Positions 1-64,000 are shown, counted from the first letter of the stretch. The stretch: DNA of 64,000 nt from Nitrospirota bacterium (GCA_963721805.1 CAVRJY010000001.1:928001-992000), one strand, 5' to 3'. Translations and numbers: made by a program. Notes: generated by a model not told the origin, from the letters alone.

Positions 1-690
1 CGTGGCCGAGATCTCGCTGGAGATCGAGGACATCGCGCTGATCGCGCTTGCTACGTGCCTTGTGATGCCGTTGGTGATCATCAGACCGATGACTACCGAA
101 AGGATAAAGGCCAGCGCAACGCCTATTATCAGGGATGTGCTTATGTTTCCGAGCGCCGCCTTCTCATCCCTCCGCGCCGTCTCGAATATCTCGGTCTCGC
201 GGTTATCAAAGCTGGAAATCATCTTGCTGAGGTCCGCCTGCAGCTGCGTTGCCTCTCCGTTGCGGAAGATTTCGACCGCCCTGGGCTGCTCCCCCAGATC
301 CACCAGACGGATTAAATTGTTGTTAATCTTGACCAGCTCAGCGATCTTCAGCAATATATTGCCCAGCAGCTCCTTTTGGTTGTTGTCTTTGACTAAAGCG
401 CTGAGGGCTTGAGAGCTCTCTTCGAGCGCCTTCGCGGTCTCGTCATAGTTGTTGCGCCGCCGGTCATCTTTCAGGATGAGATATCCCCTGGAAAACCGCT
501 GCAGGTCCGATACGTTGATAATCACTTCATGGGCCTTGTTGATCGTGACGATTTTTTGCTCTGTCTGCATATGCGCCTTTTCATATGTCATTAAACTTCC
601 ATAAACCACCAGCGAAACGATGACAAACAAAACCAGCGTGACCGAATACCCCAGCAGGATGCGGAACCTTATCTTCTGGTTTCTAAACAT
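1..690 (-). CDS. Methyl-accepting chemotaxis protein, N-terminal part (runs off the window)
   Basis: Manual translation from ATG at 690 gives MFRNQKIRFRILLGYSVTLVLFVIVSLVVY (TM1), a CHASE3-like periplasmic segment and a second TM; it lies directly downstream of cheW/cheR. Confidence 0.8.
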   Translation of the reverse strand, partial: MFRNQKIRFRILLGYSVTLVLFVIVSLVVYGSLMTYEKAHMQTEQKIVTINKAHEVIINVSDLQRFSRGYLILKDDRRRNNYDETAKALEESSQALSALVKDNNQKELLGNILLKIAELVKINNNLIRLVDLGEQPRAVEIFRNGEATQLQADLSKMISSFDNRETEIFETARRDEKAALGNISTSLIIGVALAFILSVVIGLMITNGITRHVASAISAMSSISSEISAT

Positions 691-708
691 CTTGGCCCTC
701 CATTCTCG

Positions 709-1789
709 CTATGCATCTTCGTTCACTATCAAGCCTTCCCATGAGAGGATTGCCTTAAGGTCCAGCAGCGCCATGAGCCCGCCGCCGAAAGGCACGGCGC
801 CCTTGACGAACTTGTCGTTGGCGGCCTTCATCGTCGAGGGGACCGCGACGATGTCCTCCGCCCTGAGGTTTATGACGTCGAGTATCTCGTCGACGATTAT
901 CCCGGCCGGGAAATCGCCCGCGTCTGCTACGATTATTTTTGACGTCTCGCTGATCTTCCCTGCCTGCGCATTGAGCAGGCCGCGTATGTCTATCAGGGTC
1001 AGGACGTTGCCCCGGAGGTTCATGTTGCCAGCGATATGCCGCGGGCAGCACGGCACGGGGGTGAAATTGCGGAGTGCCGAGAACTCTCGCACCGAATCGA
1101 GCTCCACGCAAAGGCCCTCGCCGTTTAGGCTGATAACGACGGCCGGCAATACCCTCCCGGCGTCTCCGCCGCCGGCTGACCCTTCTGAGCTTCGCCGCCC
1201 GCCGCCGAAAGGTCTCCCTTTCCTCTGTAGTGGCCTGAGCACAGAAATATCCGGACGCGCTCCTGGCCGTGTAGGCGCCGGGCGCCGTTTCACTGACAGG
1301 GGAATTTATATCGAGGGTTTTCAGCGGGTCCAGTACCATGAAAATCTCATCCCCGTACCTGACCTTGCCGCTTACGAAGCGCCCCTGGGCCCTGCTCTGA
1401 GCGGTTTCGCAGGGCGGCGGCCCTATATCGCCCTCGGGGATGTCCACGACATCGTGCACATCATTGACGATTATCCCCATCGGTACGATATGGGAGCTCA
1501 GGGCGGGAAGCGGGGAAAGCTGGCCCGCGACCTCAGTCGCCAATTCCGGGAGGCCGAGGACGATGACCTTGTCCGAGCAGCCGTAGCCCTGAGCGGGATG
1601 TCCGAGACGTGCGCTTAAGTCCATCACCGGCATGATCTTCCCCCGTATGTCCGCCATGCCGGCGATGTACGCCGGACACTCCTCGGCCAGGGCAAGCTCG
1701 GGCAGCCGGATTATCTCCCTGACCGCCACGGCCTCGACCGCGAGGAGCAGCCCCTGAAGGCTGAACGTAAGGAAGGACCGGTCCGTCAT
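709..1789 (-). CDS. cheW: Tandem CheW-CheW protein, split by one frameshift near 1175
   Basis: ORF 755-1789 carries one CheW domain (VREIIRLP..IAGMADIRGKIMPVMDL) and ORF 709-1293 carries a second (TPVPCCPRHIAGNMNLRGNVLTLIDI). Confidence 0.8.
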
Positions 1790-3279
1790 CGCCTGTTCCT
1801 CTCCGCCTGGCCGGCAGGGGTCAAATCCTCATCGGCCTGACCGGCAAGCCGTTCGAGATACCCCAGCAGCTCGCCTGCCGTGATCTCGTAGGGCTTGACC
1901 CGCGCTCCGCAGGGGAGCCGCTTAATGAGTTCAAGCGCCGCGGCGCGGGCCCTTCGGGCGCGCTGGACATCGTTTTGCTTTGCGTATAGCCAGCCGAGTT
2001 CGCAATAGGCGGCGATAAAGCCGGGGTCCAGGTATAGCGCTTTCTTAAGCAGGCCCTTCGCCTCTTCGCCGTCTCCCCCGGCCTCAGCGAGATGGGCGAG
2101 CATAAAATACGGCTCTGCCGCCTCAGGGCTGTTTTCAATCGCCTTTCTGCATGCGGCCTCCGCCTTCCCATAGGCGCCTGAATTCGCGTATGCCTGAGCC
2201 ATGAGGCAAAGCATGACGCTGCTATCCCTGACAGGGTCCGGCTGCCTGTCCGCCATATCGATCGCCTCGGCATACCGGCCGGCCTTTATCAGCGCCTCTA
2301 TCTCGGGTATCGGGTCAACGGGCTCATGCGGTTGAGGTTCAGGGCGCGGGACGGTTGGCTTTGAGGCTTCTCCGGGTTCTTGCCGCTTTATTATTGAGAG
2401 ATGAGTCCTCCTGTGTACTGGTTGCGCCGCCTCCTTCGCGCATTTTTTGAGTATCACGGCCTCGGGGAACGCGAGCTGGCGCATGACCGGGAGTTGCTGC
2501 TCATACAGCTCTCCATGCCCCGAGATAAGATACCCTCCATCGTTTAGCGCGTCACCGAATCTAGCGATGACCTGCGCTACCGCCTCCTTGCTGAAATAGA
2601 TAAAGACGTTCCTGCAGATTATGACGTCCATGTTGCACAGGGCGGGGTCCTTAAAGGCAAGGCCGTCTCCGATCAGGTTCCCATAACGGAATTCGACCAT
2701 CTTCCTTATGCCGTCGTTGAGCTCCCACCCGTCCTGGCGGGTTTTTTTGAAATATCTGTCTTGAATTGCCTTGTCGACCGACCGCAGGGACCACTGAGAA
2801 AATATGCCGCCCCGGGCCTTTGCGAGGGCCTCGTCATTGATGTCGGTGCCGACGATGTATATGTCCCAGCTCACTGGGTCCGGCAAAAGCATGTCAAGGA
2901 CGATGGCGATGGAATAGGGCTCCTCCCCGGTCGAGCAGCCGGCGCTCCAGATCCTGATGGAGCGCTCCGCGTACTTGCGCCTTATCAGCTCCGGGAGGAT
3001 GGTGTTTTGGAGCAGGGAGAAGTGGCCCCTGTCGCGGAAGAAATAGGATTCGCCGGTCGTAACCGCGATAATGAGCGCCTTCCATTGCTTGTTGCCGCCT
3101 TCCGTGTCCGAAGCCAGGAAATTAAGGAAGTCCCCGGGCTCGCCGAACCCGGACCCCTTCATGCAGGACAGTAGGGTCCTGCGGAAGGCCTCGATGTCTT
3201 CCTTGCGGATGCACAGCCCTATGCGGTCCGAGATGAGCTTCACGAACCGTCCGAGCATCTTATCGTCGATGTCCATCAT
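1786..3279 (-). CDS. cheR: CheR methyltransferase with C-terminal TPR repeats (WspC-like)
   Basis: ESYFFRD, IWSAGCSTGEEPYSIA and ICRNVFIYF motifs, followed by TPR-like helices (ALYLDPGFIAAY). Confidence 0.9.
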   Translation of the reverse strand: MMDIDDKMLGRFVKLISDRIGLCIRKEDIEAFRRTLLSCMKGSGFGEPGDFLNFLASDTEGGNKQWKALIIAVTTGESYFFRDRGHFSLLQNTILPELIRRKYAERSIRIWSAGCSTGEEPYSIAIVLDMLLPDPVSWDIYIVGTDINDEALAKARGGIFSQWSLRSVDKAIQDRYFKKTRQDGWELNDGIRKMVEFRYGNLIGDGLAFKDPALCNMDVIICRNVFIYFSKEAVAQVIARFGDALNDGGYLISGHGELYEQQLPVMRQLAFPEAVILKKCAKEAAQPVHRRTHLSIIKRQEPGEASKPTVPRPEPQPHEPVDPIPEIEALIKAGRYAEAIDMADRQPDPVRDSSVMLCLMAQAYANSGAYGKAEAACRKAIENSPEAAEPYFMLAHLAEAGGDGEEAKGLLKKALYLDPGFIAAYCELGWLYAKQNDVQRARRARAAALELIKRLPCGARVKPYEITAGELLGYLERLAGQADEDLTPAGQAERNRR

Positions 3280-3455
3280 CTGGCCCCATGCTTCCAAAAC
3301 GTGTAATGCCCATAACACTACTTACCACTTAATTGTGCGCATGTCAAGGGTGTAGATGCCAATAAATACATATAAAACCATGCATGGGATGCACCGGGCC
3401 GAGAGCGGCGCAGGGTCGTCCCGCAACGGGCCCAGCCAGACTGGCGGACGTAAAA

Positions 3456-3492
3456 TCAAACGGACGTTTGACTAATTCAAACGGCAATTTGC
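3456..3492. promoter_or_regulatory. Putative TetR operator pair
   Basis: Inverted repeat TCAAAC-ggac-GTTTGA (3456-3471) and a degenerate copy TCAAAC-ggca-ATTTGC 21 bp downstream, just upstream of the TetR gene. Confidence 0.55.
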
Positions 3493-3560
3493 TTTATCCG
3501 GCTGCGCGGTGTTATTGTGATAGGTACGCTAAATTCTTGGCGAAGGATGGAAGGCGTCAT

Positions 3561-4196
3561 ATGGCAGGCAGGGAAAAACCGAATCAGCAGGCGGGCGTTA
3601 CTCAGGACACGCCCGGCCGGATCGTCCTTGAGGCGACCCGCCTTTTCGCTGAAAAGGGGTACGACGGGGTCTCGATAAAAGAGATCAGCGATGCCGCCGG
3701 CGTGAACATCGCCGCCGTCAATTACCATTTCGCATCCAAGGCCAATCTCTTCCAGCGGATCATCGAGCAGTTCCTGTCGGAGCTGTTCGTCTCGTCGAGG
3801 AAGGCGCTCCTGCCCCCTCAGAACCATGAGGAATTAAAGGTGCGGCTGGAGGTCTTCGTGAGGCAGACCCTCGAGGCGATGATCAGGCGGCCCGATGTCA
3901 TTACCATCATCCATCGCGAGATGGAGAAAAGCAACGAGGTGTTTCAAAAGACCATCCTCAAGCATCGCGAGGCGCTGATAGATTTTTTGGACCAGGCCAA
4001 AAAGAGCGGCCTTGTCGCGCCTGATGTCGAGCCGTTCTTTGCCGCGGACTTCCTTATGGGGCAGATATCGCATGCCCGGAGAAAGGGCAGGACGAGAGAG
4101 GACCTTTTCGGAAGTTCCGCATCGTCCGTAAGGCTGCGGGAACAATGGATCAGGCAAACGCTCAGGCTGTTTCTCGGTGGAGTAATCAAGGTGTGA
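3561..4196 (+). CDS. TetR/AcrR family transcriptional regulator
   Basis: HTH signature ATRLFAEKGYDGVSIKEISDAAGVNIAAVNYHFASK. Confidence 0.92.
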   Translation: MAGREKPNQQAGVTQDTPGRIVLEATRLFAEKGYDGVSIKEISDAAGVNIAAVNYHFASKANLFQRIIEQFLSELFVSSRKALLPPQNHEELKVRLEVFVRQTLEAMIRRPDVITIIHREMEKSNEVFQKTILKHREALIDFLDQAKKSGLVAPDVEPFFAADFLMGQISHARRKGRTREDLFGSSASSVRLREQWIRQTLRLFLGGVIKV

Positions 4197-4239
4197 TTGA
4201 ATCGCATCTTTTCGGTGACCGTCTTTAGAAAGGCAGGAA

Positions 4240-5328
4240 GTGTTCATGCAGGAAACCCCTGATCAGGAGTCCGCGCCCTCGGGCCGCGGTGAGTTCAAGA
4301 AGTGGGGCGTCAGGGCCATCGTCGCCGTGTGCGCCATCTCGGCCCTGGCATATGCGACGCCCAAAATCCTTTATTCGTTTTCGCATGAGGGCACCGACGA
4401 CGCCTATATCGACGGCAATGTCGTGCCTATCAGCCCTGAGGTGAAAGGCATGGTCAAGAAGGTGTTCGTGAGCGACAACCAGCCCGTGAAGGCCGGCGAC
4501 GTCCTGGTGGAGATATCGCCTGATGACTATCTCGACCAGGTCCAGGCCCGGCGGGATGCGCTTTCGAGGATGACCGCCGAACAGCAGGAGATCCAGGCCG
4601 CCATCAAGGTCAAGTCGACCGGGCTCGTCCGCGTCAGGGCCGACCTCAGCGCGGCCGAGACAAACGCGGCGCTGGCCGGGAGGGAACTGAAGCGGAGCGA
4701 AGCGCTCATCAGGCAGGGGATTATCTCGCAAAGCAAGTACGACATAGTGCAATCGCGCTGGAAGGCCGCGACCGCTCAAAGGGATGCCGCCAGCGCGGCA
4801 GTGGCCGAGGCCCAGGCATCCATCGAGGGGCTGACCGCCCAGCTCGCGGCCCAGAAATTCAAGATGATGGAGGCGGGCTCGACGCTCGACCTGGCCCGGC
4901 GTGAGCTTGGGCGCACCGAGATCATCGCCCCAGTCGGCGGCAGGATCGCCAAGAAGAACGTGGACGAAGGGAAGTACGTGCAGCCGGGTCAGCCTCTGCT
5001 GTCGATAGTCGACGACACCGACCTGTGGGTCGTCGCGAACTTCAAGGAGACGCAGCTCAACCGCATGAGGCCGGGCCAGCCTGTGGATATCGCGGTCGAT
5101 GCCTACCCGGGCATCACGCTGGCCGGGCATGTGGACAGCTTCCAGTCGGGCACGGGCGCGGTCTTCAGCCTGCTGCCTCCGCAGAACGCGACGGGCAACT
5201 TCGTGAAGGTGGTGCAGCGCGTGCCGGTCAAGATTATTATCGATTCGAAGCCCGATCCCGCCCATCCCCTGCGGCCCGGCCTTTCGGTCTATCCTTCGGT
5301 CGCGACCAAAGAACCAGCAAGACCGTAG
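4240..5328 (+). CDS. emrA: HlyD/EmrA family efflux membrane-fusion protein
   Basis: TDDAYIDG, ANFKETQL and LLPPQNATGNFVKVVQRVPVKI motifs. Confidence 0.9.
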   Translation: MFMQETPDQESAPSGRGEFKKWGVRAIVAVCAISALAYATPKILYSFSHEGTDDAYIDGNVVPISPEVKGMVKKVFVSDNQPVKAGDVLVEISPDDYLDQVQARRDALSRMTAEQQEIQAAIKVKSTGLVRVRADLSAAETNAALAGRELKRSEALIRQGIISQSKYDIVQSRWKAATAQRDAASAAVAEAQASIEGLTAQLAAQKFKMMEAGSTLDLARRELGRTEIIAPVGGRIAKKNVDEGKYVQPGQPLLSIVDDTDLWVVANFKETQLNRMRPGQPVDIAVDAYPGITLAGHVDSFQSGTGAVFSLLPPQNATGNFVKVVQRVPVKIIIDSKPDPAHPLRPGLSVYPSVATKEPARP

Positions 5329-5331
5329 CGG

Positions 5332-6888
5332 GTGACAGGCATGCCTAAGACGGATAAATGGATCGTCACCCTCACCGTCATGGTCGGGACGATCATGGCC
5401 GCCCTCGACGGGAGCATCGTCAACGTCGCGCTGCCATACATGCGCGGCACTCTCGGGGCCTCGGTCGAGGAGATCGCATGGGTGGCGACGGGCTACATCC
5501 TCTCGACGGTCATCATCATGCCAATCGTCGGCATGATAAGCGCCCGATACGGCCGCAAGAATCTTCTCCTGTTCAGCGTCATCGCCTTCACCCTGAGCTC
5601 GATGCTCTGCGGCATGGCCTGGAACCTGACGTCCATGGTCGTATTCCGAATCCTCCAGGGCGTCGGAGGCGGCGTCCTGATCCCGGTCTCGCAGGCGATC
5701 CTCAGGGAGACATTCCCCCCGCATGAGCAGGGGATGGCGATGGGGGTCTACGGGTTCGGCGTGGTCCTTGGGCCCGCGTTCGGCCCGACCCTCGGCGGCT
5801 GGCTCACAGACCATTACTCCTGGCCCTGGATTTTTTTCATCAACGTGCCTGTAGGCATCATCAATATGCTCATGGTCATCCGGTACATCAAGGACCCACC
5901 GTACCTGGTGCGCGAAAAGGGCCGGATCGACATGCTCGGCCTCGGATTCATGACCCTGGGGCTGGGGGCGTTCCAGATCATGCTCGAACGCGGCGAGCGG
6001 GAGGCATGGTTTGAGTCCGATCTGATCACGACGCTCCTGATCGTCTCGGTCGCCGCGATGGCATTGTTCATCTGGCGCGAACTGAGCTGCGACAGGCCGG
6101 CCGTGGACCTCCGCATACTGAAGGATGTCAATTTCGCCTCGGGCTCGCTCATAGGCGGGCTGCTCGGGGTGGGGCTGTACAGCAGCCTTTTCCTCCTGCC
6201 GATGTTCCTGCAGCAGCTGCTCGGCTATCCGGCGCTGGATTCAGGGATAGCCCTGATGCCCAGGAGCCTCGCGATGGCCATCGCCATGCCGCTTGGAGGG
6301 AGGCTTTACAACTCCGCCGGGCCGCGCGTCCTGATCGGGACCGGCCTGATGGTGGCCGCCGTGTCTTTCTATCAGCTTTCGCGCCTCTCGCTGGACATCG
6401 GGTATATGGACATATTGATCCCCCAGTTCCTGCAGGGGCTCGGGTTCGGCCTGATATTTGTGGCACTCAGCACCGCCGCGCTCTCGACGATAGCGAAGAA
6501 GAACATGACCTCGGCCGCGGGGCTCTATAACGTGGTGCGCCAGGTCTTCGCGAGCATCGGGATAGCGCTCGCGGCCTCCCAGCTCACGAAGGCGACGACC
6601 GGCTACCATGCGATGCTCGCTGAAAAAGTGACTCAGTCCGGCACCGCTGCGACAGGCTGGATGCAGGCCGTGACCGGGGCCATGCAGGGTCAGGGCGCCG
6701 ATCCCTCCACCGCCCGCCAGATGGCCCTGACGCTGCTTGACGGGGAGCTTTCCAGCCAGGCGGCCATGATGGCGTATAATCACATATATCTGCTGATCAC
6801 CGGCTTGTTCATAATATCGTTTCCGTTTATATTTCTTCTGAAGACCGGCAAGAAGCAGGCCGGGGCGGCGGAGGTCGTGGTCGAATGA
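5332..6888 (+). CDS. emrB: DHA2/EmrB family MFS efflux permease
   Basis: Many TM helices; LDGSIVNVALP and GPTLGGWLTDHYSWPWIFFINVPVG motifs. Confidence 0.92.
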   Translation: MTGMPKTDKWIVTLTVMVGTIMAALDGSIVNVALPYMRGTLGASVEEIAWVATGYILSTVIIMPIVGMISARYGRKNLLLFSVIAFTLSSMLCGMAWNLTSMVVFRILQGVGGGVLIPVSQAILRETFPPHEQGMAMGVYGFGVVLGPAFGPTLGGWLTDHYSWPWIFFINVPVGIINMLMVIRYIKDPPYLVREKGRIDMLGLGFMTLGLGAFQIMLERGEREAWFESDLITTLLIVSVAAMALFIWRELSCDRPAVDLRILKDVNFASGSLIGGLLGVGLYSSLFLLPMFLQQLLGYPALDSGIALMPRSLAMAIAMPLGGRLYNSAGPRVLIGTGLMVAAVSFYQLSRLSLDIGYMDILIPQFLQGLGFGLIFVALSTAALSTIAKKNMTSAAGLYNVVRQVFASIGIALAASQLTKATTGYHAMLAEKVTQSGTAATGWMQAVTGAMQGQGADPSTARQMALTLLDGELSSQAAMMAYNHIYLLITGLFIISFPFIFLLKTGKKQAGAAEVVVE

Positions 6889-7556
6889 CGGGGCCGGAGG
6901 AGGCGCAAATGCAGGGGCATGGGACAACGGTGATCACGATCTCGAGGCAGACGGCGAGCGGTGGGGCTTACGTCGGCCATCTCGTCGCCAAAAAGCTCGG
7001 GTATAAGTACATTGAACGCTCGGTGCTGCACAGCGCGGCCCAGGAGCTGGGGATCGAGATCCCGGCGCTCTCTGCGCAGGATGAGCGGGTATCGGGGTTC
7101 GTCGACAATCTCATGAAGGGCTATGTCTTCGGGACGCCCGAGGCCGCCTATCTGATCCCTTCCCGGCGGCCCGTCTACGACGACGAGCTCTTCGAGGCAG
7201 AGTCCCGCATAATCCGCGAGATCGCCGCGCGGCACGATGCCGTGGTCGTGGGCCACTGCGGTTTCTCTGTGCTGCGCGGGAGGCAGAGGCTGTTGAATGT
7301 CCTTATCCATGCGCCAAAGGAGTTCCGCGCCGAGCGCCTGAAGAAGGTCCACGGGATCCCGGCCGGGCAGGCCCTGGCCGAGTTGGAAGAGTCTGACGGC
7401 CGAAGGGCTAAATACGTCCGCACCATGGCGCATGCCGAGTGGCTTGACGCCACGAATTATCATCTTTCCCTCGATGCCCGGGCAGTGGGGTTTGAGGCTG
7501 CCGCCGGGATGATCATCGAGCTTAAGGAAAAAGTGCTGGTTCCCACCCCGCGATAG
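6885..7556 (+). CDS. Cytidylate kinase-like family protein
   Basis: VITISRQTASGG P-loop-like start, SDGRRAKY..., YHLSLD; overlaps the emrB stop by 4 bp. Confidence 0.8.
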   Translation: MTGPEEAQMQGHGTTVITISRQTASGGAYVGHLVAKKLGYKYIERSVLHSAAQELGIEIPALSAQDERVSGFVDNLMKGYVFGTPEAAYLIPSRRPVYDDELFEAESRIIREIAARHDAVVVGHCGFSVLRGRQRLLNVLIHAPKEFRAERLKKVHGIPAGQALAELEESDGRRAKYVRTMAHAEWLDATNYHLSLDARAVGFEAAAGMIIELKEKVLVPTPR

Positions 7557-7570
7557 GGTCTATCTGACCC

Positions 7571-8995
7571 TTACCGGTCGAAGTCTTTTCTCATGCTCAG
7601 GTAGGTGGGCAGGTTTCTGAGCAGCCGCCATGCGCTGTCCGGGGATTTCAACAGCAGCGGGATGAACTTCCGTCCCCAGTTGGGGCTCGTGTAGAACTTC
7701 CGCATGAATTCGTTATACAGGGCCTCGATCCGCGGCTTTGAGCCGATCCCCTTTGGGACGAACACGAAGTTCAGGCAGTTCATCTGGTCCCAGTCCTCGT
7801 TGAACTCGCCTTTTTCGGTTATGCCCTGATAAATCGGCGAGCCCGGAAACGGCGTGAATTTCGTCATGTTCATGTCATCGAGCCTGAGGTCCTCGATGAA
7901 GGCCGCGGTCTTGCGGATGCTCTCCTCGGTCTCCTCCGGCAGCCCCATCATGAACAGCCCCTTGGCGCGAAGCCCGTTTCGCTGCACCTGCCGCACGGCA
8001 TCTTTCATCCCATTGAGGTCGACCCTCGCCTTGTGCAGGGCGAGGATGGCCGGGTCCCCCGACTCGATCCCAAGGCTCACCATCCAGCAGCCGGAGGCCT
8101 TGAGCATCCGAAGCAGCGCGTCGTCGATGTGGCCGAGCCGTACGGCGCAGTTGAAGGTCATCCCCAGCGGTTTGCGCCCGAGCAGCTCGCAGAGTTCCTC
8201 GACGCGCTTGCGGTTGAACGTAAACAGGTCGTCATAGAAGAATATGTGCCTTATCCCGAAGTCCCGCTTGAGGTATGCCATGTGCTCGTAGATATACCCG
8301 GCCGAGTTGAAGCGGAAGCTGCGGCCGAAGACCGAGCGGTCGCAGTACGAGCACTGGTACGGGCAGCCCCGGCTCGAGATTATGGTCGCGCTCGGCGGGC
8401 GGGGATAGTTAAACAGCGGGGCCTCGTACTCGGCCGGAAACCCGGCGAGCTTTCGATAGGCCGGAAACGGCAGGCTGTCAAGCTCGCAGATCGTCGTCCT
8501 CGGGGGACCCGCGACCGGCTCGCCCGAGGCGTCGCGGCCTATGACGCCTTCGATGGTCTCGGGGGCCGCGCCGGCTGCCAGCGCCGCCATGGCCTGCTCC
8601 CCTTCGCCAAGCACTATGCAGTCGATTGCGGGGTAGGGCTTGAGGACCGCCGCTCCGAGCGCCGAGACATGCACCCCGCCGAAAACTACCTTTATGGCAG
8701 GGAACTCGGCCTTGATCGCTGTAGCGTGGCGGTATGCGTCGAGGAAACCCGAGGTGGTCGCGCTGAATCCGACGATATCGGGCGCGGCCGAGCGGACGGC
8801 TGCCATGACCTCGGCGCTTCCGCCGAGCTTTGCGGATGCACGGGCGCTGAGCACCGCGACGTCCACCCCGCGGGCCTCCAGGTATGCGGCTATCGAGAGT
8901 ATCCCGATCGGGGCCATACGCACCACTGTGGAGGTATGGTCCTCCTTGCCGGCTATCCAGTTGGACCCGAAGGGGTTTATCAGCAGCACCTTCAT
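7571..8995 (-). CDS. B12-binding radical SAM protein
   Basis: N-terminal cobalamin-binding domain (FGGVHVS, GEGE) and SRGCPYQCSYC (CxxxCxxC). Confidence 0.92.
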   Translation of the reverse strand: MKVLLINPFGSNWIAGKEDHTSTVVRMAPIGILSIAAYLEARGVDVAVLSARASAKLGGSAEVMAAVRSAAPDIVGFSATTSGFLDAYRHATAIKAEFPAIKVVFGGVHVSALGAAVLKPYPAIDCIVLGEGEQAMAALAAGAAPETIEGVIGRDASGEPVAGPPRTTICELDSLPFPAYRKLAGFPAEYEAPLFNYPRPPSATIISSRGCPYQCSYCDRSVFGRSFRFNSAGYIYEHMAYLKRDFGIRHIFFYDDLFTFNRKRVEELCELLGRKPLGMTFNCAVRLGHIDDALLRMLKASGCWMVSLGIESGDPAILALHKARVDLNGMKDAVRQVQRNGLRAKGLFMMGLPEETEESIRKTAAFIEDLRLDDMNMTKFTPFPGSPIYQGITEKGEFNEDWDQMNCLNFVFVPKGIGSKPRIEALYNEFMRKFYTSPNWGRKFIPLLLKSPDSAWRLLRNLPTYLSMRKDFDR

Positions 8996-9943
8996 TTCGC
9001 GCCCCCGCCGTACAGATCGAGCCCCTGACCTATCGTGACGATGCGCATGTCCGGGTATTTCCCCTTTATGTAGTCCAGCAGCGCGCCTATATCCGTGCGG
9101 TCGTCATATGCCACGCGCTCGACCCGGCCCGTTGCCCCGCTTGTGAGCCCGGTAATGGTATCCCCTGTTTTTGGGTCGCCCTCAAGCGGCGCGGAATATA
9201 CCACCAGCCCGTAGAAGGGAAAGATCAGGCGCCTCTCGAACCTGCCCACAGAGCCCGAGGGCTCGAATCTGAGTTCCTCGCCCTCGCGGAAGCTGCCCTT
9301 CATCTCAGCGACGATGAGTTTGGCGTCCAGCTCGTGGTGGTAGGCCACGAGCCAGCCCCGCTCGGCGTATGCCTTATCGACGATGGCCTCCATGCGGGGA
9401 AGGTCGCTCTTGTATGAGTAGGATTTGATCCCGTAGCGCTCGACCGGCGGGAGGTTGAGCCCGCTTCCGCCGCCGCGCCCGTAACTGTAATATTCGCCAG
9501 CGACCTCGCGCACCAGGGCGTTATGCCGGTTATATGGGTATACGAGGCCCCGCACCTTTACGCCGAGCGCCTCGAGAGCGGACTTGGAGCTGGCGAGTTC
9601 GTCCTCGAGAGCGTGGCGGTCCAGGCCGGTGAGGCTTGGGTGCGTGACTGTGTGGCTCATGATCTCCCAGCCCGAGTCCCTGAGCGCGAGGATCTGCGAG
9701 GCATTAAGGTGTCCGGGGGCGTTTATCAGGCCTGTAATAATGGCCGTGCTGGCGGCCGCGCCGTGCTCAGCGAATATCTGCCTGCCGATCAGGTAATCCG
9801 TATCGTTGCCGTCGTCAAAGACAAAGGTGAATAGCGGGGGCCGGGGGAGCCGGGTCAGCCGCGGCGGAGCCGCAGTGGGGCATGCACAGCATCGCCAATA
9901 GCAGGAGGCTGAGGAGCCGCAAGGGGGCAGCAATCAAGTCCAT
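8992..9943 (-). CDS. Secreted polysaccharide deacetylase family protein (frameshift near 9840)
   Basis: FVFDDG, GWEIMSHTVTHPSL and YPY NodB-like motifs; a signal-peptide-like N-terminus (MDLIAAPLRLLSLLLLAML..AAAD) lies in another frame upstream of a G/C homopolymer. Confidence 0.75.
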
Positions 9944-10118
9944 CGAACCGCTGACCTTCACCGGGATTTCCTGTTGGATTGCGAATCATGCTGCATGAGA
10001 TATCTTAAGTAGCCCATATCAGCTATGTCAATGTGCGTTGGCGCGCTCCTTAGGCGGGCTCAGGCTTAAAGAGGCGAAATAATATTGCGGGGCGGGAGGT
10101 TAACTATGCGGCGGCCCG

Positions 10119-11195
10119 CTATCGGGAGCGGCTCACCTCGGCATTTACCCTCGAGAGCGCCAGGATGTGCTGCGCGATGTTTTCAAGCGGGAGGACCTTC
10201 TCCGCCGCGCCGAGGTCTATCGCCTTCTTCGGCATCCCGAAGACTATGCTCGTAGACTCGTCCTGTGCGATGGTCGAGGCCCCGGCATCGCGCATCTCCT
10301 TTAGGCCGCGCGCGCCGTCCTCGCCCATCCCGGTGAGGATCACGCCCACGGCATTACGGCCCGCGTGCTCCGCGACCGAACGGAAGAGCAGGTCCACGGC
10401 CGGCTTGACGAAATTCACCGGAGGCCCGTCGCTGACCACCGTGTAGTACATCGCCCCGTCGCGCCTGATCGAGAGATGGCGGCCCCCTGGGGCGAGAAAG
10501 ACAGTGCCTGCTAGTATGCGCTCGCCGCCCTGGGCTTCCCTGACGTCGAGGCGGGAGATCGAATCCAGCCGCTTCGCGAACGAGGTGGTATAGACCGGGG
10601 GCATGTGCTGCACTATCGCGATGCCCGGCATCGCCGCCGGCAGCGAGGTAATCACCTCGGTCACGGCCTGCGTCCCTCCGGTCGAGGCGCCGATGGCTAT
10701 GATCCTGTCCGTGGTCTGCATGACCCTCGTGTCGAGCGCCGAGGCGTTCCTCACCAGCGGAGCAATCGGCAGGGCCCGCGGCCCCTTGACCTTCGCCCTC
10801 GCCGCGACCCTGACCTTGGCCGCGATCTCCGCAGCCTGCAAGATGACGCCGCTTGAGACGTCTATCGAGGGCTTGGTGACATAGTCCACAGCGCCGAGCT
10901 CCAGGGCCTTGAGCGTGGTCTCGCATCCGCGCTGCGTAAGCGCGCTTACCATCACGACCGGCATAGGGTCGTTCTTCATCAGGGTTTCAAGGAACGAGAG
11001 CCCGTCCATCCGGGGCATCTCTATGTCGAGCGTCAGCACGTCCGGCCTGAGGTTCCGGATCTTGCTCATCGCGAATATCGGGTCCAGCGCGGTGTCGACG
11101 ACCTCTATGTCCCCGGCGTCGTTGAGCAGCTCGGTGAGGAGCTTCCTCATCACGGCCGAGTCGTCGATGACGAGCACCTTGATCTTCCTACCCAT
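10119..11195 (-). CDS. cheB: Chemotaxis response regulator methylesterase CheB
   Basis: REC domain plus IGASTGG, VQHMP, LTGMGEDGA and FGMP motifs. Confidence 0.96.
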   Translation of the reverse strand: MGRKIKVLVIDDSAVMRKLLTELLNDAGDIEVVDTALDPIFAMSKIRNLRPDVLTLDIEMPRMDGLSFLETLMKNDPMPVVMVSALTQRGCETTLKALELGAVDYVTKPSIDVSSGVILQAAEIAAKVRVAARAKVKGPRALPIAPLVRNASALDTRVMQTTDRIIAIGASTGGTQAVTEVITSLPAAMPGIAIVQHMPPVYTTSFAKRLDSISRLDVREAQGGERILAGTVFLAPGGRHLSIRRDGAMYYTVVSDGPPVNFVKPAVDLLFRSVAEHAGRNAVGVILTGMGEDGARGLKEMRDAGASTIAQDESTSIVFGMPKKAIDLGAAEKVLPLENIAQHILALSRVNAEVSRSR

Positions 11196-11233
11196 TCATC
11201 GCACCCCTTCGCCTATGTTAAGGTCCATGCGTT

Positions 11234-12076
11234 TCATCGCTTTGTGTACGTGGTGACGAAGACCGGCCTGTATTTGTCCATGTGCTGCATGGATTCCGAG
11301 TGTCCGAGGAAGAGGTATCCGTCGGAGGCGAGGTGCTCGTGGAAGCGCGTCAGGACGTGGTTTTTCATCGGCTCGTCGAAATATATCATGACGTTGCGGC
11401 AGAATATGATGTCAAAGGGCCTTTTAAACGGGTAGCTCGGCTCCTTCAGGTTCAGCCTCTCGAACGTCACGTGGCGCTTGAGCCCCTCTTTGGCCATGAC
11501 CGTCCCGCGCTGTGCGCCTTCGCCCTTGAGGAAGTATTTCTTCACTATCTCCGCGTCGAGATCGGCCGGGAGCTGCTCGCGCTCGTATACGCCCACGCTG
11601 GCCTTCGACAGGACGTTCGTGGATATGTCGGTGGCGAGTATCTTTATGTCCCACTCAGGGCCGAAGGTCTCGAGCATCGCGATAGCGATTGAATAGGGCT
11701 CCTCGCCGCTTGAGCAGCCCGCGCTCCAGATGCGGAGGCACCGCTCCGCCCCCCGCGTGGACCGGAGGGCGTCCGTTGCGGGGCCGGTGAGGAATTTGAA
11801 GTGGTGCGGCTCGCGGAAGAACTCCGTCGTGTTCGTCGAAATGCAGTTGAGCATCTCGATCAGCTCGTCGCTGTCTTCCTTTATGCGCCTGTAATAGGCG
11901 CGGTAGTCCCCGGCGCCCGTGGCACGAAGCCTCTTTAAGAGGCGCGAGGTCAGAAGGCCCCTTTTCTGCTGGCCGAGCCTGATGCCTGACTGCCTATAGA
12001 TAAGGTCCGTATATTTTTGGAACATATCGTCGTCGACCATGCTTTCATCGCGTGCGGCGTTTGCGTAGGTATCCAT
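11234..12076 (-). CDS. cheR: Chemotaxis methyltransferase CheR
   Basis: TEFFRE, IWSAGCSSGEEPYSIA, FCRNVMIYF and LGHSES motifs. Confidence 0.96.
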   Translation of the reverse strand: MDTYANAARDESMVDDDMFQKYTDLIYRQSGIRLGQQKRGLLTSRLLKRLRATGAGDYRAYYRRIKEDSDELIEMLNCISTNTTEFFREPHHFKFLTGPATDALRSTRGAERCLRIWSAGCSSGEEPYSIAIAMLETFGPEWDIKILATDISTNVLSKASVGVYEREQLPADLDAEIVKKYFLKGEGAQRGTVMAKEGLKRHVTFERLNLKEPSYPFKRPFDIIFCRNVMIYFDEPMKNHVLTRFHEHLASDGYLFLGHSESMQHMDKYRPVFVTTYTKR

Positions 12077-12100
12077 GTCCCTGCCTCCGGGCTCGGGGAT

Positions 12101-12140
12101 GGGCGGCAGGAAGGGTTCCCGAAAACCCCGCCTGCCGCCC
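12101..12140 (-). other. Intergenic GC-rich stem-loop after the MCP gene
   Basis: GGGCGGCAGG...CCTGCCGCCC inverted repeat with no U-tract. Confidence 0.5.
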
Positions 12141-12171
12141 TTGGGGAGCGTCTTGAGACGAGACGCCGCTC

Positions 12172-15100
12172 TTAGAACTCGCTGAATCCGCTGCCTTTCT
12201 CGAATTCGGAATAATCGTGGTGCTTGCCCCCGTTGCCGCTGCTGCTGTGCGCGCCCGTCAAGGCCGGCTCGGGCTTGTGGCTGATGCGCGCAGCCGGTTT
12301 CGGGGCCGCATGGGGCTTTGAAGCCGAGGGCGCGGGCCTTGAGGCCGCCGTGGCGCCTTCGACCTTGAAGAACTCGACGATGTTCAGAAGGTCGCGGGCC
12401 TGCGCCGAGAGTTCCTCGGCCGCCGCCGAGGTCTCCTCGACCAGCGAGGCGTTCTGCTGCGTGGCCTCGTCGATCTGCGACATCGCGGTGTTGACCTGGC
12501 TCGTGCCGCGCGCCTGCTCTCCGGCGGCCGCGGCGACCTCGTCCATCAGGTCCGAGACCTTCTTTATCGAGGTCCCGATATCGCCGAGCTTGTGGCTGAG
12601 ATCGTTGGCGAGCTGAACGCCCCGGCCGGTCTTCTCGACGCTGTCTTCGATGAGCGTCGTGATCTCCTTGGCCGACTGCGATGCGCGCTGTGCGAGGCTC
12701 CGGATCTCGGAGGCCACGACCGCGAAGCCCTTGCCGTGCTCGCCGGCGCGCGCCGCCTCGACGGCCGCGTTGAGCGCCAGCAGGTTCGTCTGAAACGCGA
12801 TCTCCTCGATCACGTTTGAGATGTTCGCGATCTTGCTGGAGGACTTGTTGATCTCGTCCATCGCCTTGATTGTGTCGTCCATCACGCCCGAGCCGCTCTC
12901 GGCCAGGGACTTCGTGCCCTGCGCGAGCTTGTTGGCCTCAACGGCGCTCTCCGAGGTCTGCTTGATCGAGGCCGACATCTCCTCCATCGTAGAGGAGGTC
13001 TCCTCGATCGAGGCCGCCTGCTCGGTGATCTTCTGCGAGAAGTTCTGGTTGGCCGAGGCTATCTGGTCGGAGGCCTGGGAGACCTGAGCCGCGGCCTCCT
13101 TGGTCTGCGTCACGACGCGTTCGATATTGTCGCGGCATGCGCCGACCGCCCCGCTTATCTCCTCGAACGACTGCTTTGCGTGGGCAGTATCGGCGTCGCC
13201 CTCAGCGACGTTGAGACTGAAGCCGAGGTCCCCGTTCGCCATCTTGCCAAGGGCCGCCTTGAGCTTCTCGGTCTCTTCCGTCTGGTACTCGGCCACCTTA
13301 TTGGCGATCCTTTGGGCACGCATTACGGCCGTCTGGTCTACGACGACCTCGAAGGCGCCGATGATCGCGCCCTGCTGGTTATGCATAGGCTTGCCGGTAT
13401 ATTTGATTTCGAGGTTCAGCCCGGCGGGATGCGCGTCGGTCTCGCTCGTGGCCGCCGCGTTGCGGTTCATGGCCTGTCCGCACGCGCATTTGTCGGTATT
13501 GCAGTCGGAAGTCTTGAACTGGCTGTAGCACTTCTGGCCCACGAGCTGCTTCTGATCGGCCCCGAGCATGCTCGCCCCGGTCTGGTTCATGTATCGTATC
13601 GAGAAGTCCTTGTCGATTATCATCGCAGGGATGGGCAAGGTGTCCATCAGCCCGACAACCGTGTCCAGGGTGTTGTTTACTCCCTTGATGATCTTCTGGT
13701 AGTCGCCTTGGTGCTTGGATGCGTCCGCGCGCGTTGTGAGCCTGCCTTCGATCGCGGCCTCTGAGAGCATGTTGGCGTCCTCAACGAGCTGACTGAGCGC
13801 TCCGACGCACTGCTTCATCGCCCCGTTTATCTCCTCGAAGGACTGCCTCGCGAGGGTAGTGTCGCCGTCGCCCTCGGAGACCTTGATGTCGAATGCGAGG
13901 TCTCCGTGCGCCATCTTGCCAAGGGCGTCCTTGAGCTTCCGGGTCTCTTCCGTCTGGTACTCGGCCACCTTGTTGGTGACACTCATTGCCTGCTTTATGG
14001 CCGTCTGGTCCACCACGACCTCAAACGCCCCGATGATCGCGCCCTGCTGGTTCTTCATCGGCTTTCCGGTGTATTTGATGTCTAGATTCAGCCCGGCGGG
14101 ATGGGCGTCGGTCTCGCTCGTGACCTCGGTGTTGCGGTTCATGGCCTGCGTGCACGCGCACTTGTCGGTTTTGCAGTCCGAGGTCTTAAACTGGCTGTAG
14201 CACTTCTGGCCCACGAGCTGCTTCTGATCGGCCCCGAGTATGGTCGCCCCGGTCTGGTTCATGTACTGCACCGTGAAGTCCTTGTCGATGATCATAGCGG
14301 GCAGGGGCATGGTGTCCAGCAGCCCTACGATCGAGTCGACGATGCAGTTGACGCCCTCGATGATCTTCCTGAAATCGCCCTTGTGCTTCGAGGCGTCGGC
14401 ACGCTCGCTTAGCCTGCCCTCGATCGCAGCCTGCGAGAGTAGCGCGGAGTCGTCGATCAGGGCCCTGATGCTCAGGACCATGTTGTTCATCGCGACCATC
14501 AGCTCTCCGGTCTCGTCCCTGCGGCTGGTGTCGATTTTCATGTCCGTCTCGCCCGCCGCGACCTTGTTGGCCACGTCGATGCACTCAGAGATCGGCTTCG
14601 CTATGCTGCGAACTATCCAGACCGTCATGGCTATCGCCACGAGGAATGCCGCGACGAGGAGCCCTATCAGGGTGTTGCGCATGGTAGTGTATGATTTGCC
14701 AGCGTTGACTCCGTCGCCCATCATCGCGTCGCCCTCGTAATTTATGATCGCCTCGATGTTCTTGACGTAATCCGCCTGGGCCGTCCTGAAGCCGCCGAAG
14801 AGCAGGGCCGTGGCCTCCTGCTTCTTGCCCGCGAGGGCGAGGTCTTTGACCTTGGCCATCGAGTCCCTGTATACAGCCCTCGAACTCTCATAGTCCTTGA
14901 ACAGGTCCTTTTCCTTGTCGGAAGAGTTCGCTGCCGTGGTCATCAGCTTCTTCATCGCATCTATGTCGCCGTTGACCTGGACGGCCGCCTGGTCTATGCG
15001 CGCTGACTCCTGCATGATCGCATCCTTGCTGTCTACGAGCAGGATATTGCGGACGGCCCTCGCGGTGACGTTCAGCTGGTTTAAGATGTCGTTGGGGTAC

Positions 15101-15255
15101 ATGGTCTTCATGTAGGTCTCGTCCACCGTCTCTTTGAACAGGTCATCGAACGACGAGAGGCTCTTTATGGCCAGCCCCCCCACGATCAGGACTAATGCCG
15201 CCATCACTCCGAACCCTATGCCGAGCTTCTTTCCTATCCTCATGTCCGTAAACAT
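12172..15255 (-). CDS. MCP with four-helix-bundle sensor, HAMP domains and two Cys-rich PAS modules
   Basis: Two TM helices, [30 protein letters not shown] signalling hairpin, a duplicated internal module and C-terminal GFSEF. Confidence 0.95.
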
Positions 15256-15298
15256 CGGTTTATCCTCCTTGCATGCGAGTGGCGCATGGCATTTATAT

Positions 15299-15820
15299 TC
15301 AGGCTGCCTGGGGCTGATCGGCCGGGCTGCCGGCCATCTCGGCCACCATGGCCGATTCTTCGTCGCTTAGCACCTTGTCTATATAAAGCACGAGCACGAG
15401 CCTGTCGCCCACCTTGCCCATACCCTTGAGGAAGTCCGTCCGCACCCTGGCGCCGAACGAGGGGGCCTGGGTTATCGAGCTTTCGGCCATGTGCAGGACG
15501 TCCGATACAGCATCGACGATGAGCCCCATCACGCCGCCCGGAAACTCGGTCACTATGACGCAGGTGTGCTTGTGCGCGTCGCCCGACTCCATGCCGAACT
15601 TCATCTTCAGGTCCACGACCGGGATGATCGTGCCCCGGAGGTTTATGACCCCCTTTAGGTATTCCGGCAGGTGCGGGACCTTCGTGACGTTCGAGAGCTC
15701 GATGATCTCCTGCACGTTCAGGGCGTCCATGGCGTACAGCTCATCGTTGAGCGTAAAGCTGACGTACTCCTGCCCTGCCTCTGACTGCTCCTCGCACATC
15801 CTCGACGCTAACGCCTCCAT
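15299..15820 (-). CDS. cheW: CheW
   Basis: [24 protein letters not shown] and [10 protein letters not shown] motifs. Confidence 0.95.
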
Positions 15821-15839
15821 GTATCCTCCTTTTCGCAGC

Positions 15840-17965
15840 TCATCGCGCTGTTTCGACCTCTGTCCTCGATGCGACTTCCACAATGCCCGGGATGTCCAGG
15901 ACGAGCGCTACCCGTCCGTCCCCCAGGATCGTTCCCCCGGCTATGTCGCTTACCTGCGGCAGCGCGCTGCCAAGGTGCTTTATCACTATCTGCTGCTGCC
16001 CGATCAGCGAGTCGACGAGCAGGCAGAAGCGCTGGCCGTCGTGGCGGGCCACGACGACTATGGCCTCGGAGGGCTCGGTGCACATCGGGTCGATGCCCAG
16101 GAGTTCGTGCAGCCTTATCAGGCGGAGGTACTCGCCCCTGACGCTAACCAGCTCGCCCTTGCCCTCGACCGTTTTGACTTCCGAGCGCTGCGGCCTGAGG
16201 GATTCGACCACCGAGGTGATCGGTATGATGAAACGCTCGTCCCCTATCGAGACCGCCAGGCCGTCGATGATCGCGAGCGTCAGCGGGAGCTTTATCGTGA
16301 TCTTCGTCCCGCGTCCCGGATCGCTCTGAAGCTGCACCTTGCCCTTCAGCTCGTCGATGTTGCGCCTTACCACGTCCATCCCGACCCCGCGCCCCGAGAC
16401 GTCCGTGACCTTCTCGGCCGTCGAGAAGCCGGGGGCGAATATCAGGGCGTATATCTGCTCGTCCGTGAGGGCCGCGTCCTGCCGCACCAGCCCCTTCTCT
16501 ATCCCCTTGGAGAGGATGCGCTCGCGGTCGAGGCCCCGTCCGTCGTCCTCGACGTCGATGAAAACCGCGTCCCCGTGCTGGTAGGCGCTGAGCCTGAGGA
16601 TGCCCCTTACCGGTTTTCCGGCCGCCGCGCGCTCATCGGGGGTTTCTATGCCGTGGTCTATCGAGTTTCGGATCAGGTGCACCAGCGGGTCGGTGATCTT
16701 CTCGAGCATGCCCTTGTCCATCTCCGTCTCCTCGCCCTCCAGGACGAGGTCGATCTCCTTGCCCTTGGTCGAGGACAGCTCCCTTACGAGGCGGCCGAAC
16801 CGGCCGAAGACTTCCCCTATGGGCAGCATGCGCAGCGACATGGTGCTTTCCTGGATGTCCTTGCCTATGCGCTGCAGCTGCTGGAGTATGGCCTCGAAGC
16901 GCTCGACTCCATACGCTGACTGACCGTTTCCGCCGCCACCGCCGTCGCCGTGGAGCGTCTGGAAGAACATCGAGTGTATGATGACCATCTCGCCGACTAT
17001 GTTGATCAGGTGGTCGAGCTTTCCGAGGTCCACGCGGATGGTGGAGGATATGGAGTTCTTAAACGCGTCGCTCCTGACCGAGCGCTGTTTCTCGACTACG
17101 CGCTCGACGTCGTCGCGCGCCGCCTTGCCCTGTTCGACCAGTATGTCGCCGAGCCTCTTTTGGGACTTCAGCGCGGCCATCGACGTCCTCGGCGGCCACG
17201 ACCCCGTCGGCCACAAGGAGCTTGCCGATCGCATTGGCAGTCTCAGGGCGGGTCTCCTTAATGCGGCTTTCCTGTATGAGCAGCGTGCTTCCCTGCTCGA
17301 CGAAATCGAAGACCCTTCGCATGTCTTCCCTGTCGGCCGTGGTCTCGACGCGGATGACCCACTTGAGGTACAGCTCCTCGGGGTTTATCGCGGACAGCGG
17401 CGGGACCCCGTCCGTGTTGCAGACGACCGTCATGGATTCCGAGATCGCCGCGAGGTCTTCAAACAGTATCAGCGGGTCGATGCACCTGAAGTAGCATGTC
17501 CGCGTTCGGCTCGAACACTATGCGCCAGCCCTTGGAGGCCGCGCATCCGGCGGCCTCGGGCTGCGGGCTGTCGTCACAATCGCCGCCGGCGAGGGCCTTC
17601 ATCCTCGCGCTGAGGCCGGCCGTGCCGCCGTAGTCGAACTCCCCGTCGCCGAATATCGCGCCTACCATCGCCTTTATCGCATCCGTCGCCCCGAGGAGGA
17701 CGTCGGTTACGGCCTTGTCGGCCTTGAGGCTGCCCTGGCGCATCGCGTCGAGGACCTCCTCCACGCCGTGCGTGAATTTCGATATCTCGGGGAAGCCGAG
17801 GCTGGCGCTCGAGCCCTTTATGGTGTGGGCCGCGCGGAAAAGGCTGTTTATGAGCTCGGCGTCCCCGGGGGATTTCTCGAGCGCGAGCAGGCCGCTTTCG
17901 AGGTCAGCGAGTTTCTCGTTGGCCTCCTCTACAAATACGCCCCAGAGCTTCTTTACGTCCAGCAT
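15840..17965 (-). CDS. cheA: CheA histidine kinase, split by frameshifts near 17490 and 17180
   Basis: Hpt domain (LFRAAHTIKGSS) in 17459-17965, P2/linker in 17059-17433, and dimerisation/HATPase/CheW domains (HLIRNSIDHG, SGRGVGMDVV) in 15840-17234. Confidence 0.92.
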
Positions 17966-17994
17966 TATTCCCCCGGTATCCCTGTGCCTGCCGT

Positions 17995-18357
17995 CTATTT
18001 CACGAACTTCTTGACGATGCCCACCAGCTGCTCGGGCTTGAAGGGCTTGACTATCCAGCCCGTCGCACCGGCCTGCGAGGCCTCTGACTTTTTGTTGTCC
18101 TTCGATTCGGTCGTGAGCATGAAAGTAGGCACGAACTTGTACCCGGGCAGCGCCCGCAGCGATTTTATGAACGTTATCCCGTCCATCTCGGGCATGTTGA
18201 GGTCCGTGATCACCATCTCGACCTTCGCCGTCTGGAGCTTGGCCAGGGCGTCCTTGCCGTGCACGGCGTCGATGACGCTGTAGCCCGCGTCCTTAAGCGC
18301 AAAGGACACGAGCTGTCTCATGGAGGCGGAATCGTCGACTATCATGATGCATGCCAT
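17995..18357 (-). CDS. cheY: CheY-like response regulator
   Basis: VDDS, TDLNMPEMDG and GWIVKPF motifs; directly upstream of cheA. Confidence 0.93.
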   Translation of the reverse strand: MACIMIVDDSASMRQLVSFALKDAGYSVIDAVHGKDALAKLQTAKVEMVITDLNMPEMDGITFIKSLRALPGYKFVPTFMLTTESKDNKKSEASQAGATGWIVKPFKPEQLVGIVKKFVK

Positions 18358-18381
18358 GCGAATCTCCTTTCCGGGCGGATC

Positions 18382-18654
18382 TCAGCCTGAAGCGGTATCT
18401 AGCCGGAGCCCAGCCCTGGCGGCCAGCTGCGAGAGCGCGCTGCCGCTGACGAGCGTGAAGGCGGCGTGGCGCGCCGTGCACTCCTTGCGTGCAGAGACGA
18501 TCAGCTGGAGCACGGATATGTCGATGTGCTCCACGCCCGAGGCGTCTACCGTGAGCCCGGCCCCGGCGTCGATGGCCTCGATGAAGGACTCCCTGAGCGG
18601 ACGGATGCCTTCGATAGTGCAGAGCCTGTCAAGCGTTACCTTGCCGGTTGCCAT
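18382..18654 (-). CDS. STAS domain protein
   Basis: VDASGVEHIDISVLQLIVS STAS_2-like pattern; typical position before cheY-cheA. Confidence 0.8.
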   Translation of the reverse strand: MATGKVTLDRLCTIEGIRPLRESFIEAIDAGAGLTVDASGVEHIDISVLQLIVSARKECTARHAAFTLVSGSALSQLAARAGLRLDTASG

Positions 18655-19714
18655 CCGTACCCTCCGCCTGCGCGTCTGCGCCCGCGCCTTCCATCAAGCT
18701 GGTGTCGTAGGATTCCTTCAGCGTCCTGCCGATGGCGCTGCTGCGGTCGTAGTGGTCGCTGTTGTAGAAATCGCACCGCAGGCAGTCCAGGAGCTTCTCG
18801 GCGTGGCTGCCGTGGATGCGCCCGGTGCACATCGTGCCGGTCACCCCGGCGCACTTCCTGCCGTGGGCCGCGTATGCCGGGCAGACGCCCAGCGAGGCGC
18901 GCGCTCCGCCCTCCTGCCTGCCGCAGTTCAGGAACTCCCAGCAGTTGAGCTTGTATGCGAGCTTGCCGTGGTCCTTCCACGCCTCGGCCGGCGCGGGGTA
19001 GCCGAGGTAATAGCCCTGCGCGTACTTGACGCCTATCTGCTTGAGCACCGAGAGTTCATCCGCGGTCTCGACCCCTTCGGCGATGAGGCTCGAATGCATC
19101 TTCTTCGCCATGAGGTTCATGCTCCCGACCAGGTCCTGCTTGCGCGCGTCCTTATGGAGGTCCTTTATGAAGACCCTGTCGACCTTCAGGTACGCAGGGT
19201 GCAGCATGAGGAGCTGGTAGAGGTACGGGGACCTGATGCCTATGTCGTCGAGCGCCATGTCGATGCCCGCCTTGCGCACGGTCTCGAGGTTGCGCAGTAT
19301 GTCCGTGGTCTGGCTCCTGTCGGTGTTCTCGGAAATCTCGAGCACTATGCGCCTGACGTCGATGCCGAGTTCCCGCAGAAGCCCGAGGTGTTCGTCCATG
19401 TTGCGGGCCATGAGTTCGAAGGTCCTGCTCGTTATGTTTATGAACAGCTTAACCCCGCCGGGCAGGTTGCGGCCGGTCCTGACCGAGGACTGGATGCCCG
19501 AGTGGTCCATGAGCATCAGGAGTTCGTCGCTCAGCGAGCCTGGAGCGTTAAACAGCGCCCCCGGGTTGCACATGCTCGTGTTCTCGGGGCCGCGCATGAG
19601 GGATTCGTACCCTATCGCGCGCTCCGACGAGATGTCGGCGATCGGCTGGAACACGGTCGAGAAAAACCCGCGGTTGATGATGGCGCGCACCTCGCGTTCT
19701 ACCGCCGTGTCCAT
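18629..19714 (-). CDS. EAL domain protein with C-terminal Cys-rich (two-CW-like) domain
   Basis: FQPI, YESLMR, LEISE, ALDD, LKVDR, AEGVE and AQGY motifs, then NCWEFLNC...CPAY...KC...MC...CLRCDFY. Confidence 0.85.
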   Translation of the reverse strand: MDTAVEREVRAIINRGFFSTVFQPIADISSERAIGYESLMRGPENTSMCNPGALFNAPGSLSDELLMLMDHSGIQSSVRTGRNLPGGVKLFINITSRTFELMARNMDEHLGLLRELGIDVRRIVLEISENTDRSQTTDILRNLETVRKAGIDMALDDIGIRSPYLYQLLMLHPAYLKVDRVFIKDLHKDARKQDLVGSMNLMAKKMHSSLIAEGVETADELSVLKQIGVKYAQGYYLGYPAPAEAWKDHGKLAYKLNCWEFLNCGRQEGGARASLGVCPAYAAHGRKCAGVTGTMCTGRIHGSHAEKLLDCLRCDFYNSDHYDRSSAIGRTLKESYDTSLMEGAGADAQAEGTDGNRQGNA

Positions 19715-20088
19715 CAGTGCACCCTGGTTTCCTGGATGGCGTTCATGATCGTCTTGAATGAGACCGGCTTCTCGAAATAGTAGTCCGCGCCTCTTAGGAA
19801 CGCGGCCTTCATGATCTCGGCGCTCCCAAACCCGGTTATCACTATCACCTTGGTCGCCTTGCTGGCCTGCTTAACGGCATCGAGGACCGCGAGCCCCTCG
19901 GCCGATAGCGTGCCGGTCAGCCTCACGTCGGCTATCACCGTCGAGTACGAATTCCCCTTTATGTTGGCGCACGCGTCGATGAGGGTCTCGGCGGTATCCA
20001 CTTTGTAACCCTCGGACTGGAGCATGTCCTGAAGGGCCAGGAGATATGCCTTCTCGTCGTCAACCAGCAAGACGCTTTCCTTCGCCAT
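19714..20088 (-). CDS. Single-domain response regulator
   Basis: LLVDDE, IADVRL, ITGFG and FEKP receiver motifs. Confidence 0.9.
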   Translation of the reverse strand: MAKESVLLVDDEKAYLLALQDMLQSEGYKVDTAETLIDACANIKGNSYSTVIADVRLTGTLSAEGLAVLDAVKQASKATKVIVITGFGSAEIMKAAFLRGADYYFEKPVSFKTIMNAIQETRVH

Positions 20089-20114
20089 GGTCGCTCTCCT
20101 CTCGGCACAGCACA

Positions 20115-20130
20115 AGCATCTTGTGTGCCA
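20115..20130 (-). promoter_or_regulatory. Sigma54 (-24/-12) promoter
   Basis: Minus strand reads TGGCACACAAGATGCT (GG-N10-GC), 27 bp upstream of the first gene of the RR-EAL-che operon. Confidence 0.7.
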
Positions 20131-20215
20131 GAGGGGAGAGGGGTCATAAGCCGTTTGTTAATATGGGGTTTATGCGTCAGCGTGCGGGCAGGTGGAAGGA
20201 TGCTTCATGCATCAT

Positions 20216-20255
20216 GTCTCACCGAGACGTCTCACGTGAGACGAGACTTGAGACG
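20216..20255. promoter_or_regulatory. Putative enhancer (bEBP binding sites)
   Basis: Clustered GTCTC/GAGAC half-sites, including the perfect palindrome CGTCTCACGTGAGACG (20228-20243), about 100 bp upstream of the sigma54 site. Confidence 0.55.
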
Positions 20256-20264
20256 CGGGGGGCT

Positions 20265-21594
20265 TCAGACCATGCCCAGGCGCTTCATCTTGCGATACAG
20301 TGTTGCGCGCGAGATTCCGAGCGCCCGCGCCATCTCCGCACGGCTGCCGCCGGTCTGCCCGGCGACCGCGCGGATCTCGGCTTCGGAGGGGTCGGCGGCC
20401 GGAAGCCTCCCGGAGAAGGCCGGGATATGTGGGCGTGCCTCGCGCTCGTCGGCATAATAAAACATCTCCGGCGTGAGTTCGGCATCGCGTCTGAGCATCA
20501 CCGCGCGCTCTATCGCGTTTCTGAGTTCGCGGATATTGCCGGGCCACGGCCTGCGGCTGAGGGCGTCGATGACATCCGGGGATACCGCAGCCGGGGGGAT
20601 GCCGAGGCCTATGAGTATCTCGCTGACGATCGCGGGCAGGTCCGGCGTGCGCTGCCTTAGTGGGGGAATCGCGATGCTTATCACGTTGAGCCTGTAGAAA
20701 AAATCCTGTCTGAAACTCCCCCTCGCGACCTCATCGGCGATCTCATGGTTGGTCGCGGCCAGGAGGCGGAAATCGCTGAACCTCGTGCGGGTCTCGCCGA
20801 TCCGCCTGTACGTCTTCTCCTCGATGACCTTTAGCATGCTGGCCTGCACCGCGAGGTCCATGTCCCCGACCTCGTCGAGAAAGAGCGTCCCGCCGTCGGC
20901 GTAGCTCACGAGCCCTTCGTGGTCCTTTACGGCCCCGGTGAACGCGCCGCGTGCGTGGCCGAAAAGCTCGCTTGCGAGGACCTCGCCCCTGAGCGAGGAG
21001 CAGTTGACCTCTACGAACGGGCCCTTGGCCCTCGGGCCGTTTTCGTGCAGCCACCGCGCAAGCATGCTCTTGCCGGTGCCGGTCTCGCCGAGTATCAGCA
21101 CGGGGGCCTCGCCGAGCGCCGAGGCGGAGGCCGTCTCCATGCATGCGGCCATCGCGGCCGAGCGGCACTGCGAGAGGACGTCGCGCCCGCCGGTGGAGAC
21201 GTGCCTTGCCTGGTCTTTTCTCCTGAGGCTGCTCGGCCTCGATCGCCTTGTTCAGGAACGCCTCAAGGCTGCCGAAGTTCACAGGCTTGGTCAGGAAGTT
21301 GTCGGCCCCGCCGGTCATGGCCTCCACGGCAAGCGGTATGTCGCCCGTCCCGGTCACGACCACCAGCACGGCCGACGGGCATGCCTGCCTGAGTTCGGGT
21401 ATCAGCGAGACTCCGTTTCCGTCCGGGAGCCATACGTCCAGGAGCACCGCGTCGAACCTGCGCTCGCAGAAGAGGCGCCGCGCCTCGGCCAGCGAGCCCG
21501 CCTCTACGGCGGCATAGCCGCACTCGCCCAGGAAGGCCGAATACGCAAAGCGCATCGCGCTCTCGTCGTCTATGATGAGCACCGAGGGCTTCAT
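20265..21594 (-). CDS. NtrC-family sigma54-dependent response regulator (frameshift near 21232)
   Basis: REC domain in 20743-21594; GETGTGKS, ELFGHARGAFTGA, FLDEV, WPGNIREL and Fis-type HTH in 20265-21152. Confidence 0.9.
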
Positions 21595-21595
21595 G

Positions 21596-23851
21596 CTAAT
21601 GCACCAGGGGGAGGGTCACTTCGACGCTGCATCCCGCGCCTCCGGGGTTGTTGTAGATCGAGACCGATCCCTCGTGGAGGTCTACGATGTGCTTTACGAT
21701 GCTCAGGCCCAGGCCCATGCCGCCGCGCCGCGAGGTGAAAAACGGCTCGAACACCCGGGGGAGTATGTCTTCGGGCACGCCCGTGCCCTCATCCGAGATC
21801 CTCACGAGCGCGCGGTCCTCCGGCGTGCGCGCGACGCTCAGCCTGATGTCCGACGCTTCGCTGCCGTTTTGGACCGCGTTGTCCAGGAGGTTTATCAGCA
21901 CCTGCCCGATCTTGCCGGCGTCACACAGGACGTTCATGCCCTTGGCCCCGTCAGTGATCTCAAACGTCGCGCCGCTGGCCGAGCCCAGGTCCCCGCGCCG
22001 CCACAATATGAACGCCGAGCCGCAGAGCTCGGCCACGGAATGGACCTGCATCCTCGCCTCGTCGACCGGCCGGCCCAGGTCCAGCAGGTCCTTCATGAGC
22101 TTGGAGAGCCGCTCGACCTGCTCGCTCATGTGGTTTATGAAGGGCTTGTACGCGGCCGCCCCGCCGAGCCGCCTGTCAAGGGCCTCGGTTATGCCCATGA
22201 TCGCGTTTAGCGGGTTTCTGACCTCGTGCGCAACGCTCCCCGCGAGGCGTCCGAAGACCTCCATCTTGCGGGCCTCCTCGAGGCTCCTCGTCTGGTGCAG
22301 CAGCTCCATTTGCGCCCGGCCGTGCTCGAGCTTCGTCCATATCGAAGACAGGCCGAGCGAAAGCTCGTCCGCGAAGTCCTCTATAAATCCCTTCTCCATA
22401 TCCCCGAAGGACGGGCCCCCGGCCGGAGAGACCGCCAGTATGCCGTTGAGCACCCCGTTTTTGAGCCAGAGGGGGAGCTTGAGCCAGCCCTCGTCGGGGA
22501 TCACTGACTCCACCAGCTCCCTCGCGGCCGGGAGTTCCATCCCCGAGCAAGCGACTACGTTCATGCGGTCGTCAAGTTCTTCCCCCCTTATGCCGACCCA
22601 TGCCGAGCCGTGGCCGCAGGTGTTCACCATCAGGTCGCAGGCATACTCGCACAGCCCCTTCTCGTCCGCAGCCGAAAGCAGGTAGCGGTTGAGGTTTCCC
22701 ATGGCCGTCAGGTACCTGTTTGAGAGCCTGAGTTCGGCCGTCCGCTCGCTGACCTTCTGTTCGAGGCCGTCGTGGGCCCGCTTGAGCTGCGCGGCAAGCT
22801 CCATGCCCTCCAGGCTCCTCGTGAACTTGCGGGCCACCTCGTCAAGCAGCCTCTGCTCCCCGGCCGAAAACTGCGGCCTGCGCTCGGGCGCCCCGCGATA
22901 GAGCACCTTTATGCGGCCTCGCTTCAGGCCGTTTATCACGAGCTTTGCGCTCATGACGTAGACAGGCCGGGCCGTGGAGCCGGACATATATCCCTCGCCG
23001 TCGATGTCGAGGACGACCGTAACGAAGGCCGGATGCTCGAACGCGTATCTTATGACCTCGACCACCCTGGCGCAGATGCCCTCAAACGGGAGCCTCCGCT
23101 CGCAGACCTCCGAGATCTGGAATATGCAGTTGAGTTCGTTTACGCGCTGCTGCAGCTCTCTTGATTTGCGCCCGAGTTCCCCGGTGGTCCGCTTGTGGCG
23201 AATCGCCTTGGCGTAGATGTCCGCCACGGGCGCGAGGGTCTTGAGGTCCGACGCCCGGTATCCGGCCTTTGAGTCTGCAAGCGCGATCAGCCCGACCTGC
23301 TCACAGCCCAGGAAGACCGGGATCGAGAGCAGGTTCCTCACGTCAGCCCTCGCCTCACCGGTGCTCTGCCACAAGGGATGCTTGGAAGGGGAGTTCGTGT
23401 AAAAGGGCCTGTTGGTGTCCGGCTCGATCCCCCACAGGCACGGCCGGGCGCCGTCGGCGCGCAATGCGTCGTGGCGGCGTTCCGGGAGCGCGGGCATGAC
23501 CGGAGCCCCTACTATCGCGTGGGCCTCGGTCCCGCCGCCATGGTCGTCGAGGACCGAGGCGAAACCGAGCTTGCTGCCCGTGATCGCGAGGCAGTGCTTA
23601 AGCACCAGGGCGCACAGTTCGCGCCAGTCGATCATGTCTTTAAGCAGCAGGGAGGATATCTCCCCGACGGCCGCCTGGACCGCCTTGCGCCTGCCGCGCG
23701 GCGAGGGTTTCCCGCCCCCGCGCGCCTGCCTGCCTCCGAGCCGGCCTTCTCCCGGCATGGCCGGTGCGGCCGCCCCGGGCCGGGGTGCGACGAAATCCGA
23801 CTCCGCGGGTACGGGCTTCAGGCCGGCATGTTCGATGCTGCTATACGGCAT
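21596..23851 (-). CDS. GAF-containing sensor histidine kinase
   Basis: VAHEVRNPL H-box, NLLDNA, DEGTG, FEPFFT and GMGLGL boxes; start codon uncertain. Confidence 0.9.
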   Translation of the reverse strand: MPYSSIEHAGLKPVPAESDFVAPRPGAAAPAMPGEGRLGGRQARGGGKPSPRGRRKAVQAAVGEISSLLLKDMIDWRELCALVLKHCLAITGSKLGFASVLDDHGGGTEAHAIVGAPVMPALPERRHDALRADGARPCLWGIEPDTNRPFYTNSPSKHPLWQSTGEARADVRNLLSIPVFLGCEQVGLIALADSKAGYRASDLKTLAPVADIYAKAIRHKRTTGELGRKSRELQQRVNELNCIFQISEVCERRLPFEGICARVVEVIRYAFEHPAFVTVVLDIDGEGYMSGSTARPVYVMSAKLVINGLKRGRIKVLYRGAPERRPQFSAGEQRLLDEVARKFTRSLEGMELAAQLKRAHDGLEQKVSERTAELRLSNRYLTAMGNLNRYLLSAADEKGLCEYACDLMVNTCGHGSAWVGIRGEELDDRMNVVACSGMELPAARELVESVIPDEGWLKLPLWLKNGVLNGILAVSPAGGPSFGDMEKGFIEDFADELSLGLSSIWTKLEHGRAQMELLHQTRSLEEARKMEVFGRLAGSVAHEVRNPLNAIMGITEALDRRLGGAAAYKPFINHMSEQVERLSKLMKDLLDLGRPVDEARMQVHSVAELCGSAFILWRRGDLGSASGATFEITDGAKGMNVLCDAGKIGQVLINLLDNAVQNGSEASDIRLSVARTPEDRALVRISDEGTGVPEDILPRVFEPFFTSRRGGMGLGLSIVKHIVDLHEGSVSIYNNPGGAGCSVEVTLPLVH

Positions 23852-26800
23852 CGGCGCCGCCTGCCTTGCCGAAGTCCGCCATAAAACGCTCTGCCGCTTT
23901 GGCCTCGAGCGGGGGCGAGAAGAAATACCCCTGGATATACCGGCAGCCGAGCGACTTCAGCACGTCGAGCTGCTCTCTGCCCTCCACGCCCTCGATTACG
24001 ACGTGCTTGTCGATGCTCCAGGCCAGCGAGGTGACGGCCCTGACGATCTCGCGCGCGTCCCTGTCCTCGCAGATGTTCCTCACGAAGCTCTTGTCGATCT
24101 TCAGCGCCTTGACGCGGAACTTGTGCAGGTAATTGAGCGAGGAGTAGCCGGTGCCGAAATCGTCGAGGTACAGCTCGACGCCGAGCTGATGGAGCCTGTC
24201 TATGACGGTCGAGGCTATGTCGATGTTCTCCATGATGATCGTCTCGGTGATCTCGAGCTTGAGCGCTGAGGGGTCCACGCCGGTCTCGGAGATTACGCCC
24301 GCGACGACCTCTGGCAGCTCGACCGTGAACTGCCTCGACGAGAGGTTGACGTTCATCTCAAGCTGAGGGCCGGAGGGATACATCGTCCTCCATTTGGTAA
24401 TCCGGGCGGCGGCCTCGCGGAGCACCCATCTGCCGATCTGCATGATGAGGCCGGTCTCCTCGGCCGCTGGTATGAACTGCATCGGCTGGACCATCCCGCG
24501 AAGGGGGTGCCGCCACCTCACCAGAGCCTCGAACCCCTTGACGCGGTTTTCGGATATGTCTATGATGGGCTGGTAATAAAGCTCGAACTCCTTTGAGGTC
24601 AGGGCCTTCCGGAGGTCGTTTTCGAGGCTCACGGACTCCACTGCGCTTTGGTGCATCTTGGCGTCGAAGACCGCGTAGCAGGCCCTGCCGTTGGACTTCG
24701 CGTGGTACATCGCGGTATCGGCGTCGCGGATGAGCTCCTCGGCGCTCGGGCCCCCGCCGCCGCTCACCGCGATGCCTATGCTGGCCGAGGTGTAGATATC
24801 GTTTTCCCCTATCTTAAACGGACGCCTGAAGAGCCTGAGCACCCGCGAGGCTATGGCCCGGGCCTCGGCCTCGTCCGTGGTCTCGTCGATGAGCACCGCG
24901 AACTCGTCGCCGCCGAAGCGGGCCACCGTGTCCGTGGGCCTGACGCAGCCTTCGATGCTCCTGGAGACCTCGACCAGGAGGCCGTCGCCCGCGAGGTGCC
25001 CCAGGCTGTCGTTGATCTTCTGGAAGTAGTCGAGGTCCGCGAAGAGCACCGCAAAGGGCGCATCGGACAGCCCCCGCCGCTCGATGAGGCGCATCCTCAG
25101 GCGGTCCATGAACAGGACCTTGTTAGGCAGGCCGGTCAGCGGGTCGTATAGAGCGCGCCGCTCTAGCTGCTCGGACAGCATCTTCTGGTCCGTGATGTCG
25201 ATGGCGAACCCCACCGTGCCCATGGGCTCGCCGGCGGCGTCCCTCAGCAGCGTGCTTACCATGTGGGCCGGAAACGGCGTGCCGTCCCTCCTTATGTGCC
25301 AGATCTCGCCGCTGTAGTGGCCGTATTGTTTGACCAGATCCAGAAACGGCATCACCTCGCGCTTAAGCTGGTCTTCGTTGTGGAAGATGCGCAGGTGCCT
25401 CCCGATTATCTCCTCGGGGAGATAGCCGTGCATGTCCGCCCATGCCTTGTTGGCATAGGACATGACCCCGTCGAGGTTCGCCATCGCGATCCCCTCGGCG
25501 GCCTGTTCGGTTATCGTAGCGAGGCTCCGGAGCTTGTCCTCGGCGAGCCTGCGCTCGGTGACGTCCGATACCAGGCCGTCATAGGACGTGAGCGCGCCCC
25601 CTTCGTCATAGTGCGGGACGATGGTATTGCGCACCCAGCGCACAGCGCCGTCTTTGCGCACGATGCGGTGCTCCAGGCTCAGCTCTCCGCGGCCTGACGT
25701 TATGCCCTCGATGTGGCTGAGCACGGAGCCCTTGTCCTCGCCGTGCACCATCTCGTACCAGAGGGCCGGGTTTTGCAGGTATTCCTCGGGGGTATACCCC
25801 GTCACCGAGAGGCAGCCCGGGCTGTGCGTGGTGGGGACGGGCGCGCTGGCGCTGATGCTGACGTTGTATATGTAGTCGGTCACGGAATCGACGAGCAGTT
25901 TGTACCTCTCCCTGCTGTGCATGAGCGCCAGTTCGGCCAGCTTGTGTCCGGTTATGTCGCGGTTCGAGCCGCTTCTGCCGAGGAACTCGCCCTGCTCGCC
26001 GTGGACCGCCTGGCAGACGTGGCTCAGCCATCGCACCGAGCCGTCAGGCCTGACCACCCTGAACTCGATGCTCAGCTGGGATTCGGCCGCGAACATGTGG
26101 CGGCGGAATTGTTCCAGGTCATCGGGGTGGATGATCCGGTAGAGGAGCTCACGGTCTTCGAGGAATTCCCTGCTCGAGTGTCCGGTGATCCTCTCGCACG
26201 AGGGCGAGTTGAAGACGAACTCCCCGGACGGCTCGCGCCAGAAGACCCAGTCGCACATGCTCTCGGTGATGATCCGGTACTTGCGCTCCGACGCGCTGAG
26301 CGCATCCTCGGCCGCCTTCTGGTCGGTGATGTCCACCCCTGAGCCGAGGACTTGGGAGACGCTGCCGTCAGGGCCGCGAAGCGGCCTGTTGCGCCAGGCA
26401 ATGAGCCTGTGCCTGCCGGTCCGCGTGCGGACCTGGTTGACGTAACGCGATGCGGGCTGGTGAGGGTTTTCCATTACGCCCTTAAACACCTTCAAGACAT
26501 CGCTGCGCACGGCGTCGGGCAGGAACTCACCGAACCAGTCCGCGCCTGTGACGTCCTCGTCGCCGAGATCGAGGACCTCGCGGCCGCAGCGGTTCAGGGC
26601 CTTGATCCTGCCGTCGGTTTCGAGCACGAGCATGATCACGCTGGCGTTCTCGAAATAAGCGTGTGCGGCGTCACGCTCTTTCTGGAGCTGCGAGAGGATG
26701 CTCATCCTCTCGGTCGTCTCGATGAACGAGGCCATCAGGCATGCGGGACCGGAGTCCCCCTCAGGTATGATTGCGGCCGAGATATGCACCCAAAAGCGCG

Positions 26801-27170
26801 AGCCGTCGCTCCTGCGTGCCGGCCTCTCGCCCGAAAACCTCCCCTCCCGGATCGTCGTGTCTATTGACCCCAGGTCGATTTCGGGTTCAAACATGAACTC
26901 AGCCGCGTGCCTGCCGATAATCTCCTCCGCATCGGAGTAGCCCCACATCGTAACGAAGGCGCGGTTGGCGTAGATGAGCCTGCCGTTGAGATCGGCCATG
27001 GCTACGGCGTTTTGGGAGTTTTCGAGCGCATGGGACTGGAGCGACTGGAACCACGCGTCAGCATGGCGGCGCAGCGCTGTGCCGGCTGGCCCGCCGCTTG
27101 ATTCATACGGCTGGCCGGGATCGAATTCCCCGCCTCCGGAGAGTGAAGGCGCGTCGTTGCCGTATGGCAT
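23841..27170 (-). CDS. Multi-PAS diguanylate cyclase/phosphodiesterase (GGDEF-EAL)
   Basis: About five PAS/PAC modules; intact ARFGGDEF, FEALVRW and DDFGTGYSS motifs. Confidence 0.95.
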   Translation of the reverse strand: MPYGNDAPSLSGGGEFDPGQPYESSGGPAGTALRRHADAWFQSLQSHALENSQNAVAMADLNGRLIYANRAFVTMWGYSDAEEIIGRHAAEFMFEPEIDLGSIDTTIREGRFSGERPARRSDGSRFWVHISAAIIPEGDSGPACLMASFIETTERMSILSQLQKERDAAHAYFENASVIMLVLETDGRIKALNRCGREVLDLGDEDVTGADWFGEFLPDAVRSDVLKVFKGVMENPHQPASRYVNQVRTRTGRHRLIAWRNRPLRGPDGSVSQVLGSGVDITDQKAAEDALSASERKYRIITESMCDWVFWREPSGEFVFNSPSCERITGHSSREFLEDRELLYRIIHPDDLEQFRRHMFAAESQLSIEFRVVRPDGSVRWLSHVCQAVHGEQGEFLGRSGSNRDITGHKLAELALMHSRERYKLLVDSVTDYIYNVSISASAPVPTTHSPGCLSVTGYTPEEYLQNPALWYEMVHGEDKGSVLSHIEGITSGRGELSLEHRIVRKDGAVRWVRNTIVPHYDEGGALTSYDGLVSDVTERRLAEDKLRSLATITEQAAEGIAMANLDGVMSYANKAWADMHGYLPEEIIGRHLRIFHNEDQLKREVMPFLDLVKQYGHYSGEIWHIRRDGTPFPAHMVSTLLRDAAGEPMGTVGFAIDITDQKMLSEQLERRALYDPLTGLPNKVLFMDRLRMRLIERRGLSDAPFAVLFADLDYFQKINDSLGHLAGDGLLVEVSRSIEGCVRPTDTVARFGGDEFAVLIDETTDEAEARAIASRVLRLFRRPFKIGENDIYTSASIGIAVSGGGGPSAEELIRDADTAMYHAKSNGRACYAVFDAKMHQSAVESVSLENDLRKALTSKEFELYYQPIIDISENRVKGFEALVRWRHPLRGMVQPMQFIPAAEETGLIMQIGRWVLREAAARITKWRTMYPSGPQLEMNVNLSSRQFTVELPEVVAGVISETGVDPSALKLEITETIIMENIDIASTVIDRLHQLGVELYLDDFGTGYSSLNYLHKFRVKALKIDKSFVRNICEDRDAREIVRAVTSLAWSIDKHVVIEGVEGREQLDVLKSLGCRYIQGYFFSPPLEAKAAERFMADFGKAGGADAV

Positions 27171-27293
27171 ATTAAATTTGTACCCCCTAAGGTATATATT
27201 TATCACAATTTGAGTTTTCGGGCAATGCCGATTGCGTCAAACGGGGTGTGATGACTGTATGAGACTGCATTATCGGATTAGGTGCGGATGATG

Positions 27294-27326
27294 AAAAAGT
27301 CCGGGGGGCTTATTAGGGCCCCCCGG
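27294..27326 (-). terminator. Rho-independent terminator
   Basis: CCGGGGGGC...GCCCCCCGG stem followed by a T-run on the minus strand, downstream of the small membrane protein gene. Confidence 0.7.
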
Positions 27327-27368
27327 TCGGTTTAGTTTGCTTGATTATGGTTTATAGGCCGTGCCGGT

Positions 27369-27695
27369 TTACCGCGTCCCGGCGTGCTCGGCCTCGCTCG
27401 ATGAGGAGGCTGCCCTCACTGCCGCGTCGACTACCGCACCCGCCGCCCAGCCGGCCATCGCGGAGCCTATCGTGAACATCAGGGCCGCGCCCAGCATCCC
27501 GCCCAGCATCGAGACCGCGAGGAATACGCTCGCGAGTATCCCTGCATGCAGCGGCCCGCCGGTTACGAGGGTTGCGATCTTAAGCCCTATGGCCCCGCCC
27601 GCAAGCGAGCCGCCCAGTATCCCTACCAGTACGAACAGCACGATCCCGATTCCCGTCCCGATGTAAGTCCCCTTCTTCGCATAGTTCGTGTTCAT
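27369..27695 (-). CDS. Small Gly-rich membrane protein of unknown function
   Basis: MNTNYAKKGTYIGTGIGIVLFVLVGILGGSLAGG...; purine-rich RBS, promoter and terminator all present. Confidence 0.75.
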   Translation of the reverse strand: MNTNYAKKGTYIGTGIGIVLFVLVGILGGSLAGGAIGLKIATLVTGGPLHAGILASVFLAVSMLGGMLGAALMFTIGSAMAGWAAGAVVDAAVRAASSSSEAEHAGTR

Positions 27696-27745
27696 CTGTC
27701 TACCCCTTTCGTTTGTCTCGTTTTTTGTGCTCATGCCATCATCAA

Positions 27746-27761
27746 TGCACCTTCCGTGCCA
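27746..27761 (-). promoter_or_regulatory. Sigma54 (-24/-12) promoter
   Basis: Minus strand reads TGGCACGGAAGGTGCA (GG-N10-GC); palindrome TTCGCA-acgc-TGCGAA at 27835-27850 is a candidate enhancer. Confidence 0.7.
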
Positions 27762-27914
27762 GCTTGCAGTTTCCATATTTATCAATGGGTTATCGGTTGC
27801 AGGCGATAAAGCCATTGCAGATCGGCAAAAACTATTCGCAACGCTGCGAAGAATTGCCGGATCTCAGCGGCAGGCGTGCCAATCAGACCGGTCCGGTCGG
27901 CTATAATCATACTG

Positions 27915-30365
27915 ATGCATACATATCCCATAGACGAGGCGCTGCCGGAACTCATAAGAGAATTCGGCCACGCACGCGCGGCGGTGCTCCATGCCCCGCC
28001 CGGCGCCGGAAAGACCACGCGCGTACCGCTGGCGCTGATGGATATGCCTGGACGCATTGTAATGTTAGAGCCCCGGAGGCTCGCCGCGACGAACGCGGCG
28101 CGCTGGATGGCCGCGTCGCTCGGCGAGCAGGCCGGGGAGACCGTGGGCTATACGATCAGGTTCGAGCGACGCGTATCGGAACGCACGCGCATAGAGATAG
28201 TCACAGAGGGGATACTTACGAGGCGGATGCAGTCGGACCCCGCGCTCGAGGGCGTCTCGGTCGTGATATTCGACGAGTTCCACGAACGCGGCCTGAACAC
28301 CGACCTCGGCCTCGCGCTCTGCCTCGATATCCGGCGCAACCTGCGCCCTGAGCTCGGCATACTCGTGATGTCAGCAACGCTCGATTGCGGCCCGGTCGCG
28401 GAGCTCCTTGGAGGCGCGCCTGTGATCACCTCTGAAGGCCGGGCGTATGCGGTCGAGGAGCGCTATATCACGGAGCGGCCCGATCAGCGCGGGCGGCAGC
28501 TATCGGCGCGCGTGGCCGATGCGGTGAGGATAGCTATTAAGGAGACGACGGGCGATATCCTCGTGTTCCTGCCCGGCGCGGCCGATATACGCGCGGCCGC
28601 GCGCGAGCTAGGTAACATAAACGATATCGCGGTACATCAGTTATATGGCGAGATGCCGTTTGAGGCCCAGGAGCGTGCGATCATGCCCTCGGAGATGCGG
28701 CGCGTCGTGCTCGCAACCAACATCGCAGAGACGAGCCTGACGATCGAGGGCGTAAGAGTCGTTATTGATACGGGCCTCGAGCGCAGGATGCGTCACGACC
28801 CTTCAAGCGGGCTAAGCAGGCTCGTGACGGCCGGGATCTCGCGCGCATCGGCCGTGCAACGAGCAGGCCGCGCCGGGAGGCTCGGGCCGGGCGTATGCTA
28901 CAGGCTATACGGACGCAACGTGTTTGACGGGATGGTGCCCCACTCGCCGCCTGAGATCACGACCGCCGACCTCTCGGGGCTCTGCCTGGAGCTTGCGGCG
29001 TGGGGAGTGCATGACCCTTCAGGGCTTCGGTGGCTCGATGCGCCGCCAGAGGCCTCATGGAAGGCCGCGCGTGAGTTGCTGATCGACCTTGGCGCGATAG
29101 ACGCTGCCGGCGCGCCGACTAAGTACGGCAGGGCGATGGCGAGGCTCCCGCTGCACCCCCGGCTCGCGCGCATGCTCGTCAGGGCCGGTGAGCTCGGGAT
29201 TACACGTCTGGGGGCAGACCTCGCGGCGCTGCTAAGTGAGCGCGACATCCTGCGCGTTGAGGCGGATATATCGACGAGGCTCGACGCCCTGAGGCGGGGC
29301 GCGGGGGATGAGGCCGCTGTTCGGGCGGTTAAACGCGCCGCGGCCCAGATAGCGTCGATCGTCGGGGCAGAGGGCGGGACGCAGTTACCCCCGTATGACC
29401 ATGCTGACATTGCGAGGCTGCTACTCGATGCATTCCCGGACCGTCTCGGTGCGGGGCAGGGCGGGGGCCGTTTCGTGCTTACCGGAGGCATGGGCGTGAA
29501 GATGCCCGAGACAAGCCCTCTTGCGCGTGAGCCCTATATCGTAGCGGTCAACCTCGATGCCGGAGGCGCTGGCGACGGCAGGGTGCACATGGCCGAGGCC
29601 GTGGACGAGGCGCTCATACTCGATGAGCTATGGGCGCGGATAGAGCGTCCGAGGCGGCTGGAGTGGGACAGGCGCGAGGGCAGGATCGCCGCGTTTAAAG
29701 AGGAACGCATCGGCGCGGTCGTGCTCTCGTCGGTGCGCTTCACACCCGATGACGACGAGGCCGCACCGATACTGGACGAGGCCGTGCGGCTCGATCACGA
29801 TCTGATAAAATTCAGCGATTCCGCCCGGCAGCTGCAGGGCCGTGTTGCTATGCTCAGGCGGCTGTTTCCGGAGTCCGACTGGCCCGATCTCTCTGACAGC
29901 GCGCTGTTTGCCGAACCGCTTAAGTGGCTTGGGCAATGGGTTTCGGGCGTGCGCACCGCAGCCGGGCTTCGCGGCCTTAACATGCACGAGGTACTGCTAG
30001 GGCTGCTCGCGTGGGAGCAGCGCCGTGAGCTGGATAGGCTTGCGCCCACGCATATCGCGGTGCCGAGCGGCCGGAGCCACGCCCTCGATTACGCATCGGG
30101 CGATACCCCTGTTCTGAGCGTGAAGCTCCAGGAGATGTTCGGGCTCGCGGATACGCCTACAGTGGCCGCGGGGATCGTGAAGGTGCTGCTCTACCTGCTC
30201 TCTCCGGCCAACCGTCCGGTGCAGATAACGACCGACTTGAAGGGGTTTTGGGATACCAGCTACGAGATGGTGAAGAAGGACCTGCGGGGCCGCTACCCGA
30301 AGCACCCCTGGCCGGACGACCCGTGGGGCGCCGCGCCTACCGCGCGGACGAAGCGCAAGCCCTAG
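27915..30365 (+). CDS. hrpB: ATP-dependent helicase HrpB
   Basis: APPGAGKTT, DEFHER, MSAT, ATNIAETSLTI, QRAGRAGR and C-terminal RGRYPKHPWPDDP. Confidence 0.96.
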   Translation: MHTYPIDEALPELIREFGHARAAVLHAPPGAGKTTRVPLALMDMPGRIVMLEPRRLAATNAARWMAASLGEQAGETVGYTIRFERRVSERTRIEIVTEGILTRRMQSDPALEGVSVVIFDEFHERGLNTDLGLALCLDIRRNLRPELGILVMSATLDCGPVAELLGGAPVITSEGRAYAVEERYITERPDQRGRQLSARVADAVRIAIKETTGDILVFLPGAADIRAAARELGNINDIAVHQLYGEMPFEAQERAIMPSEMRRVVLATNIAETSLTIEGVRVVIDTGLERRMRHDPSSGLSRLVTAGISRASAVQRAGRAGRLGPGVCYRLYGRNVFDGMVPHSPPEITTADLSGLCLELAAWGVHDPSGLRWLDAPPEASWKAARELLIDLGAIDAAGAPTKYGRAMARLPLHPRLARMLVRAGELGITRLGADLAALLSERDILRVEADISTRLDALRRGAGDEAAVRAVKRAAAQIASIVGAEGGTQLPPYDHADIARLLLDAFPDRLGAGQGGGRFVLTGGMGVKMPETSPLAREPYIVAVNLDAGGAGDGRVHMAEAVDEALILDELWARIERPRRLEWDRREGRIAAFKEERIGAVVLSSVRFTPDDDEAAPILDEAVRLDHDLIKFSDSARQLQGRVAMLRRLFPESDWPDLSDSALFAEPLKWLGQWVSGVRTAAGLRGLNMHEVLLGLLAWEQRRELDRLAPTHIAVPSGRSHALDYASGDTPVLSVKLQEMFGLADTPTVAAGIVKVLLYLLSPANRPVQITTDLKGFWDTSYEMVKKDLRGRYPKHPWPDDPWGAAPTARTKRKP

Positions 30366-31132
30366 GGTATCTTCAGCCCGTCGAGGATCCCGAAGACCGC
30401 GCTTACGGCCGCAGAGTCCTCCGGGAGGTCGAACACTGCCTTGCCCTTTAGATCATACTCGAATATCTGCTGGTCCTGCGGCACGATGCCCGTGACTTGC
30501 AGCCCCTTGCTCTCGGTGTATGCGATGAGCTCCGGTGTCTCGCCTCCGGCCACGCGGTTGATGATGACCGCGCGCTGCTTGACGTCCAAGGCCAGCTCGT
30601 CCACCAGCGCATTAATGCGCGCCGCGGTCTGAAGCCCGCGCGTCGTGGGGTCGCTGACTATCAGCAATAAATCGACCGCGTGGGTCGTGCGCCTCGATAG
30701 GTGCTCCATCCCGGCCTCGTTGTCGATGACCACGTAGGCGTATTTCTCTGAGAGTATGTCCGTGTACTTGCGGATGATGTTGTTGGCCCCGCAGTAGCAG
30801 CCCGGCCCCTCGGGCCGCCCCATCACCATGAGGTCAAACCCGCTGGCCTCGACCAGGGATTGCTGCACCTGATAGTCGAAGAGCTGCTCCATGCTCATCC
30901 CGCCGGGGCGCTCGCCGCCTCCGCGCACGGCCTGCATCGAGACCTCTCTAAGCCCGCCTATCGTGGCATGCACCTCTAGGCCGAGCGCCTCGTTCAGGCA
31001 GGCGTTAGAGTCCGCGTCGACCGCGAGCACGGGCCCGCGCTTTCTGTTGACGAGATACCGCACCGCGAGCGCCGATATGCTTGTCTTTCCGGTGCCGCCC
31101 TTTCCGGCCAATGCTACGACGTATGCGGACAT
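30362..31132 (-). CDS. cooC: CooC/AcsF-type nickel-insertion ATPase
   Basis: GKGGTGKT, GPGCYC (CxC) and DNEAGMEHLSR motifs. Confidence 0.85.
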   Translation of the reverse strand: MSAYVVALAGKGGTGKTSISALAVRYLVNRKRGPVLAVDADSNACLNEALGLEVHATIGGLREVSMQAVRGGGERPGGMSMEQLFDYQVQQSLVEASGFDLMVMGRPEGPGCYCGANNIIRKYTDILSEKYAYVVIDNEAGMEHLSRRTTHAVDLLLIVSDPTTRGLQTAARINALVDELALDVKQRAVIINRVAGGETPELIAYTESKGLQVTGIVPQDQQIFEYDLKGKAVFDLPEDSAAVSAVFGILDGLKIP

Positions 31133-31133
31133 C

Positions 31134-31877
31134 TTATTTCTTGACCTCTTTCTTAACTCCGTAACGCTTGCGCACCTCCGCGACCTTGCCGCACGAGTAT
31201 TCGCCCTCTGGGCATGGGTGATATAGGCATCCCGGCCCTGCGTGCTCGAAGATCACCGGAGCGGCCTTCTTTGCGAGGGCGAGCATGCGCTCGGCCATCG
31301 CGCGGATCTCCCACTGGGCGCGGTTGCAGCAGCGCTGGTGGAAGAAGTGCAGGAGTTCGCGCGCGTTCATCGTGACGATGATCTTGGTCTCGGCCGCGTT
31401 AGGGAGCGCGAAACGCGCGTCCTGATTGGCGGCCTCGCCCTTTATCCCGGCCTCGTTAAGCCCGGTCACGAGTGCGTTATACGCCTCTTGCGCCGAGGCC
31501 ATATTAGCGTGGAAGAGCTTTAGGAGCTTCTTGTCGGCCTTTATAGTAGGGGGCACGATATAGTCGAAGCCCTCGGACTCGTTGACGTAGCGCTGCGACT
31601 GCTGGGAGTATGACGCGAGGCGGTGGCGCACGAGCTGGTGCGAGCAAGCGCGAGAGATGCCCTCTATAGCGAAGGTGAACGAGGCGTGCTCTATCGGGCT
31701 TTGGTGGCCCATGCGCATCAGGCGGCGGACGAACTCGTGCTGGTCCTTGGCCGCGATCTTGCCGTTGAGTGTCTCGATATCGGTGGGGCTGTAGCAGAGC
31801 TTCGCGGCCATTGCCACGGTGCCCTCGGGCTCTGGCGTGTGGCGAAGCAATAAGACTTTTAACTTTGCCTCTTTCAT
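31134..31877 (-). CDS. thyX: FAD-dependent thymidylate synthase
   Basis: [26 protein letters not shown] and AQWEIR motifs. Confidence 0.96.
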
Positions 31878-32674
31878 TTGAAGCTCTCTCCTTCGGAAGG
31901 AAAATTCCCGTCTTCGACATCTTTTATGTATGCGCGCACCGCGTCGAGCGCGGGCTGCTTGAGATTGGCGTATTTGCGGACGAACTTCGGCGTGAAGCGG
32001 TCGAAGAGCCCGAGGATGTCGTGCATCACTAGCACCTGCCCGTCGCAGTGCGGCCCCGCGCCGATGCCTATCGTCGGGATCGTGAGCGCCTTCGTTATCT
32101 CGGCCGCGAGGTCCATCGGGATCGCCTCTAGCACGAGCGCGAACGCCCCGGCGTCCTCTACGGCGCGGGCCTCGTCCATGAGCTTGCGACGGGCCTCGTC
32201 TGATTTGCCCTGCACCTTGTAGCCGCCCATGCGGTGCACGGCCTGGGGCGTGAGCCCGATATGGGCCATCACGGGGATCTCGGCGCGGAGCATCGCGCGG
32301 ATATGCTCGGTGAGTTCGGAGCCGCCTTCGAGTTTGACCGCCTGCGCCCCGCCTTCTTTGATAAAACGCCCGGCGTTGCGAACGGCGTCTTCGACCGATA
32401 TTTGATATGACATGTAGGGCATGTCGCCTATGACCATCGAGTTCTGCGCGGCGCGGCTGACGATGCGCGTGTGGTATATCATCTCGTCCATCGTCACGGG
32501 CAGGGTGTTCTCCAGCCCCTGAACGACCATCGCGAGCGAGTCGCCGACCAGAATAGCATCCACCCCGGCCTCGTCCATTATGCGAGCGAACGGGAAGTCG
32601 TAGGCAGTCAACATAGCAATACGCTTACCCTGTGACTTTTTCGCTATCAGGTCGTTAATCGTAACTCTTGGCAT
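31874..32674 (-). CDS. panB: 3-methyl-2-oxobutanoate hydroxymethyltransferase
   Basis: MLTAYD, LVGDSL, VKLEGG, HIGLTPQ and IGIGAG..CDGQVLV motifs. Confidence 0.97.
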
Positions 32675-32712
32675 GGTGAAATAATTTTAGCATTTTTGGG
32701 GCAGGTGGGTGG

Positions 32713-32837
32713 AAAGCCGCGCTAAATTGCCTGATACGTTGTCGCGCCATCGCCCTCACGCCCTCAGAGTACGCCCAAGTACACTTGCGGGCGGAGGGCT
32801 CGCCGCTCCTAGTCTGAGCCTAATTTATCGCGCTTTG
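32713..32837 (+). repeat. ~125-bp hairpin repeat element, left copy
   Basis: Imperfect terminal inverted repeat CGCGCTAAA...TTTATCGCG; homologous to the reverse complement of 36681-36803. Confidence 0.8.
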
Positions 32838-32923
32838 ATGTTGCTATGTTCCTAATCGCGCGAGCGGTCAACGGCATTGATTGGAGCGGCCAAGCCGCTG
32901 GACCCTCGCGCCCCCGTGGATTA

Positions 32924-34411
32924 TTAACACCGATCGATCAATTCCTCTATGAATGGAATGAACGATTCAGGTACTAGATCAGAGATTTTTGTGTTATAGA
33001 TATTCATACTTACAATATGTATTATTTCTTTGGGCAACTCTTTTAATTCAAAAGGGAACGGCTCTGGACGAAAATCTCTTCTTCGACCAATAGGATTATG
33101 ACTTGCTTCCAGTTTTATCCACTTGCCATAAATCTCATCCTCGCCTGAAACAAGAATTAGGTTGAATCCCCTTCCGCTCCCAGTTTTTAAGTACCCCCAT
33201 GCTATTATGGTCATATTATTAACTACATAATTCCTGCTAACCCGTTCTATCATAACTTCAATTTGTTCCTTAGGACGGGTAGACATTCTACCAGGATGAC
33301 TACATAGGATAGCAAATGAAAACTCGCCTCTTTTTCTGAGTTCTAATTTCATAGAATCTGATGAATCATTGAAAGCTTGTACAATTGTTCCAACCTTCGT
33401 TGCCAATTCAGTAAAGGCAAACATAATAGCACCTATTTTTTCCCTTATCCTCATCTGCTCAGCTTCTTGCTTCAATCGAAACTCTTCCTCTCTTTGCGTT
33501 TTAGTAATCGTTTTTTTAACTAAGGCGCTAATGTCATAGCCTTTTTCAGCCGGCTGTTCTGTAGACATTATTCGTGAAATTATTTCATCCCATGAGGAAT
33601 ACCTCTCTTCTGGTCTCTTGGCGATCATTTTCATAATTAACTGCGTCAGATTTAAATCAAGTGATGTATTAATTGTGTTTGGAAGTGTTGGTAATTGTGT
33701 AAGATGAGCATTTCTCCATGCCTCAATAATATCGCCAACTGCTTTAACTTCAAGTGGGTGTCGCAATGTCGCAAGTTCATAAAAAACTATACCCATTGAG
33801 TAAATATCCATGCTTATGGTATTTTTCTCAGAGCGCAAAGCCTCTGGAGCAGAGTATTTAATATGTTGAATGCCTTTGAATGTTGAAGACCGAGTTGCTG
33901 CATTTACTGCTTTTGAAAGACCAAAATCAGAAATCTTTAGCATTGATTCCTTCAATAATATATTGTCAGGCTTGATGTCTCTATGGATGACTTTATCATT
34001 TATTGCTTTCATTCCAGATGACAATTGTAAAAATAAATCACGAAGCTCTTTATTGCTTAACAAATGATTCGCATCCTTTTGACGCTTAATAATATCTAAC
34101 AATGTTCCGTCCGAAGCATACTCCATAATCAGATAGGGAGGAAGATGGCTATACGTATTGCCATCATGAAAGAAATATGCTTTTATTACATTCTCATGGT
34201 CGATTGTTACGGAAAGTTTAGCTTCATTAATTAAAGCCGCCAACTGGTCATTATTCAATGAGGCTGTAATGATTGTCTTCAGAGCATACTCGTCACCATT
34301 TGCTGTTGCTATCTTAAAGACTTGTCCAAAACTGCCATTATCCAAAAAACTAATCACACGTAGCTCTTCACCGTTTGAGCCATAAACTATACCATCTGGT
34401 CTTATATCCAT
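32924..34411 (-). CDS. Hanks-type Ser/Thr protein kinase with unknown C-terminal domain (AT-rich, foreign)
   Basis: GSFGQVF, ALK, HRDIKPDN, DFG, APE and DIYSMG motifs; visibly AT-rich compared with the flanks. Confidence 0.93.
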   Translation of the reverse strand: MDIRPDGIVYGSNGEELRVISFLDNGSFGQVFKIATANGDEYALKTIITASLNNDQLAALINEAKLSVTIDHENVIKAYFFHDGNTYSHLPPYLIMEYASDGTLLDIIKRQKDANHLLSNKELRDLFLQLSSGMKAINDKVIHRDIKPDNILLKESMLKISDFGLSKAVNAATRSSTFKGIQHIKYSAPEALRSEKNTISMDIYSMGIVFYELATLRHPLEVKAVGDIIEAWRNAHLTQLPTLPNTINTSLDLNLTQLIMKMIAKRPEERYSSWDEIISRIMSTEQPAEKGYDISALVKKTITKTQREEEFRLKQEAEQMRIREKIGAIMFAFTELATKVGTIVQAFNDSSDSMKLELRKRGEFSFAILCSHPGRMSTRPKEQIEVMIERVSRNYVVNNMTIIAWGYLKTGSGRGFNLILVSGEDEIYGKWIKLEASHNPIGRRRDFRPEPFPFELKELPKEIIHIVSMNIYNTKISDLVPESFIPFIEELIDRC

Positions 34412-34455
34412 AACACACTCCTAATAATTGGATGAATTTATGTTACTACAAAATC

Positions 34456-34484
34456 AAGATAATATTGACAGTTGCGATTGTCGA
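34456..34484 (-). promoter_or_regulatory. Candidate sigma70 promoter of the kinase gene
   Basis: Minus strand TCGACA-N17-TATCTT, overlapped by an imperfect palindrome; GGAG RBS before the ATG at 34411. Confidence 0.3.
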
Positions 34485-34527
34485 TAGAAATTTGTTCATG
34501 AATATGCTCCCCCCATACCACACCTCT

Positions 34528-35111
34528 CCGGAACTGGCCAATAGGAACCAGTTCCCAGGAATCGCCTCATGCGTCGTCACAGCACAAAGCGATTCTCAGC
34601 GTATCTGCGATAAGCTTGCGGTCGTTCTGTGCTATGCCTCGTATGATGCGATTTGATCATATATCACTATCTGTGAGCTTACTAACTATGGTTAGTTTAT
34701 AAACCGCATAACACAAAAGCCCGGAACTGGTTCCTAGGAACCAGTTCCCAAGAATCGCCTCATGCGTCGTCACAGCACAAACGATCCTCAGCGTATCTGC
34801 GATAAGCTTGCGGTCGTTTTGTGCTGTTCCTTGTATGATGCGATTTGATCATATATCACTATCTGTGAGCTTACTAACTATGGTTAGTTTATAAACCGCA
34901 TAACACAAAACCCCGGAACTGGCCAATAGGAACTGGTGCCCAGGAATCGCCTCATACGTCGTCACAGCACAAAGCGATCCTCAGCGTATCTGCGATAAGC
35001 TTGCGGTCGTTTTGTGCTCTGCCTAGTATGATGCGATTTGATCATATATCACTATCTGTGAGCTTACTAACTATGGTTAGTTTATAAACCGCATACCACA
35101 AAAGCCCGGAA
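34528..35111. repeat. Tandem array of three ~193-bp non-coding structured units
   Basis: Units start with CCGGAA at 34528, 34721 and 34913, and a fourth starts at 35106 (periods 193/192/193); the units are near-identical. Confidence 0.95.
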
Positions 35112-36311
35112 TGTAAAGGTTACGCTCTTACCGGACAGTATCAGGCTGGAAAAAGCAGGCGGCAGCCAGCCCTTCCATCGGTTAGAATGTTTCACCACAA
35201 AACACAGACCGAAGGAGGAAGGGCATGACTGCCAAAGAAAAGATATCACAAGGGAGGCTTTCAATGCTTCAGCTGGCCGAGAGGCTCAGGAACGTGTCGG
35301 AGGCCTGTCGCCGCCGGGGGGTGAGCCGCAGCCAGTTTTACGAGTACAAGCGGGCGTTTCAGGAGCAGGGGTTTGCGGGGCTCGCGGACCTTCCGCCGAT
35401 AGCGCGTAGCTGTCCCCACAAGACGCCTGAGGAGGCCCGCAAGCGAGTGATCGAGATGAGCCTTGCTCACCCCCGGTGGGGGAAGCAGCGCATCTTCGAG
35501 CACCTGCTTCTGGAGGGCATATTGGTGCGTCCCTCAACTGTGTATCGCATCCAGGTTCGCGAGGGGCTGGAGTCGAAGGCCAAGCGCATCCTCCGGCTTG
35601 AGCAGGAGGCTAACGGCAAGGAGATCGAGCTAACGGAGGAGCAGGTCAAGCTCATCGAGCGGGCCAATCCGTGCTTCAGGGAAAGGCATGTGGAGAGCGC
35701 ATATCCGGGCTATCTGCTCAGCCAGGACACCTTCACGGTGGGCAAGCTCAAGGGCATCGGGACCGTGTATCTGCAGGCCGTGGTGGACACGTACGGCTCT
35801 TATGCCTTCGGCAAGCTGTACACGTCGAAGAGGCCCGAGACGGCGGCCGACGTGCTCTACGACCGCGTGCTGCCGTTTTACGAGGACCATGGCATCAGGG
35901 TCCAGCATGTCCTGACGGACAACGGCTCGGAGTACTGCGGCAAGCTGCTGCGGCATCCGTACGAGCTGTTTCTGGCGCTTCACGACATCGCGCATCGAAG
36001 GACGAAGGTGGCGACACCGAGGACAAACGGATTCGTGGAGCGGTTTAATCGCACCATCCTGGACGAGTTCTTCTCGGAGACGTTCAGGTACCGGTTCTAC
36101 GCATCGCTCGATGAGCTGCAGTATGACCTCGACCGGTGGCTGCACCACTACAACAACGAGCGCCCTCACAAGGGCTATCGCAACATGGGCAGACGGCCAA
36201 TAGAAACTATCGAGCTGGGCAAAAAGCTAAGACAGAAAGCTGAGGAGGAGGCCGCCTGATCAGTGCGACCGATGAGATGGAAAACTGTCCGGAGAGCACT
36301 GGACTTTTACA
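35112..36311 (+). mobile_element. IS481-family insertion sequence, 1200 bp
   Basis: TGT...ACA ends, imperfect 28-bp TIR (TGTAAA...CCGGACAGT) and 8-bp direct repeat GCCCGGAA at 35104-35111 and 36312-36319. Confidence 0.92.
35225..36259 (+). CDS. IS481-family DDE transposase
   Basis: NVSEACRRRGVSRSQFY HTH, LTDNGSEY, PRTNGFVERFNRT and YNNERPH motifs. Confidence 0.95.
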   Translation: MTAKEKISQGRLSMLQLAERLRNVSEACRRRGVSRSQFYEYKRAFQEQGFAGLADLPPIARSCPHKTPEEARKRVIEMSLAHPRWGKQRIFEHLLLEGILVRPSTVYRIQVREGLESKAKRILRLEQEANGKEIELTEEQVKLIERANPCFRERHVESAYPGYLLSQDTFTVGKLKGIGTVYLQAVVDTYGSYAFGKLYTSKRPETAADVLYDRVLPFYEDHGIRVQHVLTDNGSEYCGKLLRHPYELFLALHDIAHRRTKVATPRTNGFVERFNRTILDEFFSETFRYRFYASLDELQYDLDRWLHHYNNERPHKGYRNMGRRPIETIELGKKLRQKAEEEAA

Positions 36312-36315
36312 GCCC

Positions 36316-36385
36316 GGAACTGGTCAATGGGAACTGGTTCCCAGGAACCAGTTCCCAGGAATCGGTTCCCATGGACTGGTTCCGC
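36316..36385. repeat. Five tandem 14-bp degenerate palindromic repeats (GGAACYRGTTCCCA-like)
   Basis: Units at 36316, 36330, 36344, 36358 and 36372; the same 14-mer occurs twice at the start of each 193-bp unit. Confidence 0.85.
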
Positions 36386-36680
36386 CTTTTGGTTCTATCA
36401 TCGCGCATGATGAATATAACGACAACAATAGTAAGACCAACAGATGTTAGAAAAACGACTTGTGTGGGCAGGGGATATGGCGGTGGGTCAAACGAAAAAC
36501 GTTTCTGAACGCCTAAACACTGAGGTGCGGAGAAAGCGCTTATTTTCCGCTGGGTTGGACTGTTTTTTCTCTGTTCATTTGAACGCTCTAAAAAAATACG
36601 CGCGGCCGCGCGCGGTATGTGTAACTATAGTAAGCCGTTGACCGCGAGGCGCGGAGGCAGCGGCTGTGCCGCGCACTTCG

Positions 36681-36803
36681 CAAAGCGCGATAAATCGCGT
36701 CAGACTAGGAACGGCGAGAAGGCCGACCGCAGGTGTACTGTGACGTACTCCGAGGGAGCGGCTTCGAGCCGTGACAACGTATCACGCGACTTTAGCGCGC
36801 TTT
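36681..36803 (-). repeat. ~125-bp hairpin repeat element, right (inverted) copy
   Basis: Reverse complement shares GCGCTAAA, TGATACGTTGTC, GAGTACG, AGTACAC, CTCGCCG, CCTAGTCTGA and ATTTATCGCGCTTTG with 32713-32837. Confidence 0.8.
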
Positions 36804-37378
36804 CACTTCTTGCACTTCGGAAACTCCCCGCTGCCAAAGCCGGGGTATGCTTTCCACTCGCTCGGTGCGGTCGGGTTCGTGACTTTGGGCCATACCTCCG
36901 GACGCGGGTCGGGTCCCTCATCCCCGGTAGGCGCGCAGTCGCCGAGCCGCGGATTGCGGGATACGTCGACGCCGGGTATGGGTGTGGTGAACTCCACGGC
37001 CACGCCGTGTGGGTCGAAGCAGTAGATCGAGTGGATGAAGCCGTGGTCTATGACCATAGATACCCAAATACCGGCGGCCTCGATGCGGTCGCGGATCTCG
37101 TAGAGCGCGGCCTCGTCCTCGACACCGATCGCGATGTGGTCAAAGGCGAACGGCCCGGTAGTCGGGACGCCGTGCTCCTTTTCCTTGATCGGCTCGATGC
37201 CGGGCCACTCGAAGAAGGCGAGCATGCAGCGGTCCGCGACCTCGACGAAGTAGACCTTGCCGCCGGTATCGCCGAACGAGACGCGCACGGGCATGCCGAG
37301 CAGGTCGCGCCAGAAGCGGAGCGTCTCGCCGAGGTTGCCGGTGGCGATAGCGACGTGGTGTGTGCCGGTGTACCTCAT
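36803..37378 (-). CDS. VOC/glyoxalase family protein
   Basis: HHVAI, FDHIAI and DHGFIHSIYCFDPHGVAVEF motifs. Confidence 0.88.
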   Translation of the reverse strand: MRYTGTHHVAIATGNLGETLRFWRDLLGMPVRVSFGDTGGKVYFVEVADRCMLAFFEWPGIEPIKEKEHGVPTTGPFAFDHIAIGVEDEAALYEIRDRIEAAGIWVSMVIDHGFIHSIYCFDPHGVAVEFTTPIPGVDVSRNPRLGDCAPTGDEGPDPRPEVWPKVTNPTAPSEWKAYPGFGSGEFPKCKK

Positions 37379-37478
37379 GGCCCATTATATCGCATTTCCG
37401 GCGGGCTGACGAGGGGGCATCCGTTGAATGCTTTGTGATAGAATAAATTTGCGAAAAATCACTGAGAGGTGGCGGCTT

Positions 37479-37718
37479 ATGAAGCAAACCCTGGCGTTCA
37501 TAATATTCGTGCTCGTGGTGGTCGGCCTGCTGTATTCGATATCGGGCGACAAGTCGCCGCGCATTCCGGACACCGAGGCCCACCGCGTGGTGGACAACAA
37601 CCAGATCTGCATGGGCTGCCACGGCCCCGGCAAGGAGCAAGCCCTCAAGCCGAACCATCCGCCCAAGGACAACTGCATCTACTGCCACAAGACCAAGCGC
37701 TTCAGGAATATCAAATAA
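37479..37718 (+). CDS. Small diheme c-type cytochrome
   Basis: N-terminal hydrophobic helix and two CxxCH motifs (CMGCH, CIYCH). Confidence 0.85.
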   Translation: MKQTLAFIIFVLVVVGLLYSISGDKSPRIPDTEAHRVVDNNQICMGCHGPGKEQALKPNHPPKDNCIYCHKTKRFRNIK

Positions 37719-37969
37719 TGCCAGACCGCCTGACAGTGATAAAGCCGAAGACCGCGAAGGAGGTGGCGAAGTACCTCAAGCCCCCGCTGTCGAAGGTCTC
37801 GGCCGTGATCTACTTCGCGGAGAAGGACAACAGGGCATTCCTGCTGGACGCCGAGGGCGGGCTATCCTCGAAGGCCGAATACAGGCTCTCGAAGCCGTTT
37901 GAGTCGCTGGGCGCGAGGATCGAGCGCATCACGATACTGACGATGGAAGCCAACGTAAAGGACGACTAG
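37718..37969 (+). CDS. Hypothetical protein
   Basis: TAATG overlap with the cytochrome gene; 83-aa ORF with host-like codon usage. Confidence 0.6.
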   Translation: MPDRLTVIKPKTAKEVAKYLKPPLSKVSAVIYFAEKDNRAFLLDAEGGLSSKAEYRLSKPFESLGARIERITILTMEANVKDD

Positions 37970-37981
37970 GGGGCCGGCCCC

Positions 37982-38572
37982 TCAGGCGTCTGACGCGGGG
38001 CCCTTGGGGCCCGAGATCCCGCCCGACAGGAGAAACGACATCACCTCTCCGCTTTCCGCCTTGATCGGCCTCACCTGAGAGCGCTTGACTATGATCAGGT
38101 AGCCCGAGTAGTTGTAGGACTGCGGCAGGTAGACCGAGACCATCCCGTCAAGCCCCATGTGCGAGAGGTCCTCGCGGGTCATAAACCCGATGACCCCTGC
38201 GCCGGGCTCGGGGCCGAGCTGGACGTATACGGGCTGGTTGAAGCCCTTCTTCTCCCCGACGAACGCGCCGGTGAGGTCGCGGATCGAGGCGTAGATCATC
38301 TTTACGAGCGGCAGGCGCGTGAAGATCATATCGATGAAGCTCATCACGCGCCTGTTGAGGAGGTGCGAGGCGATGACGCCTACGAGCGTTATCACCAAGA
38401 CGCTTATCGCGATGCCCATGCCCGGGAACGGGAACTCGTACAGGCGGTCGATCCTTGAGACTATGAGGTATACGATGTATATGGTGCCGATGATCGGGAC
38501 CATGAACAGCAGGCCCTTGAAGAAATACCTCGTAAGCGCTCTCAGCACGGCGTCCTCCTTTATAAGGTGCAA
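37982..38572 (-). CDS. DUF502 family membrane protein
   Basis: YFFKGLLFMVP, RLPLVKMIYASIRD, VYLPQSYNYSG and SGG patterns. Confidence 0.85.
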   Translation of the reverse strand: MHLIKEDAVLRALTRYFFKGLLFMVPIIGTIYIVYLIVSRIDRLYEFPFPGMGIAISVLVITLVGVIASHLLNRRVMSFIDMIFTRLPLVKMIYASIRDLTGAFVGEKKGFNQPVYVQLGPEPGAGVIGFMTREDLSHMGLDGMVSVYLPQSYNYSGYLIIVKRSQVRPIKAESGEVMSFLLSGGISGPKGPASDA

Positions 38573-38613
38573 ATATCATACATCACGGGGAGCGAGTATT
38601 GGTACAATAGCCG

Positions 38614-39738
38614 ATGGAACTTGATGCAGCGATCAGGCGCGAGATAGCCGCGCGCGGGCCGGTCACGTTTGAGCGGTTCATGGAGATGGCGCTATACGAG
38701 CCCTCCCTGGGGTATTACGCCTCGGCCTCGGCCGAGATCGGCTGCGCGGGGGACTTCTACACGAGCCCGCACCTGCATCCGATCTTCGGGGCGATGATCG
38801 GCAGGCAGGTGCAGGAGTGCTGGGAGGCGATGGGCCGGCCCGAGCACTTCGATATAGTCGAGGCCGGGGCCGGGCGCGGCTACCTCTGCCATGACACGCT
38901 TAAGTACCTGCAAGGCCGCGAGATATTCGACGCGCTCACTTACGCGATAGTCGAGCTGAATCCAACGATGGCCTCGCGGCAGCGCGAACTCCTCGGGCCG
39001 CTCGGCGCGAAGGTGCGCTGGGCCGCGTCGATCAGGGAACTTGGCGGCATCCGTGGCGCGGTCATATCCAACGAACTCATAGACGCCTTTCCGGTGCACG
39101 CTGTAACCTGGCGCGAGGGCGGGCTCCGTGAGATCCATGTCACGGTCGAGGACGGAAGACTCACTGAGGTCGAACTCCCTCCGAGCACGCCGCGGTTGAC
39201 GGAGCACCTTGACGAGTTCGGGATAACGCTCCCGGAGGGCTACCGCACAGAGATCAACCTCAGGGCGAAGGGCTGGCTCGGGGAGGTCTCGGAGGCGCTT
39301 ACGGAGGGCTTCGTGCTCACGATAGACTATGGCCACACAGGCCGCGCGTACTATGACGAGGAGCGCTCGCGCGGGACGCTGATGTGCTATCACGAGCACC
39401 AGATCAACGAAGACCCGTATATCAACATCGGCAGGCAGGACATCACCTCTCACGTGGACTTTAGCGCGCTTGCGAGGTGGGGCAGGGCGCTGGAGCTCCG
39501 GACGCTCGGCTATACGCGGCAGGGGCTGTACCTGCTCTCGCTGGGGCTTGACGAGGCGATCATCGAGCTATACGGCGGCTCGCCGGATTACCAGACGGAG
39601 GCCGCAAAGGTTCTGGGCCTCGTGATGCCGGGCGCGATGGGGGACTCGCACAAGGTGCTGCTTCAGGCCAGGGGGATCGGGGCTGAGGCGGCGTTCAGGG
39701 GGTTTAAACTTCGGAACCTCGCGGCCTCGCTCGATTGA
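38614..39738 (+). CDS. SAM-dependent methyltransferase, MidA/NDUFAF7 family
   Basis: FMEMALY..GYY, GDFYTSP, EAGAGRG, SNELIDAFP, IDYG and QDITSHVDF motifs. Confidence 0.92.
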   Translation: MELDAAIRREIAARGPVTFERFMEMALYEPSLGYYASASAEIGCAGDFYTSPHLHPIFGAMIGRQVQECWEAMGRPEHFDIVEAGAGRGYLCHDTLKYLQGREIFDALTYAIVELNPTMASRQRELLGPLGAKVRWAASIRELGGIRGAVISNELIDAFPVHAVTWREGGLREIHVTVEDGRLTEVELPPSTPRLTEHLDEFGITLPEGYRTEINLRAKGWLGEVSEALTEGFVLTIDYGHTGRAYYDEERSRGTLMCYHEHQINEDPYINIGRQDITSHVDFSALARWGRALELRTLGYTRQGLYLLSLGLDEAIIELYGGSPDYQTEAAKVLGLVMPGAMGDSHKVLLQARGIGAEAAFRGFKLRNLAASLD

Positions 39739-39804
39739 GCGGGCGGGCCGCGTTCTGATAAAATCCAGAGGTTTAGGCAGAAAATTTTCGGGGAGGGCAG
39801 GGGC

Positions 39805-40911
39805 ATGAGACATACGCTTGTGATATTGCTGATCGCGGCCGCGATATTTGCGGGCTGCGCCAAGAAAGAAGAGGCCAACGTAAAGATCGGCATAGCCGCT
39901 CCGATGACCGGCTCGCAGGCCAAGATGGGCAAGGACTTCCAAAGCGGGGCCGAACTCGCCGTAGCTGAATGGAACCAGCGCGGGGGCGTGCTCGGCAAGA
40001 AGATAGAGATAGTCCAGGGCGATGACCAGGCAGATCCCAAGCAGGCCGTCTCGGTCGCTAACAAGCTCGTAAACGACGGCGTCGCCGGCGTGGTCGGCCA
40101 CTTCAACTCGAGCTGCTCGATCCCGGCCTCGGACGTCTATAACCGCGCCTCGGTCCCGATGATCTCCCCCGGCTCGACCAACCCGCAGCTGACCGAGCGC
40201 GGATACCCCGGCGTCTTCCGCGTATGCGGCCGCGACGACCAGCAGGGCGGGGTCGCCGCAAGGTTCGTGCTCGAGCAGCTCAAGCTCAAGAAGGTCGCTG
40301 TGCTGCATGACAAGACAACGTATGGGCAGGGCCTCGCGGATGAGTTCAAAAGGAAGCTCGGCGACAAGGTCGAGGTCGTCTACTATGGCGGCATCATACA
40401 GGGCGACAAGGACTTCAAGGCCGTGCTCACGGACATCAAGACCAAGGCCCCGCAGCTGATATTCTTCGGAGGCATATACAACGAGGGCGGACAGATCGCC
40501 AAGCAGGCCAAGGAGATCGGGCTCGACGCGCCTATGATGAGCGGCGACGGCGTCTTCGACCCGCTCTATCTTCAGATCGCGGGTGATGCGGCCGAAGGCA
40601 CGTTCCTTACGTTCAGCCCCGACCCGGAGAAGATGCCCTCCTCTAAGGCGTTCATCGAGCGGTACAAAGCCAAATACGGCGAGCCCGGGCCATATTCGAT
40701 ATATGCGTATGACGCGATGAATATAATGGCTGCGGCGATCTCCGCGGCCAATTCCACGGACGGCAAGGCGATAATAGCGAAGCTCCACGGGATGACCTTC
40801 GACGGCGCGATGGGCAAGATAAAGTTCGACCCGAAGGGCGACGTCACCGCGCCGCCCTATGTGGTCTGGGTCGTCAAGGGCGGCAAGTTTCAGGAACTCT
40901 GGCGCCCGTAG
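39805..40911 (+). CDS. livK: Branched-chain amino acid ABC transporter substrate-binding lipoprotein
   Basis: Lipobox FAGC, DDQADPKQAV, VVGHFNS and YGQGLA motifs. Confidence 0.9.
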   Translation: MRHTLVILLIAAAIFAGCAKKEEANVKIGIAAPMTGSQAKMGKDFQSGAELAVAEWNQRGGVLGKKIEIVQGDDQADPKQAVSVANKLVNDGVAGVVGHFNSSCSIPASDVYNRASVPMISPGSTNPQLTERGYPGVFRVCGRDDQQGGVAARFVLEQLKLKKVAVLHDKTTYGQGLADEFKRKLGDKVEVVYYGGIIQGDKDFKAVLTDIKTKAPQLIFFGGIYNEGGQIAKQAKEIGLDAPMMSGDGVFDPLYLQIAGDAAEGTFLTFSPDPEKMPSSKAFIERYKAKYGEPGPYSIYAYDAMNIMAAAISAANSTDGKAIIAKLHGMTFDGAMGKIKFDPKGDVTAPPYVVWVVKGGKFQELWRP

Positions 40912-40915
40912 CCCG

Positions 40916-41809
40916 ATGCTCCTGCAGCAGATCATCAACGGCCTGACGCTCGGGGGCGTATATGCCCTGATAGCGCTTGGCTATACGATGGTCTACGGGA
41001 TACTGGAGCTCATCAACTTCGCCCACGGCGAGATCTACATGCTCGGGGCGTACCTGACGATCATCATCTTCGGGCTGATGACCGCATGGGGCATGGGCCC
41101 GGCCGCGGCTATCGGCCTCACGCTTCTGCTTTCGGTTACGTTCACAGGGGCGTACGGATTTGCGGTCGAGCGGCTCGCGTACCGCCCGCTTCGGCACTCG
41201 CCGCGCCTGACTCCTCTTATCAGCGCCATCGGCATATCTATCTTCCTCCAAAACTACGTTATGCTCACGCAGGGAGCGACCGACAAGGTCTTCGCCCACT
41301 CGTTCGGCTCCGGGGGCATCGAGCTTGCGGGGGCGAGGGTCACCTATATGCAGCTCGTCATACTCGCTGTATCGGGCTCTCTGATGGCGGGGCTGCACCT
41401 GTTCGTCAAGGGTACCCGCTACGGCAAGGCGATGAAGGCCGCGGCGCAGGACAAAACGATGGCCGCGCTCGTCGGGATCAACGTCGATACGGTCATATCG
41501 CTTACGTTCGTGATAGGCTCAGGGCTCGCGGCCGTGGCTGGCATGATGGTAGTTCTGTATTATGGCGCGGTCAATTACTATATCGGCTACATCGCGGGCA
41601 TCAAGGCGTTTACCGCAGCGGTGCTCGGCGGCATAGGGAGCATCCCCGGCGCGGTCGTAGGCGGGCTGGTGCTCGGGCTCGTCGAGAGCCTGGGGGCCAG
41701 CTATCTCTCTAGCGAATACAAGGACGCATATGCCTTCATCATCCTGATCGTGATACTGCTGATCAAGCCTACCGGGATCTTCGGCGCGAACGCCGAGGAC
41801 AAGATATGA
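40916..41809 (+). CDS. livH: Branched-chain amino acid ABC transporter permease
   Basis: YALIALGYTMVYG..INFAHGE and AAVLGGIGS motifs. Confidence 0.93.
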   Translation: MLLQQIINGLTLGGVYALIALGYTMVYGILELINFAHGEIYMLGAYLTIIIFGLMTAWGMGPAAAIGLTLLLSVTFTGAYGFAVERLAYRPLRHSPRLTPLISAIGISIFLQNYVMLTQGATDKVFAHSFGSGGIELAGARVTYMQLVILAVSGSLMAGLHLFVKGTRYGKAMKAAAQDKTMAALVGINVDTVISLTFVIGSGLAAVAGMMVVLYYGAVNYYIGYIAGIKAFTAAVLGGIGSIPGAVVGGLVLGLVESLGASYLSSEYKDAYAFIILIVILLIKPTGIFGANAEDKI

Positions 41810-42894
41810 GCCTCGCCAGGGCGCTGCTGGTCGCCCTCGGCTTCGCGCTGCTCTTTCTGCCGTTTAAGGGAATAAGCGGCGCGCTGTGGATGTTCGGGGT
41901 GCTTGCGGTCTCGATCCCGGCGTTTAAGGGGCTGGGCCGGCTTGCATCGAGGCGGACGTTCCGGCTGCCGCTGGTCCCGAAGGTCAATCCCATGGTTTTA
42001 TACGCGGCCACCCTCGCGTCGTTGCTTTGCGTGCCGCTGGTGGCGGGCGGGTACGTGATCGACGTGCTCGTGCTCGCGTGCATATACGTGATTCTGGCCG
42101 AGGGGCTTAACGTTGTGGTCGGCTTTAGCGGGATGCTGAGTCTCGGTTTTGTGGCGTTTTATGCGATAGGGGCATACGCTTATGCGCTCCTTACGACGGA
42201 TGCGGGGATCGGCTTTTGGGTCGCGATGCCTGTAAGCGCGGTGGTCGCGGCCTTGGCCGGTGGGCTTCTGGCGCTTCCGGCCCTCAGGCTGCGGGGGGAT
42301 TACCTCGCACTCGTGACGCTCGGTTTCGGCGAGATCGTGCGGCTGGTGCTCAACAACTGGGACTCGGTCACCCACGGCCCCAACGGCATATCCGGCATCC
42401 CGCGCCCGGCGCTTGCCGGCTTCGGCCTCGACAGGCTCGAGCACTACTACTACCTTGCGCTCATGATGGTCGTCGTCTCGCTTGCGGTAATCAGAAACGT
42501 CCGCGAATCGAAGATCGGGCGGGCCTGGGTCGCGATCCGCGAGGACGAGATAGCGGCCTCGGCCTCGGGCATAAACACCCTGCTCTATAAATTCTACGCC
42601 AACGCATTCGGCGCGTTCTTCGCCGGGCTGGCCGGGGTGCTCTATGCCGCGAAGATGCAATTTATCTCGCCCGAGAGCTTTTCCTTTTTTGAGTCCGTGA
42701 TCGTGCTTTGCATGGTCATCCTCGGAGGGCTCGGGAGCATCACGGGCGTCGTGCTGGGGGCGACCCTGCTGGTCGTGCTGCCGGAGATGCTCCGGGACGT
42801 GCAGGCATACCGCATGCTGGTGCTCGGGGCCGGGCTCGTCGCGCTGATGATATTCAGGCCGCAGGGGATTATGGGGCGAAGGCATGCTTCTTGA
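41806..42894 (+). CDS. livM: Branched-chain amino acid ABC transporter permease
   Basis: LRLRGDYLALVTLGFGEIVR and GRAWVAIREDE motifs. Confidence 0.93.
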   Translation: MSLARALLVALGFALLFLPFKGISGALWMFGVLAVSIPAFKGLGRLASRRTFRLPLVPKVNPMVLYAATLASLLCVPLVAGGYVIDVLVLACIYVILAEGLNVVVGFSGMLSLGFVAFYAIGAYAYALLTTDAGIGFWVAMPVSAVVAALAGGLLALPALRLRGDYLALVTLGFGEIVRLVLNNWDSVTHGPNGISGIPRPALAGFGLDRLEHYYYLALMMVVVSLAVIRNVRESKIGRAWVAIREDEIAASASGINTLLYKFYANAFGAFFAGLAGVLYAAKMQFISPESFSFFESVIVLCMVILGGLGSITGVVLGATLLVVLPEMLRDVQAYRMLVLGAGLVALMIFRPQGIMGRRHAS

Positions 42895-43642
42895 GCTCAG
42901 GGGCGTAGTCAAGCACTTCGGCGGGCTGCACGCCATCGAGGACGTCTCGTTCAGGGTGCGCGGGGGCGAGATAGTGAGCGTCATAGGCCCAAACGGCGCG
43001 GGCAAGACCACGCTGTTTAACTGCATAACCGGGTTTACGCGCCCGACCGGCGGCGCGGTGCTCTTCGGCGGCGCGGACATCACCGGGCTTAAGCCCCACA
43101 GGGTCAGCGCCGCGGGGATAGCGCGCACCTTTCAGAACATCAGGCTCTTTAAGGAGATGAGCGCCGTGGAAAACGTGATGGTCGCCGCGCACGGCTCGAT
43201 CGAGACCGGGTTTCTCTCGGCCGTGTTTCGCACGGGAGGGTTCGCTAGGAAGGAGCGCTCTGCGCGCGAGGGCGCGATGGAGCTCCTCTCCCTGGTCGGC
43301 ATCGGGAGGTACGCGGACAATGAGGCGGGCTCGCTCCCATACGGAGACCAGCGCAGGCTCGAGATCGCCCGCGCGCTGGCCTCGGAGCCTCGTCTGATCC
43401 TGCTTGACGAGCCCGCGGCCGGGATGAACCCGCAGGAGACCGGCGAGGCCATCGAGCTCATACGCAAGCTCAAGCTCATGGGCAAGACCGTCGTGCTGAT
43501 CGAGCACGACATGAACGTCGTGATGGGCATCTCCGACAGCATCGTGGTGCTGGACCACGGGGTGAAGATCGCCGAGGGCGCGCCGGATGCGATCAGGCGC
43601 GACCCGCTCGTGATCGAGGCCTACCTCGGCAGGGAGATATAG
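42884..43642 (+). CDS. livG: Branched-chain amino acid ABC transporter ATPase
   Basis: GPNGAGKTT, IARTFQNIRLF, LLDEPAAG and VIEAYLG motifs. Confidence 0.94.
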   Translation: MLLELRGVVKHFGGLHAIEDVSFRVRGGEIVSVIGPNGAGKTTLFNCITGFTRPTGGAVLFGGADITGLKPHRVSAAGIARTFQNIRLFKEMSAVENVMVAAHGSIETGFLSAVFRTGGFARKERSAREGAMELLSLVGIGRYADNEAGSLPYGDQRRLEIARALASEPRLILLDEPAAGMNPQETGEAIELIRKLKLMGKTVVLIEHDMNVVMGISDSIVVLDHGVKIAEGAPDAIRRDPLVIEAYLGREI

Positions 43643-44350
43643 GTGCTCGTACTTAAAGACATACGCGCCTCATACGGCCAGATCGAGGCCCTGAAGGGCG
43701 TGAGCCTCGAGGTCCGCGAACGCGAGATAGTCTCGCTCATCGGCTCTAACGGGGCCGGCAAGTCCACGACGCTCATGACCATATCGGGCATCCTCAGGCA
43801 GCGCTCCGGGGGCATCGAGTTCGAGGGCAGGGACCTTAGCGGCGCCCCGGCGCACGAGATCGTGGCTATGGGCATCGGGCAGGTGCCTGAGGGCCGGAGG
43901 ATATTCCCGCGCCTCACGGTGCGCGAGAACCTCGAGATGGGCGCGTTCCTTAAGCCAAAGGCCGAGCTGGAGGCGCTCTACGAGAGGGTATACGCGCTGT
44001 TCCCGCTGCTTAGGGAGCGCACGGCCCAGATGGGCGGCACCCTTAGCGGCGGCGAACAGCAGATGCTCGCGATAGGCCGCGCGCTGATGAGCGCTCCGCG
44101 CGTCCTGCTGCTCGATGAGCCCTCGCTCGGGCTCGCGCCGATAATGGTGCGGAAGATCTTCCGCACGATCAGGGAGATTAACGCAGAGGGCGTGACCGTG
44201 CTGCTGGTCGAGCAGAACGCGCGCGCTGCGCTTAGCCTCTCGGACCGCGCATACGTGCTCGAGGGCGGCAGGATTACGCTTGAGGGCACGGGTGCTGAGC
44301 TCCTGCATAACGACGAGGTCCGCCGGGCATACCTGGGCGGCGGGGCGTAA
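43643..44350 (+). CDS. livF: Branched-chain amino acid ABC transporter ATPase
   Basis: GSNGAGKST, VPEGRRIF, LSGGEQQM and LLDEPSLGLAP motifs. Confidence 0.94.
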   Translation: MLVLKDIRASYGQIEALKGVSLEVREREIVSLIGSNGAGKSTTLMTISGILRQRSGGIEFEGRDLSGAPAHEIVAMGIGQVPEGRRIFPRLTVRENLEMGAFLKPKAELEALYERVYALFPLLRERTAQMGGTLSGGEQQMLAIGRALMSAPRVLLLDEPSLGLAPIMVRKIFRTIREINAEGVTVLLVEQNARAALSLSDRAYVLEGGRITLEGTGAELLHNDEVRRAYLGGGA

Positions 44351-44359
44351 GAGCAGGTC

Positions 44360-45370
44360 TTACTGCTGCTCCCGCTCGGGCCGCAGGGCGCGCCAGAGCC
44401 TGATCGCCACGAGAATGATGGCGGTAATGAGCCCCGTGAAGATCGTGATTATGCCGAGCTGCAGCAGGGGGAGCCCGGGGTCGCGTGCCGCTTCGAGCTG
44501 CACCCAGTACGAGGGCTCCTGGAACGAGAGCGTGTAGCCGTCAAACGATATCGGCCCGGCGCCGGAGTTGCCGTCGAAAACCGTGGTGTCGCCCTTGACT
44601 ATCTTCAGGCCGTAGAGCGGATGTTTCATGTGATAGGTCTTGATCTTCTCGTCCCCGCGTTCCTTGACCTCGTTTGGCAGGACGCGGAGCGAAAACACGT
44701 AAGGCAGGCCCTGGAGCTTGAAGTCGTCCGTGGCCCCGGGGGGCAGGAGCCTGAGCGACACGAGCCCGTCCTGCAGCGTCTCGCCGGCCGCATTGCGCAG
44801 CAGGAGCGAGGGCGCCATGTCCACGAACAGTATGTGATAGTAGGTCGTGCCGATGCGCGTCGGAGGGAACGCCTCTATGGTTTTGGTCGAGCCGTCGTCC
44901 TTTTGCGCGGTGATCTTTGGCGCGTACTGGAATATCCCGCTCCCGGTGTCCGTGGCGTGCTCTCCGAGGCCTGCGTCGAGGCGCTCGACCGTAAAGCCTG
45001 CATCGTGCCAGGGCGGCGAGACCGCAGTGCCTTCAGCCACCGCCAGCTTGTCGCTATGGCGCAGAGAGGCGCTCAGCAGGAATCCAATAAGAAATATGAT
45101 AACGCCCGCGGGGAGCACCACCCAGAGGGCGAACCTGAGCCTGCTTTCCCTGAAGCGCGCGATGCCCTGGCGCGCCGTAACGCCGATCACGCACAGGACG
45201 AACAGGATATATATCGCCTGGACCGCCTTGAACTCGCTCAACAGGCCGATATAGCTGGCAAAGGCCTCCGTGCCCCATACTGCCCACGTGACATAGAAAA
45301 TCGCCCAGCCGATCACGAGAGCGCCGAGCGTCCGGCCGGACGTGAATATCGACAGGAGTCTCCTCATCAT
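44360..45370 (-). CDS. Membrane protein with ResB-like topology
   Basis: Three N-terminal TM helices, a large beta-rich periplasmic domain, RDPG motif and a C-terminal TM helix. Confidence 0.5.
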   Translation of the reverse strand: MMRRLLSIFTSGRTLGALVIGWAIFYVTWAVWGTEAFASYIGLLSEFKAVQAIYILFVLCVIGVTARQGIARFRESRLRFALWVVLPAGVIIFLIGFLLSASLRHSDKLAVAEGTAVSPPWHDAGFTVERLDAGLGEHATDTGSGIFQYAPKITAQKDDGSTKTIEAFPPTRIGTTYYHILFVDMAPSLLLRNAAGETLQDGLVSLRLLPPGATDDFKLQGLPYVFSLRVLPNEVKERGDEKIKTYHMKHPLYGLKIVKGDTTVFDGNSGAGPISFDGYTLSFQEPSYWVQLEAARDPGLPLLQLGIITIFTGLITAIILVAIRLWRALRPEREQQ

Positions 45371-46740
45371 CGCTCACCGCCCTTCGGGCCGCCTGAGCGG
45401 GCATCGGCCCAGCGCGCGTCGATCTCCGAGGTCTGGATGCGGATGTCGCGGTCGTTTATCTCAGCCTTGAGCGGGATGGGGTTGCAGCCGCCGGGCCTGC
45501 CCAGCGTGGAGGTGGATATCGGGGTCCTGCAGAACATGCAGACCACGAAACCCGTGCTCTGGCCGTATCCCTCGGGCGGGCATATCTCGCAGGCATCCAG
45601 GCATACAGCGAGCTTGTCGTCGGGTTTTTTCATCACGAAAAATCTAACTTCGCCCTCCGGCCGCATGATGACGAACTTGTGGATCTTCCCGTCGCGGAGG
45701 TCCATCGTGGGGTCGGTGAGCGGTATCACGACCGAGCCCTTATCTTCGACCACGGGCTTCGGTGCGGGGGCGTACAGGATCGAGACCTCTCCCCGGCTGC
45801 TCGCCGATATCCACGAGGCCAGCACCACGGCGACGAATACCATGGCGGCGGCGGACAATTTTAAGCGCGTCCGGCGCGCCTCGGCCCGCAGTATCCTCCT
45901 GTGCGCCCCGGTCGCGGCCTCGTCCACGCCGGGCACAGGCGCAACGTATACCGAATACAGGTATACCGCAGCGGGGCCCGCAAGCAGCGCAAGCGCGACC
46001 GAGAGCCCGAAGTTCGAGCCGAAGAATATGCCGATGAACTTCCAGGTCGTGAGCGTGAGCATCGGGTGGTCCGGCACGAGCAGGAAGACCAGCACCTGGT
46101 GCAGGACGTCGTGCGTGAATTTCATCGCGCCGCGCTCGACCGTCGGGATCAGGGAAAACTCGCTGAGCCCGCTGATGCCCCCTGCCGTGAGCTTGATGAG
46201 CGCCATCATCAGCATGAGCTGCCCGGTGCCTAAAAACCTTGAAAGCGGCCCGGCGAGCCTCATCGGACGAAGCGCGAGCAGGAGCCACGGGAGCGCGAAT
46301 CCGGCCGCGAACGCCGCGTACGTTGAGGCAGGGCTCGCCCTCATCACGCCGGTGTCCCTGAGGTAGACGGCCGCGCTGAGGATGTCGGGCACGAGGTACA
46401 GGGCTATCAGAGCGGCGATGCCCGGCCCGGCGATCCTCTCAAGGGCTGCCGGCATCGTTACTGCTGCAGCGAAGAGACCGATTATCGAGGTCGCGAAAAA
46501 AAGGAAGAAGACGTACCCGACGAGCTGGACGAGCCATGGCCGCAGGGACTGCGCCCCGACGCCAGCCATCACCGCCGCCGAGACCGCCGCAGCGGCAACG
46601 GCGCCGGCCAGCAGCCACCTGAGCAGTTCGCCGCGCCGGGGGCTGTCATTCAGGTACGCCGCCCACAGCAGCCACAGCAGCAGGAGCTTGAAGGCCTCCT
46701 TAAGGCCCAGCGGGCCTATATCAGTAATAATTTGGCTCAT
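45367..46740 (-). CDS. DUF2318 (Fe-S-containing) membrane protein
   Basis: Multi-TM N-terminus; C-terminal DACEIC...VCMFC...GGCNPIPL motif. Confidence 0.85.
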   Translation of the reverse strand: MSQIITDIGPLGLKEAFKLLLLWLLWAAYLNDSPRRGELLRWLLAGAVAAAAVSAAVMAGVGAQSLRPWLVQLVGYVFFLFFATSIIGLFAAAVTMPAALERIAGPGIAALIALYLVPDILSAAVYLRDTGVMRASPASTYAAFAAGFALPWLLLALRPMRLAGPLSRFLGTGQLMLMMALIKLTAGGISGLSEFSLIPTVERGAMKFTHDVLHQVLVFLLVPDHPMLTLTTWKFIGIFFGSNFGLSVALALLAGPAAVYLYSVYVAPVPGVDEAATGAHRRILRAEARRTRLKLSAAAMVFVAVVLASWISASSRGEVSILYAPAPKPVVEDKGSVVIPLTDPTMDLRDGKIHKFVIMRPEGEVRFFVMKKPDDKLAVCLDACEICPPEGYGQSTGFVVCMFCRTPISTSTLGRPGGCNPIPLKAEINDRDIRIQTSEIDARWADARSGGPKGGER

Positions 46741-47398
46741 CTTTTAGAACTTTGCCGTCCTGCATCGTGATCGTGCGCTCAGCCCATTTTGCCACATACG
46801 GGTCGTGGGTTACCAGCACTATGGTGAAGCGCTCGTCTTTGTGCAGGGTCTTTAAGAGCTCCATTATCATAGTCGTGTTCTGCCGGTCGAGGTTCCCGGT
46901 AGGCTCGTCGGCCAGGAGGATGCGGGGGTTGTTCGTCAGTGCGCGCGCGATGCATACCCGCTGCTGCTCTCCGCCGCTGAGCTGCGAGGGCCGGTGTTCG
47001 AGCCTGTGGCCCATCCCGACGCGCTTGAGGGCTTCTATCGCCTCGCCCTCGTCCGTGAGGCTGTGGAAATACTGTGCGAGCATCACGTTTTCGACGCAAG
47101 TCAGGTACGGCACCAAGTGAGACTGCTGAAACACGATCCCGATGTTCTCGCGCCTGAAGCGCGCCATCGCGTCCTCTCCAAGCGGGCAGGTCTCGGTGCT
47201 GTCGATCGTGACGCACCCCCCGGTGGGGCTGTCGAGACCGCCCAGGATGTTCAGCAGCGTGCTCTTGCCCGAGCCCGAGCTTCCCACTATCGCGCACCAC
47301 ATGCCCCGCTCTATGTCTATGTCCACGCCCCGCAGGGCCGCGGCGGTCGAGTATTCTTTCATCAGTCCGCGTATCTCGATAAAGGCCACTTCACTCAC
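46721..47398 (-). CDS. ABC transporter ATP-binding protein (LolD/MacB-like)
   Basis: GSSGSGKST, LSGGEQQRV, LADEPTGNLD and VTHD motifs. Confidence 0.93.
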   Translation of the reverse strand: MSEVAFIEIRGLMKEYSTAAALRGVDIDIERGMWCAIVGSSGSGKSTLLNILGGLDSPTGGCVTIDSTETCPLGEDAMARFRRENIGIVFQQSHLVPYLTCVENVMLAQYFHSLTDEGEAIEALKRVGMGHRLEHRPSQLSGGEQQRVCIARALTNNPRILLADEPTGNLDRQNTTMIMELLKTLHKDERFTIVLVTHDPYVAKWAERTITMQDGKVLKDEPNYY

Positions 47399-48488
47399 CC
47401 CTCAGTACCACCGACGCCTTGCGCCGAAGCGCATCGGCGAGCGGCAGGAAACTCGCGAGCATCGCTATCAGGAGCCCAAGGCCCACCGAGAGCGGAGCAA
47501 GATATAACGGCACGCCCACATAGGCGTGAAAGGCCCCCTTTGTCACGGCCTCGGCCCCAAGTGCGCCGACGACGAACCCGGCCACGCCGCCCATGAGCCC
47601 TATGGCCGCGGCCTCGGCCAGGAAAAACCGCCTGATCTCGGCCGTCGTGCCGCCTATGGCGCGCATGAGCCCGATCTCTTTCAGGCGCTCGAGCATCGTT
47701 GCGGTCATCGTGCTCGAAACGCTGATGCTAGTGGCCAGCACGACCACTATGGTTACGAGCCCCATCAGGAGCTCCATCTTGGCCAGGAAAGACTCCTCGG
47801 CCCCCGCGACCTGCTTGAGCGTCTTGACCTCGGCCTGTGGGAGCTTGCCCTTTAGCGAGGCCACCGTGGCCGGCAGCGCATCCGAGCGCACACGGACGAG
47901 CACCGCGCTTATCGCGCCGGGCGCGGCAGCGAGCTCCTGCGCCTCGGCCAGCGGCATCAGCACCGAGTCATCCTCCGGCCCGCCGCGCTCCATAAGCCCG
48001 GATACCCTGTATTCGATCTCGCGCCCGGCGAGGCCGAGCTTGATCGTATCGCCCGTCTTTAGCTTGATCGTCTCGGCCGCGCTCTTGCCTATGAGTGTTT
48101 CGTTGTTGGCTGAGGGAAGGGCTCCGGTGAGCCTCCAGCCCTCGGCCGGGAGCATCTTTGAGGTATCGAGGCCGATCAGCTCCAGAGCTATCCCCCCGGC
48201 CGTGACCGAGGCGTATAGCTGCGGGGAGTAGTCCTCGACCGCAGGCTCGGCCGCGACGGCCTTAAGCGCGGCCTGATCGAGGTAGCCCTCGGCCCGGGAC
48301 ACTATCATGTTGGCCCCGTATGCGCGCAGTTCGCCCCCGAGTTTCTGCCTTATGCCAAGGGATATGCCCAGGGCGCAGACTACTACCGCGGAGGCGATCA
48401 TTATCGAGGCCGATGCGACCGCAACGCGGCCGCGCCTCTGCCCTATCGAGCGCGAAAGGAACCGGAAGAACCATTCCCTGTTTTTCAT
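47391..48488 (-). CDS. ABC transporter permease (FtsX/MacB-like)
   Basis: ELRAYGAN and ERLKEIGLMRAIG motifs; four-TM topology. Confidence 0.9.
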   Translation of the reverse strand: MKNREWFFRFLSRSIGQRRGRVAVASASIMIASAVVVCALGISLGIRQKLGGELRAYGANMIVSRAEGYLDQAALKAVAAEPAVEDYSPQLYASVTAGGIALELIGLDTSKMLPAEGWRLTGALPSANNETLIGKSAAETIKLKTGDTIKLGLAGREIEYRVSGLMERGGPEDDSVLMPLAEAQELAAAPGAISAVLVRVRSDALPATVASLKGKLPQAEVKTLKQVAGAEESFLAKMELLMGLVTIVVVLATSISVSSTMTATMLERLKEIGLMRAIGGTTAEIRRFFLAEAAAIGLMGGVAGFVVGALGAEAVTKGAFHAYVGVPLYLAPLSVGLGLLIAMLASFLPLADALRRKASVVLRGE

Positions 48489-49726
48489 ACCGCGCCCTTC
48501 AGCACGAGCGCGGGCTTGACCTTGAGCGCCCGGCGTATCGGCAGCAGGCTTCCGAGCGCCGCGATCAGCAGCGCGTTGATGAGCGATACAGGCAGGAGCA
48601 GAGCCCGGCTGGTCAGCGCGGTGCTGAAGACCTGCTGGCCTATGTATGCGGATACGCCGAGGGAGAGCAGGTATCCTATCAGGCCCCCCATGATCCCGAT
48701 GATAAACGCCTCGGAAAGGAATATCAGTATGATGCCCAGGCTGTCGGCCCCGACCGCCTTCATAAGCCCGATCTCGTCGAGCCTTCTAAGCAGGCTGGCC
48801 GCCATGGTCGCGGACATCCCCATCGCGGAGGTCAGGAACGTCGCGGCCGTAAGCAGGTATACGAGCAGGCTCATCCTGCCCAGCACGGTGCCCTCGGTCT
48901 CGGCCACCTGCCATATGGGCTTCGCGCGCCCGCCCTTGAAGACCTCTTCGAGCTGCTTGGCTATCGAGGTGACGTAACCCGTGCAGTACCATTTTTCGTA
49001 CTCCGCCTTGCTCATCGTCGCGGGGTCCTTGTATGCGAAGTCGTCCATCGGCGTGGTGAGGGCGGATATCGTAACGCGTGAGACCGCGCCCGGGACCCCC
49101 AATATGGACTGCAGCTCCGCGAGGTCGAAAAACGCCTGATGGTCCTCGCGCCCCCCGGTCGAGACCGTGCCCGTCACCTTGTAGGGGCGGTCATTGACGC
49201 TTATGGTATCGCCCGCCTTCGCGCCGGTCTCGGAGGCGAGGCTCACGCCGAGCGCCACGCCGGACCCGCCCGGCCATTCGCCCTTGACGTCCCACCACGG
49301 CGCGACCGACTCTATGCCGACCTGGAACTTTTCAGGCTCCCCCGGAAGCGGGATCCCGTGGGAGTACCACGAGCCCACGGCCTGGGTCTCGATCCTCTTT
49401 GCGCCGGAGCCGAGCGTTACCTTGCCGTCCAGAAACGGTGCGAGGCCGAGGATGTTGTGCCGCCAGAAGATCGTCTTGGCCCTTACGAGGTCCTCTTCTC
49501 TCAGGTACCGGCGCTGTCCCGCGATGCCTGCCACGCCCTCGACCTTCGGCTCGACCACTATGTTCGCGCCGAAGGAGCGCAGTTCGCGCGTGACCTTTCC
49601 GGTGATGTCCAGCGAGAGGGTGATCAGGGAGGCCGAGATCGCCGTGCCCATCGCCACCGATATGACCATCAGGGCCATGGCTTTCTTTTGGTTGATGAAG
49701 GATTGCTTGAGGATATTTAAGATCAC
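48485..49726 (-). CDS. ABC transporter permease (FtsX/MacB-like)
   Basis: ELRSFGAN, IFWRHNI, EYEKWYCTGY and EIGLMKAVGA motifs. Confidence 0.9.
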   Translation of the reverse strand: MILNILKQSFINQKKAMALMVISVAMGTAISASLITLSLDITGKVTRELRSFGANIVVEPKVEGVAGIAGQRRYLREEDLVRAKTIFWRHNILGLAPFLDGKVTLGSGAKRIETQAVGSWYSHGIPLPGEPEKFQVGIESVAPWWDVKGEWPGGSGVALGVSLASETGAKAGDTISVNDRPYKVTGTVSTGGREDHQAFFDLAELQSILGVPGAVSRVTISALTTPMDDFAYKDPATMSKAEYEKWYCTGYVTSIAKQLEEVFKGGRAKPIWQVAETEGTVLGRMSLLVYLLTAATFLTSAMGMSATMAASLLRRLDEIGLMKAVGADSLGIILIFLSEAFIIGIMGGLIGYLLSLGVSAYIGQQVFSTALTSRALLLPVSLINALLIAALGSLLPIRRALKVKPALVLKGAV

Positions 49727-49788
49727 AATAAAATTTTAACACACGCGGCGATGTGAACGCCCGCAGGCCTGTCAGCCCAAAAAACGGC

Positions 49789-51039
49789 TTACCTTTTGTA
49801 GGGCGAGGGCAGGGCGGATTTCTGAAACGGCCCGAACACGGTGAGGGCGAGCGGGTTTTCGGCGATCAGGCGTTCGGCCAGCAGCCGGGCCTTCCTGAGC
49901 GTGACTGCCTCGATCCTCTCGATCAGCTCCTGGGGCGTGAAGTTGCGGCCGTAGTACATCTGCTGGTTTGCGATGTGCTGCATGCGGCGGCTCGTGGACT
50001 CCAGCCCGAGCATCAGGTTGCCCTTGAGCTGTTCCTTCGCCCGCTTGAGCTCGTCGCGCGTGATGTTTGCGGGCAGGTTAGAAAACTCGGCGGCAATGCG
50101 CTCCATGACCTCGGGGGCCTTCTTCTGGCTGCACCCGGCGTATACGCCCCACATGCCGTCGTCTTTGTACGACGAGACGAAGGAATAGATCGAATAGGCG
50201 AGGCCGCGCTTTTCGCGGATCTCCTGAAACAGGCGGGAACTCAGGCCGCCGCCGAATAAGGTGTTTATCAGAGAAAGCGCGTAGCGCTCCTCGCTCTGCT
50301 GAGGTATGCCCCGTAGGCCGGTGCAGATATGCGTCTCGGCGAGGTCCTTCTGGTGCACCTCGACCTTGGGCGCGAACTCGTGCACGGCGTGCTTTGGGGG
50401 GGCGGAGGCGCGCCTGAGCCTGCCGAGGCCCTTGTTGAGCTTCTTAAGCAGGGCCTTTTCGTCGAACCTCCCGGCGCAAGAGACTATGGTGTCGGCCGTG
50501 CCGTAGTAGTTGTGGATATGGTCCATGAGCGTCTCGCGCGTGAAGGAGCGGACGGTCTCCCTGCTGCCCAGCACCGGCTGCCCGAGGCCGTAATTGCCCC
50601 AGATGGAGAGGCTGAACAGGTCGTGGATGTAGTCGTCCGGCGTGTCCTCGACCATCTTGATCTCCTCGCGGACGACGCCCTTTTCGCGCTCGATCTCCTC
50701 TTCGGGGAACGTGGAGTTCAGGAAGATGTCGAGCAGCAGGTCGGCGGCGGTATCGAGGTGCTCGTCGAGGACCTTGACGTAATAAGTGGTGCATTCCTTC
50801 GAGGTGAAGGCGTTGAGTTCGCCGCCGAGGGAGTCGATCTCCACGGCGATGCCCTGGGCGTCGTGCTTCTTCGTGCCCTTAAAGAACATATGCTCGGCGA
50901 AGTGCGATATGCCGTTATTCGCGCGGGTCTCGTTGCGCGAGCCGACCTGCACCCAGATGCCGAGCGAGACCGAGCGCATGTTGCGCATCTGTTCGCCCAC
51001 GAAGCATATGCCGTTATCTAGTGTCGCGCGTTTAAACAT
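49789..51039 (-). CDS. M16 family (pitrilysin-like) zinc peptidase
   Basis: HFAEH (HxxEH), NAFTSKE and SSRLFQEIREKRGLAY; conserved position after pnp. Confidence 0.93.
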   Translation of the reverse strand: MFKRATLDNGICFVGEQMRNMRSVSLGIWVQVGSRNETRANNGISHFAEHMFFKGTKKHDAQGIAVEIDSLGGELNAFTSKECTTYYVKVLDEHLDTAADLLLDIFLNSTFPEEEIEREKGVVREEIKMVEDTPDDYIHDLFSLSIWGNYGLGQPVLGSRETVRSFTRETLMDHIHNYYGTADTIVSCAGRFDEKALLKKLNKGLGRLRRASAPPKHAVHEFAPKVEVHQKDLAETHICTGLRGIPQQSEERYALSLINTLFGGGLSSRLFQEIREKRGLAYSIYSFVSSYKDDGMWGVYAGCSQKKAPEVMERIAAEFSNLPANITRDELKRAKEQLKGNLMLGLESTSRRMQHIANQQMYYGRNFTPQELIERIEAVTLRKARLLAERLIAENPLALTVFGPFQKSALPSPYKR

Positions 51040-51130
51040 TTCCCTTGCCTTATTCTATCACTTATGGATGCGCCACGGGCAGCCGTTGAAAAATCCCGAG
51101 AGCACCAAAGAGATCGTTGTCAGAGTGGAA

Positions 51131-51197
51131 GGGGGCCATTCGGCCCCCCACCGGATACTAATCGGCCCCCTCCCCGATAGCTCGGGAGAGAGGGCCG
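51131..51197 (-). terminator. Two GC-rich hairpins downstream of pnp
   Basis: GGGGGCC..GGCCCCC and CGGCCC..CCCGA-tagc-TCGGG..GGGCCG stems; only a weak U-tract. Confidence 0.4.
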
Positions 51198-51221
51198 TGC
51201 GGTTCTTTGATTCACTACGGG

Positions 51222-53312
51222 CTAGTTGCCCGCCTTGGCTTCTTTCAGGAGTACCTTGCGGCTGAGGCGCACGCGGCCCAGCTTGTCGATCTCGATCACC
51301 TTGACGTCGATCTCGTCGCCCTCGTGCAGGACGTCCGTGACCTTGTTGATGCGCTTCTCGTCGATCTCGGAGATGTGCAGCAGGCCGTCCGTGCCGGGCA
51401 GGATCTCTACGAACGCGCCGAAGTCGGTTATGCGCACGACCTTGCCGTGGTAGACCTTGCCCAGTTCGGCCTCCGCGACGATGCCCCTGATGATGTCCAG
51501 GGCCTTCTCGAGCGCGGCCGCGTCAGAGGAGGCCACGCTGATCAGGCCTGAGTCCGCGACGTCCATCTTCACGCCGGTCTCGAGGATGATGCCCTTGATG
51601 ACCTTGCCGCCGGTGCCGATGACGTCCTTGATCCTCTCCTGCTTGATCTGGATGGTCACGATGCGCGGGGCGTGAGGGGAAAGCTCGCTGCGCGGGGTGT
51701 CGATGGTCGACTTCATCTTGTCGAGGATGAACAGCCTTCCGCGCTTTGCCTGCTCGAGCGCGGCTGACATCAGCTCGCGGTCGATGCCCCCGAGCTTGGA
51801 GTCGAGCTGAAACGCGGTGATGCCGTTGGCGGTCCCGGTGACCTTGAAGTCCATGTCCCCGAGGTGGTCTTCGAGGCCGAGGATGTCGGTGAGGATGATC
51901 GTCTTGTCGCCTTCCTTTATAAGGCCCATCGCGATGCCCGCAACAGGGGTCTTGATCGGCACGCCGGCATCGAGCAGCGCGAGCGTGGCGCCGCATACCG
52001 TCGCCATCGAGGACGAGCCGTTGGACTCCAGCACGTCAGAGACGACGCGGATCGTGTAGGGGAACTCCTCCTTGGCCGGCAGCATCGACTTGAACGAGCG
52101 CTCGGCAAGGTTGCCGTGGCCTATGTCGCGGCGGCTCGGGCCGCGGAGGAACTTTACCTCGCCGACGGAAAACGGCGGGAAGTTGTAGTGCAGCATGAAG
52201 CTCTTGTAGTACTCGCCCTCGAGCGCGTCGATGCGCTGCTCGTCGTCCGAGGTGCCGAGCGTAACGCTCACGAGGGCCTGCGTCTCGCCCCTGACGAAGA
52301 GGGCCGAGCCGTGGGTCCTGGGCAGGACGCTGACTTCAGAGTTGATCGGCCTGATCTCGTCGGAGCGGCGGCCGTCGGCGCGGATGCCGGTCTCGCAGAT
52401 CGAGCCGCGGACGAACCTGCGCTCGAACTCATAGAAATACCCGGCGATCTCCTTCATCACGGCCTCGTCGCCGCAGCCGAGCGCCTCCTGCGCCTCGACG
52501 AGCACGCAGTGTACGGCCTCCTGGCGGCGGAGCTTGTCCGGGATCGCGATGGCTTCCTTTATCTTTCCTTCGCAGAACGCCTCGACGCCCTTCTTGAGCT
52601 CCTCGTTGATGACCTTGGGAGCGAGCGGGCGCTTCTCCTTGCCCGCCTTCTCGCGCAGCGTGCGCTGAAGGGCGTTGAGGACCTTGATCTCCCTGTGGGC
52701 GATGTCGATCGCCTCGAGGAAGTCGGCCTCCTTGGCCTCCTGCGCGCTGCCCTCGACCATGACCACGGCCTCATCGGAGCCCGCGACCACGAGGTCCATC
52801 GTCAGGCGGTCGACCATCGAGAGGTCCGGGTTTATGACGAACTCGCCGTCGAGCCTGCCTAGGCGCACGGCCGATACCGGCCCGTTAAACGGGATGTCCG
52901 ATATCATGAGCGAGGCCGACATGGCGGTGACGCCCATTACGTCGGCGACGTTCTCGGTGCCGAACGAAAGCACCGAGACTATGCCCTGCGTGTCGGAGTG
53001 AAACCCCTTGGGGAACAGCGGCCGTATAGGCCTGTCCACGAGGCGGGAGGTCAGGGTCTCTTTTTCGGAGGGCCTGCCCTCGCGCTTGAAGAACCCGCCC
53101 GGTATCTTGCCGGCCGAGTATGTCTTTTCCTGATAGTCTATCGTGAGGGGGAAGAAGTCTCCGGCCTCTTTGATCTTCTTGTCCGCGACGGCAGTGGCGA
53201 GCACCATCGTGTCGCCCAACCTGATTATCGTCGAGCCGTCGGCCTGCCGGGCCATCCGCCCGGTCTCGATGGTGACCTTCTTGCCACCAATTTCCGCTTC
53301 TACTACTACCAT
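51222..53312 (-). CDS. pnp: Polyribonucleotide nucleotidyltransferase
   Basis: AGKIPGGFFKREG, ESNGSSSMA and EDHLGDMDFKV motifs, KH and S1 domains. Confidence 0.98.
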   Translation of the reverse strand: MVVVEAEIGGKKVTIETGRMARQADGSTIIRLGDTMVLATAVADKKIKEAGDFFPLTIDYQEKTYSAGKIPGGFFKREGRPSEKETLTSRLVDRPIRPLFPKGFHSDTQGIVSVLSFGTENVADVMGVTAMSASLMISDIPFNGPVSAVRLGRLDGEFVINPDLSMVDRLTMDLVVAGSDEAVVMVEGSAQEAKEADFLEAIDIAHREIKVLNALQRTLREKAGKEKRPLAPKVINEELKKGVEAFCEGKIKEAIAIPDKLRRQEAVHCVLVEAQEALGCGDEAVMKEIAGYFYEFERRFVRGSICETGIRADGRRSDEIRPINSEVSVLPRTHGSALFVRGETQALVSVTLGTSDDEQRIDALEGEYYKSFMLHYNFPPFSVGEVKFLRGPSRRDIGHGNLAERSFKSMLPAKEEFPYTIRVVSDVLESNGSSSMATVCGATLALLDAGVPIKTPVAGIAMGLIKEGDKTIILTDILGLEDHLGDMDFKVTGTANGITAFQLDSKLGGIDRELMSAALEQAKRGRLFILDKMKSTIDTPRSELSPHAPRIVTIQIKQERIKDVIGTGGKVIKGIILETGVKMDVADSGLISVASSDAAALEKALDIIRGIVAEAELGKVYHGKVVRITDFGAFVEILPGTDGLLHISEIDEKRINKVTDVLHEGDEIDVKVIEIDKLGRVRLSRKVLLKEAKAGN

Positions 53313-53320
53313 ATCACCCG

Positions 53321-53590
53321 CTACTTTCTGAGCTTCAGTTTCTCGATGAGTTTTTCGTACCGCGTCTTGTCGGAGCCCTTGAGGTAGTCGAGAATCTTCC
53401 TCCGTTGGCCGACAAGCTTCAAAAGGCCCCTGCGCGAATGGTGATCCGCCGTGTGGACCTTGAAGTGCTCAGTCAGGTAGGTTATCCGCTCGCTCAACAG
53501 CGCGACCTGGACTTCCGGCGAACCCGTATCCTTTTCGTGTACCTTGTGCTGGCCAATTATGGCGCTTTTTTCCTCTTTCACAAGAGGCAT
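53321..53590 (-). CDS. rpsO: 30S ribosomal protein S15
   Basis: [10 protein letters not shown] and [13 protein letters not shown] motifs. Confidence 0.98.
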
Positions 53591-53685
53591 CGTAAACCAC
53601 CTTCCTTCTTAGTGCATGTTTTTTAGAAGTTAATACAATATCATAGCCCAAACTGGCATGTAAAGGCGTCCATGGCCGTCCTGGA

Positions 53686-54081
53686 TCACTGCTGGATGGG
53701 ATAGCCCATGGACTTCCACTCGGGGAAACCGCCGGACATGATCCTTATATCCCTGAACCCTGCCTTGGCCGCCTCGGTGGCGGCCTCGGTGCTCAGCGTA
53801 CAGCGCACCCCCCTGCAATAGAAGATCAGGGCGGCGGATTTATCCTTCGGCAGGTATTCCGCGATGAAGGCGAAACGGTCAGGCCCGACGCTTATCGCCC
53901 CCGGCACGTGGCCCTGGTCGTATTCCATTAAAGACCTCGCATCCACGATCACGACCTTCTTGTGAGTGTCGATGATTTTTTTTACGTCCTTTGCCTCGAT
54001 CTGGGGATAGCCGGCACCCCAGGCCGCTGCTGCCGCGATCATTACCATCGCAACCGCAAGAATTACTCTCCTAAGCGTCAT
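53686..54081 (-). CDS. Secreted rhodanese-like protein
   Basis: Signal peptide, VDARS..EY..GHVPGA, FYC and GGFPEW motifs. Confidence 0.88.
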   Translation of the reverse strand: MTLRRVILAVAMVMIAAAAAWGAGYPQIEAKDVKKIIDTHKKVVIVDARSLMEYDQGHVPGAISVGPDRFAFIAEYLPKDKSAALIFYCRGVRCTLSTEAATEAAKAGFRDIRIMSGGFPEWKSMGYPIQQ

Positions 54082-54141
54082 GCATGCCTCCTGTTTAACA
54101 AATATGCTGAAAAATCAAGATGTAATGTATATAATATCCGA

Positions 54142-55380
54142 ATGGATACGCTTAGTTCCACCACGATAGCCATCGGCGGGGGGAAGGGTGGAGTGGGAAA
54201 GAGCGTCCTCGCCTCCAACCTTGCCTGTGGCATGGCCGCATCCGGCAGGCGCGTCATACTGGTCGACGCGGACCTGATGGGCGCCAACATACACACGATG
54301 TTCGGCATCCGCTACCCGGAGTTCACGCTCGGGGACTTCATGCGCGGCCGCGTGGGCACGCTTCAGGAGGTCCTGATCCCTACTCCGGTTGATGGGCTTT
54401 CGCTGATATGCGGGGCCGGGGACCTGCTTGAGGTCACGAACCCCAACTACGTCCAGAAACAGAGGCTTCTGACCGGGTTTGCCGACCTCATGGCCGACAT
54501 CGTCATCATCGACATCGGCGCGGGGGCGAGCATCACGAACCTCGATTTCTTCAACTACTCCGACCTCGGCATCATCGTGACCAGCCCGGCGCCTACCGCG
54601 ATACAAAACGCGTACAGCTTTCTGAAGCTAGCCGTAAACCGCAGGCTGCTTACGATGTTTAAGGAGCGCGCGGACGTCAGCCAGTGCCTGCGCCGGATGC
54701 TCGAAGGCGAGTACCGGGCGCGGAGCATGAACGAGGTCACGGCCGCGGTCGAGGCGATAGACCGCGGGGCCGCGGAGCAGGCGAGGGCCTTCCTGGGCAG
54801 GAACATCTACCGCCTCGTAGCGAATATGGCCACGCCCCGGGAGGGCGAAGCGCTGGCGCATACGTTTGCGAGCGCGGCGTATCAGTTCCTCGGCGTGAGG
54901 CTCCCGTACCTCGGAAGCCTCGTCCACAGCCAGGAGGTCGAGCGGTCGGTGCGCAGCATGAGCCCGCTGCTGCTTCAGCCCGGCGGCGAGACGGCCGCAG
55001 CGGTCATGAGGATCATCCAGAGGCTGATCGGCTCGATCCCGGCGCAGAGTCCGGCGGAGCCCGTTAAGAAAGAGGCCGCAGCCGCCCCCCCAGTAGGGGC
55101 CGGGTTAGCCTCCAGCGTTCAGCTCGGGCTCAACGAGGAGCTCGCGCACGGGGGCCGGACGCTCCACGTGCAGACCGAGGACCTGGGCCCCGAGAAGGGC
55201 CGCATCCTTACGCTCGTGTTTTCTGAGGGCAGGATACTGTTTTCGCGCCAGACCCCGTATAGCGAGATCACCGGCGGGGGCGACTTTGCGCAGGCAGTCT
55301 CTGAGCGCGTCCGGTGGCAGCAGCGGACAATCATGGCCGGCATAAGGGCCGGGAAGCTCAACGACAGGCTCGGGGGCTGA
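54142..55380 (+). CDS. MinD/FlhG-like P-loop ATPase with an extra C-terminal domain
   Basis: GGKGGVGKS, LVDADL.GAN and IIDIGAG; about 90-aa C-terminal extension after a Pro/Ala linker. Confidence 0.85.
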   Translation: MDTLSSTTIAIGGGKGGVGKSVLASNLACGMAASGRRVILVDADLMGANIHTMFGIRYPEFTLGDFMRGRVGTLQEVLIPTPVDGLSLICGAGDLLEVTNPNYVQKQRLLTGFADLMADIVIIDIGAGASITNLDFFNYSDLGIIVTSPAPTAIQNAYSFLKLAVNRRLLTMFKERADVSQCLRRMLEGEYRARSMNEVTAAVEAIDRGAAEQARAFLGRNIYRLVANMATPREGEALAHTFASAAYQFLGVRLPYLGSLVHSQEVERSVRSMSPLLLQPGGETAAAVMRIIQRLIGSIPAQSPAEPVKKEAAAAPPVGAGLASSVQLGLNEELAHGGRTLHVQTEDLGPEKGRILTLVFSEGRILFSRQTPYSEITGGGDFAQAVSERVRWQQRTIMAGIRAGKLNDRLGG

Positions 55381-56097
55381 ATGCCGATAGCCACGGTCGC
55401 GCTGCTCGGCGAGGGCAGCTTCTTCAAAGAAACGCTGCCGGAGGTGCTCGCACGGAGCGGCTTCGGCGTATCCTTGATTGCCGCCTCGCCGGACGGCCCG
55501 CCCGCGATGCCAGCCGATGGGTTCGACCTCGTGATAATACAGGCGGAGTTGGCCTCGATGTGGGGCGAGGAGCGGTTTTTTGGATTCGTAAAGACGCTTA
55601 AGAGTTTTATAATCGCTGAGAGTTCGGCCACGGCGTCCCGCTCGACCATAAATGCCGCGATGAGCCCCGAGGATATCCTGAGCGCTATCGGCAACGTCAT
55701 ACACCGCACCCCGGATATAAACGGCATCCAGAGGCGCAGCTCCAACCGAATAACGGTGCATATCCCGGTCATATACGACACCGGGGCCACGAGGCGCGAA
55801 AGCTCGATCACCACTCTGAGCGCCAACGGCGTCTTTATCAATACGCTTGCGCCGCTTGCGGCCGGCACTGGCATGGAGCTCGCTTTCAGGCTCCCGGATC
55901 ACGGGGTCGAGATCAGGGCCTCCGGAAGGGTGCTCTACTCGGTCGAGTATGACATCGGAGGGGGAGCGATATACAACGAGGCCGACTCCTCGCACAAACC
56001 CGTCATAGCGATGCCGGGCATGGCGGTGCTCATCGAGGATATCGGCCCTGACGGGCGGGCCGCGCTCGAGGAGTTCGTCGCGAGCGGTGCGATCTAG
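55381..56097 (+). CDS. PilZ-domain protein with degenerate receiver-like N-terminus
   Basis: QRRSSNR (RxxxR) and TLSANGVFI motifs. Confidence 0.7.
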   Translation: MPIATVALLGEGSFFKETLPEVLARSGFGVSLIAASPDGPPAMPADGFDLVIIQAELASMWGEERFFGFVKTLKSFIIAESSATASRSTINAAMSPEDILSAIGNVIHRTPDINGIQRRSSNRITVHIPVIYDTGATRRESSITTLSANGVFINTLAPLAAGTGMELAFRLPDHGVEIRASGRVLYSVEYDIGGGAIYNEADSSHKPVIAMPGMAVLIEDIGPDGRAALEEFVASGAI

Positions 56098-56165
56098 TCC
56101 GCGCCTGTCTTTGAGGCCTTATTTGATGTAAAATGTCTGATTAAATCTAAAGGAGCGTTATTCAT

Positions 56166-57636
56166 ATGGATATACTCATGCGCGATCAGGACGCAAAGAA
56201 CGCCTCTTGCGACGCACTCCTGCTGCCGGTATTCGAAGGCGAGGGGATAGCCGCATATAAGGATCTGGATAAAAGCGGGCTGCTCTCCGGGCTCGCCTCG
56301 GGCAAGCCGCCGAAGTTTCAGGGCCGCCACGGCGAGGTGCTTGCCACCCGCAGCTGCGGCGCGGTTAAGGCCACGGAGGTCGTGCTCGTAGGGCTAGGCA
56401 AGCGTGCGAAATGCTCGAGCGAGCGCGTGCGGCAGGCCGGGGGCAAGGCCTCCACCGCTCTTAAGAAGATCTCGGACGCGGCGCTCTCGACCGCTGTGCT
56501 CGGCGACATGCCCGACGGCCCGCGTGCGTTTTGCGAGGGCTTCCTGCTTGCGAGGTATAAATTCAGCAGGTACAAAAAGAAAGACGCCGACGCCATAGAG
56601 TTCAAGGCCCTGACGGTCCTCGGCCCCAGGCCCAGGGCGGACTGGACGGCTGAGGTCAAGACCCTGGTCGACGCCACGCACTTCTGCCGCGACCTCGTCA
56701 CGACCCCTGCGCGCGACATGACCCCGAGCGAGCTTGCGAGGGTTGCGCGCTCGATAAAGGGCGTCAAGGTAAAGGTCTTCGGCCGGCGCGAGTGCGAGCG
56801 CATGGGCATGGGCGCGTTTTGCGCGGTGGCCAAGGGCTCGCACGAGGAGCCGCAGTTTATCGTCATTGAGTATAAGGGAGCAAAGAAGAAAGGTAAGGGG
56901 GCTGTGCCCCCCGTCGTTCTGGTAGGCAAGGCAGTGACGTTCGACAGCGGCGGGCTCTCGCTGAAGCCGAGCGACTCGATGGAGACGATGAAGCACGACA
57001 TGGCCGGAGGCGCGGCCGTGCTCGGCGTGGTTAAATCCGTCATAGCTTTAAAGCTTCCGATAGACCTCGTCGTCATAATGGCCGCGACCGAGAACCTTCC
57101 GGGCGGCAGCGCGACGAGGCCCGGAGACGTCGTGCACACGATAACCGGCAAGTCGGTCGAGATACTGAACACCGACGCCGAGGGCAGGCTCACGCTCGCC
57201 GACGCGCTCGGGTATGCGATCAAGACCTACAAGCCGCGAGCGATAATCGACATAGCCACGCTCACCGGCGCGTGCGCGATAGCGCTCGGGGCCGAGGCCT
57301 CAGCCCTGCTTGGAAACGACGAGGCGCTTCAAGCCACGCTCGAGGCCGCATCGGCAGCGACAGGGGAGCGCGCCTGGCGGATGCCGTTTTACGAGGAGTA
57401 CGACGAGGGGCTCAAGAGCGATATCGCCGACCTCAGAAACATCGGCATGGGACGGCAGGGCGGGCTCATCACCGCGACAAAGTTCCTGAACTAATTTCGT
57501 AGACGAGGGCACGCCGTGGGTCCATCTCGATATTGCGGGCACCGCATGGAGTGAGCGCGACCGCCCGTATGCGCCCAAGGGCGCTACGGGTGTGGGCGTC
57601 AGGCTGCTCTACGACGTGCTGAAGAGGCTCGCCTAG
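56166..57636 (+). CDS. pepA: Leucyl aminopeptidase (frameshift near 57490)
   Basis: GKAVTFDSGG, MKHDMAG and NTDAEGRL; the C-terminus PWVHLDIAGT...GATGVGVRLL continues in another frame to TAG at 57634-57636. Confidence 0.93.
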
Positions 57637-57989
57637 GCCCCGAAGATCTTACTGCGGAACATGAAGAATACCGCCCCGAGTATGCAAAGCCCGGCCCAGA
57701 GGTAGTCGAGCCGGAAGTCCTCCTTCATGTATATGATCGAAAACGGGACGAAGACCGAGAGCGTGACGACCTCCTGGAGTATCTTTAGCTGCCCCAGGTT
57801 CATCACCTGATACCCGATCCTGTTGGCCGGCACCTGGATCATGTACTCAAAAAACGCGATGCCCCAGCTGATCAGCGCGGCCAGCGCCCAGTGCCGTCCG
57901 GAGAGGTTCTTCAGGTGGCCGTACCACGCAAACGTCATAAACAGGTTGCTCAGGCCAAGCAGCACCGCTGTCGTGATTATTGTCCTCAT
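57633..57989 (-). CDS. DMT family protein (DUF486-like)
   Basis: SNLFMTFAWYGHLK, SWGIAFFEY, VPANRIG and QLKILQEV motifs. Confidence 0.9.
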   Translation of the reverse strand: MRTIITTAVLLGLSNLFMTFAWYGHLKNLSGRHWALAALISWGIAFFEYMIQVPANRIGYQVMNLGQLKILQEVVTLSVFVPFSIIYMKEDFRLDYLWAGLCILGAVFFMFRSKIFGA

Positions 57990-58015
57990 GTCCTTCGGAT
58001 CCTTCTGAGCGTCGG

Positions 58016-58822
58016 TTACCCCTTAAGCCCTAGCACGTCCTGCATGTCGTAGAGCCCCGCGGGCTTGCCAGCAAGCCAGAGCGCGGCCTTGATCGCGCCG
58101 CGCGCGAACACGTCGCGGCTCGAGGCCCTGTGCGTGACCTCTATCCTCTCGCCGAGGCCGCCGAATATAACGGTGTGGTCGCCTACCACGTCACCCGCGC
58201 GCAGCGTCTGGATGCCGATTTCCTTGCGCGTGCGCTCGCCGATGATCCCGTGGCGCGCGTATACAGCGTCCTTCTCGAGGTCGCGTCCCATCGCGTCCGC
58301 TATCGCGCGAGCCATCATGATCGCGGTGCCGGAGGGCGCGTCCTTCTTTAACCTGTGGTGCGTCTCGACGATCTCGACGTCATAGGGGTCGCCAAGAGCG
58401 CGGGCGATATCCCCGAGCACCTTCAAAAGCAGGTTTACGCCGAGGCTCATGTTCGAGGCCATCATGCAGGGGATCTTCTTTGACATCTCGGCCACGAGAG
58501 CGATCTGCTCCTTCTTCATCCCGGTCGTGCCGATGACCATCGCCTTGCCGAGCTTCGAGGCGGCCTCCATGTTCGCAAGCGTGGCCTCCGGGGCGGTGAA
58601 GTCGATGAGCAGGTCTGCGCTGGCGAGGGCCTCGGCCGCGCTGGTCGCTATCACGACGCCCTTGTGCCCGATGCCTATTGCCTCGCCCGCGTCGCGGCCG
58701 ATGTCCTTGTGTCCTGCTCGCTCGAACGCTCCGGCGAGCGCCAGCCCTTCGTACTCGCCGCTGATCGTCGCTATCCTGCTGCCCATCTTCCCGCATACTC
58801 CGGCAATCGCTATCTTTACCAT
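58016..58822 (-). CDS. dapB: 4-hydroxy-tetrahydrodipicolinate reductase
   Basis: GKMG, IDFT, VIGTTG and ETHHRLKKDAPSGTA motifs. Confidence 0.97.
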   Translation of the reverse strand: MVKIAIAGVCGKMGSRIATISGEYEGLALAGAFERAGHKDIGRDAGEAIGIGHKGVVIATSAAEALASADLLIDFTAPEATLANMEAASKLGKAMVIGTTGMKKEQIALVAEMSKKIPCMMASNMSLGVNLLLKVLGDIARALGDPYDVEIVETHHRLKKDAPSGTAIMMARAIADAMGRDLEKDAVYARHGIIGERTRKEIGIQTLRAGDVVGDHTVIFGGLGERIEVTHRASSRDVFARGAIKAALWLAGKPAGLYDMQDVLGLKG

Positions 58823-58831
58823 AAGGCCTCC

Positions 58832-59249
58832 TTATTTTCCCTTCGAGAAATCTACCTTTATTACCTTTGCGTCCTTATCGTGCTTTCCCTCATCATGCCT
58901 CGCATCCGCCACGGGTTTGGTTTCGGCCCCGGCCTCGGGCTTTTGCTGGGCGAAGTGAAACTGCGTCCCGAGCTCCGGCGAATATACGAGCATGATCGCC
59001 TCTGAGGGTATGAAGCATTCCTCCGCCCGCCCCCCGAAGCTAAGCTTGGCCTCGATGCCGTCCTCACCCCATATGTATTTCATCTGGTGGTTGAAGACCA
59101 GGACGAGGCCGCCCTGTTTTTCGTCCTCCGTAAAGCCGCGCCTGCCGATACGGACGCCCTCTGAGTGCCGGATCACGACGAAGGCCCTGCCCGGCGAGTT
59201 CGATCGTCCGCTCGAAGACCTCGCGCTTAAGCGTCTCGGCCGGATCCAC
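58832..59249 (-). CDS. SspB-like hypothetical protein (frameshift near 59190)
   Basis: [14 protein letters not shown] joins [10 protein letters not shown]...LSFGG..ECFIP..AI..YSPE; C-terminus KVIKVDF; start uncertain. Confidence 0.55.
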
Positions 59250-59424
59250 CCTCGCGGGCCTCCTCATCGTCATCGTCCTTTTTGAGCTTTTCTCCGGGGA
59301 TCCGGTAGTCGTCGGAGGCCCACTTCCCAAGGTCGATGAGCTTGCAGCGCTCGGAGCAGAACGGCCTGTGGGGGTTTTCCTCCCAGGTCGTCTCGGCCTT
59401 GCATATCGGACAGCGAATAACCAT
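59227..59424 (-). CDS. yacG: DNA gyrase inhibitor YacG
   Basis: CPIC...[16 protein letters not shown] motif. Confidence 0.93.
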
Positions 59425-59446
59425 ATGCTATATTACACCTCAGAAA

Positions 59447-59968
59447 ATGGAAAAGGGAACTTACACCGGGCTTCTGGAGGCGTTAAACGCGATCCGCATC
59501 CGGCGCTGGATTATCAGGCCGGGGATGGGCTTCGGCGCGGCCGAAAAATGGTGGGACGGGGGCATACGCGCCGCGCCTCATAACGGGCTCGACCTGAGGC
59601 TCTACGAGGACGCGGACGGCCGCGAGGCCGCGCTCGGCGAGGCCACCCTGGTCCCCGCGCTGGAGGACGGCGAGGCCGTGACGATAATCAGGGACTTCCT
59701 CGGCGAGTCGGTATTCGTAGCACACTCTGACGGGATCATATCGGCATACGGACATCTGAGGCCGCTTTGCAGGGTTGGGGATAAGCTCAGGCGCGGTCAG
59801 GCGATAGCCAAGCTATCGGAGCGGCCAGGCATGCCGGTGCCACCGCACCTGCATATCTCGCTGCTCAGGCTGCCCAAGGGGTTCGATGTCGCGGGGCTGA
59901 CATGGCGGGCGCTTGACGGCGCGGCAGAGTTCCTTGATCCGGCTGGCATCATCGAGACAACCAGCTAG
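59447..59968 (+). CDS. M23 family metallopeptidase-like protein
   Basis: HNGLD (HxxxD), YGHL and PHLH (HxH) motifs. Confidence 0.75.
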   Translation: MEKGTYTGLLEALNAIRIRRWIIRPGMGFGAAEKWWDGGIRAAPHNGLDLRLYEDADGREAALGEATLVPALEDGEAVTIIRDFLGESVFVAHSDGIISAYGHLRPLCRVGDKLRRGQAIAKLSERPGMPVPPHLHISLLRLPKGFDVAGLTWRALDGAAEFLDPAGIIETTS

Positions 59969-61032
59969 AACCACTTCCTCCGCCTGAAGTAATAGAGCAT
60001 GCCCCCGCCGATCCCGAGCATGACGGCCCAGAATATCGGATAGCCCCAGTGCCACTCGAGCTCGGGCATGTACTTGAAGTTCATCCCGTAGACCCCGGCT
60101 ATGAACGTAAGCGGGATGAATATCGTCGCGATGACGGTCAGGACCTTCATCACCTCGTTCATGCGGTTGCTGATGCTCGAAAGATAGACGTCCAGCAGGC
60201 CGGAGAGCATGTCGCGGAAGGTCTCTATGGTATCGATGATCTGGATGACGTGGTCGTATACATCTCGGAAGTATATGCGCGTGCGGTCGTCTATGAGGCG
60301 GGATTCGGATTTCTGGAGGTTGCTTATGACCTCCCTTAGCGGCCAGGCGATCTTGCGGAGGTAGAGCATCTCGCGCTTTATCGCGTGCAGGGTCGCGAGC
60401 GACTGGTTGTCCGGTTTTTCGAGCAGGTCCTGCTCGAGCGCCTCGATCCGGTCTCCGACGGCCTCGAGCACCGAGAAATACTTGTCCACCATCGCGTCCA
60501 TGAGCGAGTACGCGAGGTAGTCCGCGCCCATCTTCCTGATGCGGCCCTTGCCAGAGCGCAGGCGCTCGCGAAGCGGCCCGAACACGTCGCCCTCCATGCC
60601 CTCCTGAAACGATATGACGTAGTTGGGGCCGAATATGATGCTCACCTGCTCGGTCTCGAGGTTTCCGGTCCGGGCGTCCTGCATGAGCATCTTGAGCACG
60701 ACGTAGACGTAATCGCCGAAGTCCTCGACCTTGGGCCGCTGGTCCGTGTTCATTATGTCTTCGAGGACGAGGGGATGAAACCCGTAGCACTCGCCGAGCT
60801 TTTCAAGCACCTCGGGCACGTGCACGCTTTCGATGTTTATCCACTTGACGGAGGGCTTGTCCCTGAAGACGAAGCACTGCGATACCTCGGTGAAGGTCTT
60901 TTCCTCGAATGAGGCCTCATCGTAGTCGATAACGGTGATCCGGACGCCGTCTTGAGGCTTGTCGCCGACGTAGACGAGGCTGCCGGGAGGGAGGCCCTGC
61001 TTGCTCGAGCGTTTATTTGTAATGTGCGACAT
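59965..61032 (-). CDS. corA: Magnesium/cobalt transporter CorA
   Basis: HPLVLEDI, QRPKVE and YGMNF..MPEL motifs. Confidence 0.96.
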   Translation of the reverse strand: MSHITNKRSSKQGLPPGSLVYVGDKPQDGVRITVIDYDEASFEEKTFTEVSQCFVFRDKPSVKWINIESVHVPEVLEKLGECYGFHPLVLEDIMNTDQRPKVEDFGDYVYVVLKMLMQDARTGNLETEQVSIIFGPNYVISFQEGMEGDVFGPLRERLRSGKGRIRKMGADYLAYSLMDAMVDKYFSVLEAVGDRIEALEQDLLEKPDNQSLATLHAIKREMLYLRKIAWPLREVISNLQKSESRLIDDRTRIYFRDVYDHVIQIIDTIETFRDMLSGLLDVYLSSISNRMNEVMKVLTVIATIFIPLTFIAGVYGMNFKYMPELEWHWGYPIFWAVMLGIGGGMLYYFRRRKWF

Positions 61033-61089
61033 GAGGGTATTCTATATCAAAACAGGGAGCAATGCGCATAATTTCCCTTGATTTTAAAG

Positions 61090-61162
61090 TACGCCAGGCA
61101 GGAATCGAACCTGCGGCCAGCTGCTTAGAAGGCAGCTGCTCTATCCGCTGAGCTACTGGCGC
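61090..61162 (-). tRNA. tRNA-Arg (TCT)
   Basis: Cloverleaf GCGCCAGTAGCTCAG...CTTCTAA...GGTTCGATTCC; CCA not encoded. Confidence 0.95.
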
Positions 61163-61172
61163 GTTGCTGCTA

Positions 61173-61246
61173 TCGGGGCGAGAGGATTCGAACCTCCGAC
61201 TCCCTGCTCCCAAAGCAGGTACGCTACCGGACTGCGCCACGCCCCG
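61173..61246 (-). tRNA. tRNA-Pro (TGG)
   Basis: CGGGGCGTGGCGCAG...TTTGGGA...GGTTCGAATCC...GCCCCGA. Confidence 0.95.
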
Positions 61247-61332
61247 TGGAAACCCTTAATCTACCCAAACCGGGCCGTATAAATCAATCAGTCTGTTTGA
61301 TTTCCCTCTAACGCATCCCTTACCCTAACTAT

Positions 61333-62364
61333 ATGGCAAAGGCAATCGCATTACTCTCAGGAGGGCTTGACAGCACGCTTGCGGTGCTCGTCCTTCGCAA
61401 GCAGGGCATCGAGGTCACCGGAGTGACCTTCATGACGCATTTCGGCTGCGACGCTCGCGACGGCTCGTCGTGCTCTTCGGACTCGAGCTCCAACGCCGCG
61501 CGCTGGGGCTTCGAGGTCAAGATGTCGCACCTTGCGGACAAGTTCATCGAGATCGTAAAGCACCCGAAGTTCGGGCACGGCAAGAATATGAACCCCTGCA
61601 TCGACTGCCGCATACTGATGCTGCGCGAGGCCAAATTGCTGATGCAGATGACCGGCGCGGACTTCATCAGCACGGGCGAGGTCCTGGGGCAGAGGCCGAT
61701 GAGCCAGCGGCACGATACCTTCCCTGTGATGGACCGCGAGGCCGACGTTGTGGGGCTGGTGCTGAGGCCTCTTAGCGCGAAGCTGCTTAAGCCCACGAAG
61801 GCGGAGCTGGACGGGCTCGTAAACCGCGAGCTGCTGCTGGATATAAGCGGCAGATCGAGAAAGCCCCAGATGGCGCTCGCGGCCGAGTTCGGGCTGACGG
61901 AATACCCGGCACCGGCCGGTGGCTGCCTGCTCACGGACCCGTGCTATTCGCACAGGCTCCGCGAGGCGCTCGGCTTTAAGCCAGACATTACCGCGCACGA
62001 TTTAAACCTGCTCAGGGTGGGGCGGCACTTCCGCCTGCCAAGCGGGGCGAAGGTGATAGTCGGGCGAAACGAGTCCGAGAACGACCAGATCGAGCTGCTC
62101 GCCTCGGAGGGCGACTCGCTGATGTTCGTGGAGTCCGCCGGAAGCCCGCTAGTGATGGTCGAGGCCGGCGCGCTGGACGGCGATATCGTCACGGCGGCCG
62201 CGCTCTGCGCACGGTACTCGGACGCGAAGACGCAGCCCGTGGTCGAGGTGACGATCAGGCAGGGCTCGGTGCAGCGCACTATGGACGTGACACCAGCGGG
62301 CGAGGATATCGTGGGCAGCCTGATGGTCCAGGACTTGCGCGGGAAGAAGGCAGTTACTAGGTAA
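61333..62364 (+). CDS. PP-loop tRNA thiolation protein (ThiI/MnmA-like) with DUF814-like C-terminus
   Basis: SGGLDS, NPCIDC, GEVLGQRPMSQ, PAGGCLLT and VGRHFR motifs. Confidence 0.85.
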   Translation: MAKAIALLSGGLDSTLAVLVLRKQGIEVTGVTFMTHFGCDARDGSSCSSDSSSNAARWGFEVKMSHLADKFIEIVKHPKFGHGKNMNPCIDCRILMLREAKLLMQMTGADFISTGEVLGQRPMSQRHDTFPVMDREADVVGLVLRPLSAKLLKPTKAELDGLVNRELLLDISGRSRKPQMALAAEFGLTEYPAPAGGCLLTDPCYSHRLREALGFKPDITAHDLNLLRVGRHFRLPSGAKVIVGRNESENDQIELLASEGDSLMFVESAGSPLVMVEAGALDGDIVTAAALCARYSDAKTQPVVEVTIRQGSVQRTMDVTPAGEDIVGSLMVQDLRGKKAVTR

Positions 62365-62839
62365 GCTCCTCGATCTCGACCCGCATCGTCGCGGTATCGA
62401 GCAGGGCTACAGTTGATTTCCCTTTATGCAGCCGCGCGGCCTTGCCGGGGTTAAGGACCAGCGTCGAGCCCAGCGTTCGGAGGTCAGGCCTGTGCGTATG
62501 GCCGTAGACCACGAGGTCATACATCCCGCTTCGGGCCAGAGCCTCGACCGAGGCCGGCTCGTGCACCACCGCGATGCGCCTGCCCTCGATCTCGACCACG
62601 AGCGGCTGGACGTGCATCTTGCCGCCGGACTTCTCCTTCAGCAGGACGCGGTCGCCGTCGTTGTTGCCGAATACCCCGGAGAAGGGGCATTTGAGGTCCC
62701 CGAGCACCTCGAACGTAAACGGCGAGATGACGTCCCCGGCATGGAGCACGAGCCCCGCGCCGCGGCCGTTGAACAGTTCGACCGCCTGTTTAATCCGCTG
62801 CATATCGTCGTGCGAGTCCGAGATTATTCCGATCAGCAT
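62357..62839 (-). CDS. Metallophosphoesterase (YfcE/MJ0936 family)
   Basis: SDSH, HAGD, GNND, GHTH and NPG motifs. Confidence 0.92.
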   Translation of the reverse strand: MLIGIISDSHDDMQRIKQAVELFNGRGAGLVLHAGDVISPFTFEVLGDLKCPFSGVFGNNDGDRVLLKEKSGGKMHVQPLVVEIEGRRIAVVHEPASVEALARSGMYDLVVYGHTHRPDLRTLGSTLVLNPGKAARLHKGKSTVALLDTATMRVEIEELT

Positions 62840-62962
62840 ATATGGGCGGCCTCCATGGGTTTTAATATATCATATCCATCAGGGCCTGTCCGCTTGCTTT
62901 ATCGCAGGCCTATATGGTAAAAATTAGCTTCCGTTTATTACGCTTAAGGAGGAGAGAACGCA

Positions 62963-63256
62963 TTGCCAGCAGCAGCGCCTAAAAGGAAACCTTCAGTATT
63001 AAAGAGGGCTCGGCAGGCCGAGGCCCTAGAGCTTCATAACAAGACCATCCGCACCAAGGTAAAAACCTACGTCAAGAAGGTCGCCGATGCGATAGCGGCC
63101 AAGGACGCGGCAGCGGTCCAGACGGCCCTCGTCGAGGCCACCAGGACCATCAGCTCGGCAGCGTCCAAGGGCGTGCTCCACAAGGCCACCGCATCGAGGA
63201 AGATCTCCCGCCTCGCGCTCAGGGCGAACGCCGCCCTCAAGCCGACAAAAGCTTAA
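62963..63256 (+). CDS. rpsT: 30S ribosomal protein S20
   Basis: KRARQ, KGVLHKATASRKISRL; AAGGAGG RBS before a TTG start. Confidence 0.95.
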   Translation: MPAAAPKRKPSVLKRARQAEALELHNKTIRTKVKTYVKKVADAIAAKDAAAVQTALVEATRTISSAASKGVLHKATASRKISRLALRANAALKPTKA

Positions 63257-64000
63257 CTACGAGGAGCTCCAGGGGGTATGCCCCTCCGGAGCTCCTTATC
63301 AGTTTGTCCGCCTCGCACAACAGGGTATAGACCTTCCGCTTTCTCTTAGGCGTCATGTCCTGCCTGCCGTAATACCAGTTAAGCGCCCCAAGGACAGCTA
63401 TCGGCTCGTCGGTCTGCGTAAGCTTCCTGCAGATCTTGATCGCCTGCGCGAGGTTCTTTTGCGAGAGGGCGTCCGTGAGGTTAAAGGCGTTATAGTCGCC
63501 CGCCCCGCGCACCATCGCGGCGACGTCGGCGCGCCCTACAGTTGGCTTACCCAGCAGCGATAGCTTCTCGACCTCCGAGGCTAGCAGCCCCAGATCATGG
63601 CCAACAAATTCAACCAACAGCGCGGCCTCGGCCAGCGCTATCGCGACCCCTTTGGACTTCGCGCGCGCGATGACCCACGACGGGAACTCGGACTCGCGGA
63701 GCCGCAGCTCGATGAGCTTCGCCCCGGCGTATGCATCGGTGAGTTTCTTGACCTTCGAGCTGCGCTCTGCCGCCCGCTCGCTTTTTATGTGGAACGTCAG
63801 CACGAGGAGCGAATCGGGCGAGGGCTTCTTCAGGTATGCGCCGATGGCCTTCTGGGCGTCGACCTTGAGCTTCTGCGTGTTTTTGATAATCACGGTCTTG
63901 CGGCCGCCCATGAACGAGACGGTGTTGAGCACGTCCACGAGCTGCTCGACCGGGGGCAGCGGGTCGGGGGATTCGATGTCATACTCGTAGTAGTTGAAAT
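63237..64000 (-). CDS. holA: DNA polymerase III delta subunit (5' end outside the window)
   Basis: LNTVSFMGGRK, VGHDLGLLASEVEKL and FNLTDAL; conserved convergent adjacency to rpsT. Confidence 0.85.
   Translation of the reverse strand, partial: FNYYEYDIESPDPLPPVEQLVDVLNTVSFMGGRKTVIIKNTQKLKVDAQKAIGAYLKKPSPDSLLVLTFHIKSERAAERSSKVKKLTDAYAGAKLIELRLRESEFPSWVIARAKSKGVAIALAEAALLVEFVGHDLGLLASEVEKLSLLGKPTVGRADVAAMVRGAGDYNAFNLTDALSQKNLAQAIKICRKLTQTDEPIAVLGALNWYYGRQDMTPKRKRKVYTLLCEADKLIRSSGGAYPLELLVVKLLSA

Follow-up and report, generated by a model that had tools for sequence, protein, structure and literature searches.

Among the closest described systems are the REPIN/REP sequences with their RAYT (Y1 HUH) enzymes. 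These are hairpin-forming intergenic repeats of roughly 100-120 nt in which pairing is kept, and their copies are single, inverted and tandem-clustered, right after stop codons, all of which also holds for the repeats described here; by analogy, recognition of the folded strand by an enzyme acting in trans may be presumed in both cases. The attC sites of integrons and CALINs are likewise conserved in structure over sequence, have bulges and are of comparable size (about 57-141 nt, versus 100-125 nt here); the conserved elements of our repeats sit in internal loops and not in R/L boxes. Their core consensus is RYYYAAC ... GTTRRRY, with inverse core sites at the hairpin base. At our locus, as in cassette arrays, co-oriented copies flank a gene, which is of the defence kind reported from integron cassettes. 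ERIC/IRU- and MITE-type palindromes (about 100-170 bp) resemble our repeats in length, in being imperfect palindromes and in their intergenic, co-transcribed position by a stop codon. Mobile insertion cassettes have inverted ends around a passenger gene and no transposase of their own, as is seen here.

In the 64-kb window (the whole stretch of 64,000 nucleotides of Nitrospirota DNA that was analysed), five copies of a repeat were found around and inside a small foreign insert with a phage-defence-type kinase gene. The repeat is 100-125 bases long and is predicted to form an imperfect hairpin; the outer pair is GC-rich, and three tandem copies are AT-richer. We consider it possible, with a probability of roughly 0.35, that these hairpins are folded-strand cis sites of a non-autonomous mobile or variable cassette, which would follow a REPIN- or attC-like logic and be a member of neither group.

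The insert and its host flanks

The low-GC insert of ~3.7 kb lies between panB (ketopantoate hydroxymethyltransferase; 31874..32674, minus strand; Pfam Pantoate_transf, E 1e-121; start codon checked) and a VOC (glyoxalase-family) gene (36803..37378, minus strand; Pfam Glyoxalase, E 1.5e-13). The panB ATG is located 38 nt from the left hairpin copy, L, and the right copy, R, begins at the VOC stop codon TGA (36803-05). The preliminary description had pictured an island bracketed by two copies in inverted orientation. The bracketing stands, with L on the plus strand and R on the minus strand around the low-GC DNA. The island itself had to be redrawn: the insert proper extends from about 32918 to 36598 and contains a PD-T4-6-like Ser/Thr kinase gene, a 193-bp unit (GGAAC palindromes plus a hairpin) that is triplicated and had been taken for an array, and a later insertion of IS481. 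L and the three array hairpins (A1-A3) are co-oriented and lie on opposite sides of the kinase gene, and R is inverted (four copies of the five versus one).

The GC content is 0.59 for the outer copies, similar to that of the host (genome 61% GC), 0.47-0.49 for the inner copies and 0.37 for the kinase gene, which means that the hairpin family exists in two compositional backgrounds. REPINs differ in this respect, since here there are two compositional classes of copies, one of them inside foreign DNA. The right end of the insert is a unique AT-richer segment without family match (36393..36598; GC about 0.43 over 36384-36598), and a Pfam search with the ORFs at 36263-36508 and 36444-36641 gave no match.

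The kinase gene

The kinase gene (32924..34411, minus strand) encodes a Ser/Thr protein kinase of 495 aa (Pfam Pkinase, E 3.8e-45). In the AF2 model (pLDDT 86.6), a long helix separates the kinase domain from a conserved beta-rich C-terminal domain. The protein matches the PADLOC family models mad6 (E 2.1e-54) and PD-T4-6 (E 8.4e-46), and its gene stands alone, like the single-gene systems; for this putative defence gene, PD-T4-6 kinase defence is the closest described system. The protein differs from that system in that it reaches no curated NCBIfam cut-off (MAD6, 110.6 versus 460 bits) and in that its C-terminal domain has no match in PDB or Atlas. The best full-length relative is 49% identical, and the family is spread patchily over many phyla, as expected of a transferred defence gene. 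Both the hairpin and the tandem repeat are absent beside the full-length plasmid homologues of the kinase (two out of two), which assigns the hairpin to the carrier or the site rather than to the kinase. A type III toxin-antitoxin system was also considered and rejected: the protein is a Hanks-type kinase, not a ToxN/AbiQ-type endoribonuclease, and the unit measures 193 bp, unlike short RNA repeats.

Five hairpins form one family

The five members reported in the preliminary description were all recovered at the same positions. The left outer hairpin L (32713..32837, plus strand; GC 0.59) scored 64.3 bits with the model built from all five copies (R1) and 146 bits with model R3; its predicted fold has -47.7 kcal/mol (z -3.24). 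The array hairpins, all on the plus strand, are A1 (34556..34663; GC 0.49; R1 113.8 bits; -40.2 kcal/mol, z -4.0), A2 (34749..34855; GC 0.47; R1 118.6 bits) and A3 (34941..35048; GC 0.48; R1 120.2 bits), and the right outer hairpin R (36681..36803, minus strand; GC 0.585) scored 89.9 bits. L and R are identical at 96 of 122 aligned bases, and the arms of their inverted repeat comprise stretches of 57 nt (81%), 23 nt (83%) and 15 nt (100%). The array hairpins are 94-95% alike and share 54-58% identity with L and 62-66% with R. The common skeleton that had been proposed for outer and array hairpins was borne out by 52 invariant columns in the alignment of the five copies, including ATRCGTYGTC, CTCRGNGTA, CYTGCGG, CCTNGTMTGA and ATTT(G)ATC.

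Models built from one subtype detect the other. The array-copies-only model matched R (25.9 bits, E 9e-5) and did not recover L. Conversely, the model built from L and R only found A2 (34.4 bits, E 2.7e-6), A3 (23.5 bits, E 1.3e-3) and, weakly, A1 (12.7 bits, E 0.66), all three in the predicted orientation. When the whole 64 kb was searched with the five-copy model with filters off, the five copies scored 64-120 bits and the top unrelated match 14.2 bits; no further copies were found in the remaining 60 kb of the window. All copies are thus within 4.1 kb, and the family motifs are confined to this locus. Judged from their sequences, the five copies are one family and not a product of chance. 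The lack of dispersal within 64 kb (five copies at one locus, none in the other 60 kb) is in contrast to REPINs and also to ERIC, IRU and MITE sequences.

The family has not been described previously, and Rfam is without a match. At the gathering score, Rfam gave only two tRNA matches in the whole window and none in the hairpin region, and at E <= 10 the region 32500-37000 gave four matches, all with E >= 1.2 and far below threshold; no family, including the pan motif, retron msr, group II intron domains, ribozymes, 6S and Y RNA, reached the gathering threshold there. When 185,579 species genomes were scanned with a strict motif, only four matches were returned, all attributed to chance, and no second locus supporting mobility; a single one of them scored with the model (26.7 bits), and in this one only the apical stem folds.

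The outer hairpins extend into longer arms

Each outer copy extends inward with a conserved CGGTCAACGGC block, followed by a small GC hairpin, and due to this homology the bracket is in fact an inverted repeat of ~165-200 bp. The 12-bp inverted pair noticed earlier just inside the outer copies is exact: GCGGTCAACGGC is present at 32864..32875 (plus strand) and at 36634..36645 (minus strand). On the L/R alignment it is the best-kept block of the homology that continues beyond the hairpins, not a separate coincidence. Read outward, this 12-mer contains TTGACC, a putative -35-like hexamer of the kind present in the outward promoters of IS ends.

The small hairpin at the inner edge of the left arm (AGCGGC-CAA-GCCGCT, 32881..32899, from reading the sequence) has no T-run after it, and it aligns with the terminator region of the right arm. 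There, a terminator scan detected an intrinsic-terminator-like GC hairpin with a T-run (36599..36614, minus strand), downstream of both VOC and R. Since R is located between the VOC stop codon and this terminator-like site on the same strand, its transcription very probably runs in the family orientation.

Covariation of the stems

Of the eight folds computed, five are of the family orientation and three of the other strand. All are single long imperfect hairpins whose z-scores relative to dinucleotide shuffles lie between -3.2 and -5.3. The preliminary description had stated that the middle stem changes in sequence and keeps its pairing. This is the case for L, where GCCCTC (32752-57) pairs with GAGGGC (32794-99), for R, where GAAGCCG pairs with CGGCCTTC, and for array units 2 and 3 (CACAAA/TTTGTG); array unit 1 has TCTGTG instead, a small correction. 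Over the five-sequence alignment, 35 pairs were counted, and 89.6% of the cells pair, versus 30-41% when the partner is slid. Nine of the 35 pairs are changed on both sides, a number reached in none of 500 shuffles; among the five sequences there are just three lineages that are independent (the array type, L and R), and related sequences can beat shuffles without any structure. For L and R alone, six pairs are altered on both sides, which five of 500 shuffles reached. MITEs differ in this respect, since one transposase binds both arms and so keeps their sequences conserved; the stems here covary. The changing stems with kept pairing, together with the conserved asymmetric loops, are more in keeping with a folded single strand than with an ordinary double-stranded inverted repeat.

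A structured RNA would also fit these data, whether as a 3'-UTR element or as a family of small RNA genes, and we regard this tentative alternative as nearly as likely as the cis-site reading. R would then be transcribed with VOC, in the order stop codon, hairpin, 12-mer and terminator, and its paralogues, L and the array copies, would act on neighbouring transcripts (stabilisation, processing or regulation) or bind a protein; local duplication would explain the clustering. The position of R agrees with this, such RNAs are classically recognised by covarying stems with conserved loops, and a plus-strand terminator-like site (36358-36383) closes the array. Moreover, the array copies use three to five G-U pairs and fold better as RNA in the family orientation (-42.1 to -44.0 versus -38.4 to -41.3 kcal/mol). 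However, L and R fold better as RNA in the opposite orientation, L is antisense to the sole neighbouring direction of transcription, and the scan detected no promoter-like site before L or inside the array units. Nor does any Rfam family reach the gathering score in the region, the plasmid homologues of the kinase are without such an RNA, and duplication in place leaves the AT-rich stems of the inner copies unexplained in a genome of 61% GC. As ssDNA, the opposite orientation folds better in all four copies tested; that RNA and ssDNA folds favour different strands across the copies is also a point against the cis-site reading.

It is unlikely, in our opinion, that the hairpins are an ordinary species-specific intergenic palindromic repeat, or a relic of one, without a role in the island. 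On this view, L and R would go back to an old inverted duplication in an intergenic spot rich in repeats, where the foreign DNA arrived by illegitimate recombination, and template-switch correction of quasipalindromes, rather than selection, would keep the stems. Imperfect palindromes of ~125 nt adjacent to a stop codon are typical of ERIC- or REP-type repeats, and R has just this length and position. With 21% divergence between them, L and R are far older than the insert, which is unameliorated; there is no mobility enzyme nearby, and insertion at the palindrome centre would fit, the centre of a long palindrome being a fragile site. What this does not explain is the same family in foreign DNA (reciprocal E values of 9e-5 and 2.7e-6, none in the other 60 kb). 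Furthermore, mismatches and bulges should not survive template-switch correction, yet subtypes that are 54-66% identical share the same asymmetric internal loops.

Enzymes and ends of known systems

The preliminary description had proposed to look for a linked HUH/RAYT or tyrosine recombinase. Scans of 57 ORFs of the window detected no integrase, HUH, RAYT or tyrosine recombinase, and no short REP core was recognised. In one scan 14 of 45 ORFs, and in the other three of 12, have no family, and an enzyme of an undescribed kind may therefore be encoded in the window. The only transposase is the DDE enzyme of IS481, which has its own, unrelated ends.

A mobile insertion cassette would account for inverted ends around a passenger gene without a transposase of its own. 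A DDE transposase supplied in trans would bind L and R, each consisting of hairpin and 12-mer, as long terminal inverted repeats in double-stranded form; the kinase gene would be the passenger, and a related element nested inside would have the inner copies as its ends. The outer boundaries form a clean operon junction (VOC stop codon on one side, 38 nt to the panB start on the other), and the -35-like hexamer described above points the same way. We give this possibility only a slim chance: entire stems differ between L and R, each paired with itself (the six double changes), which is not expected of duplex ends that bind one protein, and the ends here are about 165 bp long, internally structured and without a known matching IS. 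Inspection of the sequence revealed no target-site duplication at the outer ends, another difference from mobile insertion cassettes and from ERIC, IRU and MITE sequences. Membership among MITEs or mobile insertion cassettes was rejected, as there is no direct repeat at the outer ends and the ends of the window's IS481 are unrelated.

A degenerate integron cassette array (CALIN), with the hairpins as attC sites, is very improbable. The hairpins are imperfect, of attC-like length and variable in their stems, four of the five are co-oriented, and a defence-type gene lies between two copies. However, a regular-expression scan of 32600-36900 on both strands (spacing 50-160) found no canonical attC core pair, compared with four in the whole window; the conserved motifs are in internal loops, not in R''/R' cores, R/L boxes or the hairpin base; one copy is inverted, and the window contains no intI gene. 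The identification as attC or CALIN thus fails on the core motif.

A putative folded-strand cis site

On the cis-site reading, a protein encoded elsewhere in the genome would read the hairpins as a folded single strand. The site would be a 100-125 nt imperfect palindrome whose stems are free to change provided that pairing is kept, and the contact surface would be the kept asymmetric internal loops, in which ATRCGTYGTC faces CCTNGTMTGA and, around the apical stem, CTC faces TGCGG. The inverted repeat formed by the GC-rich arms extends from the VOC stop codon to a point 38 nt short of the panB start. Exactly between its arms lies the low-GC DNA, which would have come with its own AT-richer version of the site; foreign DNA carrying its own version would mean that the common site links the foreign DNA to this spot. 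That site may have served as the end of an element, or as a target for recombination or insertion, and, to judge by the arrangement, cargo may have been captured. Such a site would follow the logic of REPIN/RAYT, IS200-type ends or attC but belong to none of these groups.

Several observations speak against this reading. The inversion of R is at odds with those single-strand systems in which all sites have one orientation, and no recombinase, HUH or RAYT among 57 ORFs, no target-site duplication and no second locus were found. In addition, L and R are alike along their whole length and are not hybrids of outer and inner types; they therefore bear no record of a simple site-by-site integration.

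A bolder version is distinctly unlikely: an integron-like but unrelated cassette system, in which folded single-strand sites are defined by asymmetric internal loops and not by attC cores, and an enzyme encoded elsewhere in this poorly sampled lineage inserts, excises and stacks foreign cassettes between two fixed inverted sites. If true, the cassette of this integron-like system would be a defence kinase from a low-GC donor.

The tandem array and IS481

The array (34511..35111, plus strand; direct-repeat family D1) consists of about three copies of the 193-bp unit (TRF 34528-35111, period 193, 3.0 copies, 93% matches), each with GGAAC-YR-GTTCC palindromes, the hairpin and an AT-rich spacer. 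It is followed by an IS481-family insertion sequence (35112..36311, plus strand; transposase 35225-36259; NCBIfam transpos_IS481, 269.8 bits versus a cut-off of 224). Its transposase is above the curated cut-off, its terminal inverted repeats (pair I5) are unrelated to the hairpin family, and it is flanked on both sides by a duplication, GCCCGGAA (35104-11 and 36312-19). The element landed at the start of a fourth array unit, which shares only the 14-nt repeat part in the alignment; a run of the 14-nt repeat GGAAC-YR-GTTCC-CA closes the array (36316..36392, plus strand; TRF period 14, 3.9 copies), and no hairpin follows it. In the proposed sequence of events, unequal crossing-over at the GGAAC repeats would later have tripled the inner unit, and IS481 would have inserted into the fourth one. 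The GGAAC repeat motif has seven matches in the window versus 0.46 expected, all of them at this locus.

A hairpin family at the panB-VOC locus

The window DNA is chromosomal, has a GC content of 61% and contains chemotaxis, sigma-54, PAS-GGDEF-EAL, PNPase and further housekeeping genes. The host lineage is poorly sampled; the closest PanB relatives are 87% and 83% identical, and PanB of Nitrospirae/Thermodesulfovibrionia MAGs is ~73% identical. Between panB (31874-32674, minus strand) and a VOC/glyoxalase gene (36803-37378, minus strand), the GC content falls to 0.33-0.41. The locus comprises a gene for a Ser/Thr kinase of 495 aa (32924-34411, minus strand, GC 0.37), a tandem array of 3.0 copies of a 193-bp unit with 93% matches (34528-35111), an IS481-family element (35112-36311), a run of a 14-nt GGAAC-YR-GTTCC repeat (36316-36392) and ~200 bp of unique AT-richer DNA.

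The preliminary description proposed that this locus harbors a family of five hairpins, which was confirmed by sequence identity, folding, covariation and model searches. The two outer, GC-rich copies, L (32713-32837, plus strand) and R (36681-36803, minus strand), are identical at 96 of 122 aligned bases. The three inner copies, located in the array (34556-34663, 34749-34855 and 34941-35048, plus strand), are 94-95% mutually alike, and they are 54-58% identical to L and 62-66% to R. A single long imperfect hairpin was obtained in all eight folds, which covered the five copies in family orientation (plus strand for L and the array copies, minus strand for R) and three copies on the opposite strand (z-scores of -3.2 to -5.3). 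The stems named previously were found at their positions, except that array unit 1 carries TCTGTG and not TTTGTG.

The five-copy alignment contains 52 invariant columns. The invariant motifs ATRCGTYGTC and CCTNGTMTGA lie on opposite sides of an internal loop, and the invariant motifs CTCRGNGTA and CYTGCGG surround the apical stem. The consensus structure has 35 pairs. Of its cells, 89.6% are paired, and shifting the partner by 1-3 columns lowers this share to 30-41%. Double-sided changes are present in 9 of the 35 pairs, which was equalled by none of 500 shuffles; for L and R alone, six pairs have both sides changed, which was equalled by 5 of 500 shuffles. This covariation is good for so few copies, yet it is not proof, because the sample comprises only three independent lineages and, as the tool warns, related sequences can beat shuffles.

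The hairpin had no match in Rfam, either at the gathering score or at E <= 10, and the pan motif upstream of panB, retron RNAs, group II intron domains and self-cleaving ribozymes were discarded as identities on this basis. No description of the family was found in the literature as far as it is represented by search listings and the opening parts of abstracts.

Within the window, the family is confined to 4.1 kb

A covariance model built from the array copies detected R (25.9 bits, E 9e-5) and missed L. Conversely, a model built from L and R only matched array copy 2 (34.4 bits, E 2.7e-6), copy 3 (23.5 bits, E 1.3e-3) and, weakly, copy 1 (12.7 bits); the orientation of each match was as predicted. 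When the five-copy model was run with filters off on all 64 kb, the five copies scored 64-120 bits, their opposite strands 14-38 bits and the top unrelated match 14.2 bits. All copies are located within 4.1 kb, and none is present in the other 60 kb of the window. Outside the locus, the window also contains only near matches at chance level to the exact 12-mer repeated in inverted orientation inside L and R, to the 11-mer GATACGTTGTC and to the GGAAC palindrome.

When 185,579 species, each represented by one genome, were scanned with a strict three-block motif, four loci were obtained, near the few expected by chance. Three of them form no hairpin, and only one obtained a model score (26.7 bits). 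This locus, at 9979-10053 on the minus strand of the Terriglobia MAG contig CBDCKF010000002.1, lies just upstream of a gene start and has a perfect apical stem of 7-8 bp flanked by the CTC and TGCGG motifs; enclosing stems are absent, and only the apical stem folds. It is likely a chance match, a distant relationship to the family being conceivable.

The outer hairpins belong to a longer inverted repeat

The 12-bp inverted pair noted inside the outer copies (32864-32875, plus strand, and 36634-36645, minus strand) is real. When the R flank was reverse-complemented and aligned with the L flank, four parts emerged: the hairpin, a spacer of variable length (~26 and ~35 nt), a CGGTCAACGGC block kept exactly in both arms and, innermost, a small GC-rich hairpin. 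The 12-bp pair is therefore part of an inverted repeat of ~165-200 bp. Just inward of the two small hairpins, at ~32918 and ~36598, the composition of the DNA jumps. In the right arm, the innermost hairpin resembles a terminator (36614-36599) and lies on the same strand as the VOC gene. This terminator adjoining R is formed by a palindromic, GC-rich stretch of 19 bases with a NotI-like core, which is also found within the HrpB helicase gene (36596-36625 and 28587-28616; 30 nt, 83%), a recurrence that is probably due to chance, given the composition.

R starts in the TGA stop codon of the VOC gene, and L is separated from the panB ATG by 38 nt. A SECIS-like reading of R was rejected, as a second in-frame UGA follows after six codons. 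A single-strand promoter (Frpo-like) or single-strand origin was also rejected: neither arm contains a -35/-10 pair with 16-18 nt spacing, and the window is without conjugation or replication genes.

The bracket might be formed by the double-stranded long terminal inverted repeats of a mobile insertion cassette, which we consider quite improbable. A degenerate integron is very improbable: the attC core pair is absent, and no tyrosine or serine recombinase was found among the 57 ORFs of the window that were scanned. Neither an HUH/RAYT enzyme nor a reverse transcriptase was found in this set, 17 members of which are without any family. Long ORFs without a Pfam family at E <= 1e-5 (e.g., of 529, 501, 486 and 581 aa) are located at 4225-6927, 15414-19780, 41998-43542 and 44621-46747, and some of these may be wrong-strand calls resulting from greedy ORF choice.

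The array and the IS481 element

The array consists of one unit in triplicate; every unit contains GGAAC-YR-GTTCC palindromes arranged in 14-nt phase, the hairpin and a spacer rich in AT. These 12-bp palindromes (34544-34555, 34723-34748, 34929-34940 and 36330-36369) stand ahead of every array hairpin, and about five of them form the run that closes the array. Seven matches were obtained, all within the locus, versus 0.46 expected. The palindromes look like candidate binding sites of a dimeric protein. One GGAAC pair forms a terminator-like hairpin on the minus strand, followed by GGGCTTTTGT (34748-34723), and another forms one on the plus strand (36358-36383).

The IS481 transposase (35225-36259) scored 269.8 bits, above the cut-off of 224, and has a host-like GC content of 0.59. 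The element is complete, with its own imperfect terminal inverted repeats and GCCCGGAA flanking both sides, and is inserted at the start of a fourth array unit, which has the GGAAC repeats in common with the other units and is divergent thereafter. Among the database matches listed, its DNA relatives are exclusively IS481 transposase genes (66-68% identity) on plasmids of Burkholderia, Bradyrhizobium and others. A blastn search with the whole island matched 149 plasmid records, and among the 25 matches listed, only the IS481 part was matched; no match to phages was obtained. In the simplest history, a single inner hairpin would have been located between GGAAC clusters, its unit would then have been amplified via unequal crossing-over, and the IS would have hit the array last.

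The array units contain small ORFs of 28 aa with a TTG start on the plus strand (34616-34702, 34808-34894 and 35001-35087), and of 38 aa with a GTG start (34657-34773 and 34849-34965) and 27-30 aa on the minus strand. Their recurrence is probably an effect of the 94-95% identity of the units. We rejected the possibility that they encode type I toxins on three grounds: L and R lack counterparts, none of the ORFs encodes a full hydrophobic helix, and the identity of the units accounts for the ORF conservation. A search for homologues of a 74-aa ORF overlying the array found none.

The kinase

The kinase matched the PADLOC models mad6 (E 2.1e-54) and PD-T4-6 (E 8.4e-46), and it did not reach any curated NCBIfam cut-off. 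Among 8000 candidates scored, 1838 were relatives at E <= 0.001, the best being 49% identical; most of the best 120 of these align over 93-100% of the protein, and many phyla are represented. The AF2 model (pLDDT 86.6) predicts a kinase domain, a helix of 55 residues and a beta-rich C-terminal domain. This long helix and the C-terminal domain occupy residues ~290-495, and the domain is kept across relatives of many phyla, with G406, G415, N417, Y428, G429 and W431 invariant. The C-terminal domain is without a Pfam family; a fold search of the PDB matched the kinase domain only, and a search of the Atlas with the C-terminal part gave no usable match.

The kinase matched 871 plasmid records, with a coverage of at least 80% in two of them (Bacillus cereus and Providencia rettgeri), and 74 phage records, none of which reached 80% coverage. 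Neither of the two full-length plasmid homologues has the hairpin nearby (best model score 13 bits), and both lack adjacent tandem repeats. The kinase is thus not always accompanied by the hairpin, and the same observations led us to reject a type III toxin-antitoxin system or a partner RNA for the kinase.

Which strand folds, and what the hairpin may do

For the array copies, RNA folding favored the family orientation (-42.1 to -44.0 versus -38.4 to -41.3 kcal/mol), with 3-5 G-U pairs versus 0-2 in the opposite one. For L and R, however, the opposite orientation was better (-54.3 versus -47.7 and -51.6 kcal/mol), as it was with DNA parameters for all four copies tested. The energies thus contradict each other as to the strand: the subtypes disagree, and so do the RNA and DNA parameters. 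Judging from its position, R is almost certainly transcribed in family orientation as the 3' UTR of the VOC gene; a scan ahead of L and the array units found no promoter-like site. The hairpin may be a structured RNA, either a 3'-UTR element or a small RNA family, which would account equally well for the covariation and the position of R, but less well for the clustering and for the AT richness of the inner copies. We regard this as possible though doubtful; if correct, the motif would be new and would stand out by unusually clear covariation, given how few copies there are.

Four features have to be explained jointly: the conserved structure with its likewise conserved asymmetric loops, the presence of all copies within 4.1 kb and of none in the other 60 kb, the two compositional classes, of which one is located in host-like DNA and the other within foreign DNA, and the inverted bracket. 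The outer copies could be a resident palindromic repeat or relic next to which an unrelated insertion occurred, and an ordinary species-specific repeat would make the finding one of routine annotation. This would require DNA bearing the same rare element to have inserted by chance between two resident copies, which is unlikely, and we give this explanation a low probability. For this reason, we take the hairpin as the putative link between the insert and its insertion site. With a probability of roughly 35%, on the basis of one locus in one genome, we propose that it is a cis-acting site whose folded strand would be read by an enzyme encoded elsewhere. The site would function similarly to REPIN/RAYT, IS200-type ends or attC, although the hairpin family belongs to none of these. 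If it serves recombination or insertion as a folded strand, it would represent a new way of slotting defence genes into chromosomes and would provide a searchable signature for further such cassettes.

Other features of the window

The sole Rfam matches of the window are two adjoining tRNA genes (61090-61162 and 61173-61246, minus strand). A 300-nt direct repeat with 84% identity (13147-13446 and 13819-14118) lies within the gene for a methyl-accepting chemotaxis protein of 1027 aa (12172-15255), which contains repeated PAS domains according to Pfam.
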